A stretch of DNA of 64,000 nt, taken from an uncultured Chloroflexia bacterium. GTDB lineage: Bacteria > Chloroflexota > Limnocylindria > Limnocylindrales > CSP1-4. The stretch spans positions 392,245 to 456,244 of the forward strand of contig CAVZTK010000021.1 of the NCBI GenBank assembly GCA_963778155.1. Reading direction: 5' to 3'. The translations under genes were made by a program, and so were the position numbers. Shown here in pieces: positions 1 to 64,000 of this stretch; positions within the stretch are counted from its first letter, which is position 1; each line of letters opens with the position of its first letter. The notes below the pieces were generated by a model. It was not told the origin of the DNA and searched no databases. It worked only from the letters and a program-made list of their open reading frames with translations.

Positions 1-2
1 AC

Positions 3-209
3 CCGGATGCCGAGGGCGCCCAGCCGCCCGACCCCGACGATCAGAGCCCGTTCCTCTCGGGCACGCCCGAGGTGGTCGCCGCGGGCCTGCGGATGCACGC
101 TGAGGCCGGCGCGGACCACGTGATCGCGACCCTCACGCCAAGCACGCCCGAGACGGTCGCGTCGTTCGCCGAGGCGGTGACGCTGTTCCGCGCCACGCCG
201 GTCGCCTAG
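3..209 (+). CDS. 3' end of an LLM-class (luciferase-like) flavin-dependent oxidoreductase (partial; stop TAG at 207-209)
   Basis: Frame-3 translation ...FLSGTPEVVAAGLRMHAEAGADHVIATLTPSTPETVASFAEAVTLFRATPVA* matches the conserved C-terminus of F420/FMN-dependent LLM oxidoreductases. The gene starts upstream of the window. Confidence 0.5.
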   Translation, partial: PDAEGAQPPDPDDQSPFLSGTPEVVAAGLRMHAEAGADHVIATLTPSTPETVASFAEAVTLFRATPVA

Positions 210-245
210 GGGCCGGCGGGCGCGCGCACGCCGGCCGCCGAGCGC

Positions 246-1148
246 CTAGAGGTCGTCGATCCGCTGGATCGGCAGCCGCGGACCGTAGCTCGGCGGCCTG
301 ATCCCGCTCAGCTCGAGGAGGCGGACGACCCGCGCCCGCTGGCCCCGGTACGGCTCGAGCAGCTCGAGCATCCGGGCGTCCGTGCCGCGCGGCTCGCGGG
401 CGAGCGCATACACGACCAGGTTCGGGATGTGGAAGTCGCCGACGCTCACCGCGTCCTGGTCTCCGAGCGCACGGACGCCGACCTCGGCTGCGGTCCACGT
501 CCCGATCCCTGGCACGGCGATCAGCCGGGCGTACGCGTCCGCCAACGGGAGGTCGACGATCGCCTCGAACCAGGCGGCCCGCGCGGCGACGCGCCGGATG
601 AGATCCGCCCGGCGTTTCTCGACGCCGAACGGGTGGTACGTGTAGTAGGGGAGACGGCCCAGCACGGCCGGGTCCGGGGCGAGGCGCAGGCGCCACTCGG
701 GCGGGCCTGGAGCCGGCTCGCCGTATGACCGGATGAGGCCGAACCACGCGCGACGGGCTTCCTTGCCGATGACCTTCTGCTCGAGGATGGCCGGCAGAAG
801 CGAGTCGAGGACGGCGCCCGTCCGAGGGATGCGGATGCCCGGGTAGCGCCGCTCCAGCTCGCCGATGAGCGGGTGACCGGCCGGGATCGGTGCCGGGTCG
901 GCGCTCAGGCCGAGGAGGTCCGGCACGGCGTCGAGTGCGTCCTCGGCGCCCGGCCCCCACGCCTCCGCGTGGATCGTCCCGTCGCGGTGGGTGATCGCGA
1001 CGGTCGCCGGACCTGCCGGTGTCCGTATCGCACGCCAGGCACGGGCGCCCGACAGCCGGATCGTGGGATCGCCCGGCCCGCGGGACAGCGGCCCGAGCGT
1101 CCGTCGGAGGTCGAGCGGGCCGTTGGCGTCGAACGTGCGGCTTGGCAT
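246..1148 (-). CDS. HhH-GPD family DNA glycosylase (DNA-3-methyladenine glycosylase II / AlkA-like)
   Basis: ORF 246..1232 (-) contains an AlkA-type N-terminal domain plus the HhH-GPD core (..LIAVPGIGTWTAAEVGVRALGDQDAVSVGDFHIPNLVVYAL..). The likely start is the internal Met (MPSRTF..) near 1148; 1232 is the alternative. Confidence 0.75.
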   Translation of the reverse strand: MPSRTFDANGPLDLRRTLGPLSRGPGDPTIRLSGARAWRAIRTPAGPATVAITHRDGTIHAEAWGPGAEDALDAVPDLLGLSADPAPIPAGHPLIGELERRYPGIRIPRTGAVLDSLLPAILEQKVIGKEARRAWFGLIRSYGEPAPGPPEWRLRLAPDPAVLGRLPYYTYHPFGVEKRRADLIRRVAARAAWFEAIVDLPLADAYARLIAVPGIGTWTAAEVGVRALGDQDAVSVGDFHIPNLVVYALAREPRGTDARMLELLEPYRGQRARVVRLLELSGIRPPSYGPRLPIQRIDDL

Positions 1149-1262
1149 CGGCACCGATGCTAGGCCCCAAGCACCCGCTCCGCGCAACGGGCGGACGCCG
1201 GTCGTGGCGCGTCGGCGACACTGTGGCCACACGACAGGACGTCAAGCCCGGGAGGCCATCGG

Positions 1263-2474
1263 ATGCGGATCCTCGTCATCGGCGCGGGCGGCGTCGGCAG
1301 CGCGGTCGTGCCGATCGCGGTCCGCCGCGACTTCTTCGAACAGATGGTCGTCGCCGACTACGACGCGACGCGTGCCGAGCGGGCCGTGGCGCGCTTCCCG
1401 GGTGACGGCCGGCTCGTCGCCGCGCAGGTCGACGCGTCACGTCCCGAGGCCGTCGCCGCTCTGTGCCGCGAGAACGGCATCACCCATGTGCTCAACGCGG
1501 TCGACCCGCGCTTCGTGCTGCCGATCTTCGAGGGCGCTTTCGCGGCGGGAGCGGACTACCTCGACATGGCGATGTCGCTGTCGCACCCGGATGCCGACGC
1601 ACCGTACGAGCGGACCGCGATCAAGCTCGGCGACGAGCAGTTCGCCAAGGCCGACGCCTGGTCGGCGGCCGGACGGCTCGCGCTGGTCGGGATCGGGGTC
1701 GAGCCGGGGCTATCGGACGTCTTCGCGCGCTACGCGCAGGACCACCTGTTCTCGGAGATCGACGAGGTCGGGGTCCGCGATGGCGCGAACCTCGTGGTCG
1801 AGGGCTACGACTTCGCGCCGTCGTTCTCGATCTGGACGACCATCGAGGAATGCCTCAACCCGCCGGTCATCTGGGAGGCGGACCGCGGCTGGTACACGAC
1901 GCCGCCGTTCAGCGAGCCCGAGGTGTTCGACTTCCCCGAGGGCATCGGCCCGGTCGAGTGCGTCAACGTCGAGCACGAGGAGGTCCTGCTCGTCCCGCGC
2001 TGGGTCAAGGCCAAGCGGGTCACGTTCAAGTACGGCCTCGGCGACGAGTTCATCAACGTTCTCAAGGTGCTCCACATGCTGGGGCTCGATCGGACCGACA
2101 AGGTCCGCGTGGGTGCGACCGAGGTGTCGCCGCGGGACGTGGTCGCGGCCGTGCTGCCCGATCCCGCGGCGCTCGGCGACCGGATGCGTGGCAAGACCTG
2201 CGCCGGGACGCTCGTCAGCGGCACCGGGCTGGACGGCCAGCCGCGCCGCGTGTACCTGTACCACGTGGTCGACAACGAGGTCACGATGGCCCAGGACGGG
2301 TCGCAGGCCGTCGTCTGGCAGACGGCGATCAACCCGGTCGTGGCGCTCGAGCTGCTCGCGAGCGGCGTTTGGTCGGGCGTCGGCGTGCTCGGCCCGGAGG
2401 CGTTCGACGCCGTGCCGTTCCTCGACCTGCTCACGGCCTATGGCTCTCCATGGGGGATGCGCGAAGGCGGCTGA
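1263..2474 (+). CDS. saccharopine dehydrogenase family NAD(P)-binding protein
   Basis: Intact 403-aa ORF with MRILVIGAGGVGSAV Rossmann N-terminus and a saccharopine-dehydrogenase-like C-terminal domain. Confidence 0.85.
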   Translation: MRILVIGAGGVGSAVVPIAVRRDFFEQMVVADYDATRAERAVARFPGDGRLVAAQVDASRPEAVAALCRENGITHVLNAVDPRFVLPIFEGAFAAGADYLDMAMSLSHPDADAPYERTAIKLGDEQFAKADAWSAAGRLALVGIGVEPGLSDVFARYAQDHLFSEIDEVGVRDGANLVVEGYDFAPSFSIWTTIEECLNPPVIWEADRGWYTTPPFSEPEVFDFPEGIGPVECVNVEHEEVLLVPRWVKAKRVTFKYGLGDEFINVLKVLHMLGLDRTDKVRVGATEVSPRDVVAAVLPDPAALGDRMRGKTCAGTLVSGTGLDGQPRRVYLYHVVDNEVTMAQDGSQAVVWQTAINPVVALELLASGVWSGVGVLGPEAFDAVPFLDLLTAYGSPWGMREGG

Positions 2475-2605
2475 GACAGCGCCCGCGCCGGCGAAGACGT
2501 CTCTGCGCGACGTTTTCGCGTTGGTTTCGCTCAAGCGGAATGATTTCGCGTGGTCGAAACGATCGCAAGATCGAGTTCCTGCGCGGTCTCTTCGCCCGGG
2601 CCTGC

Positions 2606-3041
2606 TCAAGCGATGGGTGGCTCCCAGTCCGGCGCCGCCAGCTCGAAACCCTGCGAACTCGAACGCGGGCGTGACGATGCATCCGACCAGCGTCCATGCC
2701 CCGAGCGAAGCCGCCGACTGCCAGGCACCCGCTGGGACGACCGCCTGGACGTCTGCGCGCCCGCCCCCGACGGGGCCGAGGCGGTGGACGGTGACGGTCG
2801 CGTCACCTTCCGACCAGACGCACAGCTCCACCGGGTCGCCGCCGGAGTACTGCCAGGCCTCGTCGGCATCGAGCCGGTGCCAGTGCGACCGATGACCAGC
2901 GGCGAGAAGGAACAGGATCGCGCTGCCGGATGGCCGCCCACCGTCGGACGGCGCCTCCGCCCGCCACGTCTCGGCGTACCAGCCACCTTCCGGATGCTCC
3001 CGCATCCCGAGCGCATCCACGATCGCGGCGGCGTCGCTCAC
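2606..3041 (-). CDS. cupin-superfamily protein (DUF985), interrupted by a single-base frameshift near 2646-2648
   Basis: Start GTG at 3041. The domain VSDAAAIVDALGMREHPEGGWYAETWRA...WTLVGCIVTPAFEFAGF is then continued in another frame by ELAAPDWEPPIA* (stop 2606-2608). Removing one T from the TTT run (plus-strand AAA 2646-2648) restores the frame. The long ORF 1710..3152 is the read-through artefact of this gene. Confidence 0.7.
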
Positions 3042-4135
3042 CGAACGCCGAGCGCCTTCTGGAACGACCAGTCCATGTCGGTCCCGAGATCGACCTTGAT
3101 CCGGCGCGGCGGGGCGCCCGCCGTGAGCGAATCCGGGAGCGCGGCCGCCCATGCGTCGATCACAGGCTTCATCCGGTCGGTGTCCTCGGCTACGAAGTGG
3201 AGCGCACGCTGTCCCGGGGCGGTCGTCCGCCCGGCGAGGACCGCGATGCCGTCGAGACGACGCTCGAGATCCTCCTCCTCGGCCGCCAGGACCAGGCCTT
3301 CATCCGCAGTCGGCAGCCATCGCTGGTCACCGGCCAGGATCCGGACGATCGCGTGCCGGTCTGCGAAGGGATGATCGATCCGCTTCAGCGAGGCGTCCGC
3401 GACCGCGATCTCGGTCACGCCGTCCGGTCGCGTCCTCGTCGAGAGGACCCAATGGTCGGCATCGTCGGCCTCGGTTGATCGGCGTTCGATCTCGGCCTTC
3501 AACTCGTCGGGTGTGCGTCCGTCGGTGGGCTCGTCGAGCAGGTCGAGCTGGCCGACCCAGCGCTCGACGCCATCCTCGCCCAGGAGGTTGTCGAGGAACA
3601 GGAAGCCCACCTGAGTCCGGATGTTCTCCGGCACCTGGCTGAAGCCTGGGTGCCACAGCCTGACGTCGACGCGCTGGCGAGCCGGGTCCCACGAGGCGAT
3701 CGCGCGCATCTCCGCGAGATCGAAGTGCACTCCGTGGACCGTCAGGCCGGTCATCGACCTGGTGGCCTGCTTCGAGGGGTAGTACTCCCACATCGCGTCC
3801 ACGGGCGGCGCCGCCGCGAGCCAGCGCAGGGCGGCCTGGCGGATCTCAGGTTTGCCCTCGGGCGAGACGCAGAAGGCGTGCTGCGCGGCTCGGCCCGGAC
3901 CCAGCTCCCAGGCCATCGCGGGATGGATGGTCCTGACAGCCCTCGTGATGTCCTGGACCAGTCGATCGTCGAACGCCTTCGACGTGATCGCCATGGCGAC
4001 CCGATCCCGGTTCTCCGGCCACCATGCCCAGAAGTCCGTCGTCCCGGGCGGCGACGGCTCGCGTTTCAGGAATCGCACCGTCCGGTCCCTCCTGATCTGG
4101 GCCGAGCATAGCCGGGTGGCGTACCGTACCGGCAT
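3038..4135 (-). CDS. conserved hypothetical protein (about 360 aa); start uncertain, ORF extends to 4222
   Basis: Long coding-biased ORF co-directional with and abutting the cupin gene (stop 3038, cupin start 3041). Its 5' extension to 4222 would overlap the DUF2277 gene start on the opposite strand. Confidence 0.5.
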   Translation of the reverse strand: MPVRYATRLCSAQIRRDRTVRFLKREPSPPGTTDFWAWWPENRDRVAMAITSKAFDDRLVQDITRAVRTIHPAMAWELGPGRAAQHAFCVSPEGKPEIRQAALRWLAAAPPVDAMWEYYPSKQATRSMTGLTVHGVHFDLAEMRAIASWDPARQRVDVRLWHPGFSQVPENIRTQVGFLFLDNLLGEDGVERWVGQLDLLDEPTDGRTPDELKAEIERRSTEADDADHWVLSTRTRPDGVTEIAVADASLKRIDHPFADRHAIVRILAGDQRWLPTADEGLVLAAEEEDLERRLDGIAVLAGRTTAPGQRALHFVAEDTDRMKPVIDAWAAALPDSLTAGAPPRRIKVDLGTDMDWSFQKALGVR

Positions 4136-4418
4136 GTGCCGAAGCATCAAGACCCTGCGTCGCCCCGACGAGGCGGCGACGACGGGCGAACTGGAGGCCG
4201 CCGCCCGCCAGTACGTCCGCAAGATCAGCGGCTACAGCAAGCCGTCGGCTCGCAACGCCGAGGCGTTCGAGGGTGCGATCGCCGAGATCGCCGCTGCCTC
4301 CACCCGGCTGATGGAGACGTTGGGCGTCGAGGTCGAGGTCGGCCCGGACCGCTGGACCCCGCGAGCCTCGGCCGCGATCCACATGCATCCCCATCCGCAC
4401 GCGCACGACGGGGCGTGA
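4134..4418 (+). CDS. DUF2277 family protein (94 aa)
   Basis: Begins with the diagnostic MCRSIKTL.. N-terminus of DUF2277 (MCRSIKTLRRPDEAATTGELEAAARQYVRKISGYSKPSARNAEAFEGAIAEIAAAS...). ATG at 4134 lies inside the longer 3852..4418 ORF. Confidence 0.8.
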   Translation: MCRSIKTLRRPDEAATTGELEAAARQYVRKISGYSKPSARNAEAFEGAIAEIAAASTRLMETLGVEVEVGPDRWTPRASAAIHMHPHPHAHDGA

Positions 4419-4440
4419 CGGCGCGACCGCGGATCGTCGG

Positions 4441-5004
4441 TCAGGACGCAGAAGCCGCGCGGTGCCAGCCCCCCGGATAGTCCATCACGAGGCCGTCGCT
4501 GTCGACGACGAGGTCGGCGCGGACACCATCGGACTCGAATCGGTAGGTGCCCCCCGCGTCGGACAAGGTGAGGCACGTGTACGTCTGGGTCGCGGGAGCG
4601 ATCGCGAGCCCCGGGACATCGATGACGGCGACTCGGACGTCGCGGGACTCGCCGGGCTGGAGCCCGAGTCGGCGGATGGGCAGGCTCTTGGTGTACGGCG
4701 TCACCCGGATATCGACGTCGATGCAGCCGGTCAGGCTTGGGACCGGCTTGCCATCGGGGGTCGTCCAGCCACCGCGGCGATCGGACGTCACCGACAGGCG
4801 CTCGGCGCCATGGATCTCCATGTCCACTGACCGCACTTTCCACTCCGAGTCGCAGCGGACCGTGTAGGAGACCCGTGTGGGTTCCTGCGCGATGACGCCG
4901 ATCACGACACCGCCCGCCGCGGTCGAGCCGTCGGCGAATGCGTGGAGCGCGAGGTGCTCGCTTCCCGGCCATCGATCGGCCATCCAGACGATCTCCTGGT
5001 CCAT
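4441..5004 (-). CDS. putative glycolipid-binding domain protein (DUF1089-like)
   Basis: Intact 187-aa ORF whose stop lies 4 nt after the upstream PPOX gene (operon-like). The family assignment is tentative. Confidence 0.6.
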   Translation of the reverse strand: MDQEIVWMADRWPGSEHLALHAFADGSTAAGGVVIGVIAQEPTRVSYTVRCDSEWKVRSVDMEIHGAERLSVTSDRRGGWTTPDGKPVPSLTGCIDVDIRVTPYTKSLPIRRLGLQPGESRDVRVAVIDVPGLAIAPATQTYTCLTLSDAGGTYRFESDGVRADLVVDSDGLVMDYPGGWHRAASAS

Positions 5005-5007
5005 CGA

Positions 5008-5475
5008 CTACTCCTCCATGTCGCTGAGTCGGCCCCAGTCCGTGATCCGCGCGAGATTGATGGCGATGATCGGCCGGTCTTCAAGCCGGTGGTTCCCGTA
5101 CTGGGGATAGCGCGCCTGGAGGGCGCCCACGGCCGCAGCGTGCTCGATCGGCGCGACCCCCGGTTCCAGGACGCGGGCTGAGCCCTCGGCACGAAGCCAG
5201 GCGAGTCGTACCCACTCCTCGTTCCAGCGGTCGACCAGGACGCTGACACGCGGGTCGGCCTGGATGTCGCGGACCCGGGCGAGGGCGAGCGGATCGTCGT
5301 GGCGCTTCGGCTTCTCGTCGAGTGGCGTGTAGAGGACGGCCCGGTCCGCATCGAGGCTGAAGCAGATGGGCACGAGGCGCGGCCGACCGTCGGGCGCGAT
5401 CGTGGCCAGCACGGCCCGACGAGCCGTGTCGATGAAGGCGCGCTGGGTCGGTGTCAGCAGGGGCTCGGACGGCAT
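5008..5475 (-). CDS. pyridoxamine 5'-phosphate oxidase family protein (PPOX class, probable F420-dependent enzyme)
   Basis: 155-aa ORF with the ..FIDTARRAVLATIAPDGRPRLVPICFSLD..VLYTPLDEKPK.. signature of the TIGR03618/PPOX family. Confidence 0.8.
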   Translation of the reverse strand: MPSEPLLTPTQRAFIDTARRAVLATIAPDGRPRLVPICFSLDADRAVLYTPLDEKPKRHDDPLALARVRDIQADPRVSVLVDRWNEEWVRLAWLRAEGSARVLEPGVAPIEHAAAVGALQARYPQYGNHRLEDRPIIAINLARITDWGRLSDMEE

Positions 5476-5494
5476 CGCCGCCTATGATGGGGCT

Positions 5495-6127
5495 GTGTCG
5501 CGCTTTCGTCGGTCGCTTCGAGGAATCGGTCTCCGGGCGGCGTGGCTGGCGATGATGACGGCGGTCCTCGTCGGTTGTTCGACGAGCGGGGCGTCGGCAC
5601 CCGCGACGTCCGGCGACACCGCGAGCACTGCGCCCAGCGTCTCCGCGACAGGCGCCCCCGGTGCGACACCGTTCCCGCCGGCCGGCTCGAGCCCCGGGCA
5701 CCCGCTCAATGTCCCGCCGCTCGGTGGCGCGGCCGCCGGCCGTGCCTACGCCGCGTTCCTTGCCCGCCTCGGTGACGACCGGACGACCGTCGCCCGGCTC
5801 GACCGGGACCTGACCAACGCGTCGAATGCCGCCGACCTCGACGCCGTCCGGAAGGCGGCCGTCGCGATCCTCGATTTCGTCGAGGTCGAGCGCGACTGGC
5901 TTCTCGGCAACGTGCCGGCCGACTGCTATGCCGACGCCCACGCGTCCGCGATGGGGATGCTCGAGGCCTATGGCGCGGCAGCGGACCGGTTCGTGGACTG
6001 GAGCTCGACCGGCGGCGGGCTCAACGGGCTGCCGGCGCTCGGTCGCGCCGCCGAGGCGGCAAGCACGGCACAGGCGGCGTTGACGACGTTCACCTCGGTC
6101 CTGAGCGGGACGTCATGTCCGGGCTGA
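5495..6127 (+). CDS. putative lipoprotein (hypothetical)
   Basis: GTG start at 5495 gives VSRFRRSLRGIGLRAAWLAMMTAVLVGCSTSG.. (positively charged n-region, hydrophobic core, LVGC lipobox). The ORF track extends it to 5366, but that would overlap the divergent PPOX gene. Confidence 0.55.
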   Translation: MSRFRRSLRGIGLRAAWLAMMTAVLVGCSTSGASAPATSGDTASTAPSVSATGAPGATPFPPAGSSPGHPLNVPPLGGAAAGRAYAAFLARLGDDRTTVARLDRDLTNASNAADLDAVRKAAVAILDFVEVERDWLLGNVPADCYADAHASAMGMLEAYGAAADRFVDWSSTGGGLNGLPALGRAAEAASTAQAALTTFTSVLSGTSCPG

Positions 6128-6987
6128 CCGGGGACGCGGTCCCGCCCGTCCGGCACGTCACGAGCCGGCGGATCGTGGCCGTCCGCGGAGAGTCGCTCGA
6201 GGTCCGCGACGACCGCGTCGTCGGTGAGGCACCGCTCGAGATCCGGGCGGCCGGTCCTCGGCAGGACCCGGTCGCGGTCGCGGTCACGATGCGGACGCCC
6301 GGCAACGAGGCGGAGCTGGCCGTCGGGTTCCTGTGGACCGAGGGGCTGCTCGAAGGCCAGGAGGTCGTCGGCACGGCCGGCGGCGACCCGCGCTCGCTCA
6401 GCCAGCCCGACGACACGATCGTGGTCCGCCTGTCACGGCCGTTCGACGACACCAAGGTCGCCGAGCGCCATTTCGTGGCGACCGCCTCGTGCGGCATCTG
6501 CGGCAGGGCCTCGATCGACGAGGTCGCGCTCCGCGTGGCGCCACTGCCCGCCGGCCCGACCGTCGCCCGGTCGGTGATCCTCGCCCTGCCGAACCTGCTC
6601 CGTGCAGCGCAGCGTGCGTTCGACGAGACGGGCGGTCTCCACGCGGCAGGCCTGTTCAGCCCGAAGGGCGAGCTCCTTGCCCTTCGCGAGGACGTCGGCC
6701 GCCATAACGCCCTCGACAAGGTGGTCGGTTCGCAGGTGGTCGCGGGCGCCATGCCGCTCCACGAGCGGATCCTGATGGTCTCGGGACGCGTGAGCTTCGA
6801 GATCGTCCAGAAGGCGGCGGCCGCGGGGATCCCCATCGTCTGCGCCGTGTCGGCCCCGTCCGACCTGGCCATCGAGACCGCCGAGCGGCTCGGCGTCACG
6901 CTGGTCGGATTCCTGCGCGGTGACGGGTTCAACGTCTATGCGCACGATGCGAGGGTGGACCTGCGCGACCTGAGCGGACTTGGCTGA
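6115..6987 (+). CDS. fdhD: formate dehydrogenase accessory sulfurtransferase FdhD
   Basis: 290-aa ORF with the conserved FdhD core (..ATASCGICGRASIDE.., ..DVGRHNALDKVVG..). Confidence 0.9.
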   Translation: MSGLTGDAVPPVRHVTSRRIVAVRGESLEVRDDRVVGEAPLEIRAAGPRQDPVAVAVTMRTPGNEAELAVGFLWTEGLLEGQEVVGTAGGDPRSLSQPDDTIVVRLSRPFDDTKVAERHFVATASCGICGRASIDEVALRVAPLPAGPTVARSVILALPNLLRAAQRAFDETGGLHAAGLFSPKGELLALREDVGRHNALDKVVGSQVVAGAMPLHERILMVSGRVSFEIVQKAAAAGIPIVCAVSAPSDLAIETAERLGVTLVGFLRGDGFNVYAHDARVDLRDLSGLG

Positions 6988-6992
6988 CCGTG

Positions 6993-7030
6993 TGGGCTGA
7001 CTGTGTTGGCTGAAGACCGGGGGTAGAGTT
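6993..7030 (+). promoter_or_regulatory. three direct repeats TGG(G)CTGA spaced about 5-6 nt apart, upstream of the FIST-cyclase operon (possible regulator binding site)
   Basis: tggctgaccgtgtgggctgactgtgttggctgaag lies between the fdhD stop (6987) and the FIST start (7046). Confidence 0.2.
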
Positions 7031-7045
7031 CGCGCCGGAGGTCCC

Positions 7046-8206
7046 ATGTTCCGGATGGCGGTCGGACAGAGCGACGAGGTCGAGCCGGCGGACGCGATCG
7101 CGGCCGCCATCGAGGCTTGCCGCGCGGCGCTGGGCGATCTCCGACCGCAGGCCGGGATCCTGTTCTCGGCGTTCGACAGCTTCGATCCCTCGGTTGCTAC
7201 GGCCCTCCGCGACGCATTCCCGGATGCGACCGTGATGGGGTCGACCTCGGCCGCGGAGATCTCGTCGGTCAGCGGCTACCAGGAGGACTCGCTCACCCTC
7301 GCCATGTTCGCGTCGGATGTCGTCGACGTGACCGCCGGCATCGGCGCGGGCCTCAGCCTGGACCCCGAGGCGGCGTGCCGGGCCGCGGTCGCGCAGGCGC
7401 TTGGCGCGACCTCGAAGGAACCGAAGGTCTGCGTCGTCCTGGCCGAGGGGTTCGGGGTCGACCCGCAGCAGACGCTCGCAACGGTCGCGCGCGCGCTGCC
7501 CGACGGTGTCCTGATCGTCGGCGGCACGTCGGCCGGCCGCGATTTCGGGGCGCCACAGCCGTCGTACCAGTTCTCCGGCGATGTCGTGGTCGACGATGGC
7601 GTCGCGATCCTGCTGTTCTCGGGTCCGGTCCTCGCCTCGGCCGCCGTCGGGACCGGCTGGCGGACGCTCGGTGCCACCGGGATCGTGACGAGCTCGGGCT
7701 CAGGCGTGGTCAACGCGATCGACGGGCGTCCGGCGATCGAGTTCCTGGCGCGCTATCTGGACGCGACCGGTCCGGCGTCGTTCGGGAACCCGCTGTCCGT
7801 GATCGAGGTCGGCGGTGACGAGCCCTACTACCGCGCGATCACGGGGACCGATCCCGCGTCCGGCTCGATCTGGGTCGCCGGCGAGGTCCCGGTCGGAGCG
7901 ACGGTCCAGCTCTCGACCGCGGAGATGGACGACGTCCTCGCCGGCACGCGCGGGGCGCTCGAGCGGGCAACGGCAGCGTTCCCCGCGGGCGCGGAACCCG
8001 AGGCGGCGCTCGTCTTCTCGTGCGCTGTGCGTCGCTTCCTGCTCGGCTCGCGGACGCGGGTCGAGGCGGAGTTCGCGCGATCGGTGTTCGGTGAGGCGCT
8101 GCCGCTGGCCGGGATGTATTGCTTCGGCGAGATCGGACCCGTCCGTGGCGTCGACACCAGCCGCTACTTCAACGAGACCTTCGTGACGCTGTTGCTTGGC
8201 ACGTGA
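7046..8206 (+). CDS. FIST domain sensory protein (FIST-N + FIST-C)
   Basis: Intact 386-aa ORF with FIST architecture. Its stop TGA (8204-8206) overlaps the GTG start of the downstream cyclase (GTGA). Confidence 0.8.
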   Translation: MFRMAVGQSDEVEPADAIAAAIEACRAALGDLRPQAGILFSAFDSFDPSVATALRDAFPDATVMGSTSAAEISSVSGYQEDSLTLAMFASDVVDVTAGIGAGLSLDPEAACRAAVAQALGATSKEPKVCVVLAEGFGVDPQQTLATVARALPDGVLIVGGTSAGRDFGAPQPSYQFSGDVVVDDGVAILLFSGPVLASAAVGTGWRTLGATGIVTSSGSGVVNAIDGRPAIEFLARYLDATGPASFGNPLSVIEVGGDEPYYRAITGTDPASGSIWVAGEVPVGATVQLSTAEMDDVLAGTRGALERATAAFPAGAEPEAALVFSCAVRRFLLGSRTRVEAEFARSVFGEALPLAGMYCFGEIGPVRGVDTSRYFNETFVTLLLGT

Positions 8207-9001
8207 GCGACGACGCGGATCGCGCGGTCGATGCCGAGCCGGAGGCGGTGCACAGGGAGATCGCCCGGCTGCGACGTCGGGTCGGACGGCTGGAGGACCA
8301 GCTCGAGCAGGTCGACACCTATCGCAACACGAACGCCAAGGCCCTGAATCGCGTCAACGACGAATTGGCGATCGAGAAGGAGCGCTCCCACGCGCTCCTG
8401 CTCAACGTCCTGCCGCAACCGATCATCGACCGGCTGAACGCGGGCGAGGAGATGATCGCCGACCGCTACGACGACGTCGCCATCGTGTTCAGCGACTTCG
8501 TCGGGTTCACCGAGATCTCGACGCGGCTCGAGGTGTCGACCCTCGTCTCGTCGCTCAACGGCCTGTTCTCGGCGTTCGACGCGGCCTGCGCCGATCTCGG
8601 CGTCGAGAAGATCAAGACCATCGGGGACGCCTACATGGCAGCGGCCGGCCTGCCCGGGACGTCGCCCGATCCGGTCCGAGCGGCGGCCGACCTGGCACTG
8701 GCGATGCAGGCGGCGGTCGCGCGACGCCGGCGACCCATGGCAGGTCAGGATCGGCCTCCATACCGGCCCCGTCGTCGCCGGCGTGATCGGGACGAGCAAG
8801 TTCGTGTACGACCTGTGGGGCGACGCGGTCAACACGGCGAGCCGGCTCGAGACGACGGCGCCGGTCGGCCGGATCCAGGTCTCCGCGGCGGTCGCCCTGG
8901 CGCTGGGTGACGCCTACGACCTCGAGCCGCGCGGTGCGATCGAGCTCAAGGGCAAGGGCTCGACCGAGACGTTCCTGCTTCACGGGCGTCGCGGCGGCTG
9001 A
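8203..9001 (+). CDS. adenylate/guanylate cyclase (class III catalytic domain with N-terminal coiled coil), with a frameshift near 8715-8725
   Basis: ..VAIVFSDFVGFTEISTRLE..IKTIGDAYMAAAGLPG.. in the 8119..8910 frame is followed by ..GDPWQVRIGLHTGPVVAGVIGTSKFVYDLWGDAVNTASRLE.. in the 8783..9001 frame. One base is missing in the gcgcg run around 8718. Confidence 0.75.
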
Positions 9002-9032
9002 GAGGCTGGGGGACTCGACGCCCCGGCGACTG

Positions 9033-10121
9033 TCAGGCCCGCGGCGGCCGATTGTTGACGAACTCGAAGCCGAAGCGGCCCTTGATGCAGAGATGGCCGT
9101 CGGTCACCGACGAATTGGTCGGCGAGGTGACCTTGACGATCCGGTCGTCCTGTTCGTGGAGCGAGACCGCGCAGCCCACCCCGCAGTACGGGCAGATCGT
9201 GTCGGTCACGGTCTGGGCGGACTCGTCCCAGGTGCCCGCCTCGCGCATGTCGTACTCGGACTTGAACATCAGCGCGCCGGTCGGGCAGACGCCGATGCAG
9301 TTGCCGCAGTAGACGCACGCCGACTCGGGCAGCGGCACGGCCTGCTCGGTCGAGATCCGTGCGTCGAAGCCGCGCCCCGCGACCGCGATGGCAAACGTGT
9401 TCTGCGCTTCCTCGCCGCACGCGTCGACGCACTTGTAGCAGAGGATGCACTTCGAGTAGTCGCGGACGTACAGGTTGTTGTCGACCTTGGTCGGCTGCGC
9501 GACCGTGGCCGCCGCCGCGTCCCCAGCAGGCGCGTGGTGGTGGCCCGCTTCGTGGCCATCGCGCTCCCCGGGCTGGGCGGGTGCCGCCGGAGGCCCGAAG
9601 CGTGCCGGGTCGGCGCCGTACCGCTCGGCATAGCCGGCGATCGAGCCGTCGGGAGCGATCGGGCCCGCCAGCGACAGATCCACCGACGACCCCAGGAATT
9701 CGAGCACCATCCGGCGCGACAGCCGGACTCGGTCGGAGTCGGTCTTGACGTCCATGCCGGCCTCGACCGGTCGCGAGCATGCCGGCACAAGCACGCGCGA
9801 CCCCGTGACCTCGACGACGCACACCCGGCAGACGTTGACCGGCGTCAGGTTCTCGGCGTAGCACAGCGTCGGGGTGTCGATGCCCTGGGCACGGCAGGCG
9901 CCAAGGATCGTCGTCCCGGCCGGGACGGTCACCGCGACCCCGTCGATCGTCAGGGCCACCGGTGGCGGCGCCTCGACCGGTGGCGGCGCGGGCGGCCGCG
10001 ACGCGCGGGCCGGTGGCGTCAGCACGATCTCGGTCAGCGGCTGGGCGGCCGGGTCCTCGCCGAGATGCGGCGCCTGCGGGTCGGGCGCGGGGTCGCGATC
10101 CATGCTCAGGCCGTCGGTCAC
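9033..10121 (-). CDS. NAD-dependent formate dehydrogenase alpha-subunit N-terminal Fe-S module (2Fe-2S + NuoG-type 4Fe-4S + MopB-type Fe4S4 domain), HoxU/HylA/FdsA-N-like; no molybdopterin domain
   Basis: 362-aa ORF: ..[18 protein letters not shown]...CRVCVVEV...[13 protein letters not shown]...[16 protein letters not shown]...[13 protein letters not shown]...[21 protein letters not shown]. It stops directly after the Fe4S4 domain, where fused FdsA proteins continue with ..HRLTKPLIR. Its start overlaps the stop of the nuoF-like gene. Confidence 0.85.
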
Positions 10122-11420
10122 AGGGCCACCATCCCGGGCTGCCGGAACGCCGACTCGATGGCCGACGATGCCGTCTGGCCCAGTCCGCAGATCGACGCGT
10201 CGCGCATGGCCTGGCCGATGTCCCGGAGGAGGACCAGCTCGTCATCGCGCGAGCGGACGTGCGACCCGGCCGCCAGCCGCGCCAGCAGCTCCTCCTGGCG
10301 GGCGCTCCCGACCCGGCACGGGACGCACTGGCCGCACGACTCGTCGCGGAAGAACTGGGCGATCCGACGCAGCGTGTCCACGAGGTCGGCTGTCTCGTCG
10401 AAGACCATGATCACGCCCGAGCCGAGCGTCGCGGCCGCCGCACGCGTCCCTTCGAAGGTCAGCGGCATGTCGAGCGCGTCGGGTCCGACGAACACGCCCG
10501 CCGCGCCGCCGAGCAGGATCGTCCGGATGGACCGGCCGCCGGGCACGCCGCCCGCCAGCTCGATCAGGTCGCGCAGCGTCGCCCCGAACTCGACCTCGTA
10601 GACGCCCGGCCGAGCGACGTGGCCGGACAGGCAGAACAGCTTCGGCCCGGTCGAGCCGTCCGTGCCGATCCGGGCGAACGCCTCGCCGCCACCGAGCACG
10701 ATGGCCGGCACGTTGGCGAGCGTCTCGACGTTGTTGACGACGGTCGGCTTGCCGAACAGCCCGACCTCGACCGGGAACGGTGGCTTGTTGCGCGGCTCGC
10801 CGCGCTTGCCCTCGATCGACTCGAACAGAGCCGTCTCCTCGCCGCAGATGTAGGCGCCCGCGCCGCGCCGGAGCTCGATGTCGAAGGCGAAGCCCGAGCC
10901 GAGGATGTCGGCGCCGAGCAGGCCCGCCTCACGGGCCCGGGCGATCGCGCCCGCGACGCGCGACTCCGCTTCCGGGTACTCGCCGCGGATGTACAGGTAG
11001 CCCTTGCCCGCGCCGGTCGCGAAGGCCGCGATGGTCATCGCCTCGACCGTGGCGAACGGATCGCCCTCGAGCAGGACGCGGTCCTTGAACGTGCCCGGCT
11101 CCGACTCGTCGGCGTTGCACACGAGGTAGTGCGGCTGCGCCGGGCTGGGTCGCGACCGCCGCCCACTTGCGGCCGGTCGGGAAGGCGGCCCCGCCGCGAC
11201 CCATCAGCTTGGACGCCGTGACCTCGGCGATGACCGCGTCGGCCCCGATCGCGAACGCCCGCTCGAGCGCCTGGTACCCGCCGTGTGCCCGGTAGTCGTC
11301 GAGCGAGGTCGGGTCGACGACGCCGATCCGACCGAGCAGATGTCGACGATCGGCGGCCGGCTGCGGGAGATCGAGTACGGCCGCCGGCCCGTTCCTGGAC
11401 GTGCCCCGACCCGGTCGCGG
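10118..11420 (-). CDS. NuoF/FdsB/HoxF-like NAD(H)-binding FMN Fe-S subunit (51-kDa type), with at least one frameshift near 11140
   Basis: The 10118..11122 frame gives ..[33 protein letters not shown].. The N-terminal ..[50 protein letters not shown] lies in the 10929..11597 frame. The junction is in a cccggc run. Confidence 0.8.
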
Positions 11421-12006
11421 CAGTCGTGGCGGTCGCCGATTCGAGCGCGGCAGTGACCCCGGCCGCATCGACCGGCGCGGCCGTCCAGGTCGTCGCCGTC
11501 TCGCCGGCGGCGGTGAACATGGCGGCCGGCGCCCGGTCGCACAGCCCGAGGCACGGACTGCGCAGCCACGTCGCGCGGCCGTCCCGGATCGGCTCACCGG
11601 CCGCCCCGACGGCCCGTGTCAGGTCAGCGCAGATCGCCTCCGCGCCGGCCAGCCGGCAGGCGATGTCGTCGCAGACATGGGCGACGACCGGTGGTCGGGG
11701 CGTCGTCGCGAAGAGGGCGTAGAACGTCGCGACGCCGTAGGCCTCGGCGGGAGCGACCGCGAGCCTCTTGCAGACGTAGTTGAGCGCGGGCGTGCTGATC
11801 CAGCCGATCCGCGACTGGATCGCGTGGAGGGCCGGGATCAGCTCCGCCCTGCGGGCGCGGATGGCATGGCCGCCGCGGGCCGCGTGGCCGTCGTTCCGCG
11901 CGTCGCGCGCCCCGCCGAACCAGCCCGAATCGGGCGGCCCGAGCACCGCGTCCACGGCGGCCCGTTCGGCCGGTGACGCGAGGGGGCCGATGACGTGGAG
12001 ATCCAT
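11420..12006 (-). CDS. NuoE/FdsG/HoxE-like 2Fe-2S thioredoxin-like subunit (24-kDa type); 3' end unresolved (possible fusion or frameshift with the nuoF-like gene)
   Basis: ATG at 12006: MDLHVIGP...ALHAIQSRIGWISTPALNYVCKRLAVAPAEAYGVATFYALF...VCDDIACRLAGAEAIC...CLGLCDRAPAAMF.. There is no in-frame stop before the nuoF-like domain begins. Confidence 0.7.
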
Positions 12007-13100
12007 CGCAGCCGAGTGTAGCGCCGGGTGTCAGGGCAGGGAGGGCGACCTCGGCCGGCCCCGAACGTCGGCCCTGACCCACCCGCGGCGCGGACCTTCG
12101 GCGGCGAGCCTAGCCCCGGAGGTCCTCGGCGACGTCCGTCGAGCGCCCCGGCCGCACCGATCTCCTCCATCCCCTGGCCCGCCTCGGCGAACCCGGCGGC
12201 CCCGATGTCCACGGCCGTCCGGCGGACGGATTCACCGACCACCATCTCCTCGGCGCCCTGGTAGCTGAGCGCCGCGCCCGATTCGGCCAGCTCGTCGCTC
12301 CGTTCGGCCAGGCCCTCGGCGACGACGAGCCGGGCGACACCTTCGGCCGCCTCCGTCTCGCCCAGGAACTCGACCCGCTCGCCGGTCTCGGCCAGCGCCC
12401 GTGCGATCGCACGCGTGCCGCCGGCGCGCACGATGGCGTCGACCGACACGCCGAGCAGCTCGTCGCCGCGGTCGGCCAGGAAGGTCGCGAGGACCGGCAT
12501 CCCGATCCGGCGGACGACGATGGCGACCGCCCCGAGCTCGCCGCTGACGCGCGCGATCTGAAGGCCGCGTTCGAGGTCGTCCTCGCTGATCGCCCCGACG
12601 ACCGCGCCGAGGAGCGAGATGTCCTCGGAGGTCGCGAGCAGCTGGGCACCCTGCTCGACGTCGTTGATCCCTGCCGCCGCGACCACGTCTCCGAGGGCCG
12701 ATACCCGGCCGGCGACGATCAGCTCGTCGGTCCCACGGGTGAAGTCGCTGGCACCCTCGACGACCGCGGCGCGTCCCGCCGCAGCGGCATCGGCCGCAGC
12801 GGCCACGACGTCGAGCCCGGCCTCGACACGGGCGGCCCCGTCGACCCTCTCGGCCTTGGCAGCGCGCGAGGCCAGGGCAGCCGTTTCCTTCGCGGCGCTT
12901 CGTGAGGCCGCCTTCGATGACGTCTTGCCCGATGTCCTGGTCGACGTCTTCGCCGAGCTCCGCGCCGTGGGCTTGGTCGCCGCCTTGGCCGCGGCCGCCC
13001 GGGTCGTGGTCTTGTCGGTCGCCGCTGCCGTGGTCTTGGCCGGCGTCTTCGCCGCGGGCTTGGCCGGACGCTTGCCGTTGCCCCCCGTCTTCGGTGGCAT
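12007..13100 (-). CDS. histone-like Lys/Ala-rich protein with a C-terminal Ala/Glu-rich repeat domain (hypothetical); 3' end unresolved
   Basis: MPPKTGGNGKRPAKPAAKTPAKTTAAATDKTTTRAAAAKAATKPTARSSAKTSTR.. is a basic AKP-repeat tail like the HU/H1-like C-termini of actinobacteria, followed by a repetitive acidic domain. The ORF (11838..13160) has no stop before the nuoE-like start at 12006, so a late frameshift is likely. Confidence 0.45.
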
Positions 13101-13282
13101 CACGATCCTCCTTTGCCCGACGAACTGGCGCGCCGGGCGGAATGCGAAGGCTAGCACCACCTGCGCCGCGAGGGTCCGAATCGGATCCGGTGAACGCGGT
13201 GTTATCGGGACTCCTACACTCCCGGGACGCGCCTTCGCGGGTCGGGTGTTCGACGACCGGGGCGCGGCACGAGGGGACGGGC

Positions 13283-15012
13283 ATGACGTCCACGTCCACG
13301 TCCACGGCCACGGCCAAGGCGCGCTCGCCGCTGCCCATCCTGCAGGGCGTCCTGCCGCTCGACCCGGCCCGCGTCCCGGTCGACATCATCGCCGGCGCCA
13401 CGCTCGCGGCACTGGCCATCCCCGAGGTCATGGGCTACACCAAGATCGCCGGGATGCCCGTCGTCACGGGTCTCTACACGCTGCTCCTGCCGGTCCTCCT
13501 GTTCGCCATCTTCGGGTCGTCGCGCCATCTGGTCGTCGGTGCCGATTCGGCGACGGCGGCGATCCTGGCGACGGGCCTTCTCGCGACCGGGGCGGTCGCG
13601 GGATCGCCCCAGTACACGGCGCTGGCCGGACTCGCCGCGCTGATGTGCGGTGTCACCCTGCTCGCCGCGCGCCTGCTGCGGCTCGGGTTCATCGCCAACT
13701 TCCTGTCGCGCAGCGTCCTCATCGGGTTCCTCACGGGCGTCGGCATCCAGGTCGCGATGGGCCAGGTGGCGGGCATGTTCGGGGTCGATGCCGGCAGCGG
13801 CACCACGCTCGAGAAGTTCGCCAACACGCTCCGCGCGATCGCCGCCGGTGACACCGTGCGTGGCGACCCTGGCGGTCTCGATCGCGGTCCTCGTCACCAT
13901 CGTCGGGCTCGGCGCCGTCAACAAGAAGATCCCGGGCGCGCTCATCGCGGTCGTCGGCTCGATCGTGCTCAGCAAGGCGCTCGACCTGTCGGCCAAGGGC
14001 GTCACGACGCTCGGTCCCATCCAGGGCGGGCTTCCCGCGATCGGCCTGCCGCAGGACGTCATCACGATCGACAACATCGTCGCCCTGCTGCCGATGGTCC
14101 TCTCCCTGTTCGTCGTGATCCTCGCCCAGAGCGCGGCGACGTCGCGCGCCTACGCCATGAAATACGGCGACAGCTTCGAGGAGAACGTGGACCTGGTCGG
14201 CCTCGGGCTGGCCAGCCTCGGTGCCGGCGTGACCGGCACGTTCCCGGTCAACGGCAGCCCGACCAAGACCGAGATGGTCGACAGCGCGGGCGGCCGGAGC
14301 CAGGTGTCGCAGCTGACGGCCGGGGCGATCGTCGTCGTCGTGCTGCTGTTCCTGACCGGTCCGCTCGCCGACATGCCGAACGCGGTCCTCGCGGCCGTCG
14401 TGTTCCTGATCGGCATCCGGCTCGTCGACTACCTCGGGATGAACGACATCCTGCGTGTCCGTCGCGACGAATTCGTCGTCGCCGCGGTGACGGCGGCGGT
14501 GGTCGTGATCGTCGGTGTCGAGCAGGGGATCATCCTGGCCATCGTCCTGTCGATCATCATCCACGTCCGGCACAGCTACCACCCGTACGACCGGCTGGTG
14601 ACGCGTGGCGGCGGATGGCAGCCCGACCTTCTCGTCCATCGAGAGCGGGACGCAGGCGCTGCCGGGCCTGGTCATCTACCGCTTCGGGGCGGGCCTGTAC
14701 TACGCCAACGCGACCCTCTTCACCGCCGAGATCATCGAGCTGGCGACGACCGCCGACCCGCCGCTCACGTGGCTCGTCCTGTCGGCGTCGGCGATGGGTG
14801 ACATCGACTACTCCGGTGCCGACGCGGTCCGGGCGGTCCACGAGGAGCTCGCGTCGCGGGGCGTGACCCTCGTCATCGCCGAGGTCGATCCGCTGGTCAT
14901 GAAGCTGCTCGATGCGTACGGGCTGACGGACAAGATCGGGAAGGCGAACATCTACCCGACGACGCGCGAGGCGATCGAGGCCTACCGGCCGACGACCGCG
15001 GCCGCGTCATGA
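13283..15012 (+). CDS. SulP family sulfate permease with C-terminal STAS domain, with two frameshifts (near 13855 and near 14610)
   Basis: ATG at 13283 (MTSTSTSTATAKARSPLPILQGV...) and the SulP transmembrane core are in the 12902 frame. The core continues in the 13650 frame (..TLAVSIAVLVTIVGLGAVNKKIPGALIAVVGSIVLSKAL..). The STAS domain is in the 14605 frame (..LVIYRFGAGLYYANATLF...VTLVIAEVDPLVMKLLDAYGL..). The stop at 15010-15012 overlaps the next gene's ATG (ATGA). Confidence 0.85.
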
Positions 15013-16438
15013 CCGATGCCCTGCGGCCCGTCACCGACGCGCCGCAACGCGCCGGCGCGGCAGGCTCGGGCTCATGCGCCGCCTCTGACGAGGCCGTCGG
15101 GCTGGCGTCCGGCGAAGGATCGGCCGGACCCGGTCGCCCTCCTCGAGGAGCAGGCGGCGACCCGGATCCCGGAGCTCATGCCCGTCCGATACGGCCGGAT
15201 GATGGCATCGCCGTTCGCGTTCTACCGTGGCGCGGCGCTGCTGATGGCGGCCGACCTGACGACGCTCCCGGTCAGCGGGATCCAGTCGCAGCTGTCGCGG
15301 GGACGCGCATCTCAGCAACTTCGGGATGTTCGCGTCGCCGGAGCGAGACCTCGTCTTCGACATCACCGACTTCGACGAGACGCTGGTCGGTCCGTGGGAA
15401 TGGGACCTGCTCCGATTGGCGGCCAGCCTGGTCGTCGCCGCGCGTGGGCGCGGCTTCGATGCCCACATCGCGCGTCACGCCGTGCATGAGGCGGTCCGCT
15501 CGTATGCGACACGCATGACCGAGTACGCCGCGATGCCGGCGATCGACGTCTACTACTCCAAGGTCGATGCGCATGCCATCCTCGGGTTCACCGACGTCCG
15601 GGCACGCACCTATCTGCAGGACACGATCAAGGCGGCGGCGCACCACGACGCTCTCCACGAGCTTCCGAAGATCACCGAGCTGACCGGCGGGAGGCGCCGG
15701 ATCGTCGACCACCCGCCGGTGATCACCCATCCGGCGGAGTTCACGACGCCGCTTGCCGAGACGGCTCTGCAGGGCTATCGCGAGAGCCTCCAGGAGGACC
15801 GACGCGTCCTGCTCGACCGCTACCATCTGGTGGACTGGGCCATGAAGGTGGTCGGGATCGGGAGCGTCGGACTGGGCGCGTTCGTCGCCCTGTTGCTCGG
15901 GACCGGCGACGGCGATCCGCTGTTCCTCCAGGCCAAGGAGGCAGAGGCATCGATCCTCGAGCGGTTCCTGAAGCCGAGCCCCTACCCGTCGCACGGCGAG
16001 CGGATCGTGACCGGGCAACGACGGCTCCAGGCGACCAGCGACATCCTGCTCGGCTGGACGATCGGGGAGCGCGGCCGCCACGTCTACGTCCGCCAGCTCC
16101 AGGACCAGAAGGGTGCCGCCGTCGTCGAAGCGATGACCGCCGACGACCTCGAGGAGTGGGGCGAGCTGTGTGCCTGGGCCCTCGCTCGCGGCCACGCCCG
16201 GTCCGGCGACCCGGCGGTGATCGCGGGTTATCTGGGCGACGGCGTGGCATTCGGCCACGCGGCCGGCGACTTCGCGACCGCCTACGCCGACCAGACCGAG
16301 CGGGATCTCGACCACGTTCAAGGCCGCCATCAAGGCGGGCCGGATCAAGGCCGAGCAGGGGGTCTGACCACGGGCCGCCGACCGGCGGTCCGCCGGACTG
16401 GGGCCGCTGTTAGGCTTGGGCCCGCACGGGTCGCCTGA
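15009..16438 (+). CDS. DUF2252 domain protein, with frameshifts near 15035 and near 15300
   Basis: ..RPDPVALLEEQAATRIPELMPVRYGRMMASPFAFYRGAALLMAADL..(shift)..GDAHLSNFGMFASPERDLVFDITDFDETL.. are hallmark DUF2252 motifs. The junction (ctgtcgcgggga) carries one extra C. Confidence 0.8.
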
Positions 16439-16444
16439 GGGGGA

Positions 16445-17914
16445 GTGGAGATGACCATGGCTGACGAACCGGTCGCGAACGCCGCGACGCTCCAACCGCG
16501 TTCGCGCCGGCGTCGGAGCATCCTGGCGGGCGTCGTCCTCGTCCTCGCCTGCCTGTCGATCGTGCTCACCACGGTCGCGGTGTGGACACACCAGGTCGCC
16601 TTCAACACGGACCGCTTCACGGCCCTGGTGACGAATGTGGTCGCCGATCCGGAGGTCATCGACCCGCTCAGCGCCCGGATCAGCCAGCAGGTGGTCGATG
16701 CGGTCGGCGTCCAGGCGAGGATCGAGGCGCGGCTCCCGGACGCCGTGAAGCCCCTCGCCGCCTCGCTGACGGTGGCCATCCGCGACGCCATCGACAAGCG
16801 CCTGCAGGTCGCGCTCTCCAACCCGAAGGTCCAGGCGGCGCTCCTGACGTCCGTCTCGTTCACCCACGCCCAGGTCATGGCCGTCCTGCGCGGCGATCCG
16901 GACAACGTGAACATCGTCGATGGCTACGTGACGGTCGACGTCTTCCCGATCGTCGGGGCGGCGCTCCAGCAGCTCCAGGAGATCGGGCTGATCCCGGCCA
17001 ACGTCCAGCTGCCGGACCTCTCGACGCCCCAACAGCCGGGCGTCCTCGCCCAGCGCGTGGCGACGGTGCTCGGCGTGACGCTCCCCGCTGACTTCGGCAC
17101 GATCCAGCTGATGCCGGCCGACAAGCTCCTCGCCGCGCGGACCGCCGTCCAGGCGTTCGACATCATCGTCGCGGTGCTCATCGCCCTGAGCATCCTCCTC
17201 GTGGCGCTCGCGCTGTGGCTGGCCGACCGACGGCGCCGGATGGTGATCTTCCTGGCGATCGGCACGATCATCGCGTTCGTCATCGCCCGGACGCTGATCC
17301 GCGGCGCCGAGGGGGCCATCGTTGGCGGGATCGCCGACCAGGATCTCGCGGGCGCGGTGCGCACGACCCTCGACGCCGTCTTCGACGACCTGCGCGGTCT
17401 GACCCTGATCGTGCTGATCGGGACCGCGATCGTGGGCGTCGCGGCGTACCTGTGGGGCCGGCCGGCGTGGGTCGTGACCGGTGCCCAGGCCGTCGGCGGC
17501 GTGGCGGGTCAGGCAGGTTCGGCGGTCGCCGGGCAGGCCGGCGCCGGGCGGACCGGGATGACCGAGGTGGTCCGCGACAACCGGACCACCGTCGAACGCG
17601 CCGGTCTGGCCCTCATCGCCTTCATCGTCGTGTGGCTGGTGGTCGGGATCGAGGTCGCCATCCTTGCGGCGGCACTGGTTGCCGGTCTCGAGCTGGTCCT
17701 CGGGGCGATCGGGACGAAGCCGGAGGAGACGGCCGCGCCGGTCGACACGCCGCCCGCGGCGCCAGTCGAGGCGGCGCCCGTCGCGGCCGTGGAACCGCCC
17801 GCTGCAGCTCCTGCTCCGGTCGAGACGCCACCTGCCGCACCGGCTGCGACCCCGCCTGCCGCCGCGAAACGCACGAGAAGCCCGAGGACCACGAAGGGCA
17901 CCAAGGGCTCGTAA
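16445..17914 (+). CDS. integral membrane protein (hypothetical, 489 aa, intact)
   Basis: Several predicted TM helices and a C-terminal Pro/Ala-rich tail (..PPAAPVEAAPVAAVEPPAAAPAPVETPPAAPAATPPAAAKRTRSPRTTKGTKGS). It starts 7 nt after the DUF2252 stop. Confidence 0.6.
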   Translation: MEMTMADEPVANAATLQPRSRRRRSILAGVVLVLACLSIVLTTVAVWTHQVAFNTDRFTALVTNVVADPEVIDPLSARISQQVVDAVGVQARIEARLPDAVKPLAASLTVAIRDAIDKRLQVALSNPKVQAALLTSVSFTHAQVMAVLRGDPDNVNIVDGYVTVDVFPIVGAALQQLQEIGLIPANVQLPDLSTPQQPGVLAQRVATVLGVTLPADFGTIQLMPADKLLAARTAVQAFDIIVAVLIALSILLVALALWLADRRRRMVIFLAIGTIIAFVIARTLIRGAEGAIVGGIADQDLAGAVRTTLDAVFDDLRGLTLIVLIGTAIVGVAAYLWGRPAWVVTGAQAVGGVAGQAGSAVAGQAGAGRTGMTEVVRDNRTTVERAGLALIAFIVVWLVVGIEVAILAAALVAGLELVLGAIGTKPEETAAPVDTPPAAPVEAAPVAAVEPPAAAPAPVETPPAAPAATPPAAAKRTRSPRTTKGTKGS

Positions 17915-18046
17915 GACCTCGCGGTCCTCAGACCATCGCCAGCTGTTGGTGCGTCGGCGCACCAGCCCGGGCACGAAGCAGGCGAACCTCCGCAAATCTG
18001 GGTGGACGCGCGCCGTCGCGTGGACTACACAGAAGTGTCGCAAACC

Positions 18047-18061
18047 GACCCTATCCGGGTC
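18047..18061 (+). promoter_or_regulatory. palindrome GACCCTATCCGGGTC upstream of the cupredoxin gene (CsoR-like operator candidate)
   Basis: Inverted repeat GACCC-N5-GGGTC in a locally lower-GC leader about 30 nt upstream of the RBS/ATG at 18092. It resembles the Bacillus CsoR box TACCCTACGGGGGTA. Confidence 0.2.
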
Positions 18062-18091
18062 TCGTTCAGAGCGCGCAGGAGAGGTGGCTTC

Positions 18092-19261
18092 ATGATCAGA
18101 ACCCGGTGGCGCATCGCAGCCGCAGGCGCCTCGTTGTTCATGCTCGGTCAGCTCGTCCTTGCCGCCCCGGTCGGGGCGACGACTGGTCAGGCGACGGTGA
18201 CCGCCGACATGCCATCTGCCGTGCCGGCTGGCCGGCTCTGGAGCTTCAACGATTTCTTCCCGCGGACAGTCACGGTGAAGACCGGATCCGACCTCCAGTT
18301 CACGAACGAGGGGTTCCATACGTTCACGGTCCTCCCGGCCGGCGACACGGCGAAGCAGGACTGGCAGACGAACGGCGCCGCCATCGACGATACCGACGAC
18401 ACCGCGCTCAACCCCAATGGCACGACCCACGCGGCATTCAATATCCCGGCGCTGCTGCCGACCTGCGGGCCGGCGCCGCTACCGTCGTGCACGTTCGACG
18501 GGAGTTCGACCATCAACATCAGCCCACTAGGCCCTCCCGGTCCGGTCGACGTCCACGTCTCTGCCGATCCCGGGACGTATGTCTTCATCTGCCGGATCCA
18601 TCCGGGCATGAGCGGCACGCTCAAGGTCGTCGCGGCCAACGCGAAGGTCCCGAGCCAGACGCAGGTCGATCAGCAGGTCAGCAAGCAGGTCGACAAGGAC
18701 CTGAAGGGCGCGTGGCAGGCCGACAAGAAGGCCAACCACGACGCGATCACTCAGAACAAGGATGGGTCGCGGACGCTGCACGTGACAGCAGGCACGTCGA
18801 GCAAGGACGGCAAGGTGGCGCTGCTCGAATTCTTCCCCCGCAACCTTGATGCCAAGCCCGGTGACAAGGTCGTCTTCACGCCGCGCTCGCCGAACGAACC
18901 CCACACCGTGACCTTCCCGATGGACTTCGGGACCGACATGATCAACCTCTGCGAGGACGGATCGTCGGATACGCCGTTCGGGCCTCCCGATTTCTCGTGT
19001 CCCGACCACCCAGGTCAAGGGCCCGACGAGGTCGAATTCGATGGCGGCAACGGCGTCTCGCATGTGACCCAACCGGGTCTCGACGGCACCGTCTCCGATT
19101 CGGGCACGATCGGGTCGCCGAAGGTCGCCAAGGGCTTCGGCATCCGCCAGAGTGACGTCCTGGGTTCGTGGACGATCTCGCTGAGTGGCGCGGCGCCGGG
19201 TACCTACACGTACGTCTGCCAGATCCACGACGGGATGGAGGCGACCATCACCGTCCACTGA
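18092..19261 (+). CDS. secreted two-domain cupredoxin (blue type-1 copper protein)
   Basis: Signal peptide MIRTRWRIAAAGASLFMLGQLVLAAPVGA, then two cupredoxin folds with C-terminal copper-ligand motifs (..YVFICRIHPGMSGTLKV.. and ..YTYVCQIHDGMEATITVH*). The ORF track starts it at 18002. Confidence 0.8.
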   Translation: MIRTRWRIAAAGASLFMLGQLVLAAPVGATTGQATVTADMPSAVPAGRLWSFNDFFPRTVTVKTGSDLQFTNEGFHTFTVLPAGDTAKQDWQTNGAAIDDTDDTALNPNGTTHAAFNIPALLPTCGPAPLPSCTFDGSSTINISPLGPPGPVDVHVSADPGTYVFICRIHPGMSGTLKVVAANAKVPSQTQVDQQVSKQVDKDLKGAWQADKKANHDAITQNKDGSRTLHVTAGTSSKDGKVALLEFFPRNLDAKPGDKVVFTPRSPNEPHTVTFPMDFGTDMINLCEDGSSDTPFGPPDFSCPDHPGQGPDEVEFDGGNGVSHVTQPGLDGTVSDSGTIGSPKVAKGFGIRQSDVLGSWTISLSGAAPGTYTYVCQIHDGMEATITVH

Positions 19262-19325
19262 CGGTCGACCGTCACAGCGCGATGGCCCGGGCTCAGGTCC
19301 GGGCCGTCGCCTTGTCCGGGATCGG

Positions 19326-21249
19326 TCAGACCGTCGCCGGCTCCGCCAGCTTCTCGATGCGGATGGCCGTCGCCTTGAACTCGGCCGTGCCCGACTTCGG
19401 GTCCGTCGCGTCGATCGTCAGGAGGTTGACCGCGACCTCGTCCTGGAAGTGCAGCGTCATGAACGTCAGGCCCGGCCGCAGCGACGGGTCGATCCGGATC
19501 GGGACCTCGACCTGGCCGCGGCGCGAGACGACCCGGACCCGCTCGCCTTCCGCCAGCCCGTAGGTCAGGCGTCCTCGGGGCTGATGTCGAGGCTCTCGCC
19601 GCGGCGCAGCGGCGAGGTGTAGCCGCCGGTCTGGACGCCGGTGTTGTACGAGTCGAGGCGGCGGCCGGTCGTCAGCCGGATCGGGAAGTCGTCGTCGAGC
19701 CGGTCGACCGGCGGGTCGTGGTCGACCGGCACGAACGGCACGCGATTGCCGGGGACCGGGTCCTCCCACAGCCGGGAGTGGAGGAACAGCTCGCCCGGAT
19801 GCGTCTCGTCGTAGCACGGCCACTGGATCCCGCCGAGCTCCTCGAGCCGCGTGTAGCTCATCCCGGCATGGACCGGCGACAGGCGTCGGACCTCGTCCCA
19901 GACGGCTTCGGCGTCGGCCTCGCCCCAGTCGTGCGCCCATCCGGTCGCGCGAGCTCGAAGATGATCGCCAGGTCGTCGCGCGCCTCGCCGGGCGGCTCGA
20001 GCGCCTTGCGGACGCGCTGGACGCGCCGCTCGGAGTTGGTGACCGTCCCCTCGGATCTCGGCCCAGGCGGCGGCGGCCGGCAGGACGACGTCGGCGAGCT
20101 CGGCGGTCTTGGTCAGGAACATGTCCTGGACGACGAGGAAGTCGAGGCCCGACAGGAGCTGCGATCGTCCGCTGCTGGTCGGCCTCGGACTGGACCGGGT
20201 TCTCGCCGATGACGTAGACCGCGGTCAGGTCGCCGCGCTCCATGGCGTCGAACATGCCCGACAGGTGCCAGCCCCGCTTGCGGGGGCACGGGGACGCCCC
20301 AGTCGGCATCGAACTTGCGCGCGCAGCGCGTCGTTCTCGACGTGCTGGAAGCCCGGCAGCCGGTCGGGCAGGGCGCCCATGTCGCCGCCGCCCTGGACGT
20401 TGTTCTGGCCGCGCAGCGGGTTGACGCCGCTGCCGTACCTGCCCGACGTGACCGGTCAGCAGCGACCAGCGAGATCAGCGCCAGCACGTTGTCGACCGCG
20501 TTGTGGTGCTCGGTGATGCCGAGCGTCCAGCAGATCATCGCGCGCGGTCGCGGTCGCGTAGGCGTGCGCCAGCTCGCGGATGGCCTCGGCCGGGACGCCC
20601 GTCTCGCGCTCGGCGTACTCGAGCGTGTACGGCTCGACCTTGGCCTTGTAGGCCTCGAAGCCGCTCGTCGCGCGGTCGATGAACTCGCGGTTCTCGAGCC
20701 CGGCGGCGATGATCTCGCGCGCCGACGGCGTTGGCCAGCGCGATGTCGCTGCCGACGTCGAGGCCGAGCCAGACGTCGGCCCACTCGGCGCGAGCTCGTC
20801 CGGCGCGGGTCGACCGCGTACAGCCGCGCGCCGCGGTGGACGCCCTTGCAGCAGGTGGTGGAAGAAGATCGGATGCGTCTCGCGGGCGTTGCTGCCCCAC
20901 AGGACGATCAGGTCCGTGTCTTCGACCTCGCGATATGAGCTTGTGCCGCCCCCGGCACCGAACACGGTCGCCAGACCGGCGACGCTAGGGGCGTGTCAGG
21001 TCCGGTTGCAGCTGTCGATGTTGTTGCTGCCCAGGACCGCCCGGCTGAACTTCTGGGCCGCGAAGTTGACCTCGTTGGTCGCCTTCGAGCAGCTGAAGAT
21101 GCCGAATGTCGTCGGGCCGTGGGCCGCCTTCGCGGCCACGAACCCGGCGACGGTCCGGCGAGCGCCTCGTCCCAGGTCGCCGGTCGGAGCTCGCCGCCCT
21201 TCGTGTCGCGGACGAGGGGCTGGGTCAGTCTCAGGTAGGGCTTCGCCAC
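19326..21249 (-). CDS. selenocysteine-containing molybdopterin formate dehydrogenase catalytic subunit (FdhF/FdsA C-terminal part; Sec codon TGA at 20996-20998), heavily frameshifted (at least 10 frame changes)
   Basis: GTG at 21249 preceded by AGGAGG: [30 protein letters not shown].. Then ..[48 protein letters not shown]-[TGA][49 protein letters not shown].. Later conserved blocks in shifting frames (..[24 protein letters not shown].., ..[16 protein letters not shown].., ..[84 protein letters not shown].., ..[30 protein letters not shown].., ..[29 protein letters not shown].., ..[70 protein letters not shown]) all align to FdhF. Confidence 0.8.
20967..20983 (-). promoter_or_regulatory. bacterial SECIS hairpin (fdhF type) 12 nt downstream of the Sec UGA
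   Basis: mRNA: UGA CACGCCCCUAGC GUCGCC-GGUCU-GGCGAC. This is a perfect 6-bp stem with a GGUCU apical loop, as in E. coli fdhF (..GCAGGUCUGC..), at the canonical distance from the UGA. Confidence 0.6.
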
Positions 21250-21365
21250 GCGGTGGCCTCCTGCGGGTTTCGACGACGTGGCGAGTGTAGCCCTCGGACG
21301 CTTGCCCGACGAGGATCCCCGACCGACCATGGGGTTGTCGGATAGCAGAGCTAGGTGCGCGATCG

Positions 21366-21881
21366 GTGATCCTCCCCAAGGTCCGGGATCCGCGGTTCAT
21401 CACGGTGCGTCGCGGTGGCAGCCTCGCGGACGACGATCATCGGTTGCTCGCGGTATGGGCGGCCGACTGCGCGGCGCACGTGCTGCACCTTTTCGAGGCG
21501 GTCCGGCCCGGCGATGACCGACCGCGCCGGGCGATCGACCTCGGCCGTGCCTGGGCGCGGGGCGACATCACATGGGCAGAGGCCCGCACAGCGGCGGGCC
21601 ACGCCAACGCCGCGGCCAGGGACCTGAGGGGCGCTGCGCGGCATGCCGCGTATGCCGCCGGACAGGCCGCCGCGGTGGGCCATGTCGCGGCCCACGAGCT
21701 CGGCGCCGCGGCCTACGCCATCAAGGCGGCGCGTGCTGCCGCGACCGACGATGAAAGCGAGGCGGCCCGCCATCTCGAGTGCCAGTGGCAGCGTGCCCAG
21801 CTCCCCGAGGAGATCCGCGAGCTGGTGCTCGACGACGAGCGGCTGCGCAACGAGCTGTGCTGGTTCGTGTTCGACCCCTGA
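21366..21881 (+). CDS. conserved hypothetical protein (171 aa)
   Basis: Intact ORF divergent from the FDH catalytic gene (MILPKVRDPRFITVRRGGSLADDDHRLLAVWAADCAAHVLHLFE...). It resembles a small family often mis-annotated as SbcC or immunity-like proteins; the assignment is uncertain. Confidence 0.5.
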   Translation: MILPKVRDPRFITVRRGGSLADDDHRLLAVWAADCAAHVLHLFEAVRPGDDRPRRAIDLGRAWARGDITWAEARTAAGHANAAARDLRGAARHAAYAAGQAAAVGHVAAHELGAAAYAIKAARAAATDDESEAARHLECQWQRAQLPEEIRELVLDDERLRNELCWFVFDP

Positions 21882-21922
21882 CCAGCCCGGTCGCGCCGCC
21901 GTCCCGCGGTGGCCGGGAACCC

Positions 21923-24101
21923 TCAGCGGTCGTCGTCGCGGTTCGGTGGGGCCAGGAAGACGCGGAACAGGACGATGAAGCTCACGATCAGGGTGATGCC
22001 GAAGGCGATCATCGCCAGGTAGGCGAACCCCTGGAACTGCGTCAGCGATGGCTGGAGCAGGATGGCCATCACGATGGCCGTCCCGATCAGCTGGCCGACG
22101 ACGATCACCCCGACCGTCGCCTGGCGCCCGATGTCGCTCACGCTCGAGATCGACTTCTCGAGCCCCTTGGTGTCCACCTCGACAACGAACTTGCCCTTGT
22201 TGTACTGGTCGAGCCAGCTGAGGGTCGCGCTCTCGAGTGACGGGAGCCGTCGAGCGAGCTCCTTGCCGATCCGGACCGCGCTGCCCTGGACCTGCTTCTG
22301 GATCTTGTCGGGGGTGAACGATTCGAGCAGGGCGGCCCTGGCCTCGGTCACGGCCGCATCGCCCAGGTCGATGTCGAACGACAGCGCGCGGGCCGTCTCC
22401 TCGGCCTGGATGACCGCCTTCATCGCCAGCGTCAGCTGGCTGTCGAGCTGCAACCCGTTGTTGAAGACCGCACCGAGGAAGGCACCGAGCGCGTCCCCGA
22501 GTGACGAGGCCTTGCCGTAGACGAGGTACTGGCGGGCAAGCCGGTCGATGTCGGCGCGAAATCCCGCCTCGTCGAAGCCGCGGGAGGGCTTGCCGAGCGC
22601 GAGGAGGCCGTCACCGATCCCGGGGATGTCGACCTCCTTGATCGAGTAGATCAGCCCGAGCAGGTCGACTCGCTGCTGTGACGTGAGCTGGCCGACAAGA
22701 CCCAGGTCGAGGAACACGATCTGGCCCGTCTCCGGCACCACGAAGACATTGCCGGGGTGCGGGTCGCCGTGGAAGAACCCGTCGATCAGGACCTGCTTGA
22801 TGATCGCCCGGATGAACACAGTGCCCAGCTCGGTCGTATCGAAGCCCGCGGCACGGATCTCATCGGCCTTGGAGATCTTGATGCCGTGGATGAACTCCTC
22901 GGTCTTGACCCGCTGGCCCGAGAATTCGTCGTAGACGATCGGCACGTGGATCTGCGGGAACCGCTGCATCCCGTCGGCGAGCCGCTTCGCGTAGTACGCC
23001 TCGTTGCGGTAGTCGAGCTCCTTGAGCACGCCCTGGGCGAACTCGCGGACGATCCCCTGGAGGCCGATCTTGCGGGCGATGGCGAGCCGCTGCTCGGCGA
23101 CACCGGCGAGCTGCTGCGCGACGCCCAGGTCGGCCTGCGTCTTGGCCACGATCCTCGGCCGCTGGACCTTGACCGCGACGAGCGTCCCGTCCATGAGCCG
23201 CGCCTCGTGGACCTGTGCTGTCGATGCGGCGGCGAAGGGGACCGGGTCGAACGTCTGGTACAGCTCCTCTGGCGGCTTGCCGAGCTCCTTGACGATGGTG
23301 GCGACCACGTCCTCGTAGGCGAACGGCTGCCGCGTCGCTCTGGAGCTTGGACAGCTCCTCGATCCATTCAGGCGGCAGGATGTCGCTCCGGCTGGCCATC
23401 ATCTGGCCGATCTTCACGTAGGTCGGACCGAGCTGCTGGAGCATCTGCCGGATGCGCGCGGGCGCCGTCTCGTCGGTGAGGTCCGGCGTCTCGCCGAGGA
23501 CCCGGCGCGCGAACCAGCGCCGGACGTCGCCGACCGGCGTGTCGGCCAGCGCGATGTCGAGGCTGGTCGTGTAGATGGCGCTGTAGACCTGCTGCAGCCG
23601 GAGGTTCTCGATGATCGCGTTCCGCCGCGGCGTGGGCAGGCGCTCGAGGAAGCCCCAGATCCCGCGGCTGCGGTCGGCCGACAGATCCGGCCGGTTCAAG
23701 CCGAGCACGGCTTCGGTCACGGTGGAGAGGGCCGTGTACAACGCCGCGCCGACGATGATCCACAGGAACACGGGGTCCGCGACGATGCCGATCTTGATCG
23801 GGGCGATGATCGAGGTGATCCAGATCGCGATGGCATTGATGATCACGACGAACAGGCCGAGCGTGGTGAACAGCAGCCGGCCGAACAGGGCGACCAGGAC
23901 GGGCCGGGCGAACCGGTTGACCAGGACGAGGACCGCCGCCCACGTCGCGAAGCCGATGATCCCGGCGCCACGGAGCGCCACGATCGGGGCGCTGTTCGGG
24001 CCGAACGGGAACGGTTGATTGATCGAGATGACGCCGAAGAACAGGACGATGACCGCGAGGAGGACCGTGTCGATCACGACCTCGACCAGGAAACGACGCA
24101 T
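21923..24101 (-). CDS. UbiB/ABC1-family atypical kinase with an N-terminal four-TM (PF04020 holin-IV-like) domain, with a frameshift near 23330
   Basis: N-terminal MRRFLVEVVIDTVLLAVIVLFFGV...(4 TM), then ..LQQLGPTYVKIGQMMASRSDILPPEWIEELSKLQ in the 22860 frame. It continues in the 21923 frame (..VATIVKELGKPPEELYQTFDPVPFAAASTAQVHEARL...DGFFHGDPHPGNVFV..DLGLVG..) with C-terminal TM helices. Confidence 0.75.
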
Positions 24102-24193
24102 GCTGCCCCCTTCTCGGCGGTCCGGCCGCGACGACGGTCTCGCGGCGATCCATTGTCGCGCGGCCGCGGGTCACCCGTCGGGCCGGGCGACGG

Positions 24194-25259
24194 TCAGACG
24201 AGGCTGACCCCGGGCTCCCCGGCGGCCACGCTCCCGATCCACCAGCGCTCGACACCTGCGGCGTCGAATGCCGCCTCCAGCGCATCGACGCTGTCGGGCG
24301 CGACCGCCGCGAGGAGACCGCCCGACGTCTGCGGATCGTGGGCCAGCGTGACGAGGTCGGCCGGCACATCGGCGCCGACCGCGAGGGAGCCCGCGACGAA
24401 GCGGCGGTTGTGGGCCGCACCGCCGGTCTCGACGCCGGCCGCCGCGAGGTCGCGCGCGCCGGCGAGGGCGGGCAGGGCCGCTGCCTCGAACAGGAACCGG
24501 GTCCCCGACGCACGCGCCATCTCGAGGCCGTGGCCGAGCAGGCCGAAGCCGGTGACGTCGGTCGCCGCGGAGATGCCGGCCGCGACGAGCACCTCGGACG
24601 CCGTCCGGTTGAGGCGGCGCATCCCGGCGATCGCGGCGGCCAGGTCAGCCGCGCTGGTCCTGCCCTGGCGCGAGCCCGACACGAGGACGCCGGTGCCGAG
24701 CGGCTTCGTCAGCACGAGCCTGATCGCCCGGCCGGGCGCCGCCCTTGCGCAGCAGCCTGTCGGGGTGTGCCGCACCGATGACGGCCAGCCCGTACTTGGG
24801 TTCGGGGTCGCGGATCGTGTGGCCGCCCGCCAGCGTGCCACCCGCCTCGCGGACCGTGGCCGACGCACCCGCGAAGATCTCGGTCATGATCTCGCGCGGC
24901 AGCTCCTCGGGGAATGCCGCGATCGACAGCGCGAACAGGACCCGGCCGCCCATCGCGAACACGTCCGACAGGGCATTCGCCGCGGCGATCTCACCGAACG
25001 TCCTCGGGTCGTCAACGAGCGGCGGGAAGAAGTCGAGCGTTCCGATGATGGCGAGGTCGTCACCCACCCGGTAGACGGCGGCGTCGTCGGGCGGATCGAG
25101 GCCGGCGATCAGCGAAGCGTCCGGATCGGCGGCGGCCTCCGCTCCGAGCCCGGCCAGCGCCTCGGCCAGCAGGTCCGCCCCGAGCTTCGCGGCGCAGCCG
25201 CCGCAATCGGTCAGGTCGGTGAGGCGGATGGGGTCGGTCTCGATGGCGGTCATGAGCAC
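24194..25259 (-). CDS. selD: selenide, water dikinase SelD (selenophosphate synthetase), Cys form, with a frameshift near 24720
   Basis: MLMTAIETDPIRLTDLTDCGGCAAKLGADLLAE..AVYRVGDDLAIIGTLDFFPPLVDDPRTFGEIAAANALSDVFAMGG.. (24645 frame) continues as ..RLVLTKPLGTGVLVSG...TDVTGFGLLGHGLEMARASG.. (24194 frame). Confidence 0.85.
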
Positions 25260-25280
25260 GATGATAGGGCTACCATCGCG

Positions 25281-25376
25281 CCGGGAGCGGTCGGGTCCCG
25301 GTGGGTCCCCTGGTCTTCAAAACCAGTGGCGCGGCGCTCGGCGCGGCGCGGTGGGTTCGACTCCCACGCGTTCCCG
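25281..25376 (+). tRNA. selC: tRNA-Sec (anticodon UCA), 96 nt plus encoded CCA (to 25379)
   Basis: GGGAGCGGTCGGGTCCCGGTGGGTCCCCTGGTCTTCAAAACCAGTGGCGCGGCGCTCGGCGCGGCGCGGTGGGTTCGACTCCCACGCGTTCCCGCCA: 8-bp acceptor stem, long variable arm, anticodon loop cT-TCA-Aa, T-loop GGTTCGACTCC. It sits between selD and selA. Confidence 0.85.
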
Positions 25377-25393
25377 CCACGGAGGACCTCGAC

Positions 25394-26802
25394 TTGTCCG
25401 AACGCCCACGACCACCGAGCGTCGAGCGACTGCTGACGGTCGTGCGCCCGCGGCTCGGCGCCGACGTCGCACCCGATGCGCTCGCGGCGGTGGCACGCGA
25501 GGTCATCGCCGACGAGCGCGCCCGTCTCGACGACGGGGGAGCCGCCGACGCCGGCCGGCCTTGACGTGTTGGCGGCGACGGTCGTGGCACGACTTGCGGC
25601 CTTCGCCGACCCGGCGGGGAGCGGCCTGACCCCCGTCCTCAACGCGACCGGCGTCGTGCTGCACACGAACCTGGGCCGAGCACCGTGGCCACGGGTCGCG
25701 ATCGAGGCCGCGATGCGGGCGGCGGGTGGCTACTCGCTGCTCGAGTTCGAGCGCGAGGCCGGCCGCCGCGGACCGCGCTTCCGGGTCGCCGAGGAGCACC
25801 TCATCGCGCTGACCGGGGCCGAGGATGCGCTGGTCACGATCAACAACGCGGCGGCGGTCGCGCTGGCGGTCGGGCTGGCCGGGACGCACGGGGTCGCGGT
25901 CTCGCGCGGCGAGCTCGTCGAGATCGGCGGTGGCGTGCGGATCCCCGAGATCGTGCGGCGGACCGGCGCCCGGCTCGTCGAGGTCGGGCACCACCAATCG
26001 GACACGCGCGGGCGACTTCGAGGCGTCGCTGGCCGACGGCCGCGCGACGGTCGTCCTCCGCGTCCATCCATCGAACTTCGCCCAGACCGGCTTCGTCGAG
26101 GCGCCCGACCCGATCGAGCTCGCACGCCTCGCCCACGCGCACGGCGCGATCGTCATCGACGACCTCGGGAGCGGCGCGCTGCTCGAGACGTCCGTGTTCG
26201 GGTTGGCCCACGAGCCGACGCCGCGCGAGCGGCTGGCTGCCGGCGCCGACCTCGTCACGTTCAGTGGCGACAAGCTGGTCGGCGGGCCACAGGCGGGGCT
26301 CATCGTGGGGCGGGCCGACCTCATCGCCCGGATCCGGAAGGACCCGCTCGCCCGCGCGGTCCGGCCGGAGAAGGTGACGCTGGCCGCGCTGGCCGCGACC
26401 CTGGGCCTGTATCGGGCGGGTCGTGCGGTCGCGGACATCCCCGTCTGGCAGATGATCGCGGCCACGCCCGGGACGCTCGGGAGACGCGCCGATGCGCTGC
26501 TCGCCGGGTTGCCGTCCCAGGCCCGGGCACGCGTGTCCGTGACCGAGATGGACTCGGCGGTCGGCGGCGGGTCGCTGCCCGGCGAGACGCTCGAGTCGGT
26601 CGGCCTGGTCGTGACCGGGGGCGGCCCCGACGCGCTCGCGCGCAGGCTTCGGACGGGCGATCCGGCCGTCGTCGCCCGGGTCCAGGACGGCGCGGTGCTG
26701 CTCGACCTGCGGACGATCGATCCGGCCGACGACGCGGCGCTCGGGGCGGCCCTGGCCCGGGCGCTCGCCCCGCGTGATCGTCGCGCCGCCGACCCGGGAT
26801 GA
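25394..26802 (+). CDS. selA: L-seryl-tRNA(Sec) selenium transferase SelA, with frameshifts near 25560 and near 25990
   Basis: TTG at 25394 with GGAGGA 7 nt upstream. Blocks ..[18 protein letters not shown].., ..[14 protein letters not shown].. and ..[40 protein letters not shown]...[18 protein letters not shown].. lie in three frames. The PLP-Lys motif FSGDKL is present. The stop overlaps the selB ATG (ATGA). Confidence 0.85.
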
Positions 26803-28674
26803 CCGTCGTCGTCGGGACCGCGGGGCACATCGACCACGGCAAGACCACGCTCCTGCGGGCGCTGACCGGGATCGACGCCGACCGTCTGCCCGAAGAGCGG
26901 CGGCGGGGGATGACCATCGACGTCGGCTATGCCCACCTGATCCTGTCCAGTGGCGAGGCCATCGATTTCGTCGACGTCCCGGGCCACGACCGGCTGGTCG
27001 GCAACATGCTGGTCGGGGCCGGCGAGATCGACGCCGCACTGCTGGTCGTGGCCGCCGACGACGGCCCGCGCGCCCAGACGGTCGAGCACCTCGCGCTGCT
27101 CGACGCGCTCGGCGATCCGCGACGGCATCGCGGTCGTGACCAAGGCCGACGTCGCCGGCCCGGAGCGGACGGCCGAGGTGGTGGCCGCCGTCGGCCGGCT
27201 GCTCGACGGGACGTCGCTGGCCGGCTCGCCGGTCGTGGCGGTCTCGGCGGTGAGTGGCGAGGGGCTGGGGGCGGTGCGGATCGCGCTCGCGGACCTCAGC
27301 GCGCGGGTCGCCATGCGGGCGGCGGGTTCGGTGCCGGTCACGACGGCCGCCGGTGCGCGCCTCGCCATCGATCGCGTCTTCGCGGTCAAGGGTCGTGGCG
27401 TGGTCGTGACCGGCACGCTGCGCGGCGGATCGATTGCCCGAGGCGCCGTCCTGCGTCTCGTGCCCGGCGACGGGTCCGCCCGCGTCCGCGAGGTCCAGGT
27501 CCACAACGCCCCCGTCGAGGTCGCCGGGCCGGGTCGCACCGCGCTGAACCTCGCCGGAGTCGACGCGGGCGATCTCCATCGCGGCCTGGTCCTGACCGAC
27601 GACCCGTCCGTCCTGGTGAGCGACCGGATCCTCGTCAGGCTCGCCTCGGTCCTGCCCGACCGCGCTCGGGCCCGGGTCCACCTCGGGACAGCAGCCGCAG
27701 ATGCGAGCGTGGGACGGAACGGGCGCGACGCCCTCGAGCTGCCCGACGGGACGAGCGGCGCCATCGTTCGCCTCGCGACGCCCGTCGCGGTCGCGGCGGG
27801 CGACCGCCTGGTGCTGCGCCGAACGTCGGGTGCGGAACGGATCGTCGGGGCGGTCGTGCTCGATTCGGTGCCGGCTCGCGGCATCTCGCGCCGCCGTCAG
27901 ACGCCGGAGCGGGTCACTCGGCTCAGCGCCGCCGTCGAGGCCGGCGACGGTCCGGCGATCGAGGCTGCCAGGCTCGACCTCCACGGGGTGCTCCCGCCGA
28001 TCGGGCCCGGACCGCTCCGGATCGCCGCGGACATCGAGACCGCGGCCGAAGATCACGTGCTGACCGCGGTCGATCCGGAGCTGGACCTGCCCGGGGCTCG
28101 GGTGGTCGCCGCGACGGCACTCCGCCGGCGCGCGACGATCGACCGTTCCGCCGCCGCAACGGCCGGGGCCGCCCTCGTCGACCGGCTCGTCACGGACGGC
28201 CGGCTGGTCCGTGACGGGGCGACGGTCCGCCGGCCGGGGGCCGGTCCGCTCCCGCCGGTCCCGGACCCCACGCTCGCCGCCGCGATGACTCGCCTGGAAA
28301 GCGCTCTCGCGGTCACCGCGCCGCCACCGCTGGCGAACGCCGCGCGAGCAGCCGGCTGCCCGCCCGACGCCGTCCGCGCACTCGAGCGGGCCGGCCGGAT
28401 CGTCGTCCTCGAGCCGGACCTCGCCTACACGACCTCGACCTATCGCGAGATCGCGGCGATCGCCGTCGACGCCGCCCGCCGCGGACCGCTGACCCCGGCG
28501 GCGCTGCGTGATGCCACCGGGTCGAGCCGGAAATACGTGATGGCCATCCTGGCCGACCTCGACCGGCGCGGGATCCTGCGCCGGACCCCGGACGGCCATC
28601 TGCCCGGGCCGAGGGCCAACACGGGCATCGGCGCCGAGGCTGCCGGGAGCGGCACCCTGACCAAAGCCCGATGA
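26799..28674 (+). CDS. selB: selenocysteine-specific translation elongation factor SelB, with a frameshift near 27110
   Basis: [71 protein letters not shown]-(one extra G)[13 protein letters not shown].., EF-Tu-like domains II/III, and C-terminal winged-helix SECIS-binding domains (..[21 protein letters not shown]..). Confidence 0.9.
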
Positions 28675-29255
28675 CCCGCGCCGACGTGACCGCGATCGTG
28701 CTGGCCGGCGGCCGATCGAGCCGGTTCGGTCGCGACAAGCTCGCCGAGCCGATCGACGGCCGCCCACTGCTCCATCACGCCATCGAGGCCGTCCGCCCCG
28801 TCGCCGGTCGGATCCTCGTGGTCGTCGCACCCGATGCCGCGCCGATCCTGCCGACGGGCACGACGTTGATCCACGACCCGACTCCTTTCGACGGGCCGCT
28901 CGCCGGCCTGCTCGCAGGCCTGCGTGCCGCCTCCGACCCGGTCGTGGTCGCGATCGGTGGCGACACGCCGGCGCTCGTCGCCGCGGTCATCGGGTCGATG
29001 CTCGTCGCGCTCGACTCCTCGGGCGTCGACGCGGTCGTCCTCGAGCACCACGGCCGCGCACGGCCGCTGCCCATCGTCCTCCGCCGCGAGCCGGCGGTCG
29101 CCGCGGCGTCGAGCCTCCGTGCCAATGGTGAACGGCGGCTGCGGGCGATGACCGAGGTCCTTGCCACCGAGCTCGTCCCCGAGGCAGCCTGGCGATCGCT
29201 CGACCCGGACGGCGTGACCCTCCGCGACATCGACACGCTCGCCGACCTGCCGTAG
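28671..29255 (+). CDS. mobA: molybdenum cofactor guanylyltransferase MobA
   Basis: Intact 194-aa ORF (..AIVLAGGRSSRFGRDKL..LIHDP..GPLAGL..), in an ATGA overlap with selB. Confidence 0.85.
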   Translation: MTRADVTAIVLAGGRSSRFGRDKLAEPIDGRPLLHHAIEAVRPVAGRILVVVAPDAAPILPTGTTLIHDPTPFDGPLAGLLAGLRAASDPVVVAIGGDTPALVAAVIGSMLVALDSSGVDAVVLEHHGRARPLPIVLRREPAVAAASSLRANGERRLRAMTEVLATELVPEAAWRSLDPDGVTLRDIDTLADLP

Positions 29256-29257
29256 AC

Positions 29258-29296
29258 ACACGAAGGCCTCCGCCGGAGGAGCGGAGGCCTTCGTGT
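29258..29296. terminator. perfect 16-bp stem / 7-nt loop hairpin between convergent mobA and a small minus-strand gene (bidirectional terminator candidate)
   Basis: ACACGAAGGCCTCCGC-CGGAGGA-GCGGAGGCCTTCGTGT sits immediately after the mobA stop. The following U-tract is weak (tcttgg). Confidence 0.45.
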
Positions 29297-29326
29297 CTTG
29301 GAAGGATGGAGCGGGTCAGCGGGAGG

Positions 29327-29536
29327 TCAGACCCGGTACGGCCAATGCGAGAGCTGCGGGACGGTCGGGCCGATCTCATCGGCGGCGAGCGCCCGGCGGA
29401 TGGTGGCGAGGCGGGTGGCGAGACGCTCCCGAAGGCTCGGCTTCGGGTCCAGCGACGCTGCGAATCGACGCTGTCGGGCCTTTGCCCCCAGCTCCTGGAG
29501 GTGTTGGTTCACGTAGATGACGGCGATGGCGTTCAC
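29327..29536 (-). CDS. small hypothetical protein (69 aa) with an unusually strong RBS
   Basis: AAAGGAGAG-N5-GTG start at 29536 in a local GC dip: VNAIAVIYVNQHLQELGAKARQRRFAASLDPKPSLRERLATRLATIRRALAADEIGPTVPQLSHWPYRV*. The longer ORF 29327..29728 is probably an over-extension. Confidence 0.4.
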   Translation of the reverse strand: MNAIAVIYVNQHLQELGAKARQRRFAASLDPKPSLRERLATRLATIRRALAADEIGPTVPQLSHWPYRV

Positions 29537-29721
29537 TGGATCTCTCCTTTCCGCTATCCCGGATGAGTTCCGTGGCGCACAAGGAGCATCGCCCCGACCG
29601 CGTGCGGCGACCACCGTCGTCCGGCGTCGAAATGGCATCGTCATCCGTCCATGCGGCCGCGGCCATCGCGTGTAGTGCGACGCCATCCACGGCGGGATCG
29701 GCGAGCGCGTAGCATCGGCCG

Positions 29722-30270
29722 GTGACAAGCGTCCACCTGCTCCATGCCGGCTACGCCGGCGACCGTGTCGGCAGCAGCGTCGTGCTCGTCCGCGATGGCG
29801 ACGCCCTGATCGTCGCCGACCCGGGGATGGTCGCTCGCCGTTCGCTGATCCTCGACCCGCTTGCCGATCTGGGCGTCGCGCCAGAGGCCGTCACCCACGT
29901 CTTCCTGAGCCATCACCACCCGGACCATACGGTCAACATCGCCCTGTTCCCGAATGCCGAGGTCGTCGACTTCTGGGCCCGCTATCGCGACGACCTGTGG
30001 CTCGACCACGACGGCGACGGCCATCACCTCGGCCCGAACAGCGAGCTGTGGCTGACGCCCGGCCACACCGAGGAAGACGCGACGCTCGTCGTCACCGCCG
30101 ATGACGGCGTCTACGCGATGACCCACCTGTGGTGGAGGGCCGACCGGTCGCCCGAGGTGGACCCGCTGGCCGCCGACCAGGCCGCCATCGAGCGCGGCCG
30201 AGCACGGGTCCTGGCCGCCGCCGACATCGTCATCCCCGGACACGGGGCGTCGTTCCTGGTCAGCCGCTGA
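29722..30270 (+). CDS. MBL-fold metallo-hydrolase
   Basis: Intact 182-aa ORF with HxHxDH (..FLSHHHPDHTVN..) and a downstream His (..IPGHGA..). Confidence 0.8.
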   Translation: MTSVHLLHAGYAGDRVGSSVVLVRDGDALIVADPGMVARRSLILDPLADLGVAPEAVTHVFLSHHHPDHTVNIALFPNAEVVDFWARYRDDLWLDHDGDGHHLGPNSELWLTPGHTEEDATLVVTADDGVYAMTHLWWRADRSPEVDPLAADQAAIERGRARVLAAADIVIPGHGASFLVSR

Positions 30271-30300
30271 CGAGCGCGATCGAGCGCTCGCGCGACCTGG

Positions 30301-31047
30301 TCAGCGATTCGACCGCCGAGCGACGATGTTGAGCCGGACGTAGTCGATCAGCGGCTCCGGCATCCGGGCGGCGACCTCGTGGACGAAGGCGGCGTGCTGC
30401 TCGGGCGGCAGCCGGTCGAGATGCGGGCCGAGCACGACCGTCCGCAGGAACGTCTCGAATGGCTCGCCCGGCTCGAAGCGGGTGGGCTCGTCGGTCAGCC
30501 AGCATTCGACGTCGACGAAGCCGGCGGCCTCGAGGCGTTGGACTGTCGCCATCGGCGTCGCGAAGTTGACCGGGCCGAGCCAGCCGTCGCCGACCGTCGC
30601 CAGCGCACGCTGGACGGTGGCGATGTTGCCGACACCACCGCATTGGGCGACCAGCCGGCCACCGGCCAGCAGGACCGCGGCCAGGTTCGCGAACAGGGCC
30701 TCGTGGTCGAGGACCCAGTGGAAGGTCGCCGTGGACAGGATCGCGTCGACCTGCCGCTCGATCGGGAGCGGACGGGCGAGGTCCGCCACGACGAACTCGA
30801 TCCGGTCGCCGAAGGGTGCCAGCCGCTCTCGCGCCGCCTCGATCATCGCAGCGGACCCGTCGAGGGCCACGACCCGGCCGCGCGGGAGCCGGGCGGCGAG
30901 CATCTCGGTGACCCGGCCGCTGCCGCAGCCCGCGTCGAGGACCCGTTCGTCGCCGGCCAGCGGCAGCCGGTCGAGCACGACAGACCCCCAGCGCGTCTGC
31001 GGTCCGGCGACGCGGTCGTACGTCGTGGCGTCCCAGTCGCGGGTCAT
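30301..31047 (-). CDS. class I SAM-dependent methyltransferase (trans-aconitate methyltransferase-like)
   Basis: MTRDWDATTYDR...VLDAGCGSGRVTEML..RVVALDGSAAMIE.. The ORF track extends it to 31140. Confidence 0.8.
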   Translation of the reverse strand: MTRDWDATTYDRVAGPQTRWGSVVLDRLPLAGDERVLDAGCGSGRVTEMLAARLPRGRVVALDGSAAMIEAARERLAPFGDRIEFVVADLARPLPIERQVDAILSTATFHWVLDHEALFANLAAVLLAGGRLVAQCGGVGNIATVQRALATVGDGWLGPVNFATPMATVQRLEAAGFVDVECWLTDEPTRFEPGEPFETFLRTVVLGPHLDRLPPEQHAAFVHEVAARMPEPLIDYVRLNIVARRSNR

Positions 31048-31084
31048 CGGGCGGACACGGGTCGGCGCGGACGGGTCGGGCGCG

Positions 31085-32674
31085 TCAGGCGGCCGACGAC
31101 GGTGGCTCGACCACGGGAGCCGTGCCCGGCACAGCGGCACCGGCCTTCTCGCGCAGGCCGACGTACGACACCAGCGCCCCGACGACGAGCAGGACGGCGC
31201 ACACGAGCATCGCCAGGTGGAAGGCGTCGATCGAGGCCTGGTTCGAAGCTGCCACCTGGGCGGCCGTCGCGCCGGCGGCCGGCGGATTGATCGGCTGGAA
31301 GGCCTTGCGCACTGCCTGGTCGGTGGTGTCCAGCCCCGTCAGCGACCCGAGCGAGGCGTAGTAGGTCGCGCTGATGGCGATGAAGATGAGCGCCCCGAGG
31401 AGCGGCTGGCCGACCCGCGAGATCGAGTTGTTGATGGCCGACCCGATGCCCGAGAAACGCCCGGAGATCGAGCCCATCAGCGTGCTCGTCAGCGGTGCCA
31501 CGACCAGCGAGATGCCGAGCCCGAACAGCAGGGTGTAGGGAAGGATGTCGATGAGCGCGTCGACCGGCGGGACGATCGTCGACAGGTCGTCGAGTGAGGC
31601 ACGCCACGGTGCCGAATGGACGGGCAGGCGCGAGAACCAGACCAGACCGGTGGCCATCAACAACGGCCCGGCGATGAGGAACCGGCGCGATCCGATGCGC
31701 CCGGCGACGGTCCCGATCCGCGTCGACAGGAGCGCCAGCATGAGCCCGCTCGGCAGCCCTACCAGCCCGGCCCCGAGTGCCGTGTAGCCGAGCACGCCCT
31801 GGAGCACGACCGCCTGGTAGAAGAACGTCACGTACAGGCCGCCATAGATGAAGAAGGTGGCCAGGTTGATCGACGAGAAGGCGCGCGACCGGAAGATCTC
31901 GAGCGGGACGAGCGGGTGCGGCCGCTTCGCCATGAGGATCGGGAACGCGATCAGCGAGACGACGCCGATCGCGATCGCGATCCAGGCCGCCGTGTCGGTC
32001 CATTCGTTGGCCTGCCCGCGGATGACCCCGAACGCGAGACCGCCGACCGCCAGCGCAGCGACCAGCGCGCCGAGCCAGTCGAACCGGCCGGTCGACTCCA
32101 TGTCGCGCGATTCCTGGACGTGCGCGAGGGTCGCCCACAGGGCGAATGCGAGCAGGGGGACGTTGATCAGGAAGGCGACCCGCCAGCCGAGCGTGTCGAC
32201 CAGGCTGCCGCCGACGATCGGCCCGAAGATCGTGAGGGCGGCTGTCGATGCGGCCCAGATCCCGAACGCCCGGCCGCGCTCGGCGCCGTCGAAGGCGTGG
32301 GTGATGAGGGCCAGCGATCCGGGGATGAGCAGCGCCCCGGTGGCACCCTGCGCGAGGCGGAAGACGATCAGCCACTCCAGCGTGGGAGCCAGCCCGCACA
32401 GCGCCGACGTCGTGGCGAACCCGACGAGGCCGATGGCGTAGACGCGCCGCCGCCCGTAGTGATCCGACAGCGCGCCGGCCAGGATGAGCAGCGCGGCGAG
32501 GACCGCGAGGTAGCCGCCGACGATGTACGCCTGGCCCTCGAGGACGCCGACCAGCGTGCCCGGCAGGTCCTGGCCGATGTGCTTGAGCGCTGCGTTGACG
32601 ATGGTCGAATCGAGGAAGACCGCGCCGGAGCCGATCACGGTGCAGATCAGGGTCCAGCGCTGTCGTGAGGTCAT
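31085..32674 (-). CDS. MFS transporter, DHA2 (14-TMS drug:H+ antiporter) family
   Basis: Intact 529-aa ORF (MTSRQRWTLICTVIGSGAVFLDSTIVNAALKHIGQDL..) with 14 hydrophobic segments. Confidence 0.85.
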   Translation of the reverse strand: MTSRQRWTLICTVIGSGAVFLDSTIVNAALKHIGQDLPGTLVGVLEGQAYIVGGYLAVLAALLILAGALSDHYGRRRVYAIGLVGFATTSALCGLAPTLEWLIVFRLAQGATGALLIPGSLALITHAFDGAERGRAFGIWAASTAALTIFGPIVGGSLVDTLGWRVAFLINVPLLAFALWATLAHVQESRDMESTGRFDWLGALVAALAVGGLAFGVIRGQANEWTDTAAWIAIAIGVVSLIAFPILMAKRPHPLVPLEIFRSRAFSSINLATFFIYGGLYVTFFYQAVVLQGVLGYTALGAGLVGLPSGLMLALLSTRIGTVAGRIGSRRFLIAGPLLMATGLVWFSRLPVHSAPWRASLDDLSTIVPPVDALIDILPYTLLFGLGISLVVAPLTSTLMGSISGRFSGIGSAINNSISRVGQPLLGALIFIAISATYYASLGSLTGLDTTDQAVRKAFQPINPPAAGATAAQVAASNQASIDAFHLAMLVCAVLLVVGALVSYVGLREKAGAAVPGTAPVVEPPSSAA

Positions 32675-32733
32675 CCCGAGGCAGTGTCGCAGCGATGCGG
32701 GGATTCGGGCAAGGTGCCGCTAGACTCTCGGCC

Positions 32734-33441
32734 ATGCCGGGACCCGTGGCGCTCGTCGGCGCCGGTGAATTCCTCCCCGCGATGGCCGATTTCGACGCCG
32801 AGCTGCTGGCGGCGACGGGCCGCTCGCGACCGCGCGTGGCGATCCTGCCGACCGCGTCGTACCCGGACGGTGAGGAGGTGTTCACCCGCTGGGCGTCGAT
32901 GGGCGTCGCCCATTTCGGGGCGCTCGGCGCCGAGGTCGAACCCGTGCTCGTCCGCGACCGGGCCGGCGCCGATGACCCGGCCGCGGCCCAGGCGATCGGC
33001 GAGGCCGACGTCATCTATCTGTCGGGCGGCAAGCCCGGCTACCTCATGAGCGTCTTGGCGGGGAGCGCCGTCGGGAGCGCGATCGCGGCCGCCAACGAAC
33101 GCGGCGCGGTCGTGGCCGGCTGCTCGGCCGGGGCCATGGCCCTGGCAGGGCAGGTGTTCGACTTCCGCTTCAGGCTCGCGCCATGGCCGTTGCGCTGGCG
33201 GGCCGGTCTCGGGTTCGTGGCCGCCGCGTCGGTCGTGCCGCACTACGACGCGTGGCCGGAGCCGCTGTGCGCCCTGATCGTGCTCCAGGCGCCGCGCGGA
33301 TCGGTCGTGCTCGGCATCGACGAGGAGACCGCCATCCTCGGTCGCGACGGCGCGTGGCAGGTCCACGGTCGTTCGCGGGTGACCGTCTGGCACGGCCGCC
33401 GCCGCGATCGCTATCGGGCCGGGGACACGTTCGGTTTCTGA
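32734..33441 (+). CDS. peptidase S51 family protein (cyanophycinase/dipeptidase E-like, type-1 glutamine-amidotransferase fold)
   Basis: MPGPVALVGAGEFLPAM...ADVIYLSGGKPGYLMSVL...VVAGCSAGAMAL.. The ORF track starts it at 32665. Confidence 0.65.
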   Translation: MPGPVALVGAGEFLPAMADFDAELLAATGRSRPRVAILPTASYPDGEEVFTRWASMGVAHFGALGAEVEPVLVRDRAGADDPAAAQAIGEADVIYLSGGKPGYLMSVLAGSAVGSAIAAANERGAVVAGCSAGAMALAGQVFDFRFRLAPWPLRWRAGLGFVAAASVVPHYDAWPEPLCALIVLQAPRGSVVLGIDEETAILGRDGAWQVHGRSRVTVWHGRRRDRYRAGDTFGF

Positions 33442-33496
33442 GGGCGCGTCGGCTCCGTCGCGTGTGAGTCGACGACCGTGTGCCCGCCTCGCCGCC

Positions 33497-33835
33497 TCAG
33501 TCCGGCTTCACCGTCCGGAAGCAGTCCGAGCAGTAGACGGGACGGTCCATCCGTGGCTTGAACGGGACCTGGGCCTGGTTGCCGCACGACGAGCAGATGA
33601 CCGCGAAGTACTCGCGGTTCGGCCGGTCGTCGCCACGCTCGTAGCCACGCGGTCCGCCGATGTCGCGGACGTCATAGCCCCCATCGCGGCTGGCCCGACG
33701 ACTGGCCCGGCAGCTGGTGCAGCGCTTGGGGTCGCTGACGAACCCCTTCTGCTGGTAGTACTCCTGATCCGCGGCCGAGTGGATGAATTCCACTCCGCAG
33801 TCCACGCAGTTCAGGCTTCGATCGACGTAGGTCAC
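33497..33835 (-). CDS. zinc-ribbon protein with two CxxC...CxxC pairs (hypothetical, about 112 aa)
   Basis: GGAGGAG-N5-GTG start at 33835: VTYVDRSLNCVDCGVEFIHSAADQEYYQQKGFVSDPKRCTSCRASRR...FAVICSSCGNQAQVPFKPRMDRPVYCSDCFRTVKPD*. Confidence 0.6.
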   Translation of the reverse strand: MTYVDRSLNCVDCGVEFIHSAADQEYYQQKGFVSDPKRCTSCRASRRASRDGGYDVRDIGGPRGYERGDDRPNREYFAVICSSCGNQAQVPFKPRMDRPVYCSDCFRTVKPD

Positions 33836-34268
33836 GATGCTCCTCCGAGACGCGATTCGCTCCAGAGGTGCGCCTTCCGAGGGCAGCCGCATCGGCGGAC
33901 GGGATGGCGTGATGGCGGGGACTTTGCCGGGGACGCGCTCCCAGGTGCCGATGTAGGGGCCCTGAAGTCGGGGCGCACCGGTGTAAGTGACCGGAGGATA
34001 CAACGGGTCGGCGAAATGGGCTGGCGGGGCCCCGGCGGCGGCCGGCGCTGCTCTCGACGAACCGCCCCAACGGCTCGTCGTCGCGCTGGCGACCGTGCCA
34101 CCCTACCTGTCACAATGGCCGCCGATAGTGGAGTCGGCGAGCGGGGAGTCATGGGGGCGCCTCGCTCGCGCCAATGTTCCGGGCCTTCGGCGTCCCAGCT
34201 GCCGCGGATCCCGGCCTGGTGACTCCTCGGTCGTCCGAACGAGCCGCCAGGAGGCACGACGCACCTCG

Positions 34269-35465
34269 ATGCTCAGGATCATCCACACCGCGGACGTCCA
34301 TCTCGGCGCGCGGCACGACGATCTCGGTGAGCAGGCGGCCGCCCAGCGGGAACGTCAGTTCGCGGCGTTCAAGGCCGCAGTCGACCTGGCGCTGACCGAG
34401 AAGGTCGACCTGTTCCTGATCGCGGGCGACCTGTTCGACTCGAACATGCAGCCGCGCCGCTCGGTCGAGCGGGTCGCGGCCGAGCTCGCCCGCCTGGCCG
34501 AGTCGCGGATCCGGACCGTCATCATCCCGGGCACCCACGACGTCTTCGACCGCGCGTCGATCTATCGAGCGTACGACCTCGCCGCGATGGCCGGTGTCAC
34601 CGCCGCGACGGCCGCCGAGCAGCTGGTCACCGTCCTCGACCCGGATCACCCGTCGGTCCACCTCGTCGCGCTCGAGACCGTCGTCCACGGCCGGGTCTTC
34701 GCCGACCAAGCGTGCGCCGCACAGCCCGCTGCAGGACGTCGCCGCCGACGTGGCCGCCGCGCGCGCCGACGAGAAACCTGTCACGTGGCACGTCGGGATG
34801 GTCCACGGCTCGATCGCCATCCCGGGCAAGACCGACCGCGACGAGGTCGTGATCACGACCGAGGAGATCGCCGCGACGGGGCTCGACTACCTCGCCCTCG
34901 GGTCACTGGCACTCCGCCCAGAGCGGCAAGGCCGGGACCGTCGCGTACGCGTATTCCGGCGCCCCGGAGGCGGTCGCCCTCGACCAGGACCGGGCGGGCA
35001 AGGTCCTGCTGGTCGAGCTCGACGAGAAGGCCGGCAAGCGGACCACGACGATCGAGGAGCGACAGGTCGGACGGACCCGGTTCACCAAGCTCGAGGTCGA
35101 TGCCGCCACGGTCGCCAGCCAGCCGGCCCTGGTCGACCTGCTGTCGGCCCAGACCGATCCGGACCTCGTCCTCGACGTCCGGCTGGTCGGCGTCCGCCGG
35201 GACGAGCTCGACCTCGACCTCGATGAGATCGAAGTGGCCCTGGCGCCCGCCTTCCTCAAGGTCCGCGTCCGCGACGCCTCGGTGCCGGCGCTGACTGAGG
35301 GTGCGCTGCCGTCCCCGGACACGATGGCCGGGCGCGTTCATCCGCGACCTCGAGGCGCGGATCGCCGAGCTCGAGGCCGCCGGCTCCACCGCCGAGGCCG
35401 CCGAGCAGCGCGACGCCCTTCGGCTCGGCCGGCTGCTCCTCGCGGGCCACGAGGTCACGCTGTGA
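34269..35465 (+). CDS. SbcD/Mre11-family nuclease (YhaO-like metallophosphoesterase), with frameshifts near 34700 and near 34900
   Basis: MLRIIHTADVHLGARHDDLG..DLFLIAGDLFDS..VIIPGTHDVFD.. The middle segment (..VTWHVGMVHGSIAIPGKTDRDEVVITTEEIAATGLDYLALG..) and the C-terminus (..LLAGHEVTL*) lie in other frames. The stop overlaps the next gene's GTG (GTGA). Confidence 0.75.
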
Positions 35466-37742
35466 GGATCCGCAAGCTCGTCGGCCGCGACTTCCGCCGC
35501 TATCGCACGTTCGACATCGACCTGGCTCCGGGTCTGACCGTCATCCGTGGCCCCAACGAGGCCGGCAAGACGACCGTCCAGCGCGCGCTCGAGCTGGCAC
35601 TCACCAAGCGCGCGACGAGCACGGCCCAGGAGCTCGACGGCCTCCGGCCGTGGGGTGCGCCGCCCGACGCCCGGTCGATCATCTCCATCGACTTCGAGCA
35701 GGAGGACGAGGACGGCCAGCACGTCGGGAGTCTCGAGAAGACCTTCGCCGGAGCGCGCGGGACGGTCCGCCTCGACTACGAGGACCAGTCGATCACCGAT
35801 CCGGCGATGGCCGACCAGGTGATGGCCGAGCTGACCGGCATGCCGACCGAGGGCTTCTTCCGCTCGACCGCGTCGGTCCACCACCTCGAGCTCGCCGACC
35901 TGTCCCGCGACGAGGGCGGCCCTCCGCGACCGGCTGCAGGCCTCGATCAGCGGCGCGGACCGCGGCACGAGCCGGCGCGCGCAAGAAGCTCGACAAGGCG
36001 CTCCACGACCTCAACACCCGCGGCGACCGCAATCCCGGCCGGCTGAAGCTGGCCGAGCTGGCGGTCGAGCAGTCGAAGGCCGCCCTCGACCAGGGCGAGC
36101 TGGCATTGGCGCAGCTCGAGCGCGACCGCGACGCGCTGGCCACAGCCCGCGAATCGCGGGCCGACGCCGAGACCGCGCTGACCGAACGCCGGAGCATGCT
36201 CGAGAAGGCACGCCAGGCCGAGCGGGTCATGGCCGAACGCGACGCCGCCAGCGAGCGGTACGAACGCTATCGCCAGGCGGTCGAGGTCGACATCGAGATC
36301 CAGGACCTCGCCAACACGCACCCGTCGGCCACGCCATTGCCGGTCCTGCGTGGCACGGTCGAACGGCTGCGGACCCTCGACGGACGCATCCGCGAGCTGC
36401 GGGCCGCGCTGTCGGGCGAGGTCAGGGTCGACTTCAAGGTCGCACCGGAGCCGACCTGGCAGCCGCTGTCCCGGCTGGCCATCGCGCTCGTCGTCATCGG
36501 GCTCGTCATCGTCGGCCTCCCGGTCCTGCTCAAGTTCCTCGGCGTCGCCGACCTGGGCATCCCGATCCAGGCGGTCGGCGCCCTTGTCGCGATCGTCGGT
36601 GTCGTCGTCGCCGCGGTCGCGTTGTGGCTGCGGCGCAGCTACAAGCTCCAGGCGCAGATGCGCGACGTCGAGATCGACCGCCGGCTGCGCGGCCGATCGG
36701 AGATGGAGGCCGAGCTGCGCGACGCCGAGGCGAAGGTCGAAGAACCAGCTCGGCCCGCCCGGGCTGGCCGACCTCGCCGAGGCCGAGGACCTGCTGTCGC
36801 GCGAGGAGGCGCACGTCGGCCAGATCGACCGTCTGAACGGGCAGCTCGAGGGGCTGGTCGGCAAGGAGCCGACCGAGTCGCTGCCGAAGATGCGCGACGC
36901 GGCCGCCCTCGAGATCGCGCAGAAGACGAGCGCGCTCGAGGCGCTCGGGCCGATCGCCAAGGAGCCGCGCGCACGCGAGCGGCTCGAGGTCGAGGTGCGC
37001 GACCAGGAAGGCTGCCCTCGAGCGTTCACGCGACGACGAGGCCAACGCGCGCGCACGGGTCGAGGCCAACACCGTCGACGCCGAGCAGGTCGCCGGCCAG
37101 GCCGAACGCCTGGCCGCCTGGCGCGAGCAGCTCGCGGCCGCACAGCGCCGCCAGCGGGTGTTCGCGACGACTCTCGCGGCGATCGACCGTGCCGAGCAGA
37201 CGACGATGAAGACGGCGACCCGCTACCTCGAATCGCACATGGTCCGCGACCTCGCCACCGTCACCGGCGGCCGGTACCGGCGGGTCCGCGTCGACGACCG
37301 GACCCTCGACATCGAGGTCTTCGCCCCCGAGAAGAACGATTGGGTCCCGGTGACCTCGCTCAGCCAGGGCACGCTCGACCTGGTCTACCTGGTCGCCCGG
37401 CTCGGGCTCGTCCGGCTGGTGACCGGCGACCGCCGGCCGCCGCTGGTGTTCGACGACCCGTTCGTGACGCTCGATGACGCCCGGGCGGCTCGCGCCCTCG
37501 GCCTGCTGAAGTCGATCGCCGCGGACTTCCAGGTCATCTACCTGACGACGTCGGCACGCTACGACACGGCCGCCGACGCGGTCGTCGTCCTCGACGGCCC
37601 GACCAGCGTGGACAGCGGAGCACCGCTCGCGACGGACGATGCCACGGCCGCCACCCCTCCGACGGACACCCACGGAGCGTCGGGCGCGGCGACGGACGGG
37701 ACCGCGCCCGTGGAGACCACGAAACCGGGACGCCGCGCCTGA
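35462..37742 (+). CDS. SbcC/YhaN-like AAA ATPase with a long coiled coil and two internal TM segments, with at least three frameshifts
   Basis: VRIRKLVGRDFRRYRTFDIDLAPGLTVIRGPNEAGKTTVQRALE.. (Walker A) is followed by coiled-coil segments in three frames. TM helices: ..LAIALVVIGLVIVGLPVLLKFLGVADLGIPIQAVGALVAIVGVVVAAVALWL.. The C-terminus carries the ABC signature and Walker B (..LSQGTLDLVYLVARLGLV..PPLVFDDPFVTLDDARAAR..). Confidence 0.7.
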
Positions 37743-37749
37743 ACGAGCT

Positions 37750-38599
37750 CGGCTCGGCCCAGGCGGCGACGATCGTCCTCGGCCTTGTCTCGGCGCTCGC
37801 CTGGGGCGGTGGTGACTTCGGGGGAGGCCTGCTGTCCAGGCGGACGGCCCTGTTCGGTGTCGTGCTGGTGTCGCAGCTCGCCGGGGCGGTCCTCGCCTTC
37901 GTCCTCGCGCTCGTCAGGGGCGAGACGGCACCCACCCAGGCCGATCTCGGCTGGAGCGTGCTGGCGGGCGTCTTCGGCGGGATCGGCATCACGGCGCTCT
38001 ACCGCGGCCTCGCGGTCGGACGGATGGGGGTCGTCGCGCCGGTCACGGGAGTCATCGCCGCGCTGATCCCGGTCACGGCCGGGATCATCCTCGAGGGCCT
38101 GCCGCCGCCGCTCGTGCTGGTCGGGATCGCGGCTGCCGTCGTCGCGGTCGTCCTCGTGTCGCGCGTCCGTGATGAGGGGAGCGGTCGCTCGGGCATCGAG
38201 CTGGCGCTCGTCGGGGGCGTGGCGATCGGCGCGTTCAGCGTGTGCGCGGCGCAGATCAGCGACGGTCATGCCTTCGGGCCGCTGGTCGTCATCCGCGGCG
38301 CCGAGGCGGTCCTGATCGTGGCTGCCGTGGTCGTGACCCGGTCGGCCTGGCGGCCTGCGGGGCGGCTCATCCCGGCCATCGCCGTGGTCGGCGTCCTCGA
38401 CATGGTCGGGAACGGCGCGTTCATCCTCGCGGTCCAGGCGGGTGCTCTGGCTGTCGCGGCTGTGCTGTCGTCGCTCTACCCGGTGACCACGGTCGTGCTC
38501 GCGACGGTCTTCCTGCGCGAGCAGGTCACGCGGACGCACGCGGTCGGGATCGGCCTGGCGATCGCAGCGATCGCCTGCATCGCGCTGGGGTCGACCTAG
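37750..38599 (+). CDS. EamA/DMT-family transporter
   Basis: ..NELGSAQAATIVLGLVSALAWGGGDFGGG..(10 TM).. The start codon is not resolved (no ATG or GTG just after the sbcC-like stop). The ORF track lists 37862..38599. Confidence 0.7.
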
Positions 38600-39168
38600 C
38601 GCGGCTCGCCTCGCAGCCCGCCTATCGCATCCTGGCCCGTCGGCCGACGGCGCAGCCTCACGTCGTCCACCTCGGCCGGATCGCGCAGGACGACGATCTT
38701 CCGGAAGCCCTCGCCGAACAGCGGCGGCGAGGCGCCGTCGAGCGCGGTCCTGACCCCCGCGAGCTGGCGACGCACGACCGCCATGTCCACGGTCCGGGCC
38801 GGCCGTGCCGCGTTCCTCGCGACGACCGTCTCGGGCGGAAGATCGAGGACGATGGCGATCGCCGGGACGCCGGCGGCCTCCGCCCGGGCGACCAGCGCAC
38901 GCCGGGCCGCGGCTCGGACGCTCGTGGCGTCGACCACGGTCAGGCGCCCGTCCGCCAGTCTCGTCGAGAGCGTCCGATGCAGCAGCGCGAAGGCCGCGTT
39001 CGTGGCCGCCTGGTTCGCCTCGTCGCCCGACACGATCGCCCGGAAGCGATCCGAGGACAGGATCTCGTCGGCGGCGAAGTGGCGAGCCGCGAACGTCGAC
39101 TTGCCCGCCCCGGCCGCACCGACCAGGACGACCAGGCTGGGATCGTCGATCTCGATCTCGAGAGTCAC
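38596..39168 (-). CDS. P-loop AAA-family ATPase/kinase (AAA_33-like)
   Basis: Intact 190-aa ORF with Walker A (..VVLVGAAGAGKSTFAARHF..). It abuts the Rieske gene (its start at 39168 is adjacent to the Rieske stop at 39169). Confidence 0.6.
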   Translation of the reverse strand: MTLEIEIDDPSLVVLVGAAGAGKSTFAARHFAADEILSSDRFRAIVSGDEANQAATNAAFALLHRTLSTRLADGRLTVVDATSVRAAARRALVARAEAAGVPAIAIVLDLPPETVVARNAARPARTVDMAVVRRQLAGVRTALDGASPPLFGEGFRKIVVLRDPAEVDDVRLRRRPTGQDAIGGLRGEPR

Positions 39169-39471
39169 CTAGGTGACCGCTCGCCGGACCTCGTAGCCGC
39201 CCCCGTCCGCGGCACGGATCTCGTAGACCGGCTGGTCGTACACCGTCGGACCGCGGCGGAGGTGCCCGTCGGTCAGCCGGAAGCGCGAGGCGTGCCAGGG
39301 GCACTCGATGCAGCCGTCGACGACGGTGCCCTGCGCGAGCGGCCCACCCGCGTGGGCGCAGACCGCGTGCAGCGCGTGGACCATGGCGCCGATCCGGACC
39401 AGCACCAGGTCGTTGATGCCGGCCTTGGCCTTGGTCGGGGTCGCCTCGGGGAGGGTCATGAGGTCGGTCAC
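39169..39471 (-). CDS. Rieske [2Fe-2S] domain protein
   Basis: 100-aa ORF with CxH...CxxH boxes (..AVCAHAGGPL.., ..CIECPWHASRF..). Confidence 0.8.
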   Translation of the reverse strand: MTDLMTLPEATPTKAKAGINDLVLVRIGAMVHALHAVCAHAGGPLAQGTVVDGCIECPWHASRFRLTDGHLRRGPTVYDQPVYEIRAADGGGYEVRRAVT

Positions 39472-39585
39472 GTCGCCGGCGTCGAGCTTGACCCATTTCG
39501 TCCCGGCAGCCGCGGAACGCGTGCCGGCTCGACCATGTTGCCCGATGACGTAGACGACGTCGCCCCCGATGATACGCGCCGGCGG

Positions 39586-40044
39586 TCAGCAGCAGGAAGC
39601 CGACGAACGAGACAGCGCGACCGCGATGGTCCGGTCCGGACCGCCCGCCGATCGCAGCACGAGCGAGACCAGGAGGAGCACGAGGGTCACGACCATCAGC
39701 GTCGCGTGCGTCGTCGCTCGCGTTCGGGCGGTGCCGTCGGTGTCGGTGTAGTCCGCGAAGCCGGCTACGGCCGCACCCAGCATGAACAGGATCGTCGCGA
39801 CGAGCGCGATGTCGCGGCCGCGGCGTTCTGGCCGAGGACGTCGAGGATCACGGTCAACAGCAGCGCGCCGATGGGGAGGTCCGTGACGGCGGCATGGACG
39901 GGGTGGCCCAGCCACGTGCCGTTCAGGAAGTCCTTGACCGGCCGGATCGGGCGGAACAGGGCGTTCAGCCAGCGATGGTTGAAGTCGCCGAACGGTCGCG
40001 CCCAACCATCCTGTGCGGCTATCAGCCGAGCGATCAGGCGACCC
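39586..40044 (-). CDS. DUF2231-like membrane protein, with a frameshift near 39800
   Basis: MGRLIARLIAAQDGWARPFGDFNHRWLNALFRPIRPVKDFLNGTWLGHPVHAAVTDLPIGALLLTVILDVL (39765 frame) continues as ..IALVATILFMLGAAVAGFADYTDTDGTARTRATTHATLMVVTLVLLLVSLVLR.. (39586 frame). Confidence 0.55.
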   Translation of the reverse strand, partial: GSPDRSADSRTGWLGATVRRLQPSLAERPVPPDPAGQGLPERHVAGPPRPCRRHGPPHRRAAVDRDPRRPRPERRGRDIALVATILFMLGAAVAGFADYTDTDGTARTRATTHATLMVVTLVLLLVSLVLRSAGGPDRTIAVALSRSSASCC

Positions 40045-40414
40045 ATCCGACACCTCCCCGGCGAGTGTATCCACAGACCGTCCACATCGCCCACAAGTTC
40101 GGGGATAACTTGCGGCGTTCCCATCGCACATTCGTGGACAAGCCGGTTGTGGCCTCGTGTGCCCGGGCCGTACATTTCGTCTTGCCCGAAGGGGCAGGTT
40201 GAACCGCCAGACCGGTTCGAGGAGTGATCCTCGGGACGGTCCCGGGAACCAGGTTCGCAGGTCGCAAGGCCGGCGAGCGAGGGACCCGGCGACGACCAGG
40301 GACTGCGGACTTGTTCGCAGCTTCAGGACCCGTCGAACGGAGGTCCCCACCAGTTCCTTCGGGCGCTTTCGTGTGTCCGGGACGCCCGCGACCGCCATCC
40401 GCTAGGCTCCGAAC

Positions 40415-41719
40415 GTGCCCGCCACCGAGTCGCCCGCGCCCGATCCGACCCTGGCCCGCGCCCCTGTTCGCCCCGCCCAGGACTGGCGGATCCTCGTCGC
40501 CGTCTTCTGGGTGACCTCGATGGTCGAGGGTCTTGGCGTCAGCCAGATCTTCGCGCTGCTGCCGACCTACCTGCGCCAGATGGGCGTCCCCGACAGCCAG
40601 CGTCTCGCGTTCGTCGGGATCTTCAGCGCCCTCGTGTTCGTGGTCGGCATGCCGCTGGTCCCGCTGTGGGGCGCCTGGGCCGACAAGTACAGCCGCAAGG
40701 TCGTCATCGTCCGGAGCGCGCTGGTCGAGGCGGTCGTGTTCGCGGCCGTCGCCCTCGCCCGCGAGCCGTGGCAGGTGGCGCTGGCGATGCTGCTCATCGG
40801 CTTCCAGCTCGGGAACACGGGCGTCATGCTCGGCGGGATCCGTGACGTGACGCCGCGCGTTCGGATGGGGACGACCATCGCGATCTTCGGGATGTCGGGT
40901 GCGGTGGGCTTCGCGGTCGGGCCGGCGCTGGCCGGGATCCTCATCGACGGCTTCGGGTGGTCGCTGCCGGCCGTCTTCGGCCTGTCGTCGGTGTTCTCGA
41001 TCGGGACCGCTTTGCTCGTCACCTTCGGCTCGCGCGAGGTCCGGCCAGAGGTCGTGCCGACCGGCCGGATCGTCGACCTCGCGTTCGCCAACCTGCGTGG
41101 TGTGCTGACCGACCGCGCCACCCGCCGGATCTTCACGATCTTCGGGATCTCGTACGTCGCCATCCAGATGAGCCGGCCGTACATCCCGGTCCTCGTCGAG
41201 CGCATCGCCGGTCCCGGGCCCGGCCTGGCCTCGGCGATCGCCCTCGTCGCCGGGACCGCGGCGCTCGTCGGGGCGCTGGTGTCGCCGGTCGGTGGCGTGA
41301 TCGGCGACCGGATCGGCTTCCGGCCGGTGCTCATCGCAGCCCTGGCCGGGGCGGGCGTCGTGGTCATCCTGATGCCGGTCGTGCCGTCGATCGCGAGCCT
41401 CGCCCTGCTCGCCGTCGTCCTGGGCGCGTCGACCGCCACGGTCAGCTCGATGATCTTCGGGCTGCTCGCCACCGAGCTGCCGGCCGACCGGCGCTCGGCC
41501 GCCCTCAACCTTGTCTACCTGCCCCTCTATGCCGCGGGCATCGTGGGGCCGGCCGCCGGTGCGCTTGTCGTGTCGGTCGGTGGCATCGGCGGGCTGTTCG
41601 CTGTGGCCGGCGCCATCTTCTTCTTCGGCGCGCTGACGATCCTGTCGCGCGTCGGTCCGGCGACCGGCCCCGAGGAGGTCAGTCCGGCGGATCGCCCGCC
41701 GACTCCCGTCCAGTTCTGA
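40415..41719 (+). CDS. MFS transporter (12 TMS)
   Basis: Intact 434-aa ORF with MFS topology (..ILVAVFWVTSMVEGLGVSQIFALLPTYLRQMG..). Confidence 0.85.
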   Translation: MPATESPAPDPTLARAPVRPAQDWRILVAVFWVTSMVEGLGVSQIFALLPTYLRQMGVPDSQRLAFVGIFSALVFVVGMPLVPLWGAWADKYSRKVVIVRSALVEAVVFAAVALAREPWQVALAMLLIGFQLGNTGVMLGGIRDVTPRVRMGTTIAIFGMSGAVGFAVGPALAGILIDGFGWSLPAVFGLSSVFSIGTALLVTFGSREVRPEVVPTGRIVDLAFANLRGVLTDRATRRIFTIFGISYVAIQMSRPYIPVLVERIAGPGPGLASAIALVAGTAALVGALVSPVGGVIGDRIGFRPVLIAALAGAGVVVILMPVVPSIASLALLAVVLGASTATVSSMIFGLLATELPADRRSAALNLVYLPLYAAGIVGPAAGALVVSVGGIGGLFAVAGAIFFFGALTILSRVGPATGPEEVSPADRPPTPVQF

Positions 41720-41784
41720 CCGACCGGCCCGGTCGGCCCGCGCAGGGCCGTCAGCCGGTCGCCTCCTTCCGGCGGCGCGGCTGG

Positions 41785-42702
41785 CTATAGGGCCGGGTCG
41801 ATCGCGCGGGCTGGGCCGATCGCACGGGCGGGGTCGGGCTGGCCGGGCACCTGGTCGGGCTGGCGCAGGATGATCACCGCGAGCAACATGGTCAGCCCGC
41901 CGTACCACAGGGCGGGCAGGGCCAGCATGCAGGCAACGGGGACCGTCCAGCGGCGATCGGTCCGGGCGCCCCACACGACGACGGCCACCGCGACCGGCAA
42001 CCGGACCATCAGGGGGATGGGCACGGCCGCCCAGGTCGGGTCCCGGCCCGCGATGGACGACAGGACGCGGAGCCATTCGAGCCATGCGCCCGGCATGATC
42101 GCCGCCGAGATGGCGATGATCGCCGCCGTCGCCCCGAGCGCGATCCCCAGGTTCCGCCACTCGCGCCGGACCGCGAACCAGAGGAGTCCGATGCCGGGCG
42201 TCACCTTGGTCAGGAGGATGAGTGCCCACGCCCCGGGCCAGCGGAACCCGACGACGATCGCCGTCGCCAGCAGCAGGGAGATGTTGCCGCCGGCCATCTC
42301 TGCGCTCGCGAGGAGCACGCCGATGGCGAACAGACGCGGCCCCGTCAGATAGCGGACCGCCATCAGCAGCATGGCCGTCCAGACCCCGAGGAACGCGACC
42401 CACGGCAGGGCCTTGAGTGGCGCGATCACCTGCAGGAAGGCAGGCGAGTAGACGTAGGCGCCGGTCGTCGTCCAGTCGGCCTGGGCATACATCGCATCGA
42501 GCCGCGGGCCCCAGTAGGAGATCGCCTCCTGGCCGGTCCCCAGGCGATCCCCGTCGGGTTGGGCGAGCAGGACGATCGCCAGCCAGACGACGCCCGCGAC
42601 GAGCAGACCCGCGATCGGCAGGTCCTGCAGGCGGCGTCTCAGAAAGGCCGGCCAGATCGGTCGGCTCCGTCCGAGGTCGACGTACGTGGACAGGTCGGTC
42701 AT
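41785..42702 (-). CDS. DUF2029 / GT87-like integral membrane glycosyltransferase-family protein
   Basis: Intact 305-aa polytopic membrane ORF resembling the DUF2029 mannosyltransferase-like family. Confidence 0.65.
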   Translation of the reverse strand: MTDLSTYVDLGRSRPIWPAFLRRRLQDLPIAGLLVAGVVWLAIVLLAQPDGDRLGTGQEAISYWGPRLDAMYAQADWTTTGAYVYSPAFLQVIAPLKALPWVAFLGVWTAMLLMAVRYLTGPRLFAIGVLLASAEMAGGNISLLLATAIVVGFRWPGAWALILLTKVTPGIGLLWFAVRREWRNLGIALGATAAIIAISAAIMPGAWLEWLRVLSSIAGRDPTWAAVPIPLMVRLPVAVAVVVWGARTDRRWTVPVACMLALPALWYGGLTMLLAVIILRQPDQVPGQPDPARAIGPARAIDPAL

Positions 42703-42775
42703 GTACCGGGACAGGATGGCCAGGGCTTGGGCAACGGTGTCATCCTTCTTCGCGGCGACGCCGCTGATTTGGGGG

Positions 42776-43925
42776 TCAGGCGGGGAGGTCGCGCTCGGCC
42801 GGCCCGATGTAGTTGACGTCCGGCCTGATCAGTCGGTTGTCGGCGGCTTGCTCAAGGACGTGGGCAGTCCACCCGGCATGGCGGGACAGCGAGAACGCGG
42901 CGGGGAACAGGTCTGGCGCGAGCCCGACACCCATCAGCACCGGCGCGGCGTAGAACTCGACGTTGGTCTTGAGCGGCCGCTCCGGGTGCTTCTCGGCCAG
43001 CACGCGCAGGGCGACGTCCTCGATCTGGATCGCCTTCTCGAGCCAGTCCGGCCGGTGCTCCATCCCCTCGGCCACGGTGCGGAGCGCGGCGGCGCGCGGG
43101 TCGTAGGCCCGGTAGACCCGATGCCCGAAGCCCATCAGCCGCTCGCCGCGGTCGAGCGCGCCGCGGACCCACTCCTCGGCGTGGTCGGCGGAGCTCACCT
43201 GGGACAGCTGGTCGACGACCTCGGACGGGGCACCGCCGTGGAGCGGGCCTTTCATCGTCGCCGATGGCGGCCGTCACCGCGGACGCGATGTCCGAGCGGG
43301 TCGAGGTCACGACACGGGCGGTGAACGTCGAGGCGTTGAAGCTGTGCTCGGCACCGACGATGAAGTACGCATCGAGCGCCCGGGCCGTGCCGGCGTCCGG
43401 CCGCTCGCCGTTGAGCTGGTAGAGGAATCCCTCGACCAGGTCGAGCGACGGGTCCGGCTCGATCGGCTCCTTGCCGGCGCGCAGCCGGGCGAAGGCCGCC
43501 AACGCGGACGGCGAGAATGAGGTCAGCGCCCGGGCGTGCTCGATGGTCGGGGGCCACGGCAGGTCCTGGGTCGTGCCCCAGCCCGACACGGCGGTCCGCA
43601 GCGCGTCCATCGGCTTGGTCGACGCGGGCAGCGCACGCAGGATGGTCATCACGGCCGGCGGGACGGCTGCCGTTGCGAGCCGGTGACTCGGGTCCCACTC
43701 GCCAGTCCACAGAAGGTTGGCGACCGCCGGATAGGTGCCGTGCGCGACGAGGTCGCCGATGCGATAGCCGCGATACAGCAGCCGCCCGCGCTCGCCGTCG
43801 ACCAGACTGAGGCTCGTCTCGCCCGCAACGACGCCCATCAGGCCGGGCGAGAAAGGACGCGTCGCGGTGGCGGTGTCGGCGGGCGGGGTCGCGGCCGGGG
43901 CGTCGGCGGGTGGGGAATCGGTCAT
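42776..43925 (-). CDS. citrate synthase (citrate/2-methylcitrate synthase family), with a frameshift near 43255
   Basis: N-terminal part in the 42852 frame (..LLYRGYRIGDLVAHGTYPAVANLLWTG...YFIVGAEHSFNASTFTARVVTSTRSDIASAVTAAIG) and C-terminal part in the 42776 frame (..TMKGPLHGGAPSEV...ERLMGFGHRVYRAYDPRA...VEFYAAPVLMGVGL..). Confidence 0.85.
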
Positions 43926-43947
43926 GGGTCGATGGTAGTCCCGAGCG

Positions 43948-44205
43948 TCAGCGACCGCTCAGCGCGTCGAGGACGAGCCGGACGACCACCGAGCCGCCGA
44001 CGGCGACGACGACCGCGGCGATGAAGCCCTGGACGTCGGTGAAGCCCATGGCGTTCGCGAGCCAGCCTCCGACCAGTCCGCCGAGGATGCCGATGACGAT
44101 GTTCGGCAGGCAACCGCGGGCGGTCTTTGCGCCGATGAGCGCTCCGGAGATCGCGCCGGCCAGAAAGCCGACGACGATCCAGCCGATCGGGTTCATCTCG
44201 AGCAT
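43948..44205 (-). CDS. GlsB/YeaQ/YmgE family stress-response membrane protein
   Basis: 85 aa: MLEMNPIGWIVVGFLAGAISGALIGAKTARGCLPNIVIGILGGLVGGWLANAMGF.. (transglycosylase-associated protein family). Confidence 0.8.
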   Translation of the reverse strand: MLEMNPIGWIVVGFLAGAISGALIGAKTARGCLPNIVIGILGGLVGGWLANAMGFTDVQGFIAAVVVAVGGSVVVRLVLDALSGR

Positions 44206-44283
44206 GGGTCGGAGTCTGACATCTCGGCGCGGGTGGGGCCTCGACGGCGGGCGGTGCGCGGGCCGCGGCCGCCGCCGGCGGGC

Positions 44284-45097
44284 TCAGGCGAGGAACGACT
44301 CGACGGCCTCGACGACGACGTCGGGATGCGTGTGGTGGGCCGCATGGCGGGCGCCGTCGACGACCACGATGCGGCCGTCCGCCAGCCGCTCATCGAGCGA
44401 CAGGGTCGCGTCGCGGAAGACCGGCAGGCTCTCGCCACCGAGCAGCTGCAGGACCGGCTGCCGGACGGCGCCGAGACGGTCGAGCGAGGCGGCCGGGTCG
44501 GCTTCCGCCTCGAGCTCGCGGAGGATCGTGCCGGCAGCCGCGGCGCGGAGAGGCCAGACCGGGTTCGCCCGGTATGCCGCCAGGTCGGCCGAGGACATGC
44601 CGACCACCTCGGCCAGGAAGAGCGCGAGCGCCCCGTCCCGATCGCCCGCGGCCAGCCGCTCACGGAGGCGCGCCTCGATGCCGGCCGGGTGATAGCTCGA
44701 GCCGGGCGGCGTCGGCGCCCCCTCGTACGACACGACCCGCCGGATCGTGTCGGTCAGCAGGGCGGCTCCCAGCGCGCAGCGGCCACCGTACGAGTGCCCG
44801 AACACGTCGACGGACGCGCCCGGCTCGGCCGCCACCGACTCCGCCACGGCCGCCACGTCCTCGAACTCTCGCTCGATCGCGTAGTCCGGCGGCGTCGCCC
44901 GATGCACCCCGCCCACGACGATCGATGGCGTGGACCCGGAACCGCTGCGCGAACCGCGGCCCGACGACGCGGAACGTCGTGTGGTCGGCAGTCGACCCGT
45001 GGACGAGGACGAGCGGCGGCCCGTCGCCGCTGCTGAAGACCGCGATCGGCGTCCCGTCGCGCGACCGGACCACGGACGATGGCGCCGCGTCGATCAT
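44284..45097 (-). CDS. alpha/beta-fold hydrolase, with a frameshift near 44920
   Basis: MIDAAPSSVVRSRDGTPIAVFSSGDGPPLVLVHGSTADHTTFRVVGP.. (44660 frame) continues as ..VDVFGHSYGGRCALGAALL.. (GxSxG nucleophile elbow) ..GARHAAHHTHPDVVVEAVESFLA* (44284 frame). Confidence 0.7.
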
Positions 45098-45591
45098 CGC
45101 TCGGGACGCCAGGCATAGAGGATGTCGGGCTGGCCTTCGTCGTTGCCCGATCCGTCGCCGGTCGCGACGATCACGAACCCGCGGTGCTCGTAGAACGTGC
45201 GGGCTCGTCCGTTGGCCTGGAAGCAGTACAGGTCCAGGCCTGCGGGTCGGCGTTCCTTGGCGACTTCCATCAGGCGCCCGCCGATCCCGTGCCCGATCCA
45301 GTCCGGCGCGACGTACAGCTGGTCGACCATCGACTCGGACAGCGCCATGAAGGCGATGATCCGGCCGCCGGCGTCGGTGGCGACCCACGTCTCGTGCGTC
45401 GGGAGCATCACCTCGGCCATCCACAGACGGACGTCGTCGTCGGGATGGCTCGGCGGGAAGTCGAACGTCGCTCGCCACGCCGCCAGCCACACGTCGCCGA
45501 GCATCGGGCCGTCGGCCGGACCCGCGCGCCGGATCGTGAACTCCGGCAGGCGAGCGGGCGGTTCGGTTTCGGTGCTGGGCGGCTCGGCCAT
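45094..45591 (-). CDS. GNAT family N-acetyltransferase
   Basis: MAEPPSTE...RRAGPADGPMLGDVWLAAW...QLYVAPDWIGHGIGGRLME.. The ORF track extends it to 45636. Confidence 0.8.
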   Translation of the reverse strand: MAEPPSTETEPPARLPEFTIRRAGPADGPMLGDVWLAAWRATFDFPPSHPDDDVRLWMAEVMLPTHETWVATDAGGRIIAFMALSESMVDQLYVAPDWIGHGIGGRLMEVAKERRPAGLDLYCFQANGRARTFYEHRGFVIVATGDGSGNDEGQPDILYAWRPER

Positions 45592-45598
45592 CACCGGA

Positions 45599-46405
45599 TC
45601 ACCGACCCGGCAACCTGCCGGCCGCAGCCTCGTCAAGGATCCACGTCACGCCCGATCGTCGAGCGAGCTGCGCCGGCCACCGGCGCGGGTCGACCTCCGG
45701 CCCGAACACGGTCGCGACCGCGTCCGCCTTCTCGGCGCCCGACACGACCATCAGGACGGACCGGGCGGCCCCGACGATCGCGGGGTTCAGGGTGACCCGC
45801 TCGACGTGCGGCTCGATGTGCGTCGGCGCCGGGATCCCGAGCGCCAGCTCGCTGGAATCGAGCGCCGGCGAGCCCGGGAAGACCGACAGGAGGTGTCCGT
45901 CCGGGCCGACACCGAGCAACAACATATCGAACGACGGCCAGCCGTCGACCGATGGCAGGTCGGCCGCGCGGAGCTCGTCCGCCAGCGTCGCCGCGCACCA
46001 GGCGGTCCCGCCGCCGTTACCGATCGCCTCGCCGGTCGGGAACGGGTGGACCTGCTCGACCGGGATCGGCACGCCACGGCCCGGACCACCGGCCGTCCCT
46101 TCCTCCATGTCGGAGAAGTCGAGCATCACGTCGTCGAAGGCTTTGACGTTGGAGAACGGGTGGTCGTGCGGAACGAAGCGGTCGTCGCCCCACCACACGT
46201 GCACGTTGGCCCAGTCCACCGCGTCGCGGAGAGGCGGCGCGACCAGCTGCCGGTAGATCCCGACCGGTGTCGAGCCGCCGGTGGTCGCCCAGTCGGCGCG
46301 GCCGCGGGCCACGATCGCGCCGTCGAGCGCCGCCACGATCCGTCCGGCCGCCTCCGTCGCGAGGGCTGCCGGGTCGGCGACGACGACGATCTCGGGTTCC
46401 GTCAC
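45599..46405 (-). CDS. pgl: 6-phosphogluconolactonase
   Basis: Intact 268-aa ORF (..WATTGGSTPVGIYRQL...VHVWWGDDRFVP..GVGPDGHLLSVFPGS..). Confidence 0.85.
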   Translation of the reverse strand: MTEPEIVVVADPAALATEAAGRIVAALDGAIVARGRADWATTGGSTPVGIYRQLVAPPLRDAVDWANVHVWWGDDRFVPHDHPFSNVKAFDDVMLDFSDMEEGTAGGPGRGVPIPVEQVHPFPTGEAIGNGGGTAWCAATLADELRAADLPSVDGWPSFDMLLLGVGPDGHLLSVFPGSPALDSSELALGIPAPTHIEPHVERVTLNPAIVGAARSVLMVVSGAEKADAVATVFGPEVDPRRWPAQLARRSGVTWILDEAAAGRLPGR

Positions 46406-47736
46406 CTCGGCCTGCCGTTCGTGTGGCCGGTCCCGTCGGCCGCGTCATCGTCCACGCCACCACCGCCGCCGTTGCCCGCGCCGACGATGCGCGCCGCAGA
46501 CCGCAGCGCCCCGACCGCCACCGGGTCGCGCCCCCCGGATTCGATCGCCTCGGCGAGCAGCTCCACCTCGGTGCGGCGAGGGGCCCGGAACGACCGGTCG
46601 AGCGCCTCGACCCCATCGAGCCAGACGCGGACGTGGACCGTCTCGGCCTCGGCGGTCACATCGGCCCGCAGCTCGGATCCGCGCCGCTCGGCCAGCAGCT
46701 CGACCCGGAGCGTGGTCCCGGGCGGCGTGCTCGACACGACCGGGCGGACGACGACACCGACCTCGGCGCGGCCATCGGACAAGGTCGCCGCGAGGCCGCG
46801 CGCGATGACCGGCTTGGTCCCGGCCGCACCCGGCCGAGCCCCGCGGGCCGATGCAGGGCTCGTCGCCCGTCCGCGGCCGCCCGCCTCGGCCAGGGGCTTG
46901 ACCACCGAAAGGTCGAGTCGCGATGCGAGCCAGCCGACGTGGTAGATCGGCTTCACGAGGTTGGTCGACCCCGGCGCCCCGGTCTCGTCGTGCGTGCCGT
47001 AGGTCACCGCGATCCGGCGCAGCGAGCGCAGGTAGGGCAGGAAGTCCGGATCGTCGAAGATCGACGCGATGGCCTCGCGCCAGCGTGATTGGCGGATGAG
47101 CGCGAAGTCGCTGACCGCGATCGTCGTGCCGTCGGCCAGCTCGGCCATGTCGCGCAACCGGGTCAGACCGTCGCCGCTCCACGACGAGCCGTCGACGATG
47201 AGTCGATCGGCTCCCGTCAGCAGGTCGACAGCGGCGCGCTCGCGGAACGGCGGTTCACCCGGCCACCAGATGGTGACCGGCAGGTCGTGGACGACGAGCG
47301 GCGTGGCGATCGCGGACAGGTGGCGGCCGGCCTCGCCGCCGCAGGTCACGTGGATGGTCTCGGCACAGGTCTCCGGGGCGTCCGGTCGCGGCAGCACGCA
47401 GTGCGCCTCGACCCGGGCGTCGAGCCACGACGGTCCGTCAGGATCGGCGGACTGGATGACGATCGTCCGCGACGGGTGCCGTCCGGTGAGCATCTGCATC
47501 GTCGCCGCGCAGCGCTCGGAGTACTCGGGCCGGCGGGCGACGACGACCAGGTTCATGACGCTCGTGCGCGCCGCGATGCGGCGGGCCGGCTCACCGTCCT
47601 CGGTGACGGTCAGGTCCTGTGACGCCCAGATGCGGGCGAGCGCGCTGTCGATCTCGTCGATCGAGTGCGCGCGTTCGCGCCAGCGCAGGACGGGCTCGCC
47701 GTACAGGGTGGTCGCCTCGGGGACGTCGATCGCCAT
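46402..47736 (-). CDS. opcA: glucose-6-phosphate dehydrogenase assembly protein OpcA
   Basis: 444-aa ORF between zwf and pgl with OpcA N- and C-terminal domains; the position is canonical for actinobacteria. Confidence 0.8.
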   Translation of the reverse strand: MAIDVPEATTLYGEPVLRWRERAHSIDEIDSALARIWASQDLTVTEDGEPARRIAARTSVMNLVVVARRPEYSERCAATMQMLTGRHPSRTIVIQSADPDGPSWLDARVEAHCVLPRPDAPETCAETIHVTCGGEAGRHLSAIATPLVVHDLPVTIWWPGEPPFRERAAVDLLTGADRLIVDGSSWSGDGLTRLRDMAELADGTTIAVSDFALIRQSRWREAIASIFDDPDFLPYLRSLRRIAVTYGTHDETGAPGSTNLVKPIYHVGWLASRLDLSVVKPLAEAGGRGRATSPASARGARPGAAGTKPVIARGLAATLSDGRAEVGVVVRPVVSSTPPGTTLRVELLAERRGSELRADVTAEAETVHVRVWLDGVEALDRSFRAPRRTEVELLAEAIESGGRDPVAVGALRSAARIVGAGNGGGGGVDDDAADGTGHTNGRPR

Positions 47737-47749
47737 CGATGCCGTCCGG

Positions 47750-49484
47750 CTAGATCCGACGCCAGTGGCGGCCGTCGCGGTTGATCAGCTCGTCGGCCTC
47801 CGGGGGTCCCCAGGATCCGGCGTCGTAGTTGGGGAACTCCGGTGGCGGGCCCGACGCCCATGCGTCGATGATCGGGTCGACGATGCTCCACGCCTCCTCG
47901 ACCTCGTCGGCGCGGGTGAACAGCGAGGCGTCGCCCTGGAGGGCGTCGAGGATCAGGGTCTCGTACGCATCCGGCGAGTCGACGTTGAAGGCCGAGCCGT
48001 AGGTGAAGTCCATCGTCACCGACCGGACGTCGAGCCCGAGGCCCGGGACCTTGGCCCCGAACCGCAGCATGATCCCCTCGTCGGGCTGGATCCGGATGGC
48101 GAGCAGGTTCGCGTCGGGCTCGACCCCCTTGTCCTTGAACAGGCGATGGGGGACCTCGCGGTACTGGATGGCGATCTCGGTCGCCCGCTTGGGCAATCGC
48201 TTCCCGGTCCGGACGTAGAACGGGACACCCGACCAGCGCCAGTCGTCGATCAGCAACCGGGCGGCCACGAACGTCTCGGTCTCCGACAGCGGGTCGACGT
48301 CGGCCTCTTCGCGGTAGCCCTCGACCTGGGTCGCGGCGACCCAGCCGGGGCCGTACTGGCCGCGCACGACGTGACGGTGGATGTCCGGCCGGGTCATCTC
48401 GATGGCCCGCAGGACCTTGACCTTCTCGTCGCGAAGGGCGTCCGCCTCGAACGTCGCCGGCGGCTCCATGGCGACCAGGCTGACCAGCTGGAGCAGGTGG
48501 TTCTGGACGACGTCGCGCGACGCCCCGGTCTGCTCGTAGAAGGCGCCGCGACTCTCGATGCCGATCGTCTCGGCCACGGTGATCTGCACGTGGTCGACGT
48601 AGCGGCGGTTCCACAGCGGCTCGAAGATGCCGTTGCCGAACCGGAAGACCATCAGGTTGCGGACGGTCTCCTTGCCCAGGTAGTGGTCGATGCGGTAGAC
48701 CTGCGACTCGCGGAAGACCTTGCCGACCTCGCGGTTGAGCTTCTTCGCCGATTCGAGGTCGTGCCCGAACGGCTTCTCGATGACGACCCGGCGCCAGCCG
48801 CCGTCGTGGTGCTCGTGATCCAGCCCGACCCGGCCGAGCTGGCCGACGATCTCGGCGAACTGCGACGGCTGGGTGGCGAGGTAGAACAGCCTGTTGCCGC
48901 GCGTGCCGTGCTCCTTGTCGAGCACGTCAAGCTCGCGCGGCCAGCTCGTCGAACCCGGCCGCGTCGTCGAAGTCGAGGCGCCGGTAGCAGATGGTGTCGG
49001 TGAACGTCCTGCACGCCGCGTCGTCGAGTGGCAGGACCCGGCTGTACTTCTCGAGCGAGGCGCGGATCTCGGCCCGGAACGACTCGTCGTCGTACGGCCG
49101 CCGGCCGATGGCCACGAGCACGAACTCGAGCGGCAGCAGGTTCGTCCGCCACAGCTGGTAGAGCGCCGGGATGACCTTGCGATGGGCCAGGTCGCCGGTC
49201 GCCCCGAACAGCACCAGCATCGATGGGTCCGGGACGCGCTCGAGGCGCAGGCCCTCGCGCAGGACGTTCTCGATCGGGCGAGATCGCGACGGCCGCTTGC
49301 CCTCGCGTGCGAGCCGAAGCTCGCGCATGGTCCGCGGGGCGTCCTTCGGCCGTGGTGATGGCTGGGCCGGGATCGGCTGGTCGGCCGGCGCCTCGAGCGT
49401 GGGGTCGGCCGGGTCGACGGGGTGAGCCGGACTTGCCGGCGCCTTCGCGGTCCGGGTCCTGGTCTTCGGAGGCGTCGCCGCCAT
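47750..49484 (-). CDS. zwf: glucose-6-phosphate 1-dehydrogenase Zwf, with a frameshift at about 48930
   Basis: N-terminus ..MLVLFGATGDLAHRKVIPALY...YRRLDFDDAAGFDELAAR (48927..49484 frame) continues as ELDVLDKEHGTRGNRLFYLATQPSQF...EKPFGHDL...RIDHYLGKE... (47750 frame). One extra base lies in a gcgcgcg run. Confidence 0.9.
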
Positions 49485-49491
49485 CGACCCG

Positions 49492-50391
49492 CTACTCGGT
49501 CTTGACTTCGTGGCCGCCGAACTCGTTCCGGAGCGCGGCGAGGACCTTGGCCCCGTACGAATCGTCCTGGCGCGACCGGAATCGGGTCAGCAGCGAGAGC
49601 GTGATGACCGGTGCCGGGACGTCGTGGTCGATCGCCTCCTGGACCGTCCAGCGGCCCTCCCCGGAGTCGGCCACGTAGCCCTTGATGTGCTCGAGGTCGT
49701 CACCACTCGAGCGGAACGCCCGACCGGCCAGCTCGAGCAGCCACGACCGGACGACCGAGCCCTGCATCCACAGGTCGGAGATGCCGGCGAGGTCGAGCGT
49801 GTAGTCGCTGGCGTGCAGGATCTCGAAGCCTTCCGCGTAGGCCTGCATCAGCCCGTACTCGATGCCGTTGTGGACCATCTTCACGTAGTGGCCGGCGCCC
49901 GGACCGCCGACATGCAGGTAGCCGTTCGGCGGGGCGAGCGTGGTGAACACCGGGACGAGCGGCTCGACCGCTGCGGCATCGCCACCGACCATCAGGCAGA
50001 AGCCGACCTGGAGGCCCCAGATGCCGCCCGACACCCCGGCGTCGACGTACTGGATCCCCTTCTGTGCGAGCTCCGCATGGCGCCGCACGTCGTCGTGGAA
50101 GTTGGTGTTGCCACCGTCGATGATCGTGTCGCCCGGCTCGAGGTGCTCGAGCAGCTCGGTGATCTGCGCCTCGGTCGCGTCGCCGGCCGGGACCATGATC
50201 CAGACCGAGCGCGGCTTCTCGAGCGCCGCCACCAGCTCGGCGATCGAGAACGACGCGGTGGCGCCCTCGCCCGCGATCTCCCTGGTCTTCTCGGGCGTCC
50301 GGTTGTAGGCGACGACCTCGTGGCCGTCGCGGACGAGCCGGCGGACCATGTTCGCCCCCATCCGGCCGAGGCCGATGAACCCGATGCGCAT
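49492..50391 (-). CDS. gnd: 6-phosphogluconate dehydrogenase (decarboxylating), short 299-aa form
   Basis: MRIGFIGLGRMGANMVRRL...IIDGGNTNFHDD...VDAGVSGGIWG.. Intact. Confidence 0.9.
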   Translation of the reverse strand: MRIGFIGLGRMGANMVRRLVRDGHEVVAYNRTPEKTREIAGEGATASFSIAELVAALEKPRSVWIMVPAGDATEAQITELLEHLEPGDTIIDGGNTNFHDDVRRHAELAQKGIQYVDAGVSGGIWGLQVGFCLMVGGDAAAVEPLVPVFTTLAPPNGYLHVGGPGAGHYVKMVHNGIEYGLMQAYAEGFEILHASDYTLDLAGISDLWMQGSVVRSWLLELAGRAFRSSGDDLEHIKGYVADSGEGRWTVQEAIDHDVPAPVITLSLLTRFRSRQDDSYGAKVLAALRNEFGGHEVKTE

Positions 50392-50396
50392 CTGCG

Positions 50397-52193
50397 TCAG
50401 CCCTCCGTTGAAGCGTCGGAAGCGTCGAGTGCCGCCGCGAGCGCTCGTTCGAGCGTAGCCAGCCCGGCATCGGGATCGGCCCCGAGGTGGATGCGCACGA
50501 TCGGCAGGTCATGCGCCTCGAGCGCTGCGAAGTCGCCCGCGGCCTGGGCGTCGATGAGCTGGCCGAAGGTGTACGGCCAGCCCGGGATGTCGAGGTCGTC
50601 CGGGTGGTCCGCGGTCAGCTGGATGAACCAGCCGATGGGCGCGCCGCCCTTGTGCAGCTGCCCGGTGGAATGCAGGAAGCGTGGCCCGTAGCCGGCGGTC
50701 GTCGCCCGCTTGGTCCTGTCGCGCAGGAGGGCCCGGATCCGGCTCATCGCCTCGTCGCGCTCGGGCGTCGGAGCGATGAATGCCTGGAGGCAGAGGTAGG
50801 CGGTCGGCCGGCGGCGGTCGAGGTGCCGGGCGAGCTCCCCGACGAAGCCGCCATCACCCGTCGTCAGGCGGAGGGCCGCATCGCCGAAGAGGGCCAGGCC
50901 GTCCTCGTTCGCGAGCGGGCTCGGCGGTCCAGCCGCGTCCGTCGCCCGTCGTCCGTGCCCGGCCGACTCGAGGAGCTGGCGGGTCAGCTGCTTGGCCTCC
51001 TCGACGTTGGGCTGGTCGAACGGGTCGATCCCGAGCACCGCACCCGCGATCGCGGTCGCGACCTCCCAGCGGAGCGCCTCCGCACCGAGGTCGATCGGAT
51101 CGGCGATGTCGATCCGGATGACCGGATGACCGGCCGCCTCGAGCGCCGATGCCAGGGCGTCGCGGCCGCTGTCGGTGCCACCCGCGAGCGAGAGCCGGAC
51201 GAACGCGCGGTCCGAGCCGTAGGCCTCGACCGCCCCGAGGGGCTCGAGGTCGACCGGCACGATCCCGACGCCGTGCTTGCCGGTGCTCTCGGCGAGGAGC
51301 TGCTCGGCCCAGGCGCCGAAGCTCGCGATCTCGTCGTCGGGCAGGAACGTCAGCTTGTCGCGGCCGGCCTTGGCGAGGGTCCCGATCGCCAGCCCGAGCG
51401 ACACGCCCGGGTTGCTCGCCGGATCGGGCTCGTGGCAGGCGCCGAGCATCGCCTGCGCCGACGCCAGCAGGGCGTCGAGGTCGATGCCGATGAGCGAGGC
51501 TGGGACGAGGCCGACATAGGTCAGCGCCGAGTATCGCCCGCCGATGTCGGGCGGGTTGAGGAATTGCTCGCGGAACTCGTCGGTGTGCGGGATGGCATCG
51601 ACGCTCTTGCCCGGGTCGGAGACGACCACGAAGTACTGCCCGGGGCGGCGCTCGTAGCTGTGGTGGGTCACGGCCTTGAGCTCGGCCTCGACCCGCGACC
51701 AGGCATAGGCGAGGAAGGCGTTCGGCTCGGTCGTCGTGCCCGACTTGGAGGCGACGATCATCAGCGTCCGGATCGGGTCGAGATCGTCGAGCGTCGCCCG
51801 GACGTACGCCGGGTCGGTCGAGTCGAGGATCCGGAGTGCGAGGTAACCCTCCTGCGACCCGAACGTCCGGTGGAGGATGTCCGGCGCGAGGCTGCTGCCG
51901 CCCATCCCCGCCACGACGGCCGTGGTGTAGCCCTCGTCCACCACCGCGTCACCGAACCCCTCGAGCCCGGGGATCTCCTCCACGAAGTGCGCCGGCGCGT
52001 CGAGCCAGCCGAGGCGCCCGGCGATGGCCTCGCCGACCCGCGGGTCCGCGGTCCACAGGGACACGTCACGCGCGAACAGGCGGTTGGTCCAATCCTCGGT
52101 CCGCGCCCGTACGACGGCCGACTCGTAGGCGGCCGCGCCGTCGCCGAGGGCCATGCGCGGAGCGGCGAGCGCGATCGAGGTGGGGTCGGTCAT
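50397..52193 (-). CDS. pgi: glucose-6-phosphate isomerase (large actinobacterial type, about 598 aa)
   Basis: MTDPTSIALAAP... with PGI/SIS signature blocks (..VVAGMGGSSLAPD.., ..IVASKSGTTTEP.., ..GGRYSALTYVGLVPA..). The ORF track's extra 93 codons upstream (to 52472) look non-coding. Confidence 0.85.
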   Translation of the reverse strand: MTDPTSIALAAPRMALGDGAAAYESAVVRARTEDWTNRLFARDVSLWTADPRVGEAIAGRLGWLDAPAHFVEEIPGLEGFGDAVVDEGYTTAVVAGMGGSSLAPDILHRTFGSQEGYLALRILDSTDPAYVRATLDDLDPIRTLMIVASKSGTTTEPNAFLAYAWSRVEAELKAVTHHSYERRPGQYFVVVSDPGKSVDAIPHTDEFREQFLNPPDIGGRYSALTYVGLVPASLIGIDLDALLASAQAMLGACHEPDPASNPGVSLGLAIGTLAKAGRDKLTFLPDDEIASFGAWAEQLLAESTGKHGVGIVPVDLEPLGAVEAYGSDRAFVRLSLAGGTDSGRDALASALEAAGHPVIRIDIADPIDLGAEALRWEVATAIAGAVLGIDPFDQPNVEEAKQLTRQLLESAGHGRRATDAAGPPSPLANEDGLALFGDAALRLTTGDGGFVGELARHLDRRRPTAYLCLQAFIAPTPERDEAMSRIRALLRDRTKRATTAGYGPRFLHSTGQLHKGGAPIGWFIQLTADHPDDLDIPGWPYTFGQLIDAQAAGDFAALEAHDLPIVRIHLGADPDAGLATLERALAAALDASDASTEG

Positions 52194-52270
52194 CGTGGCC
52201 TCCGTGGATGGTCGTCCATGGTACGCCGCCAACGATGCCGTGCGAGTGTGGCGTCGATGTGACGCGAGCC

Positions 52271-52735
52271 TCAGTGCTCGGTCGCGGCGGCCTCGATCGC
52301 GAGCACCTTGGCCAGGCGCCGCCGATGGCGCGGCTCGCCACTGAACGTCGCGCCGATGAACGCGACAGCACATTCGTACGCGGGCTCCGGCCCGATGACC
52401 CGCGCCCCGAGGGTCAGGACGTTCATGTCGTCGTGCTCGACTCCCTGGTGCGCGGAGTACGTGTCGTGGCACACCGCGGCCCGGATCCCACGCATCTTGT
52501 TGGCAGCCACGGACGCGCCGACGCCCGAGCCGCAGATCAGGATCCCGCGATCGGCGTCGCCGTCCACGATGGCCTCGCCGAGACGCTGGGCGAAGTCCGG
52601 GTAGTCGTCGGCCGGATCCGAGCCGTCACCGCCGAGGTCGATCAGCTGGTGCCCGCCATCGTCGGCGGCGAGCCGGCGGATCAGGCCGTCCTTCATGGCT
52701 GCGCCGGCGTGATCGGCGGCGAAGGCGATGCGCAT
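52271..52735 (-). CDS. rpiB: ribose-5-phosphate isomerase B
   Basis: [11 protein letters not shown]...[28 protein letters not shown].. Intact. Confidence 0.85.
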
Positions 52736-52781
52736 GTCCGAAGGATACGGCCCGCGCATGTCGCGGATCGAGTAGGGCGCC

Positions 52782-53990
52782 CTAGCCAGTCAGGGTGATG
52801 CGGCCACTGGCGGTATCGACATGGATCGGCAGCGACCCCAGCGGCTGGTCCGCCGGGCCGGCGATGACGGCGGCCGCGTGGGCGGGATCGAAGGCGGCCC
52901 CGTGGCAGGGACAGATGAGGTATCCGGACGCGCGGTCGTAGCCGACGGTGCATCCGGCGTGCGTGCAGACGGTGTCGTACGCCACGAACCTGCCGTCGCG
53001 CAGCCTGATGACGACGGCGGGGTCGCCGGTGATGGGGTCGTCGAACGAGACTGCCCGACCCGATGCGAGCTGGCTCACGTGGGCGACGACCGGCCCCGAC
53101 GGCGGCGCCGCTGTCACGACCGGGCTCGCGGCGACCGACGCGGCCGGCGTGCCGGCGGCAGGGGTGTCGGCGGCAGGGATGTCGGTGGCAGACGGAGATG
53201 GCACGTCCGTCGGAGCGTCCGTCGAAGCGTCTGCCGGGGCGTCCGTGGCGCCCGGCGAGTCCGGCGATATCGTGCCGCCGACGCCCGGCCGCTGCCGCCC
53301 GAGGACCGACGCTCCCACCGTGCCGGCCAGGCCGGCCACCACCACGGCGGCAAGGCCGAGGAACCCGGCCTTCAAGACGAGCCGGCGCTCGGGTGAGACT
53401 GGCTCGTCGAGCGCACCGCCGTCGAACTCCCGGTCCACCCACGTCTCGATGGTGAAGCGACCGCCGGTGCCCGCGAGGGCCAGGGTCAGCCACCCAAGCG
53501 CGTACGGCAGGTCCGGCCCGTAGTAGTACGGCTTGATCGCCCAGGACGCAGTCAGCCAGAAGAGGACGGACAATGCGAACCCACCGGCGGCCGCCAAACG
53601 GAACAGCAGGCCGGTCAGAGCGCCGAGCCCGACCGCGATCTCGGCGACGGCGATGACCAGCCCGATCGCCACGGGGAATGGCTGCCCGAAGAGCTGGACC
53701 AACGGCGCGAGCGGTGAGACCCGGACGAAGCTGTCGAGCTGGGCACCGATCGAGCCGGGACCGGTCGCCTGGAGGAAAGCGGGATCGAGGATCTTGTCCA
53801 AGCCCGCGTACACGAACGTCGCCCCCAGGAAGGCGCGCAGGGGGAGCATCGCCAGTGTCAGACGATCGAGCTCCCGGGCGGGATCTGGCGGTTCGACGTC
53901 GAACTGTTCGCGCCGGGACAAGCGCGCATGGCGTGAACGGATCGTCGCTTCACGCTGGGCGCGCAGTCTGTCGCGGCGGGACATGGTCAC
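52782..53990 (-). CDS. DoxX-family membrane protein fused to a C-terminal Rieske [2Fe-2S] domain
   Basis: N-terminal four-TM DoxX-like region (..[25 protein letters not shown]..). Then a Pro/Ala/Thr-rich linker and a Rieske domain (..[15 protein letters not shown]...[13 protein letters not shown]..). Confidence 0.75.
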
Positions 53991-54105
53991 CTCACGGGCA
54001 TGGGTCTACAAGGAGCGCCCGCCGAGCGTCAGCCCCGTTGCTGAAGACAACCTGAGGGACCGGACGTTTCCCTGGACCGGCGGCCGGGGCCGCGAGGCCG
54101 CCGCG

Positions 54106-56175
54106 TCAATTCTTGTTCGGGTCCATGTGGCCGAAGTGGCCGCCGTCGAGGGTCGGGATCCGGCCGTGCAGGCCGTCACGCACGACGAGCCGGCCGACCT
54201 CGGCCACCCGATCCGTGCTGAAGCCGAACTTCTCGAAGATGGTCGCCGCCGGCGCCGAGGCCCCGAAGTGATCGAGCCCGATGATCGCGCCCTCGTCGCC
54301 GACCCAGCGCTCCCAGCCGAGCGAGACGCCCACCTCCACACTCACCCGCTTGCGGATCGATGGCGGCAGGACCTCGTCACGATAGGCGGCGTCCTGGAGG
54401 TCGAACCGCTCCCAGGAGGGGAGCGACACGACGCGGGTCGGGATGGCTTCGCGCTCGAGGGCCTCGGCGGCGTTCCAGGCCAGCTGGAGCTCGGAGCCGG
54501 TGGCGATCAGGATGAGCGTGGGCGTGCCGCCCGCGGCCTCGCGGAGGATGTACCCGCCGCGCGCGACGCCTTCGCGGGCGAGGCGATCCGTGCCGGGAAG
54601 CGTGGGGAGCTTCTGGCGGGTCAGCGCCAGCGCGACCGGCCCGCCCGTGTGCTCGACCGCGAGCGCCCAGGCCGCGGCCGTCTCGTTCGCGTCGCCGGGC
54701 CGGACGAAGGTCAGGTTCGGGATCGCCCGCAGCGCCGCGTAGTGCTCGACCGGCTGGTGCGTCGGGCCGTCCTCGCCGAGCCCGACCGAATCGTGGGTCC
54801 AGACGTAGGTGACGTGGAGTCCCGACAGCGCGGCCAGCCGCACCGAGCCCCGCATGTAGTCGCTGAAGGTCAGGAACGTGGCGCAGTAGGGGATGAACCC
54901 GCCGTGATAGGCGATCCCATTGGTCGCGCCGCCCATGCCGTGCTCGCGCACCCCGAACCGCAGGTTGCGACCGGGCTCATCGGCGCTGAAGCTCGGCTCG
55001 CCCTTGACGTCGGTCAGGTTCGACTCCGACAGGTCGGCGGCACCGCCGAACAGCTCGGGCAGCCGTGGCGCCAGCGCCTGGATGGCGTCCTGGCTCGCGT
55101 TCCGTGTCGCGATCTCCGTGCCCGTCGCGTAGGTCGTGAGGTCTGCGTCCCAGCCGTCGGGCAGGGCACGGTCGATCCGCCGGCGGAACTCGGCGGCGGC
55201 GGCGGGGTCGGAGTCGGCGTAGCGCTCGAAGTTCGCCTCCCACTCCTCGACCATCGCCTCGCCCGTCGGGATGGCCGTGCGGAAGCGGTCCCGAGCCGCA
55301 TCCGGCACGTAGAACGAGCGGTCCGGGTCCCAGCCGTAGGCCTCCTTGGTCAGGCGGACCTCTTCGACGCCGAGCGGCGCGCCGTGCGCCTTCTGGCTGT
55401 CGTGCTTGTTCGGGCTGCCGAAGCCGATGTGCGTCCGGACCGCGATCAGGCTTGGTCGGCCGTCCATGCGGGCCGCCTCGATCGCCGCCGCGATGGCGGC
55501 CACGTCGTTGCCGTCCTCGACCCGCTGGGCGTGCCAGCCGTAGGCCTCGAACCGCTTCGGCACGTCCTCCGACCAGGCCATCGACGTCGGCCCGTCGAGC
55601 TGGATGCCGTTGTCGTCGTACAGGACGATGAGCTTCCCGAGGCGCAGGTGGCCGGCCAGGCTGGCCGCCTCGGAGGCGATCCCTTCCTGCATGTCGCCGT
55701 CCGAGGCGATGACGTACGTGTGGTGGTCGACGATCGTGCCGGCAGGCCCGTTGAACTCGGCCGCCAGGCGACGCTCGGCGATGGCCATCCCGACGGCGTT
55801 GGCGAAGCCCTGGCCGAGCGGCCCGGTGGTCGCTTCGACGCCTGAGGTCAGCCCGTACTCCGGATGCCCCGGCGTGATGCTGCCCCACTGGCGGAACGAC
55901 TCGAGGTCCTCGAGGCTGACCGCGTAGCCGGTCAGGTGGAGGAGCGAGTAGAGCAGCATGCTGGCGTGGCCCGCGCTCAGGACGAAGCGGTCGCGATCCG
56001 GCCAGTCCGGACGGGTCGGAGCGTGGCGCAGGAAGCGCGTCCACAGGACGTAGGCCATCGGCGCCATGCCCATCGGTGCGCCGGGGTGGCCCGAGTTCGC
56101 CTTCTGGACGCCGTCGATCGAGAGCGTCCGGATGGTGTCGATGGACAGCTGGTCGAGGTCGGTGGCCACGGTCAT
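54106..56175 (-). CDS. tkt: transketolase
   Basis: Intact 690-aa ORF from the second Met ([39 protein letters not shown]...). The ORF track begins 9 codons earlier at 56202. Confidence 0.9.
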
Positions 56176-56399
56176 CGGGGACTCCCGTCGGATCGATGTC
56201 ATCGCGAGGGCAGGTGCGACCCGGCCATTGTAGGTGGCGGCGCGGGACCGACCGGCGTTGCGGTCCGGCTATCCTCCGAGGATGCCGCCGATCCCTCGAC
56301 CCGGCCGCCCGTCGCGCCCCCGGGTGCCGAGGGTCCCGGGGCCGCGACGACGACGGGGCGGCGCGGCGACTGGCAGCGCGCGGGGACCATCGGCGGCGC

Positions 56400-57310
56400 G
56401 GATCGTCGTCCTCGGCGACCTGATGCTCGACGTCGTCCTGGCACCCGGGCGCGACCTCGAACCCGGCACGGATGTTCCCGGGCGTGTGGGGCTGGTCCAG
56501 GGCGGGTCGGCCGCGAACACGGCTCGCTGGCTCGGCCGGCTCGGGGCGCGGACGACGCTCATCGCCGCGGTCGGTCGCGACGGCGCGGGCCGCGCGCTGG
56601 TCGAGGCGGTCCGGACCGACGGCGTGACCGTCCGCGTCTCGCGCATCGCGGGTGCGAGGACCGGTCGGATCGGCGTGATGGTGGCGCCCGGCGGGGAGCG
56701 CAGCTTCGTGGCGGACCGGGGCGCGGCCGACCTGCTCGACCCCGCCGACCTCCGTGCCGCCTGGTTCGAGGATGCCGACGCGCTGCATCTCCCCGTCTAC
56801 TCGCTCCTCGGTGCTCCGCTCGGGCTGGCCGGCCGACGGGCGATCGAGCTCGCGCGGGCGGCCGATGCGACTGTCAGCGTGGACCTCGCCTCCATCGGTC
56901 CGTTGCTGGAGTCCGGCCGACGCGCGGCCCGCTCGCTGATCGTTGGGATCGCGCCCGACCTCCTGTTCGCCACGGCTTCCGAGGCCCAGGCGCTGATCGG
57001 CAGCCATCGCGTCGACGAGCTGCTCGAGTACGCGCCGACCGCGGTCGTCAAGCGCGGCGCACAGGGCGCCACCGTCCTCTCCCGCCTCGGCAGCGGGCCG
57101 GTGCGATTCGAGGTTGCGACCGAGCGTCTCGAGGCTGCCGATACGACCGGCGCCGGCGATGCCTTCGATGCCGGCTTCCTCGTCGGCTGGTTCGCGGCAC
57201 GAGCGGCGGGCCGATCGCTCCCGGCGTCGCTCCAACGGGCCGCGCTGGCGGGCCATCGAGCCGCGGCGCGGCAGCTGTCGACGCGTCGACCGGAGCTGCC
57301 GCTGGGCTAG
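56400..57310 (+). CDS. PfkB-family carbohydrate kinase (pseudouridine kinase-like, upstream of psuG); start unresolved
   Basis: ..ARIVVLGDLMLDVVL...GGSAANTARWL...ADTTGAGDAFDAGFLVGW.. (ribokinase fold motifs). There is no obvious start codon immediately upstream of the conserved N-terminus, so a start-proximal indel is possible. Confidence 0.7.
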
Positions 57311-57383
57311 GCCGGGCAGCCCGCCGACTTGTCCGCCGCCGGCCCGCGCGCCTCCTCGACCGGCCGCTACGCTACGTCGCACG

Positions 57384-58325
57384 ATGCTCACCGACCGACT
57401 CGACGTCAGCCCCGAGGTCTCGGCCGCCGTCGCGGCCGGCCGGCCGGTCGTCGCCCTCGAGTCGACGCTGATCAGCCACGGGCTGCCGTACCCGCAGAAC
57501 CTCGAGGTCGCTCGCGCGTCGGAAGCCGCCGTCCGGTCCACCGGCTCGATCCCGGCGACCGTCGCCGTCCACGCCGGCCGGCTCCGGGTCGGACTCGACG
57601 ACGAGTCGCTGCTGGCGCTCGCGACGGCCCCCGCCGGCTCAGTGCGCAAGGCCGCCCGGCCGAGCCTGGCCGCCGCGATCGTGGCCGGTGGCTGGGCGGC
57701 GACGACGGTCTCGGCGACGATGATCGCTGCCCGCGCGGCGGGGATCGCGGTCTTCGCCACGGGCGGCATCGGCGGCGTCCATCGCGGCGCGCTCGGCGGA
57801 CCGAACCCGACCTTCGACATCTCGTCGGACCTCGAGGAGCTCGGCCGGACGCCGATGGCCGTCGTGTGTGCAGGCCCGAAGGCCATCCTCGACATCCCGG
57901 CCACGCTTGAGTACCTCGAGACACGGGGAGTGCCGGTCGTCGCGGTCGGGCAGACCGACCTGCCGGGCTTCTACGCGCGTTCGGCCGGTATCGCGGCCCC
58001 GGCCTCCGTGCCGGATCTCGCCGCGGCAGCCGACCTCGCGGCCGTCCAGCTCGGGCTCGGGATCGGCGCCGGTGTGCTCGTGTGCGTGCCGGTCCCCGAG
58101 GCGGAGGCCCTCCCGGATCAGGTCGCCCGGACGGCCGTCGAACGCGCGCTCGCTGATGCTGCCACTGCCGGGATCGCCGGTCCGGCCCTGACGCCATGGC
58201 TTCTCGCCCGGATCGCGGTCCTGACCGACGGCGCCTCGATCCGCGCCAACACCGCGCTCATCGTCAACGACGCCCGGGCGGCCGGCGAGCTGGCCGTCCA
58301 CCTCCGGGGCGTCGCGGCCGCCTGA
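57384..58325 (+). CDS. psuG: pseudouridine-5'-phosphate glycosidase
   Basis: MLTDRLDVSPEVSAAVAAGRPVVALESTLISHGLPYPQNLEVA...ATGGIGGVHRG..DISSDLEEL.. Intact from the ATG at 57384. Confidence 0.85.
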   Translation: MLTDRLDVSPEVSAAVAAGRPVVALESTLISHGLPYPQNLEVARASEAAVRSTGSIPATVAVHAGRLRVGLDDESLLALATAPAGSVRKAARPSLAAAIVAGGWAATTVSATMIAARAAGIAVFATGGIGGVHRGALGGPNPTFDISSDLEELGRTPMAVVCAGPKAILDIPATLEYLETRGVPVVAVGQTDLPGFYARSAGIAAPASVPDLAAAADLAAVQLGLGIGAGVLVCVPVPEAEALPDQVARTAVERALADAATAGIAGPALTPWLLARIAVLTDGASIRANTALIVNDARAAGELAVHLRGVAAA

Positions 58326-58438
58326 TCCGGGCAGTCCGGCGCCGTCCGGAGCCCTTCGGTCGTCTTGCCGCTCGATCGAACGCTCGACTACACTCCGGAA
58401 CGACCCCGCCCAAGCCGCCCGCGAGGAGGCCCGACCGC

Positions 58439-58975
58439 ATGCGGATCTACGAAGGTAGCCCGCGCCAGGATTTCGAAGAGGTCTTCCGCTCGATCGGGGC
58501 GTTCCTCGACCAGCGCGGGATGAAGGACGTCCTCCTCCTCGAGGCACCCGACGGCTTCATCGTCCAGGGTCTCGTCACGTCGGGAGGGAGCACCGGAACC
58601 TGGTCAGAGAGCGTCGGCACCCAGGCCAAGGAGACGCTGACCTTCCTGGACGACGACATCGCCCGGTTCATGGAGGAAGCCGGCTCACGCCGGGGGTCCA
58701 CCGCGACTCACCAGGCCGGGCATTACGAATCCGCGTTCCGGGTCATCGGCCGTTACATGGACGACCAGAAGCCCAGGGACGTGTTCTTCTTCGAGCAGGA
58801 GGGCGCCTTCGTCCTCCGCCTGTTGATGAGCAGCCAGGCGGGTTCCCGCCATGAGCTGGCCGAATTCACCCGCGACGACATCGCGGACATGGTGGCGCGC
58901 GGGCCGGCCCTGCGCCACGCTGAGATGAAGCCCGCCGAGGGCAGCCCATCGCACGGAACTGGAGGTAGGCCATGA
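58439..58975 (+). CDS. hypothetical protein with an internal tandem duplication (178 aa)
   Basis: MRIYEGSPRQDFEEVFRSIGAFLDQRGMKDVLLLEAPDGFIVQGLV... A second copy follows: ...YMDDQKPRDVFFFEQEGAFVLRLLMSS... GC is lower. The stop overlaps the ATG of a 51-codon ORF (ATGA). Confidence 0.5.
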   Translation: MRIYEGSPRQDFEEVFRSIGAFLDQRGMKDVLLLEAPDGFIVQGLVTSGGSTGTWSESVGTQAKETLTFLDDDIARFMEEAGSRRGSTATHQAGHYESAFRVIGRYMDDQKPRDVFFFEQEGAFVLRLLMSSQAGSRHELAEFTRDDIADMVARGPALRHAEMKPAEGSPSHGTGGRP

Positions 58976-59127
58976 AGGCGCTCAAGACAGTCGCTGTCGC
59001 ACTGGGGATCACCCTTGCGGCGCTCATCGTGATCCCGCTCGCGGTCCTGGCCGGATTGTTCGTCTGGCTCAAGGTCACCGAGGAGGATGACGAGGAGCTT
59101 CTCGAGCTCGATCAGGAAGGCGCCTGA
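58972..59127 (+). CDS. small single-TM peptide (51 aa), translationally coupled to the upstream gene
   Basis: GGAGGtaggccATG; MKALKTVAVALGITLAALIVIPLAVLAGLFVWLKVTEEDDEELLELDQEGA*. Too short for the ORF track. Confidence 0.35.
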   Translation: MKALKTVAVALGITLAALIVIPLAVLAGLFVWLKVTEEDDEELLELDQEGA

Positions 59128-59249
59128 TCGACATCGATCCCGCGATCGAGACGCACGAGACGCCCGCCAGACCGGCGGGCGTCGAACTGTCCGGCCGCCC
59201 TCGAGCGACCGCAGCCCCCGTCTCCGATGCCGATCTCCGCGACCGCCGG

Positions 59250-60170
59250 ATGGCCGAGCTCGGCGTCCTGGTCATCATGGTCTTCTGGGCCGGCAACTTC
59301 ATCGTCGTCAAGGGCGCCATCGGCATCCTGCCGCCGATCGGCTTCACGTTCCTCCGCTACCTGCTGGCCTCGCTCACCCTCCTGACACTGCTGCGGGTGC
59401 GCGAGGGCGCCTTCCGGGTCCCGCACGGCGACGTGTTGCGGATCATGGGCCTGGGCGTCATCGGCTTCGGCTGCTACCAGATCCTGTGGCCGGTCGCGCT
59501 CCAGACGATCCCGGCCGGCGACTCCGCCCTGCTCATCGCCGCGACGCCGGTGATCACCGCGCTGCTGGCGATGGCCACCGGCGCCGACGTGCCGAACCCG
59601 GTCAAGCTCGCCGGTGCGTTCGTCTCGTTCGCCGGTGTCGCGCTGGTGATCGCCGCCGGCCAGGGCCTGTCGCTCGGGGCGTCGCTGGTCGGCGACGGGC
59701 TGACGCTCGTGGCCGCGGCCTGCTGGGCCGTCTACACCGTCTTCGGGTCGACCATCCTGCGCCGCCACTCGCCGCTGGTGACCACGACCTGGGCGATCCT
59801 CGCGGGGACGCTGTTCATGGCGCCGCTCGGGATCGGCCAGCTGGTGTCAGCGGGCGCCTCCGGAGGACTCGCCGACCTCGGTCCGCCCGTCCTCCTTGCG
59901 ATCATCTACTCGGGAACGCTGGCCGCCGGTTTCGCCAACGTCGTCGTCTTCCATGGCGTGAAGCTGCTCGGACCGACCCGCGTCAACGCCCTCCAGTTCC
60001 TCGTCCCGGCGCTCGCGGTGGCCATGGCCGCGATCTTCCTCGGCGAGCCCATCCGGCCGATCCAGATCGTCGGTGGAGCGGTCATCCTGGCCGGCGTCGC
60101 GCTCCTGCGTCGCGGCTCACTGCCCGGCGGGCGGCACGTCGTGCGAGTGCTCGGCAGCGTCGGGCGGTGA
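59250..60170 (+). CDS. EamA/DMT-family transporter (10 TMS)
   Basis: Intact 306-aa ORF with two EamA repeats. Confidence 0.8.
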   Translation: MAELGVLVIMVFWAGNFIVVKGAIGILPPIGFTFLRYLLASLTLLTLLRVREGAFRVPHGDVLRIMGLGVIGFGCYQILWPVALQTIPAGDSALLIAATPVITALLAMATGADVPNPVKLAGAFVSFAGVALVIAAGQGLSLGASLVGDGLTLVAAACWAVYTVFGSTILRRHSPLVTTTWAILAGTLFMAPLGIGQLVSAGASGGLADLGPPVLLAIIYSGTLAAGFANVVVFHGVKLLGPTRVNALQFLVPALAVAMAAIFLGEPIRPIQIVGGAVILAGVALLRRGSLPGGRHVVRVLGSVGR

Positions 60171-60186
60171 CGGGGACGGGCGGAGC

Positions 60187-61011
60187 GTGACCGACTCGGA
60201 CGGGGCGGCGCCGCCAATCCCACCCCTCGCGCCCGACGCGCCGCCGCTGGCGATCCTGGTCGACTACGACGGGACGATCGCGATGACCGACGTGTCCGAC
60301 ACGATCATGGCCGAGCACGTTCCCGGCGCCTGGGAGACCGAGGTCGCGGCCTACGACGCGGGCCAGGCGGGTTCGCGCCGCCTGATCGAGCTCGAGATGT
60401 CGATGGTGGACGTCCCGTTGGAGACGCTGCTGGCGACGGCGACCGCGCAGCCGCACGACGCTGGGTTCGTGCCGTTCGTCCGGCTGGCGCAGACCGCCGG
60501 GATCCCGGTCGAGGTCGTATCGGACGGGTTCGGGTTCTTCATCCAGCCCGCGCTCGAGGGGCTCGGGGTGGGGGAGCTGCCGGTCGTCACGGCCCGGACG
60601 ACGTTCTCGGGGCGGCGTGCCGCGGTCACGTTCCCGAATGGGAACCCGGCGTGCTTTGTGTGCGGGACCTGCAAGCGCGATCGCGTCCGCGCCCACCAGG
60701 CCGCCGGTCGCGCCGTCGTGTTCATCGGCGACGGCGAGAGCGATCGCTACGCCGCAGGCTACAGCGACATCGTCTGGGCCAAACGGAGCCTCGTCCGGAT
60801 CTGCCTCGAAGCCGGCTGGCCATTCCACCGCTGGACCGAGTTCCGCGAGATCGAGGCGTGGCTGGCGGAGACGCTGACGGCCTGGGCGGCCGATCCGACG
60901 AGCCTACCCGGACCGCAGCCTCACCCGTTCTTCTGCGGCCCCGAGACGTGGGGCGCGGGGCTCTGGGACCCGCCACCGGGGGCGTGGCCGCCGTCCGCCC
61001 GCGGCCGGTGA
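60187..61011 (+). CDS. HAD-superfamily hydrolase (MtnX/phosphoserine-phosphatase-like)
   Basis: GTG at 60187: VTDSDGAAPP...LAILVDYDGTIAMTDVSD... (motif I DxDGT) ..VFIGDGESD.. (motif IV). Confidence 0.6.
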   Translation: MTDSDGAAPPIPPLAPDAPPLAILVDYDGTIAMTDVSDTIMAEHVPGAWETEVAAYDAGQAGSRRLIELEMSMVDVPLETLLATATAQPHDAGFVPFVRLAQTAGIPVEVVSDGFGFFIQPALEGLGVGELPVVTARTTFSGRRAAVTFPNGNPACFVCGTCKRDRVRAHQAAGRAVVFIGDGESDRYAAGYSDIVWAKRSLVRICLEAGWPFHRWTEFREIEAWLAETLTAWAADPTSLPGPQPHPFFCGPETWGAGLWDPPPGAWPPSARGR

Positions 61012-61256
61012 CGCCGCCCCGCCGCTGACGCCGCCCGCCCGCGACCGTTGACCGGGCCTATATGCGTGGGAGTCTTATCTCGGCGGCATCGGCACCGATA
61101 TGCGAAGCTGCCGAGTCCTGTCCCGGCACCGATCCACGCTCGGGCGGTCTCGTTCGGCACGACATCGGGGCCTTGTCCGCCTCCTAACCCGCGACTTAAG
61201 CGCGGGAGGCATGGCGCCGACCGTATCGAGGACAGGGTGATCGCGAGATCGGGCGG

Positions 61257-61844
61257 TCAGCCCCACTCGTCCCAGTGCGCGAAGTCCTCGAACGGCACCC
61301 AGCCACGCTTGAGGCTCGGCGACCTGACGTCGGGGATCGGCCGGCCGACAGGCATGACTCCGATCGGGGTGAACTCGTCAGGGATCCCAAGGTAGGACCG
61401 TAGGCCGTCGATCTCGGGTCCGATGAACCCGCAGCCGAGCCCTTCGTCGACCGCGGCCAGCATGATCGTCTGCATCGTGGCGCCGATATCGACCCACCAG
61501 AACGGGACCGGCCAGTCGATCTCGGAGCCGTCGTCGCGGACCTTGTCGGCTTCCTGGTAGCGGCGGTGGTAGATCGCTTCGCTGACACACGGGATGAACT
61601 GGGCGGTGCACTCGCTGACCCACGGCCCGAACAATTCGAGCATCTCGTCTTCGCCGCAGATCTGCGCGACCTCGCGGCGGCGTTCCGGGTCGGTCACCAC
61701 GATCAGCCGCTGACCCTGGCTGAACCCCGCCGACGGCGTGCGCTGCGCCAGCCGAGCGATGCGCGCGATGACCTCGGGCCCGACGCCGCCCTCCTCGAAC
61801 CGCCGAACGGCGCGCCGCTTCATGACGACATCACGGAACTCCAC
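61257..61844 (-). CDS. nitroreductase-family protein
   Basis: MEFRDVVMKRRAVRRFEEGGV... is the typical nitroreductase N-terminus; 195 aa, intact. Confidence 0.8.
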   Translation of the reverse strand: MEFRDVVMKRRAVRRFEEGGVGPEVIARIARLAQRTPSAGFSQGQRLIVVTDPERRREVAQICGEDEMLELFGPWVSECTAQFIPCVSEAIYHRRYQEADKVRDDGSEIDWPVPFWWVDIGATMQTIMLAAVDEGLGCGFIGPEIDGLRSYLGIPDEFTPIGVMPVGRPIPDVRSPSLKRGWVPFEDFAHWDEWG

Positions 61845-61882
61845 GGTCCACCTCGATCATGTCGCGATGATGCGACACGGAC

Positions 61883-62368
61883 TCACGATTCGAATTCGTC
61901 GCGGATCGTATCGTCGCCCTGGTCGAAGGTCGAGCCAAGTCCGACCTGACCACGCCAGAGCCCGGGTAGGCGTATCGGCGCATCACCGCCGGCATCGATC
62001 GTCAGGCCGCGCAGTCGAGCCGCGATGTCTGGCACGTCGCGCAAGGAGCCCTCGGCGATCGATGCGACCATGTCGAACGCCTCGTCCTCCGGCATGCGGA
62101 GGTATCGACCGTTCAGCCTGTAGAACAGGCGAACGCTCACCCAGCCGAGTCTCTTGTTGCCGTCGATCAGGGCGTGGCCGGTAACGACCGAGTGGAGGAG
62201 AGCCGCCGCCTTCGTGTCGAGGTCCGGATACGCCTCTGCGCCGAAGACCGTTGCTCGCGTGCGCGCGACGGCTCCCTCCAGGATCCCGATGTCGCGCACC
62301 TCGGGCGGTCTTCCGAGCGTGGCCTCGGCCGCACGGAGGAGGTCGTCGAGATCGAGATGTTCGGTCAC
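61883..62368 (-). CDS. doc: Fic/Doc-family toxin (death-on-curing, Doc)
   Basis: Fic motif HALIDGNKRLG in a 161-aa ORF. Its start overlaps the upstream small antitoxin-like ORF by 4 nt. Confidence 0.85.
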   Translation of the reverse strand: MTEHLDLDDLLRAAEATLGRPPEVRDIGILEGAVARTRATVFGAEAYPDLDTKAAALLHSVVTGHALIDGNKRLGWVSVRLFYRLNGRYLRMPEDEAFDMVASIAEGSLRDVPDIAARLRGLTIDAGGDAPIRLPGLWRGQVGLGSTFDQGDDTIRDEFES

Positions 62369-62565
62369 ATCTCCCCGAGCCGCCGAAGCAACTCGGCGTC
62401 TTCCTGGACGATCTCCGCCAGATAAGCGTCTCGCAGACGGATCCGACGCTTCACGTATTCGTCGATCGCGGTCCGGGCGACGTCCTGCATCGAACGCCGC
62501 TCGCGTCGCGCGGTCTCCCGCAGCGCCTCAGTCTCGGCAGCAGTCAGTCGGAGGGTCATTGGCAT
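62365..62565 (-). CDS. phd: Phd/ribbon-helix-helix-type antitoxin (66 aa)
   Basis: MPMTLRLTAAETEALRETARRERRSMQDVARTAIDEYVKR.. (RHH/CopG-like), immediately upstream of and overlapping doc. Confidence 0.7.
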   Translation of the reverse strand: MPMTLRLTAAETEALRETARRERRSMQDVARTAIDEYVKRRIRLRDAYLAEIVQEDAELLRRLGEM

Positions 62566-62677
62566 GGTTGGATGATACCGCTCGGTATCACAAGGTCAAG
62601 GCTGAACGTTTCGCCGATCCAATTCGACGGCCGAAGGCTCATCCGGTAGCATTGGAAAAACCCCCGGGAGGACCTGA

Positions 62678-64000
<1,323 letters not shown>

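Follow-up and report, generated by a model that had tools for sequence, protein, structure and literature searches.

An earlier note on this DNA, a 64,000-nucleotide stretch (the window), recorded that the minus-strand open reading frame 20996..21403 ends at a TGA and took this triplet for a selenocysteine (Sec) codon in a formate dehydrogenase (FDH) gene. The end at TGA is as recorded. Does the triplet encode Sec or terminate a protein, and what is to be made of a gene whose frame is broken on both sides of it?

The TGA at the active site of a formate dehydrogenase

A comparison with intact homologues shows 14 frame changes in the FDH gene between 21249 and 19326, due to 12 single-base insertions and 2 single-base deletions. 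With the insertions removed and the deletions filled, the gene has 637 codons, from a GTG start (21249-21247) to a stop codon at 19328-19326 on the minus strand (Table 1). The frame-corrected protein matches PF00384 over positions 1-352/353 (E = 1e-69) and PF01568 (E = 1.5e-26). Its best NCBIfam match, TIGR01591 (Fdh-alpha), scores 655.8 bits against an equivalog cut-off of 666.25, with 53-672 of the profile covered; positions 1-50 find their match in a separate Fe-S subunit (47.8 bits, residues 302-351). The closest solved structures are all formate dehydrogenases (T. kivui HDCR FdhF, E. coli FDH-H and R. capsulatus FdsA). Taken jointly with the account of the frame shifts given below, these matches make it probable that the gene encodes the catalytic Mo/W-bis-pterin subunit of a Sec formate dehydrogenase.

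Table 1 Features of the window discussed in the text
Feature	Position	Strand	Evidence
Catalytic (molybdopterin) subunit, predicted Sec formate dehydrogenase	19326..21249	-	PF00384, PF01568, TIGR01591
Ribosome-binding site AGGAGG, 7 nt upstream of GTG start	21257..21262	-	Read from sequence; AGGAGG aligned in L001 and L002
In-frame TGA, predicted Sec codon 85 of the subunit	20996..20998	-	TGA in 78/78 loci; aligned to FDH-H Sec140
Candidate SECIS apical hairpin GUCGCC-GGUCU-GGCGAC, from 12 nt after UGA	20967..20983	-	Fold, synonymous conservation, fdhF offset
Cluster of 12 single-base insertions	19932..20849	-	DNA alignments to L001-L016; codon-model HMM frame switches
fdhD-like sulfurtransferase or chaperone for FDH	6181..6978	+	tblastn with L001 FdhD (PF02634), 68.6% identity over 280 aa
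Fe-S subunit, N-terminal part of split FDH alpha, intact	9048..10103	-	tblastn with L001 protein; NCBIfam
NuoE/NuoF-like (FdsG/FdsB-like) diaphorase subunit	10121..12006	-	tblastn, three frames; DNA alignment to L016
selD, selenophosphate synthetase, Cys form (CGGC), frame shift near 24718	24194..25253	-	Translation, HMM switch; stitched protein TIGR00476 354.9 bits, cut-off 125
selC, tRNA-Sec, anticodon UCA, intact	25283..25379	+	ARAGORN; Rfam RF01852 65.5 bits, cut-off 47
selA, selenocysteine synthase, frame shifts near 25534 and 26006, start approximate	25385..26802	+	Translation; stitched protein TIGR00474 433.3 bits, cut-off 267.9
selB, Sec-specific elongation factor, frame shift near 27110	26799..28674	+	Translation; stitched protein TIGR00475 293.4 bits, cut-off 242.25
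mobA-like (molybdenum cofactor guanylyltransferase), overlaps selB stop codon, intact	28671..29255	+	Translation; name from sequence appearance only

In the alignment to E. coli FDH-H, the TGA falls on Sec140, and H86 and R278 fall on His141 and Arg333, so that the catalytic His and Arg are conserved. The earlier note had named Cys at this codon in close relatives, with a hairpin that is not conserved, as the evidence that would count against Sec. What we found favours Sec: the codon is TGA in all 78 of the related genomic loci that could be checked, with no other stop and no sense codon, and the hairpin downstream is kept. By analogy with the E. coli paradigm, UGA codon 85 would be recoded as Sec, which would ligate the metal.

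If the TGA were instead a true stop, two products would be made separately, a short N-terminal peptide and, from the C-terminal part, a protein of 542 aa. Public gene calls look like this, as homologues are annotated as proteins of 541-554 aa beginning downstream of the TGA, and L002 has a further call, an 84-aa upstream open reading frame. We consider such an arrangement scarcely credible, given that the TGA coincides exactly with the metal-ligand position inside one continuous Molybdopterin domain, that it is invariant across the loci, that the hairpin is conserved at synonymous sites and that Sec machinery lies adjacent. In this abundant soil FDH family, automatic annotation systematically truncates the product at the UGA and leaves fragments as the public gene calls.

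A conserved hairpin and the selenocysteine genes

The hairpin that the earlier note described twelve nucleotides downstream of the UGA is present. Its 17 nt comprise GTCGCC (20983-20978), GGTCT (20977-20973) and GGCGAC (20972-20967), and a 21-mer folds as a 6-bp stem with a 5-nt loop (-10.6 kcal/mol, z = -2.8). Folding of the region after the UGA, which had been proposed as a check, supports the hairpin at this length but not at 41-59 nt, where minimum free energies are no better than those of shuffles (z = -0.8 to -1.2) and the 59-nt optimum disrupts the hairpin; single-sequence folding is uninformative in RNA of 72% GC. We regard the hairpin as more than chance because it is conserved in homologues, not because of how the single sequence folds.

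Among 68 homologues, codon entropy across hairpin codons +5 to +9 is 0-0.37 bits, compared with 1.4-1.85 bits in the flanking four-fold codons. All six stem pairs can form in each of 69 sequences (the 68 homologues and the window), 16 of them through G.U wobble, and two amino-acid changes in homologues (A to V and T to A) keep the stem paired via G.U. Double-sided covariation in the stem was absent among the 69 sequences, in which the stem hardly varies. The pattern argues for selection at the RNA level across the 68 homologues.

Bacterial SECIS elements, by the criteria of bSECISearch and the E. coli literature, are stem-loops right after the UGA with an apical loop about 16-37 nt away and G/U in the loop. 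The window hairpin agrees with this description in position, as its GGUCU loop begins 18 nt after the UGA, and in loop content; a gathering-threshold Rfam scan of the whole window returned tRNA-Sec only and no SECIS family match. The likeness to the E. coli fdhF SECIS that had been claimed holds in part. In both genes the V-A-G-L codons form the hairpin, with the GGUCU(G) loop (GGTCTG in the DNA) equally far from the UGA, but the window stem is a perfect 6-bp helix closed by a 5-nt loop, without the bulged U of the E. coli fold. This upper-stem U (U17) matters for E. coli SelB. A lower stem back to the UGA, unlike in E. coli, is not conserved: pairing of GACACG (including the GA of UGA) with CGUGUU is predicted in the window, but all 6 pairs can form in only 27 of the 69 sequences, and we rejected it as a family feature.

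selD, selA and selB flank the tRNA-Sec gene, and their products pass equivalog cut-offs after stitching; as given, each gene carries one or two frame shifts. The statement that the window holds the target, its cis element and the full trans machinery together is thus right as to gene content, which is complete, but three of the four sel genes are frameshifted. In a scheme borrowed from E. coli, SelB carrying Sec-tRNA(Sec) would bind the 17-nt hairpin, and selC, selD, selA and selB, 3-8 kb away, would supply tRNA, selenophosphate, Sec synthesis and delivery.

Sequence errors or gene decay

The insertions in the FDH gene lie at about 20849, 20790, 20728, 20549, 20464, 20440, 20317, 20287, 20161, 20056, 19947 and 19932, and the deletions, outside this cluster, at about 21158 and 19567, each site being placed to within about 8 nt. 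Beyond the TGA, the frame had been said to continue without interruption, which is true for only some 49 codons, to about 20849. Because the deletion near 21158 lies upstream of the TGA, ORF 20996..21403 is mostly out of frame; as the sequence stands, translation from the true GTG start (21249) would arrive at the TGA in another frame. A codon-model HMM places about 20 frame switches of the same kind elsewhere in the window. Those mapped at base level, in the NuoE/F-like and UbiB-like genes, are also +1 insertions, and the SbcC/D-like genes hold a second cluster.

Errors of sequencing or of the assembly consensus, for example from long-read metagenome assembly, most likely account for the 14 indels and for comparable +1 shifts of selA, selB, selD and further genes, and the gene would then be intact in the real organism; we hold this explanation as a whole, including the Sec-FDH assignment, with good confidence. 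Once corrected, the gene has no stop except the Sec TGA and ends at the same stop codon as its homologues. The corrected protein matches 154 of 154 invariant columns and 279 of 279 columns that are at least 95% conserved, and dN/dS against relatives is 0.14-0.24, compared with 0.12-0.21 among intact relatives. It is because the conserved columns are all matched and dN/dS is normal that we favour error over decay. The nearest syntenic relatives are MAGs from Nanopore data (PMC12313526), and in one of them, L003, the Fe-S subunit gene is itself interrupted by frame breaks. Exact look-ups of the proteins of three intact ORFs of the window (transketolase with two alternative starts, and the 444-aa ORF at 46402-47736) returned no match, and neither did an exact 45-mer from the 5' region of the FDH gene among metagenome contigs. 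Two observations count against error. The FDH gene carries 14 indels in 1.9 kb, about ten times the density in neighbouring genes (~0.6 per kb), and most insertions fall outside homopolymers, which is not the classic pattern of Nanopore errors. When the sequence around the indels was inspected, neither a motif nor a homopolymer accounted consistently for the inserted bases.

In bacteria, genes that decay naturally tend to accumulate deletions. The 12 insertions against 2 deletions, the absence of any change in the 279 conserved columns, the lack of an extra stop and a dN/dS like that of intact relatives led us to reject ordinary pseudogene decay. Real indels would mean a fresh pseudogene cluster, in which the Sec-FDH, selA, selB, selD and other genes were inactivated very recently as the Sec trait was lost. 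The 14 shifts in the FDH gene, those in each of the three sel genes and documented cases of bacteria losing selenoproteins and the Sec trait (PMC1794560) would fit such an event. We nonetheless think it very unlikely: selection shows no sign of relaxation, neutral accumulation of 14 indels would be expected to bring dozens of substitutions, many at conserved sites, the insertion bias is opposite to that of bacterial pseudogenes, the same kind of shift occurs in unrelated genes (UbiB-like, SbcC/D-like and NuoE/F-like), and the tRNA-Sec gene is intact. The most specific version, in which an unusual +1-insertion process marks the first step in losing the Sec trait together with its only client enzyme, before substitutions have accumulated, is highly improbable.

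The clustering may have a cause within the error explanation. Reads of related populations could have been collapsed onto a conserved gene during assembly or polishing, a specific form of error that we put forward only tentatively and think doubtful. DNA-level conservation of the FDH gene across species is unusually high, and its nucleotide identity of 86-90% to several MAGs would favour cross-mapping; the indels also cluster within 920 nt, compared with 0-2 in neighbouring genes. Against a strain mixture, no mosaic pattern was detected in the corrected sequence, and a second group of shifts occurs elsewhere, in the SbcC/D-like genes. This sequence is not to be read as it stands, and any gene calls or metabolic inference (formate oxidation, selenium use) from it need the corrected frame.

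A split-subunit enzyme and its relation to known systems

The earlier note found the gene unusual on the premise of a high-GC actinobacterial host, in which selenoproteins are uncommon. This taxonomic premise is wrong. The closest and the syntenic relatives are Chloroflexota MAGs labelled Limnocylindria or Limnocylindrales, and the window genome is best described as Chloroflexota-like (Limnocylindria-like) by these affinities. The argument from rarity fails on the family as well, which has at least 8000 homologues in public genome and metagenome proteins. The homologues listed come mainly from soil or groundwater metagenomes and MAGs, and the family occurs widely in Chloroflexota, Acidobacteriota and other groups of soil and groundwater. 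The best metagenomic homologues have 88-90% amino-acid identity to the catalytic subunit (L003, about 90%).

The catalytic ORF contains no Fe4S4 (FS0) domain. We considered and rejected an N-terminal truncation by deletion, as homologues share the start and the domain is encoded by a separate gene, at the C terminus of the Fe-S subunit, which ends exactly where the homology of the catalytic subunit begins. The Fe-S subunit combines 2Fe-2S and 4Fe-4S clusters and a Molybdop_Fe4S4 domain with a NuoG/HoxU-like N terminus (NCBIfam). It is encoded nearby in 63 of 82 loci, most copies stopping within about 20 codons of the Fe4S4 domain end; the alpha subunit is split across the family. The NuoE/F-like gene carries about two +1 insertions that shift its frame, near 11343 and near 11141, and its L001 homologue carries the Pfam domains 2Fe-2S_thioredx, Complex1_51K and NADH_4Fe-4S.

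These genes suggest a multi-subunit FDH of the FdsABG kind with a split alpha subunit. The catalytic subunit probably works with the Fe-S subunit, which would supply the Fe4S4 domain that is fused in other FDHs, and probably also with the NuoE/F-like subunit, a partner that suggests an NAD-linked enzyme; FdhD and MobA probably serve cofactor maturation. The assignment to Sec-containing FdhF/FdnG therefore stands for a Sec FDH catalytic subunit but not for the subtype, given the NuoE/F-like and separate Fe-S partners. A Sec-dependent, probably NAD-linked FDH with alpha split just after Fe4S4, widespread in soil Chloroflexota and Acidobacteriota, is a milder novelty than real indels would be, and better supported.

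The translated region aligns with both FdhF and FdsA, a check that the earlier note had proposed. It shares 39% identity over 623 aa with E. coli FDH-H (FdhF), with which it has the Mo-bis-pterin FDH fold in common, the UGA at the equivalent of Sec140, and the conserved counterparts of His141 and Arg333. The window protein lacks the fused N-terminal Fe4S4 domain of FdhF, and FdhF is a monomer attached to hydrogenase 3, in contrast to the NuoE/F-like and Fe-S partners here. The metal ligand of FdsA is Cys, compared with the predicted Sec of the window enzyme. With the NAD-dependent FdsABG enzymes (Rhodobacter capsulatus, 6tg9/6tga; Cupriavidus necator) the likeness lies in the catalytic domain, which aligns with residues 308-932 of FdsA (E = 7e-128), and in a neighbourhood with a diaphorase gene resembling NuoE/F, an Fe-S module resembling NuoG, and fdhD. 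In solved structures the FdsA chain measures about 958 aa and includes the Fe-S module, whereas alpha in the window is divided between a 352-aa Fe-S protein and a 637-aa catalytic protein whose genes lie about 9 kb from each other, and the NuoE and NuoF parts are fused.

Among bacterial selenoproteins FdhA is the most common; it is often the sole selenoprotein of a genome and lies near sel genes, and Chloroflexi and Acidobacteria are listed among the phyla with selenoproteins (Zhang et al. 2006, PMC1794560). The window is biologically a textbook case of FdhA with a conserved SECIS and adjacent sel genes: an ordinary Sec-containing FDH gene with its recoding hairpin and nearby Sec machinery, a known kind of system. 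Compared with the Sec-decoding trait anchored by FdhA (PMC1794560), nothing essential differs; the window adds a further lineage, Limnocylindria-like Chloroflexota, and the split-subunit architecture.

Selenocysteine codon and recoding hairpin

In this GC-rich window (71.6%), a TGA at 20996-20998 closes the minus-strand ORF 20996..21403, and past it the frame reads on as [49 protein letters not shown]. Twelve nucleotides 3′ of the TGA, GTCGCC (20983-20978), GGTCT (20977-20973) and GGCGAC (20972-20967) form a hairpin, and the hairpin 21-mer folds with a 6-bp stem and a 5-nt loop (−10.6 kcal/mol; z = −2.8 against shuffles). On the TGA and the hairpin themselves the earlier note was correct. In the corrected gene (see below) the TGA is codon 85 and the sole in-frame TGA; it aligns to Sec140 of E. 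coli FdhF (reference sequence from NC_000913.3), with His141 and Arg333 conserved.

The TGA is the codon preceding HAPSV in all 78 related loci that could be checked, and is never replaced by a Cys codon or another stop. These loci come from metagenome-assembled genomes (MAGs) of Chloroflexota, Acidobacteriota, Rokubacteria/Methylomirabilota and Planctomycetota, and the Sec codon was left out of the query and search patterns used for the count. Across 68 homologues, the synonymous entropy of the hairpin codons GTC GCC GGT CTG GCG is 0, 0, 0.37, 0 and 0 bits, against 1.4-1.85 bits for flanking four-fold codons (Ala, Pro, Ser, Thr, Val and Gly). All six stem pairs are kept in 69 of 69 sequences (the homologues and the window), and change in the stem is limited to GCC to GUC and ACN to GCN, which replace the amino acid yet preserve pairing through G.U. 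Double-sided covariation was absent from the stem in these 69 sequences because the stem is almost invariant. Selection here acts on the structure of the RNA and not on the protein, as the codon and pairing comparisons show. In E. coli fdhF, GGTCTG lies at the identical offset from the TGA, but the bulged U of that SECIS is absent here; also unlike E. coli, the lower stem is not conserved, the one predicted for the window being fully formed in 27 of the 69 sequences.

Frame breaks in the catalytic gene

The earlier note had the frame running on without interruption, which is not borne out: it is broken 14 times, and the gene as sequenced here does not form an intact ORF. Three-frame translation of 19200-21450 gives formate dehydrogenase (FDH)-like sequence that switches frame every ~20-120 codons, a codon-model HMM splits 19341-21249 into 13 minus-strand segments, and in a GC3 frame plot no long stretch of the window other than 19951-21691 lacks a consistent frame of 240 nt or more. 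DNA alignment to intact homologues (86-90% nucleotide identity) placed 12 single-base insertions (~20849, 20790, 20728, 20549, 20464, 20440, 20317, 20287, 20161, 20056, 19947 and 19932) and 2 single-base deletions (~21158 and 19567). Since one deletion sits upstream of the TGA, most of ORF 20996..21403, the one quoted in the earlier note, lies out of frame. The gene's actual start codon is the GTG at 21249, with AGGAGG (21262-21257) in front of it; in the sequence as given, reading from this GTG never meets the TGA in frame. Editing the 14 positions in the gene (19326-21249, minus strand) yields 637 codons ending at the same stop codon as in the homologues.

Neutral decay of the gene makes a prediction that failed. 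Assuming at least ~5 substitutions per indel, a rough estimate, 14 neutral indels predict several tens of substitutions, ~20 of them in conserved columns, where none was seen: the corrected protein matches 154 of 154 invariant columns and 279 of 279 columns conserved at 95% or more (68 homologues). Its dN/dS against four relatives is 0.14-0.24, compared with 0.12-0.21 among intact relatives, and the corrected frame contains no extra stop codon. The usual indel bias is deletional, the reverse of the 12 insertions and 2 deletions found here.

The same kind of event recurs elsewhere in the window, mostly as +1 insertions where the DNA could be aligned. The NuoE/F-like gene has such insertions at ~11343 and ~11141, and selD, selA (twice) and selB carry similar frame shifts. 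Switches without a stop at the junction lie at 8721, 11141, 11343, 13859, 14603, 15108, 15297, 23328, 24718, 25534, 26006, 27110, 39573-39813, 43256 and 44923. The lack of junction stops suggests single-base indels in many window genes; the junctions checked on DNA (11141, 11343 and 23328) are all +1 insertions. A second cluster of ~6-7 switches lies at 34.7-37.0 kb, within 34359-37721 (+), in genes that by motif appearance may encode an SbcD-like metallophosphoesterase and an SbcC/Rad50-like ATPase.

On the most economical reading, the window's indels would be errors in the assembly consensus. A Nanopore-only MAG catalogue with one Medaka polishing round (PMC12313526) is the source of the closest syntenic relatives. 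In the closest of them, L003 (Nanopore MAG MFD03602.bin.2.14), the Fe–S subunit gene (16701-17754) aligns to the intact protein of the window in several reading frames, so that record has frame breaks too. Consensus error does not account for the density in the FDH gene (14 in 1.9 kb, roughly 10 times the ~0.6 per kb of neighbouring genes), nor for the position of most of its indels outside homopolymers.

Selenium genes and host lineage

Once stitched over the breaks in frame, the SelD, SelA and SelB proteins comfortably exceed their NCBIfam equivalog cut-offs. The core reading of the earlier note, a Sec-encoding FDH gene with a SECIS and sel genes, is right and strongly supported at the family level. 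The UbiB-like gene, which has one +1 insertion in the DNA alignment (~23328), occupies the same position in the related locus L016.

Features of the window around the Sec-encoding gene
Feature	Position	Strand	Remarks
fdhD	6181-6978	+	
Fe–S subunit	9048-10103	-	352 aa
NuoE/F-like subunit	10121-12006	-	
UbiB/ABC1-kinase-like gene	21926-24101	-	between fdh and selD; N-terminal membrane segment
selD	24194-25253	-	Cys form; divergent from tRNA-Sec; switch at 24718
tRNA-Sec	25283-25379	+	
selA	~25385-26802	+	switches at 25534, 26006
selB	26799-28674	+	switch at 27110
mobA-like gene	28671-29255	+	after selB

Labels on the MAGs that hold the best related loci (85-90% amino acid identity) read Chloroflexia, Chloroflexota or Candidatus Limnocylindria/Limnocylindrales, and several of these MAGs are syntenic over much of 2.6-33 kb of the window at 70-88% nucleotide identity. 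The high-GC actinobacterial host assumed in the earlier note, and the argument from rarity attached to it, are unsupported; the system belongs to another phylum. Selenoproteins are known in both Actinobacteria and Chloroflexi, and FdhA is the commonest bacterial selenoprotein (PMC1794560).

A split alpha subunit and its relation to known enzymes

The corrected protein combines a full-length Molybdopterin domain (PF00384, 1-352/353) with a Molydop_binding domain (PF01568). The Fe–S subunit has a C-terminal Molybdop_Fe4S4 domain ([10 protein letters not shown]...[14 protein letters not shown]), and the catalytic Sec subunit, encoded ~9 kb away, picks up at the next conserved motif, RLTQPLVR. Because the Fe–S protein ends exactly where the homology of the catalytic subunit begins, the alpha subunit is split. 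The split is a trait of the family: the Fe–S gene is nearby in 63 of 82 loci, most of these genes stopping within ~20 codons past the domain end. It explains why the best NCBIfam match, TIGR01591 (Fdh-alpha; 655.8 bits), falls just below the cut-off of 666.25, as the match lacks positions 1-52 of the profile. In one relative (L001 6898-7595; L002 2365-3062), a PIN/PhdYeFM toxin–antitoxin pair separates the catalytic gene from its NuoE/F-like and Fe–S partners.

At least 8000 candidate homologues were found, all at E ≤ 1e-20. The best 120 listed, from an abundant soil and groundwater FDH family, are fragments 541-554 aa long (87-90% identity, 84-86% query coverage), and their automatic gene calls open after the Sec UGA. 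Where the source gives a label, it is 'formate dehydrogenase major subunit' or 'YjgC'; P0021 is a 'molybdopterin-dependent oxidoreductase, partial'.

Among solved structures the nearest are all formate dehydrogenases, namely T. kivui HDCR FdhF, an F420-dependent FDH, E. coli FDH-H and R. capsulatus FdsA. The partners encoded in the window, which are the NuoE/F-like subunit, the Fe–S subunit and FdhD, liken the enzyme to NAD-linked FdsABG and not to FdhF or FdnG, the subtype and subunit architecture named in the earlier note, and it may accordingly depend on NAD. The window's Sec-encoding FDH is a typical case of a system already known; the only mildly new aspect is its Sec-dependent design with a split alpha subunit, together with the systematic truncation of this design in public annotation.

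Follow-up and report, generated by a model that had tools for sequence, protein, structure and literature searches.

Frame shifts clustered in a selenocysteine formate dehydrogenase gene of an uncultured Limnocylindria bacterium are probably long-read consensus errors

The gene for the catalytic subunit of a formate dehydrogenase (FDH), which appears with 14 frame shifts in the assembled sequence of an uncultured Limnocylindria bacterium, is almost certainly intact. We estimate at around 0.85 the probability that it is whole and, judging from its sequence, functional in the organism, and that all 14 frame shifts are errors in the consensus of a metagenome assembled from long reads, most probably from Nanopore reads alone. 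Such frame shifts belong to a known class of long-read consensus errors, in a form that is not the textbook homopolymer one. We analyzed a window of 64,000 nucleotides, i.e., the whole stretch of DNA presented above. A preliminary description of this window had weighed two readings of the gene. The first, a genuinely decaying selenoprotein gene, is contradicted by the intact copy in an assembly of the same species (assembly C below), by the constraint that the protein has kept, by the unchanged Sec codon and SECIS-like hairpin, and by the indels, which are of the type produced by artefacts. The second, a local assembly problem, is supported by the artefact-type insertions, by the intact sister copy, and by split orthologues that come from Nanopore-only assemblies.

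The formate dehydrogenase gene and its locus

All three minus-strand frames between 19326 and 21249 hold fragments of a molybdopterin formate dehydrogenase, in a window with 65-76% G+C. The gene, its Sec signals, its partner genes, and the neighboring Sec machinery are the following.

19326..21249, minus strand: FDH catalytic (molybdopterin) subunit gene, from three-frame translation and alignment to 66 orthologues and to the intact copy in assembly C
20996..20998, minus strand: in-frame TGA encoding Sec (CNRT-U-HAPSVAG), from orthologue comparison and the sel genes nearby
20967..20983, minus strand: SECIS-like hairpin GUCGCC-GGUCU-GGCGAC, read from the sequence, beginning 13 nt past the UGA codon
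9033..10121, minus strand: Fe-S subunit of 362 aa with Fer2_4, 4Fe-4S, and, at the C-terminus, Molybdop_Fe4S4 domains (Pfam), intact in the window
10118..12007, minus strand: nuoE/nuoF-like fusion gene, frame-broken at around 11140 by a window-private insertion, from the codon-usage frame model
24197..25263, minus strand: selD (AIRS/AIRS_C), frame-broken at 24723, from the frame model, domains, and sister comparison
25283..25379, plus strand: tRNA-Sec with anticodon TCA, from ARAGORN and Rfam (RF01852, 65.5 bits)
25430..28674, plus strand: selA followed by selB, frame-broken at 25545, 25986, and around 27110, from the frame model, Pfam, and sister comparison

The gene model starts with a GTG at 21249 and comprises 84 codons, the TGA, 552 codons, and a stop ending at 19326, i.e., 637 codons including Sec. 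With the stop this amounts to 1914 nt, and 12 insertions and 2 deletions (net +10 nt) bring it to the 1924 nt that are observed. When stitched by hand, the protein has thousands of homologues, the best of which are 86-89% identical across the 542 residues that follow the in-frame TGA. The repaired protein has no stop beyond the Sec UGA and matches in Pfam both PF00384 (Molybdopterin; 236 bits, positions 1-353 of 353) and PF01568 (Molydop_binding; 92.9 bits, positions 2-109 of 110). By its sequence, the gene is an ordinary Sec-containing catalytic subunit of the FdhF/FdsA type, with formate oxidation as its predicted role. It is also the best-conserved part of the locus, with 85-89% nucleotide identity between genera versus 69-81% in the flanks.

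A TGA occupies the Sec position in the five orthologues that were translated and in all 40 of those listed among 52 distinct orthologue sequences. The hairpin, with its perfect 6-bp stem and its GGUCU loop, is identical in the same 40 listed sequences, synonymous positions included. This invariance leaves no covariation, and the z-score of the single-sequence fold (-0.19) is uninformative in such a GC-rich context. No Rfam family matched the hairpin region. The hairpin with its GGUCU loop presumably resembles the SECIS of Escherichia coli fdhF.

The Fe-S subunit corresponds to the N-terminal part of the single-chain FdhF-type enzymes. Its gene lies around 9 kb from the catalytic gene and adjoins the nuoEF-like fusion gene, whose orthologue in assembly C is intact (628 aa, with 2Fe-2S_thioredx and Complex1_51K domains). 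The same split architecture was found in the relatives L001, L084 (assembly A), and L087 (assembly C), and it is common to all the relatives examined; it is unrelated to the frame shifts. The Sec machinery comprises the tRNA-Sec and, in the window and in the relatives, SelA, a SelB-type GTPase with winged-helix domains, and the AIRS protein (selD). An ABC1/UbiB gene of the window is also frame-broken, at 23327.

One-base indels in the gene

Aligned with the 66 orthologues and with the intact copy of assembly C, the FDH gene has 14 one-base indels, 12 insertions and 2 deletions, or around 7 per kb. They were placed by this alignment as follows.

19567, minus strand: deletion in a multi-allelic codon, yielding an in-frame TGA
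around 19932/3 and 19946/7, minus strand: two insertions
20057, minus strand: insertion GA[G][A]TCC, pairing the two third-position alleles of a Glu codon
20162, minus strand: insertion AT[C][G], pairing the two third-position alleles of an Ile codon
around 20278/9 and 20317/8, minus strand: two insertions
20440-20444, minus strand: insertion turning GG into GGG, common to assembly A (L003) and absent from assembly C (L087)
20463, minus strand: insertion
20548..20549, minus strand: insertion
around 20724-8, 20792/3, and 20849, minus strand: three insertions
21155..21156, minus strand: deletion in a codon that is AAG in some lineages and CGG in others

Hence, the frame disruptions that the preliminary description had placed in 19326-21249 are where it put them, and its count of at least 10 was an understatement. 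About nine of its 10 positions match real indels, and those at 20792, 20057, and 19932/19946 had been missed. Thirteen of the 14 indels are private to the window assembly, and both deletions fall on codons that are variable between lineages. Programmed frameshifting or recoding was dropped as an explanation, as the 14 sites have no slippery motifs and the sister genome lacks them. We also dropped synthetic noise, since six proteins of the window stand unaltered in NCBI/ENA records, on a contig of 1,436,730 bp.

Error background in the window and in sister assemblies

Three assemblies of the same species, collinear with the window and with 94-96% nucleotide identity to it, were available for comparison: A (ERZ25039543 contig_38568, with L003, L083, and L084), B (ERZ25039457 contig_75044, with L085), and C (ERZ25039552 contig_74653, with L086 and L087). 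These assemblies, the closest relatives, consist of contigs in the style of Flye that come from the Microflora Danica Nanopore project. When species-representative genomes were scanned, the FDH relatives found were of the Chloroflexota, Limnocylindria type, most of them in MFD MAGs, i.e., from the same long-read project. The Microflora Danica pipeline combines Flye (meta/nano-hq) with one round of Medaka and does not include short-read polishing, and its lower-coverage MAGs show Nanopore-associated problems (PMC12313526). Shallow Illumina data exist for the sites sampled by that project. Given its source, the size of its contig, and its relatives, the window itself is most probably a Nanopore/Flye/Medaka product.

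Over the 33.5 kb for which two or more sister assemblies were available, we assigned private indels to the genome carrying them, and counted those whose length is not a multiple of three.

Window: 50 private indels, 42 insertions and 8 deletions, 1.49 per kb
Assembly A: 31 private indels, 24 insertions and 7 deletions, 1.37 per kb
Assembly B: 23 private indels, 16 insertions and 7 deletions, 1.17 per kb
Assembly C: 19 private indels, 14 insertions and 5 deletions, 0.57 per kb

The usual form is the one-base insertion, and these indels break nearly every gene, at different places in each assembly. No living genome would tolerate such a load in nearly every gene, and the private indels are thus assembly errors. 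Outside the FDH gene, we counted around 33 uncompensated frame-breaking events in around 57.6 kb of the window (0.57 per kb), by sister comparison and a codon-usage frame model, some of the events being polarized by the frame model alone. The background of around 0.5 per kb given in the preliminary description was thus about right.

The errors of the window are clumped. There are no private events between 26 and 34 kb and very few after 46 kb, and a second hot spot of 7 insertions lies in 34.7-37.0 kb, in sbcCD, where about half of them extend runs of G. Assembly B has 8 private events within 0.8 kb of a gene for an MFS permease, which both the window and assembly C carry intact. The indel density of the FDH gene is around 13 times the mean of the window, and this is its densest cluster. 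Under a homogeneous Poisson process, one would expect 1.1 events where 14 are found (P around 1e-11), a null that is wrong for errors so strongly clumped and that overstates the singularity of the gene. The preliminary description had called the excess unlikely under a Poisson mean of about 1; the excess is real, and the null is invalid. In other words, errors are unevenly distributed along the window, and the FDH cluster is the far end of that distribution rather than an isolated oddity.

Apparent pairs of alleles at the insertions

The inserted bases have a recurrent signature. In tests of this signature that were devised after the pattern had been seen by eye, and in which null rates are high and P values modest (around 0.001-0.005), the extra base and its neighbor are two alleles of one site among relatives in 11 of the 12 insertions (null 0.46; P = 0.0015), 9 of the 12 are at third codon positions (null 0.29; P = 0.0014), and 6 of the 12 pass a stricter version (null 0.15; P = 0.005), which requires the two commonest alleles, the rarer being at a frequency of at least 20%. 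Such pairs include CT[G][C] (Leu, CTG/CTC), GA[G][A] (Glu, GAG/GAA), and GC[G][C] (Ala, GCG/GCC). In 9 of the 11 allele pairs, one allele is that of assembly A and the other one is foreign. We looked for a single donor lineage: L060 carries all 9 of the 9 foreign alleles, for a median of 4, which is marginal among 66 candidates, and no donor is claimed. By eye, several private insertions in the FDH copies of other Nanopore MAGs look alike.

The synonymous sites of the gene point in the same direction. At third codon positions, the distance of the FDH gene to outgroup lineages is 0.217 in the window versus 0.257 and 0.248 in the sisters, i.e., the window is 13-16% closer to them. For comparison, in five flanking blocks the window and two sisters are equally distant from the outgroups, and the pull is thus confined to the FDH gene.

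These observations suggest how the errors may have arisen. Given the conservation of the gene, reads or haplotypes of co-occurring strains or relatives would be folded into its consensus. Where the haplotypes differ, mostly at synonymous third positions, the consensus would write both alleles in series, and each doubled allele would add a base and shift the frame. Since the FDH gene is the most conserved stretch and its insertions mostly look like doubled alleles, we infer that the local excess of errors likely stems from a consensus of mixed lineages or strains. However, sbcCD, which holds the second hot spot, is not highly conserved, and mixing driven by conservation cannot therefore explain all of the clumping. 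At least one further cause exists, e.g., dips in coverage.

The FDH cluster could in principle also stem from nothing more than low coverage at this place or from poor polishing, if raw-read errors had survived there without any mixing of haplotypes. This would agree with an error density that varies several-fold along the contig, from the sbcCD hot spot to long clean stretches, with the similar cluster that assembly B has in an unrelated gene, and with the Nanopore-associated problems of lower-coverage MAGs (PMC12313526). We nevertheless find it unlikely: random errors should not favor polymorphic third-codon sites or copy the alleles of other lineages, nor should they draw the synonymous sites of the gene towards the outgroups, and they should have left random substitutions at conserved residues, where none was found. 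The cause likely looks more like a mixed-allele consensus than plain low coverage.

Evidence on gene decay

The frame shifts might instead be real. One could imagine a very recent pseudogenization, in which a burst of one-base indels killed the FDH gene while the sel genes and the partner subunits have not yet decayed. The high density of disruptions in the gene would fit this scenario, as would the insertion common to assembly A, and the same elements can be phrased as a population at the start of losing its Sec FDH by a burst of +1 events, with the shared insertion as the founding lesion. We regard the pseudogenization as very improbable and this variant of it as equally so, for reasons that come from the sister genomes, from the family, and from the sequence of the gene itself.

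Comparing orthologous loci in sister genomes was the check put forward by the preliminary description, and its outcome goes against decay: the FDH gene is intact in assembly C, where it is called, as is usual for selenoproteins, as 84 aa, UGA, and 542 aa, and has one frameshift in assembly A. Besides, the insertion that the window has in common with assembly A conflicts with the grouping of assemblies A and C. For this insertion (20440-20444), an artefact that recurred at one site is a better explanation than inheritance, and a real inherited mutation could also fit. In the alignment of 66 orthologues, one-base frameshifts were found in 10 of the 36 orthologues from Nanopore MAGs and in none of the 30 from other MAGs. 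A tblastn search gave a similar picture, as the gene is frame-split in 9 of 42 loci from Nanopore-only MAGs versus 0 of 118 from other MAGs and metagenome contigs. Frame-split orthologues are thus found solely in Nanopore-only assemblies, which speaks against a pseudogenization. Among short-read metagenome contigs there was no copy of the gene from the same species, the best one having 91% amino-acid identity. The neighbors do not have the status that the decay scenario gives them either. The preliminary description had assumed that the nuoEF-like and sel genes persist, and they turn out to be frame-broken at the background rate (at 11140, 24723, 25545, 25986, and around 27110).

Of the 257 residues that do not vary among the 66 orthologues, the repaired protein retains 256, and the sole exception sits on an indel. 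The protein differs from that of assembly A (L003) by 34 replacements, of which around 14 would be expected on invariant positions if they were neutral. The dN/dS between these two copies is 0.23. The gene has neither a nonsense substitution nor a multi-base deletion. The accumulation of 14 neutral indels would imply many tens of neutral substitutions, along with a few nonsense codons and longer deletions, whereas the substitution density of the gene equals that of its flanks. Bacterial pseudogenes are biased towards deletions. Here, the spectrum is of 12 insertions for 2 deletions, all of 1 nt; it is the one that private errors show in each of the four assemblies, and not the one of pseudogenes.

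One element on the other side is the position of the changes within codons: 27 of the 65 substitutions on the window branch fall on first or second codon positions in the FDH gene, versus around 21% in most flanks, a somewhat raised share that pseudogenization would account for. This excess may be a sign of relaxed constraint, although almost all of the residues produced by these substitutions occur in other members of the family. We also rejected an apparent excess of amino-acid changes on the window branch (21 versus 6, with eight close outgroups), which results from the choice of outgroups and from misalignment beside indels. The seemingly new residues are mostly common in the wider family and the invariant sites are untouched, which identifies this excess as an artefact. 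Substitutions within 4 nt of indels are rare (3 of 65), and the indels are thus not generally messy multi-base scrambles.

A recombination mosaic, in which the FDH gene took up tracts of other Limnocylindria lineages, with the insertions as independent noise that is dense by chance, hardly deserves credit: it would account for clustered window-private substitutions towards the states of other lineages (e.g., a stretch of 10 residues at about 19950-20000) and for the proximity to outgroups at synonymous sites in this gene only, but L003 is nearest in most 120-nt windows and recombination leaves the insertions on two-allele polymorphic sites unexplained. The same sliding nearest-neighbor scan led us to discard a gross chimera; at most, the gene may contain small mosaic tracts.

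Implications

Consensus error in an intact gene has consequences for how such loci are annotated. Taken at face value, the annotation is that of a dead selenoprotein gene beside live Sec machinery, which would create a false story of selenium-trait loss in an abundant uncultured lineage of soil. More generally, frameshift errors in long-read-only MAGs are uneven and can heap up around tenfold in single genes. Pseudogene counts, coding-density checks, and inferences of gene loss from such MAGs need to be confirmed at the level of reads or across assemblies. If the mixing mechanism is true, it would put highly conserved genes at the greatest risk. The value of the case lies in a quality-control warning for gene-loss inference and in a testable idea on where errors concentrate, and its biological interest is low.

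Comparison with known systems

The FDH of the window resembles other FdhF/FdsA-type Sec formate dehydrogenases in having both Mo domains in full, a UGA-encoded Sec in the CNRT-U-HAPS motif, a hairpin downstream of it, and adjacent genes for tRNA-Sec, selA, selB, and selD. It differs from the single-chain FdhF in being split, with the Molybdop_Fe4S4 domain outside the catalytic polypeptide.

The resemblance to bacterial pseudogenes, e.g., those of reductive genomes, lies in the several frame disruptions of a recognizable gene. Unlike them, the FDH gene shows no nonsense substitutions, larger deletions, or loss of conserved residues, its indels are biased towards insertions, and it is whole in another genome of the species.

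The closest parallel is with the indel errors of long-read-only (Nanopore) MAGs. As in these, genes are fragmented by one-base indels of which each assembly has its own set and which cluster in places; the copies of the FDH gene in non-MFD MAGs and metagenome contigs have none. The textbook Nanopore error is a miscall of length in long homopolymers. The FDH gene departs from it in a way that points to a mixture of strains or lineages in the consensus, since most of its insertions look like doubled alleles and lie outside homopolymers, at polymorphic synonymous sites.

Organization and surroundings of the formate dehydrogenase genes

The formate dehydrogenase (FDH) is encoded in two pieces, and the following genes of the window are relevant to its organization and neighbourhood:
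9033-12007 (-), Fe-S part of the FDH with the nuoE/nuoF-like fusion gene
18092-19261 (+), gene of a 389-aa, secreted-looking protein
19326-21249 (-), molybdopterin catalytic gene of the FDH
21366-21881 (+), Imm5-like putative immunity protein gene

In the Fe-S part, the 2Fe-2S, 4Fe-4S and Molybdop_Fe4S4 domains lie together on one 362-aa protein, and the gene of this protein follows the nuoE/nuoF-like fusion gene on its downstream side. The catalytic gene is on the same strand, at a distance of ~9 kb. This split was kept in every relative examined (L001, a locus of a more distant relative, L084, and L087), and the two parts are far nearer each other in L001 than in the window.

Judging from the loci compared, the surroundings of the catalytic gene are variable. 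The Imm5-like gene is directly upstream of it, on the opposite strand, and its place in L001 is taken by a PIN/PhdYeFM toxin-antitoxin pair (6898-7595) that adjoins the FDH gene. The sole match of the 389-aa protein is to a cupredoxin/plastocyanin-type domain at its C-terminus. Only three proteins make up its 90%-identity cluster, and this species is the source of each. At the nucleotide level, its gene aligned with no outgroup locus.

Conservation downstream of the UGA codon

Across genera, and in all FDH loci, synonymous positions are almost all frozen in the ~50 nt 3' of the UGA (window 20935-21000 (-)), while many third codon positions differ between lineages in the rest of the gene. A GUCGCC-GGUCU-GGCGAC hairpin lies inside the frozen stretch. 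On comparative sequence grounds, this stretch reads as a clear sign that the RNA itself is constrained (putative SECIS).

Indels outside the FDH gene and shared insertions

The background, i.e., the frame-breaking events outside the FDH gene, is slightly undercounted because the stop-distance rule took a frameshift junction at 48936 for a gene boundary. The gene concerned encodes a glucose-6-phosphate dehydrogenase (47750-48936 (-)) of 391 aa after a one-base insertion at 48936, and its orthologues have 577 aa. Raw indel counts are, for their part, inflated by dense groups of small indels that separate the window from all sister genomes (12041-12141 and 15016-15079), in stretches that are non-coding according to the codon-usage frame model. 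Such indels probably reflect true differences in the length of intergenic DNA rather than errors. A tight cluster of window-private indels at 39507-39824 (-) includes several that total multiples of three (three +1 events in 35 nt; +1 and +2 in 35 nt), and, instead of being errors, these may mark a part of a Rieske/DUF2231-type protein that has truly diverged with its frame kept.

Two insertions are common to the window and the same-species assembly A. The first is a G in the FDH gene (20440-20444, GTCGGC to GTCGGGC; L003 in A), which is lacking in sister assembly C, though A groups with C elsewhere. The second, in selB (~27110), is absent from assemblies B and C. Both are explained either by consensus errors that recur at particular sites or by variants that the window and A truly share.

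Comparison with other indel clusters

A second hot spot of window-private insertions (34701-37012 (+), 7 events in 2.3 kb) covers sbcD/sbcC-like genes (Metallophos, SMC_N/AAA_23). Around half of these insertions extend short G runs, a difference from those of the FDH gene. In assembly B, an MFS permease gene (L085 ~100-1900, window 40905-41728) carries 8 private one- or two-base indels within 0.8 kb. The window and C both have this gene intact (434 aa). The cluster in B is of the same kind as that of the FDH gene in the window, but affects another gene in another assembly.
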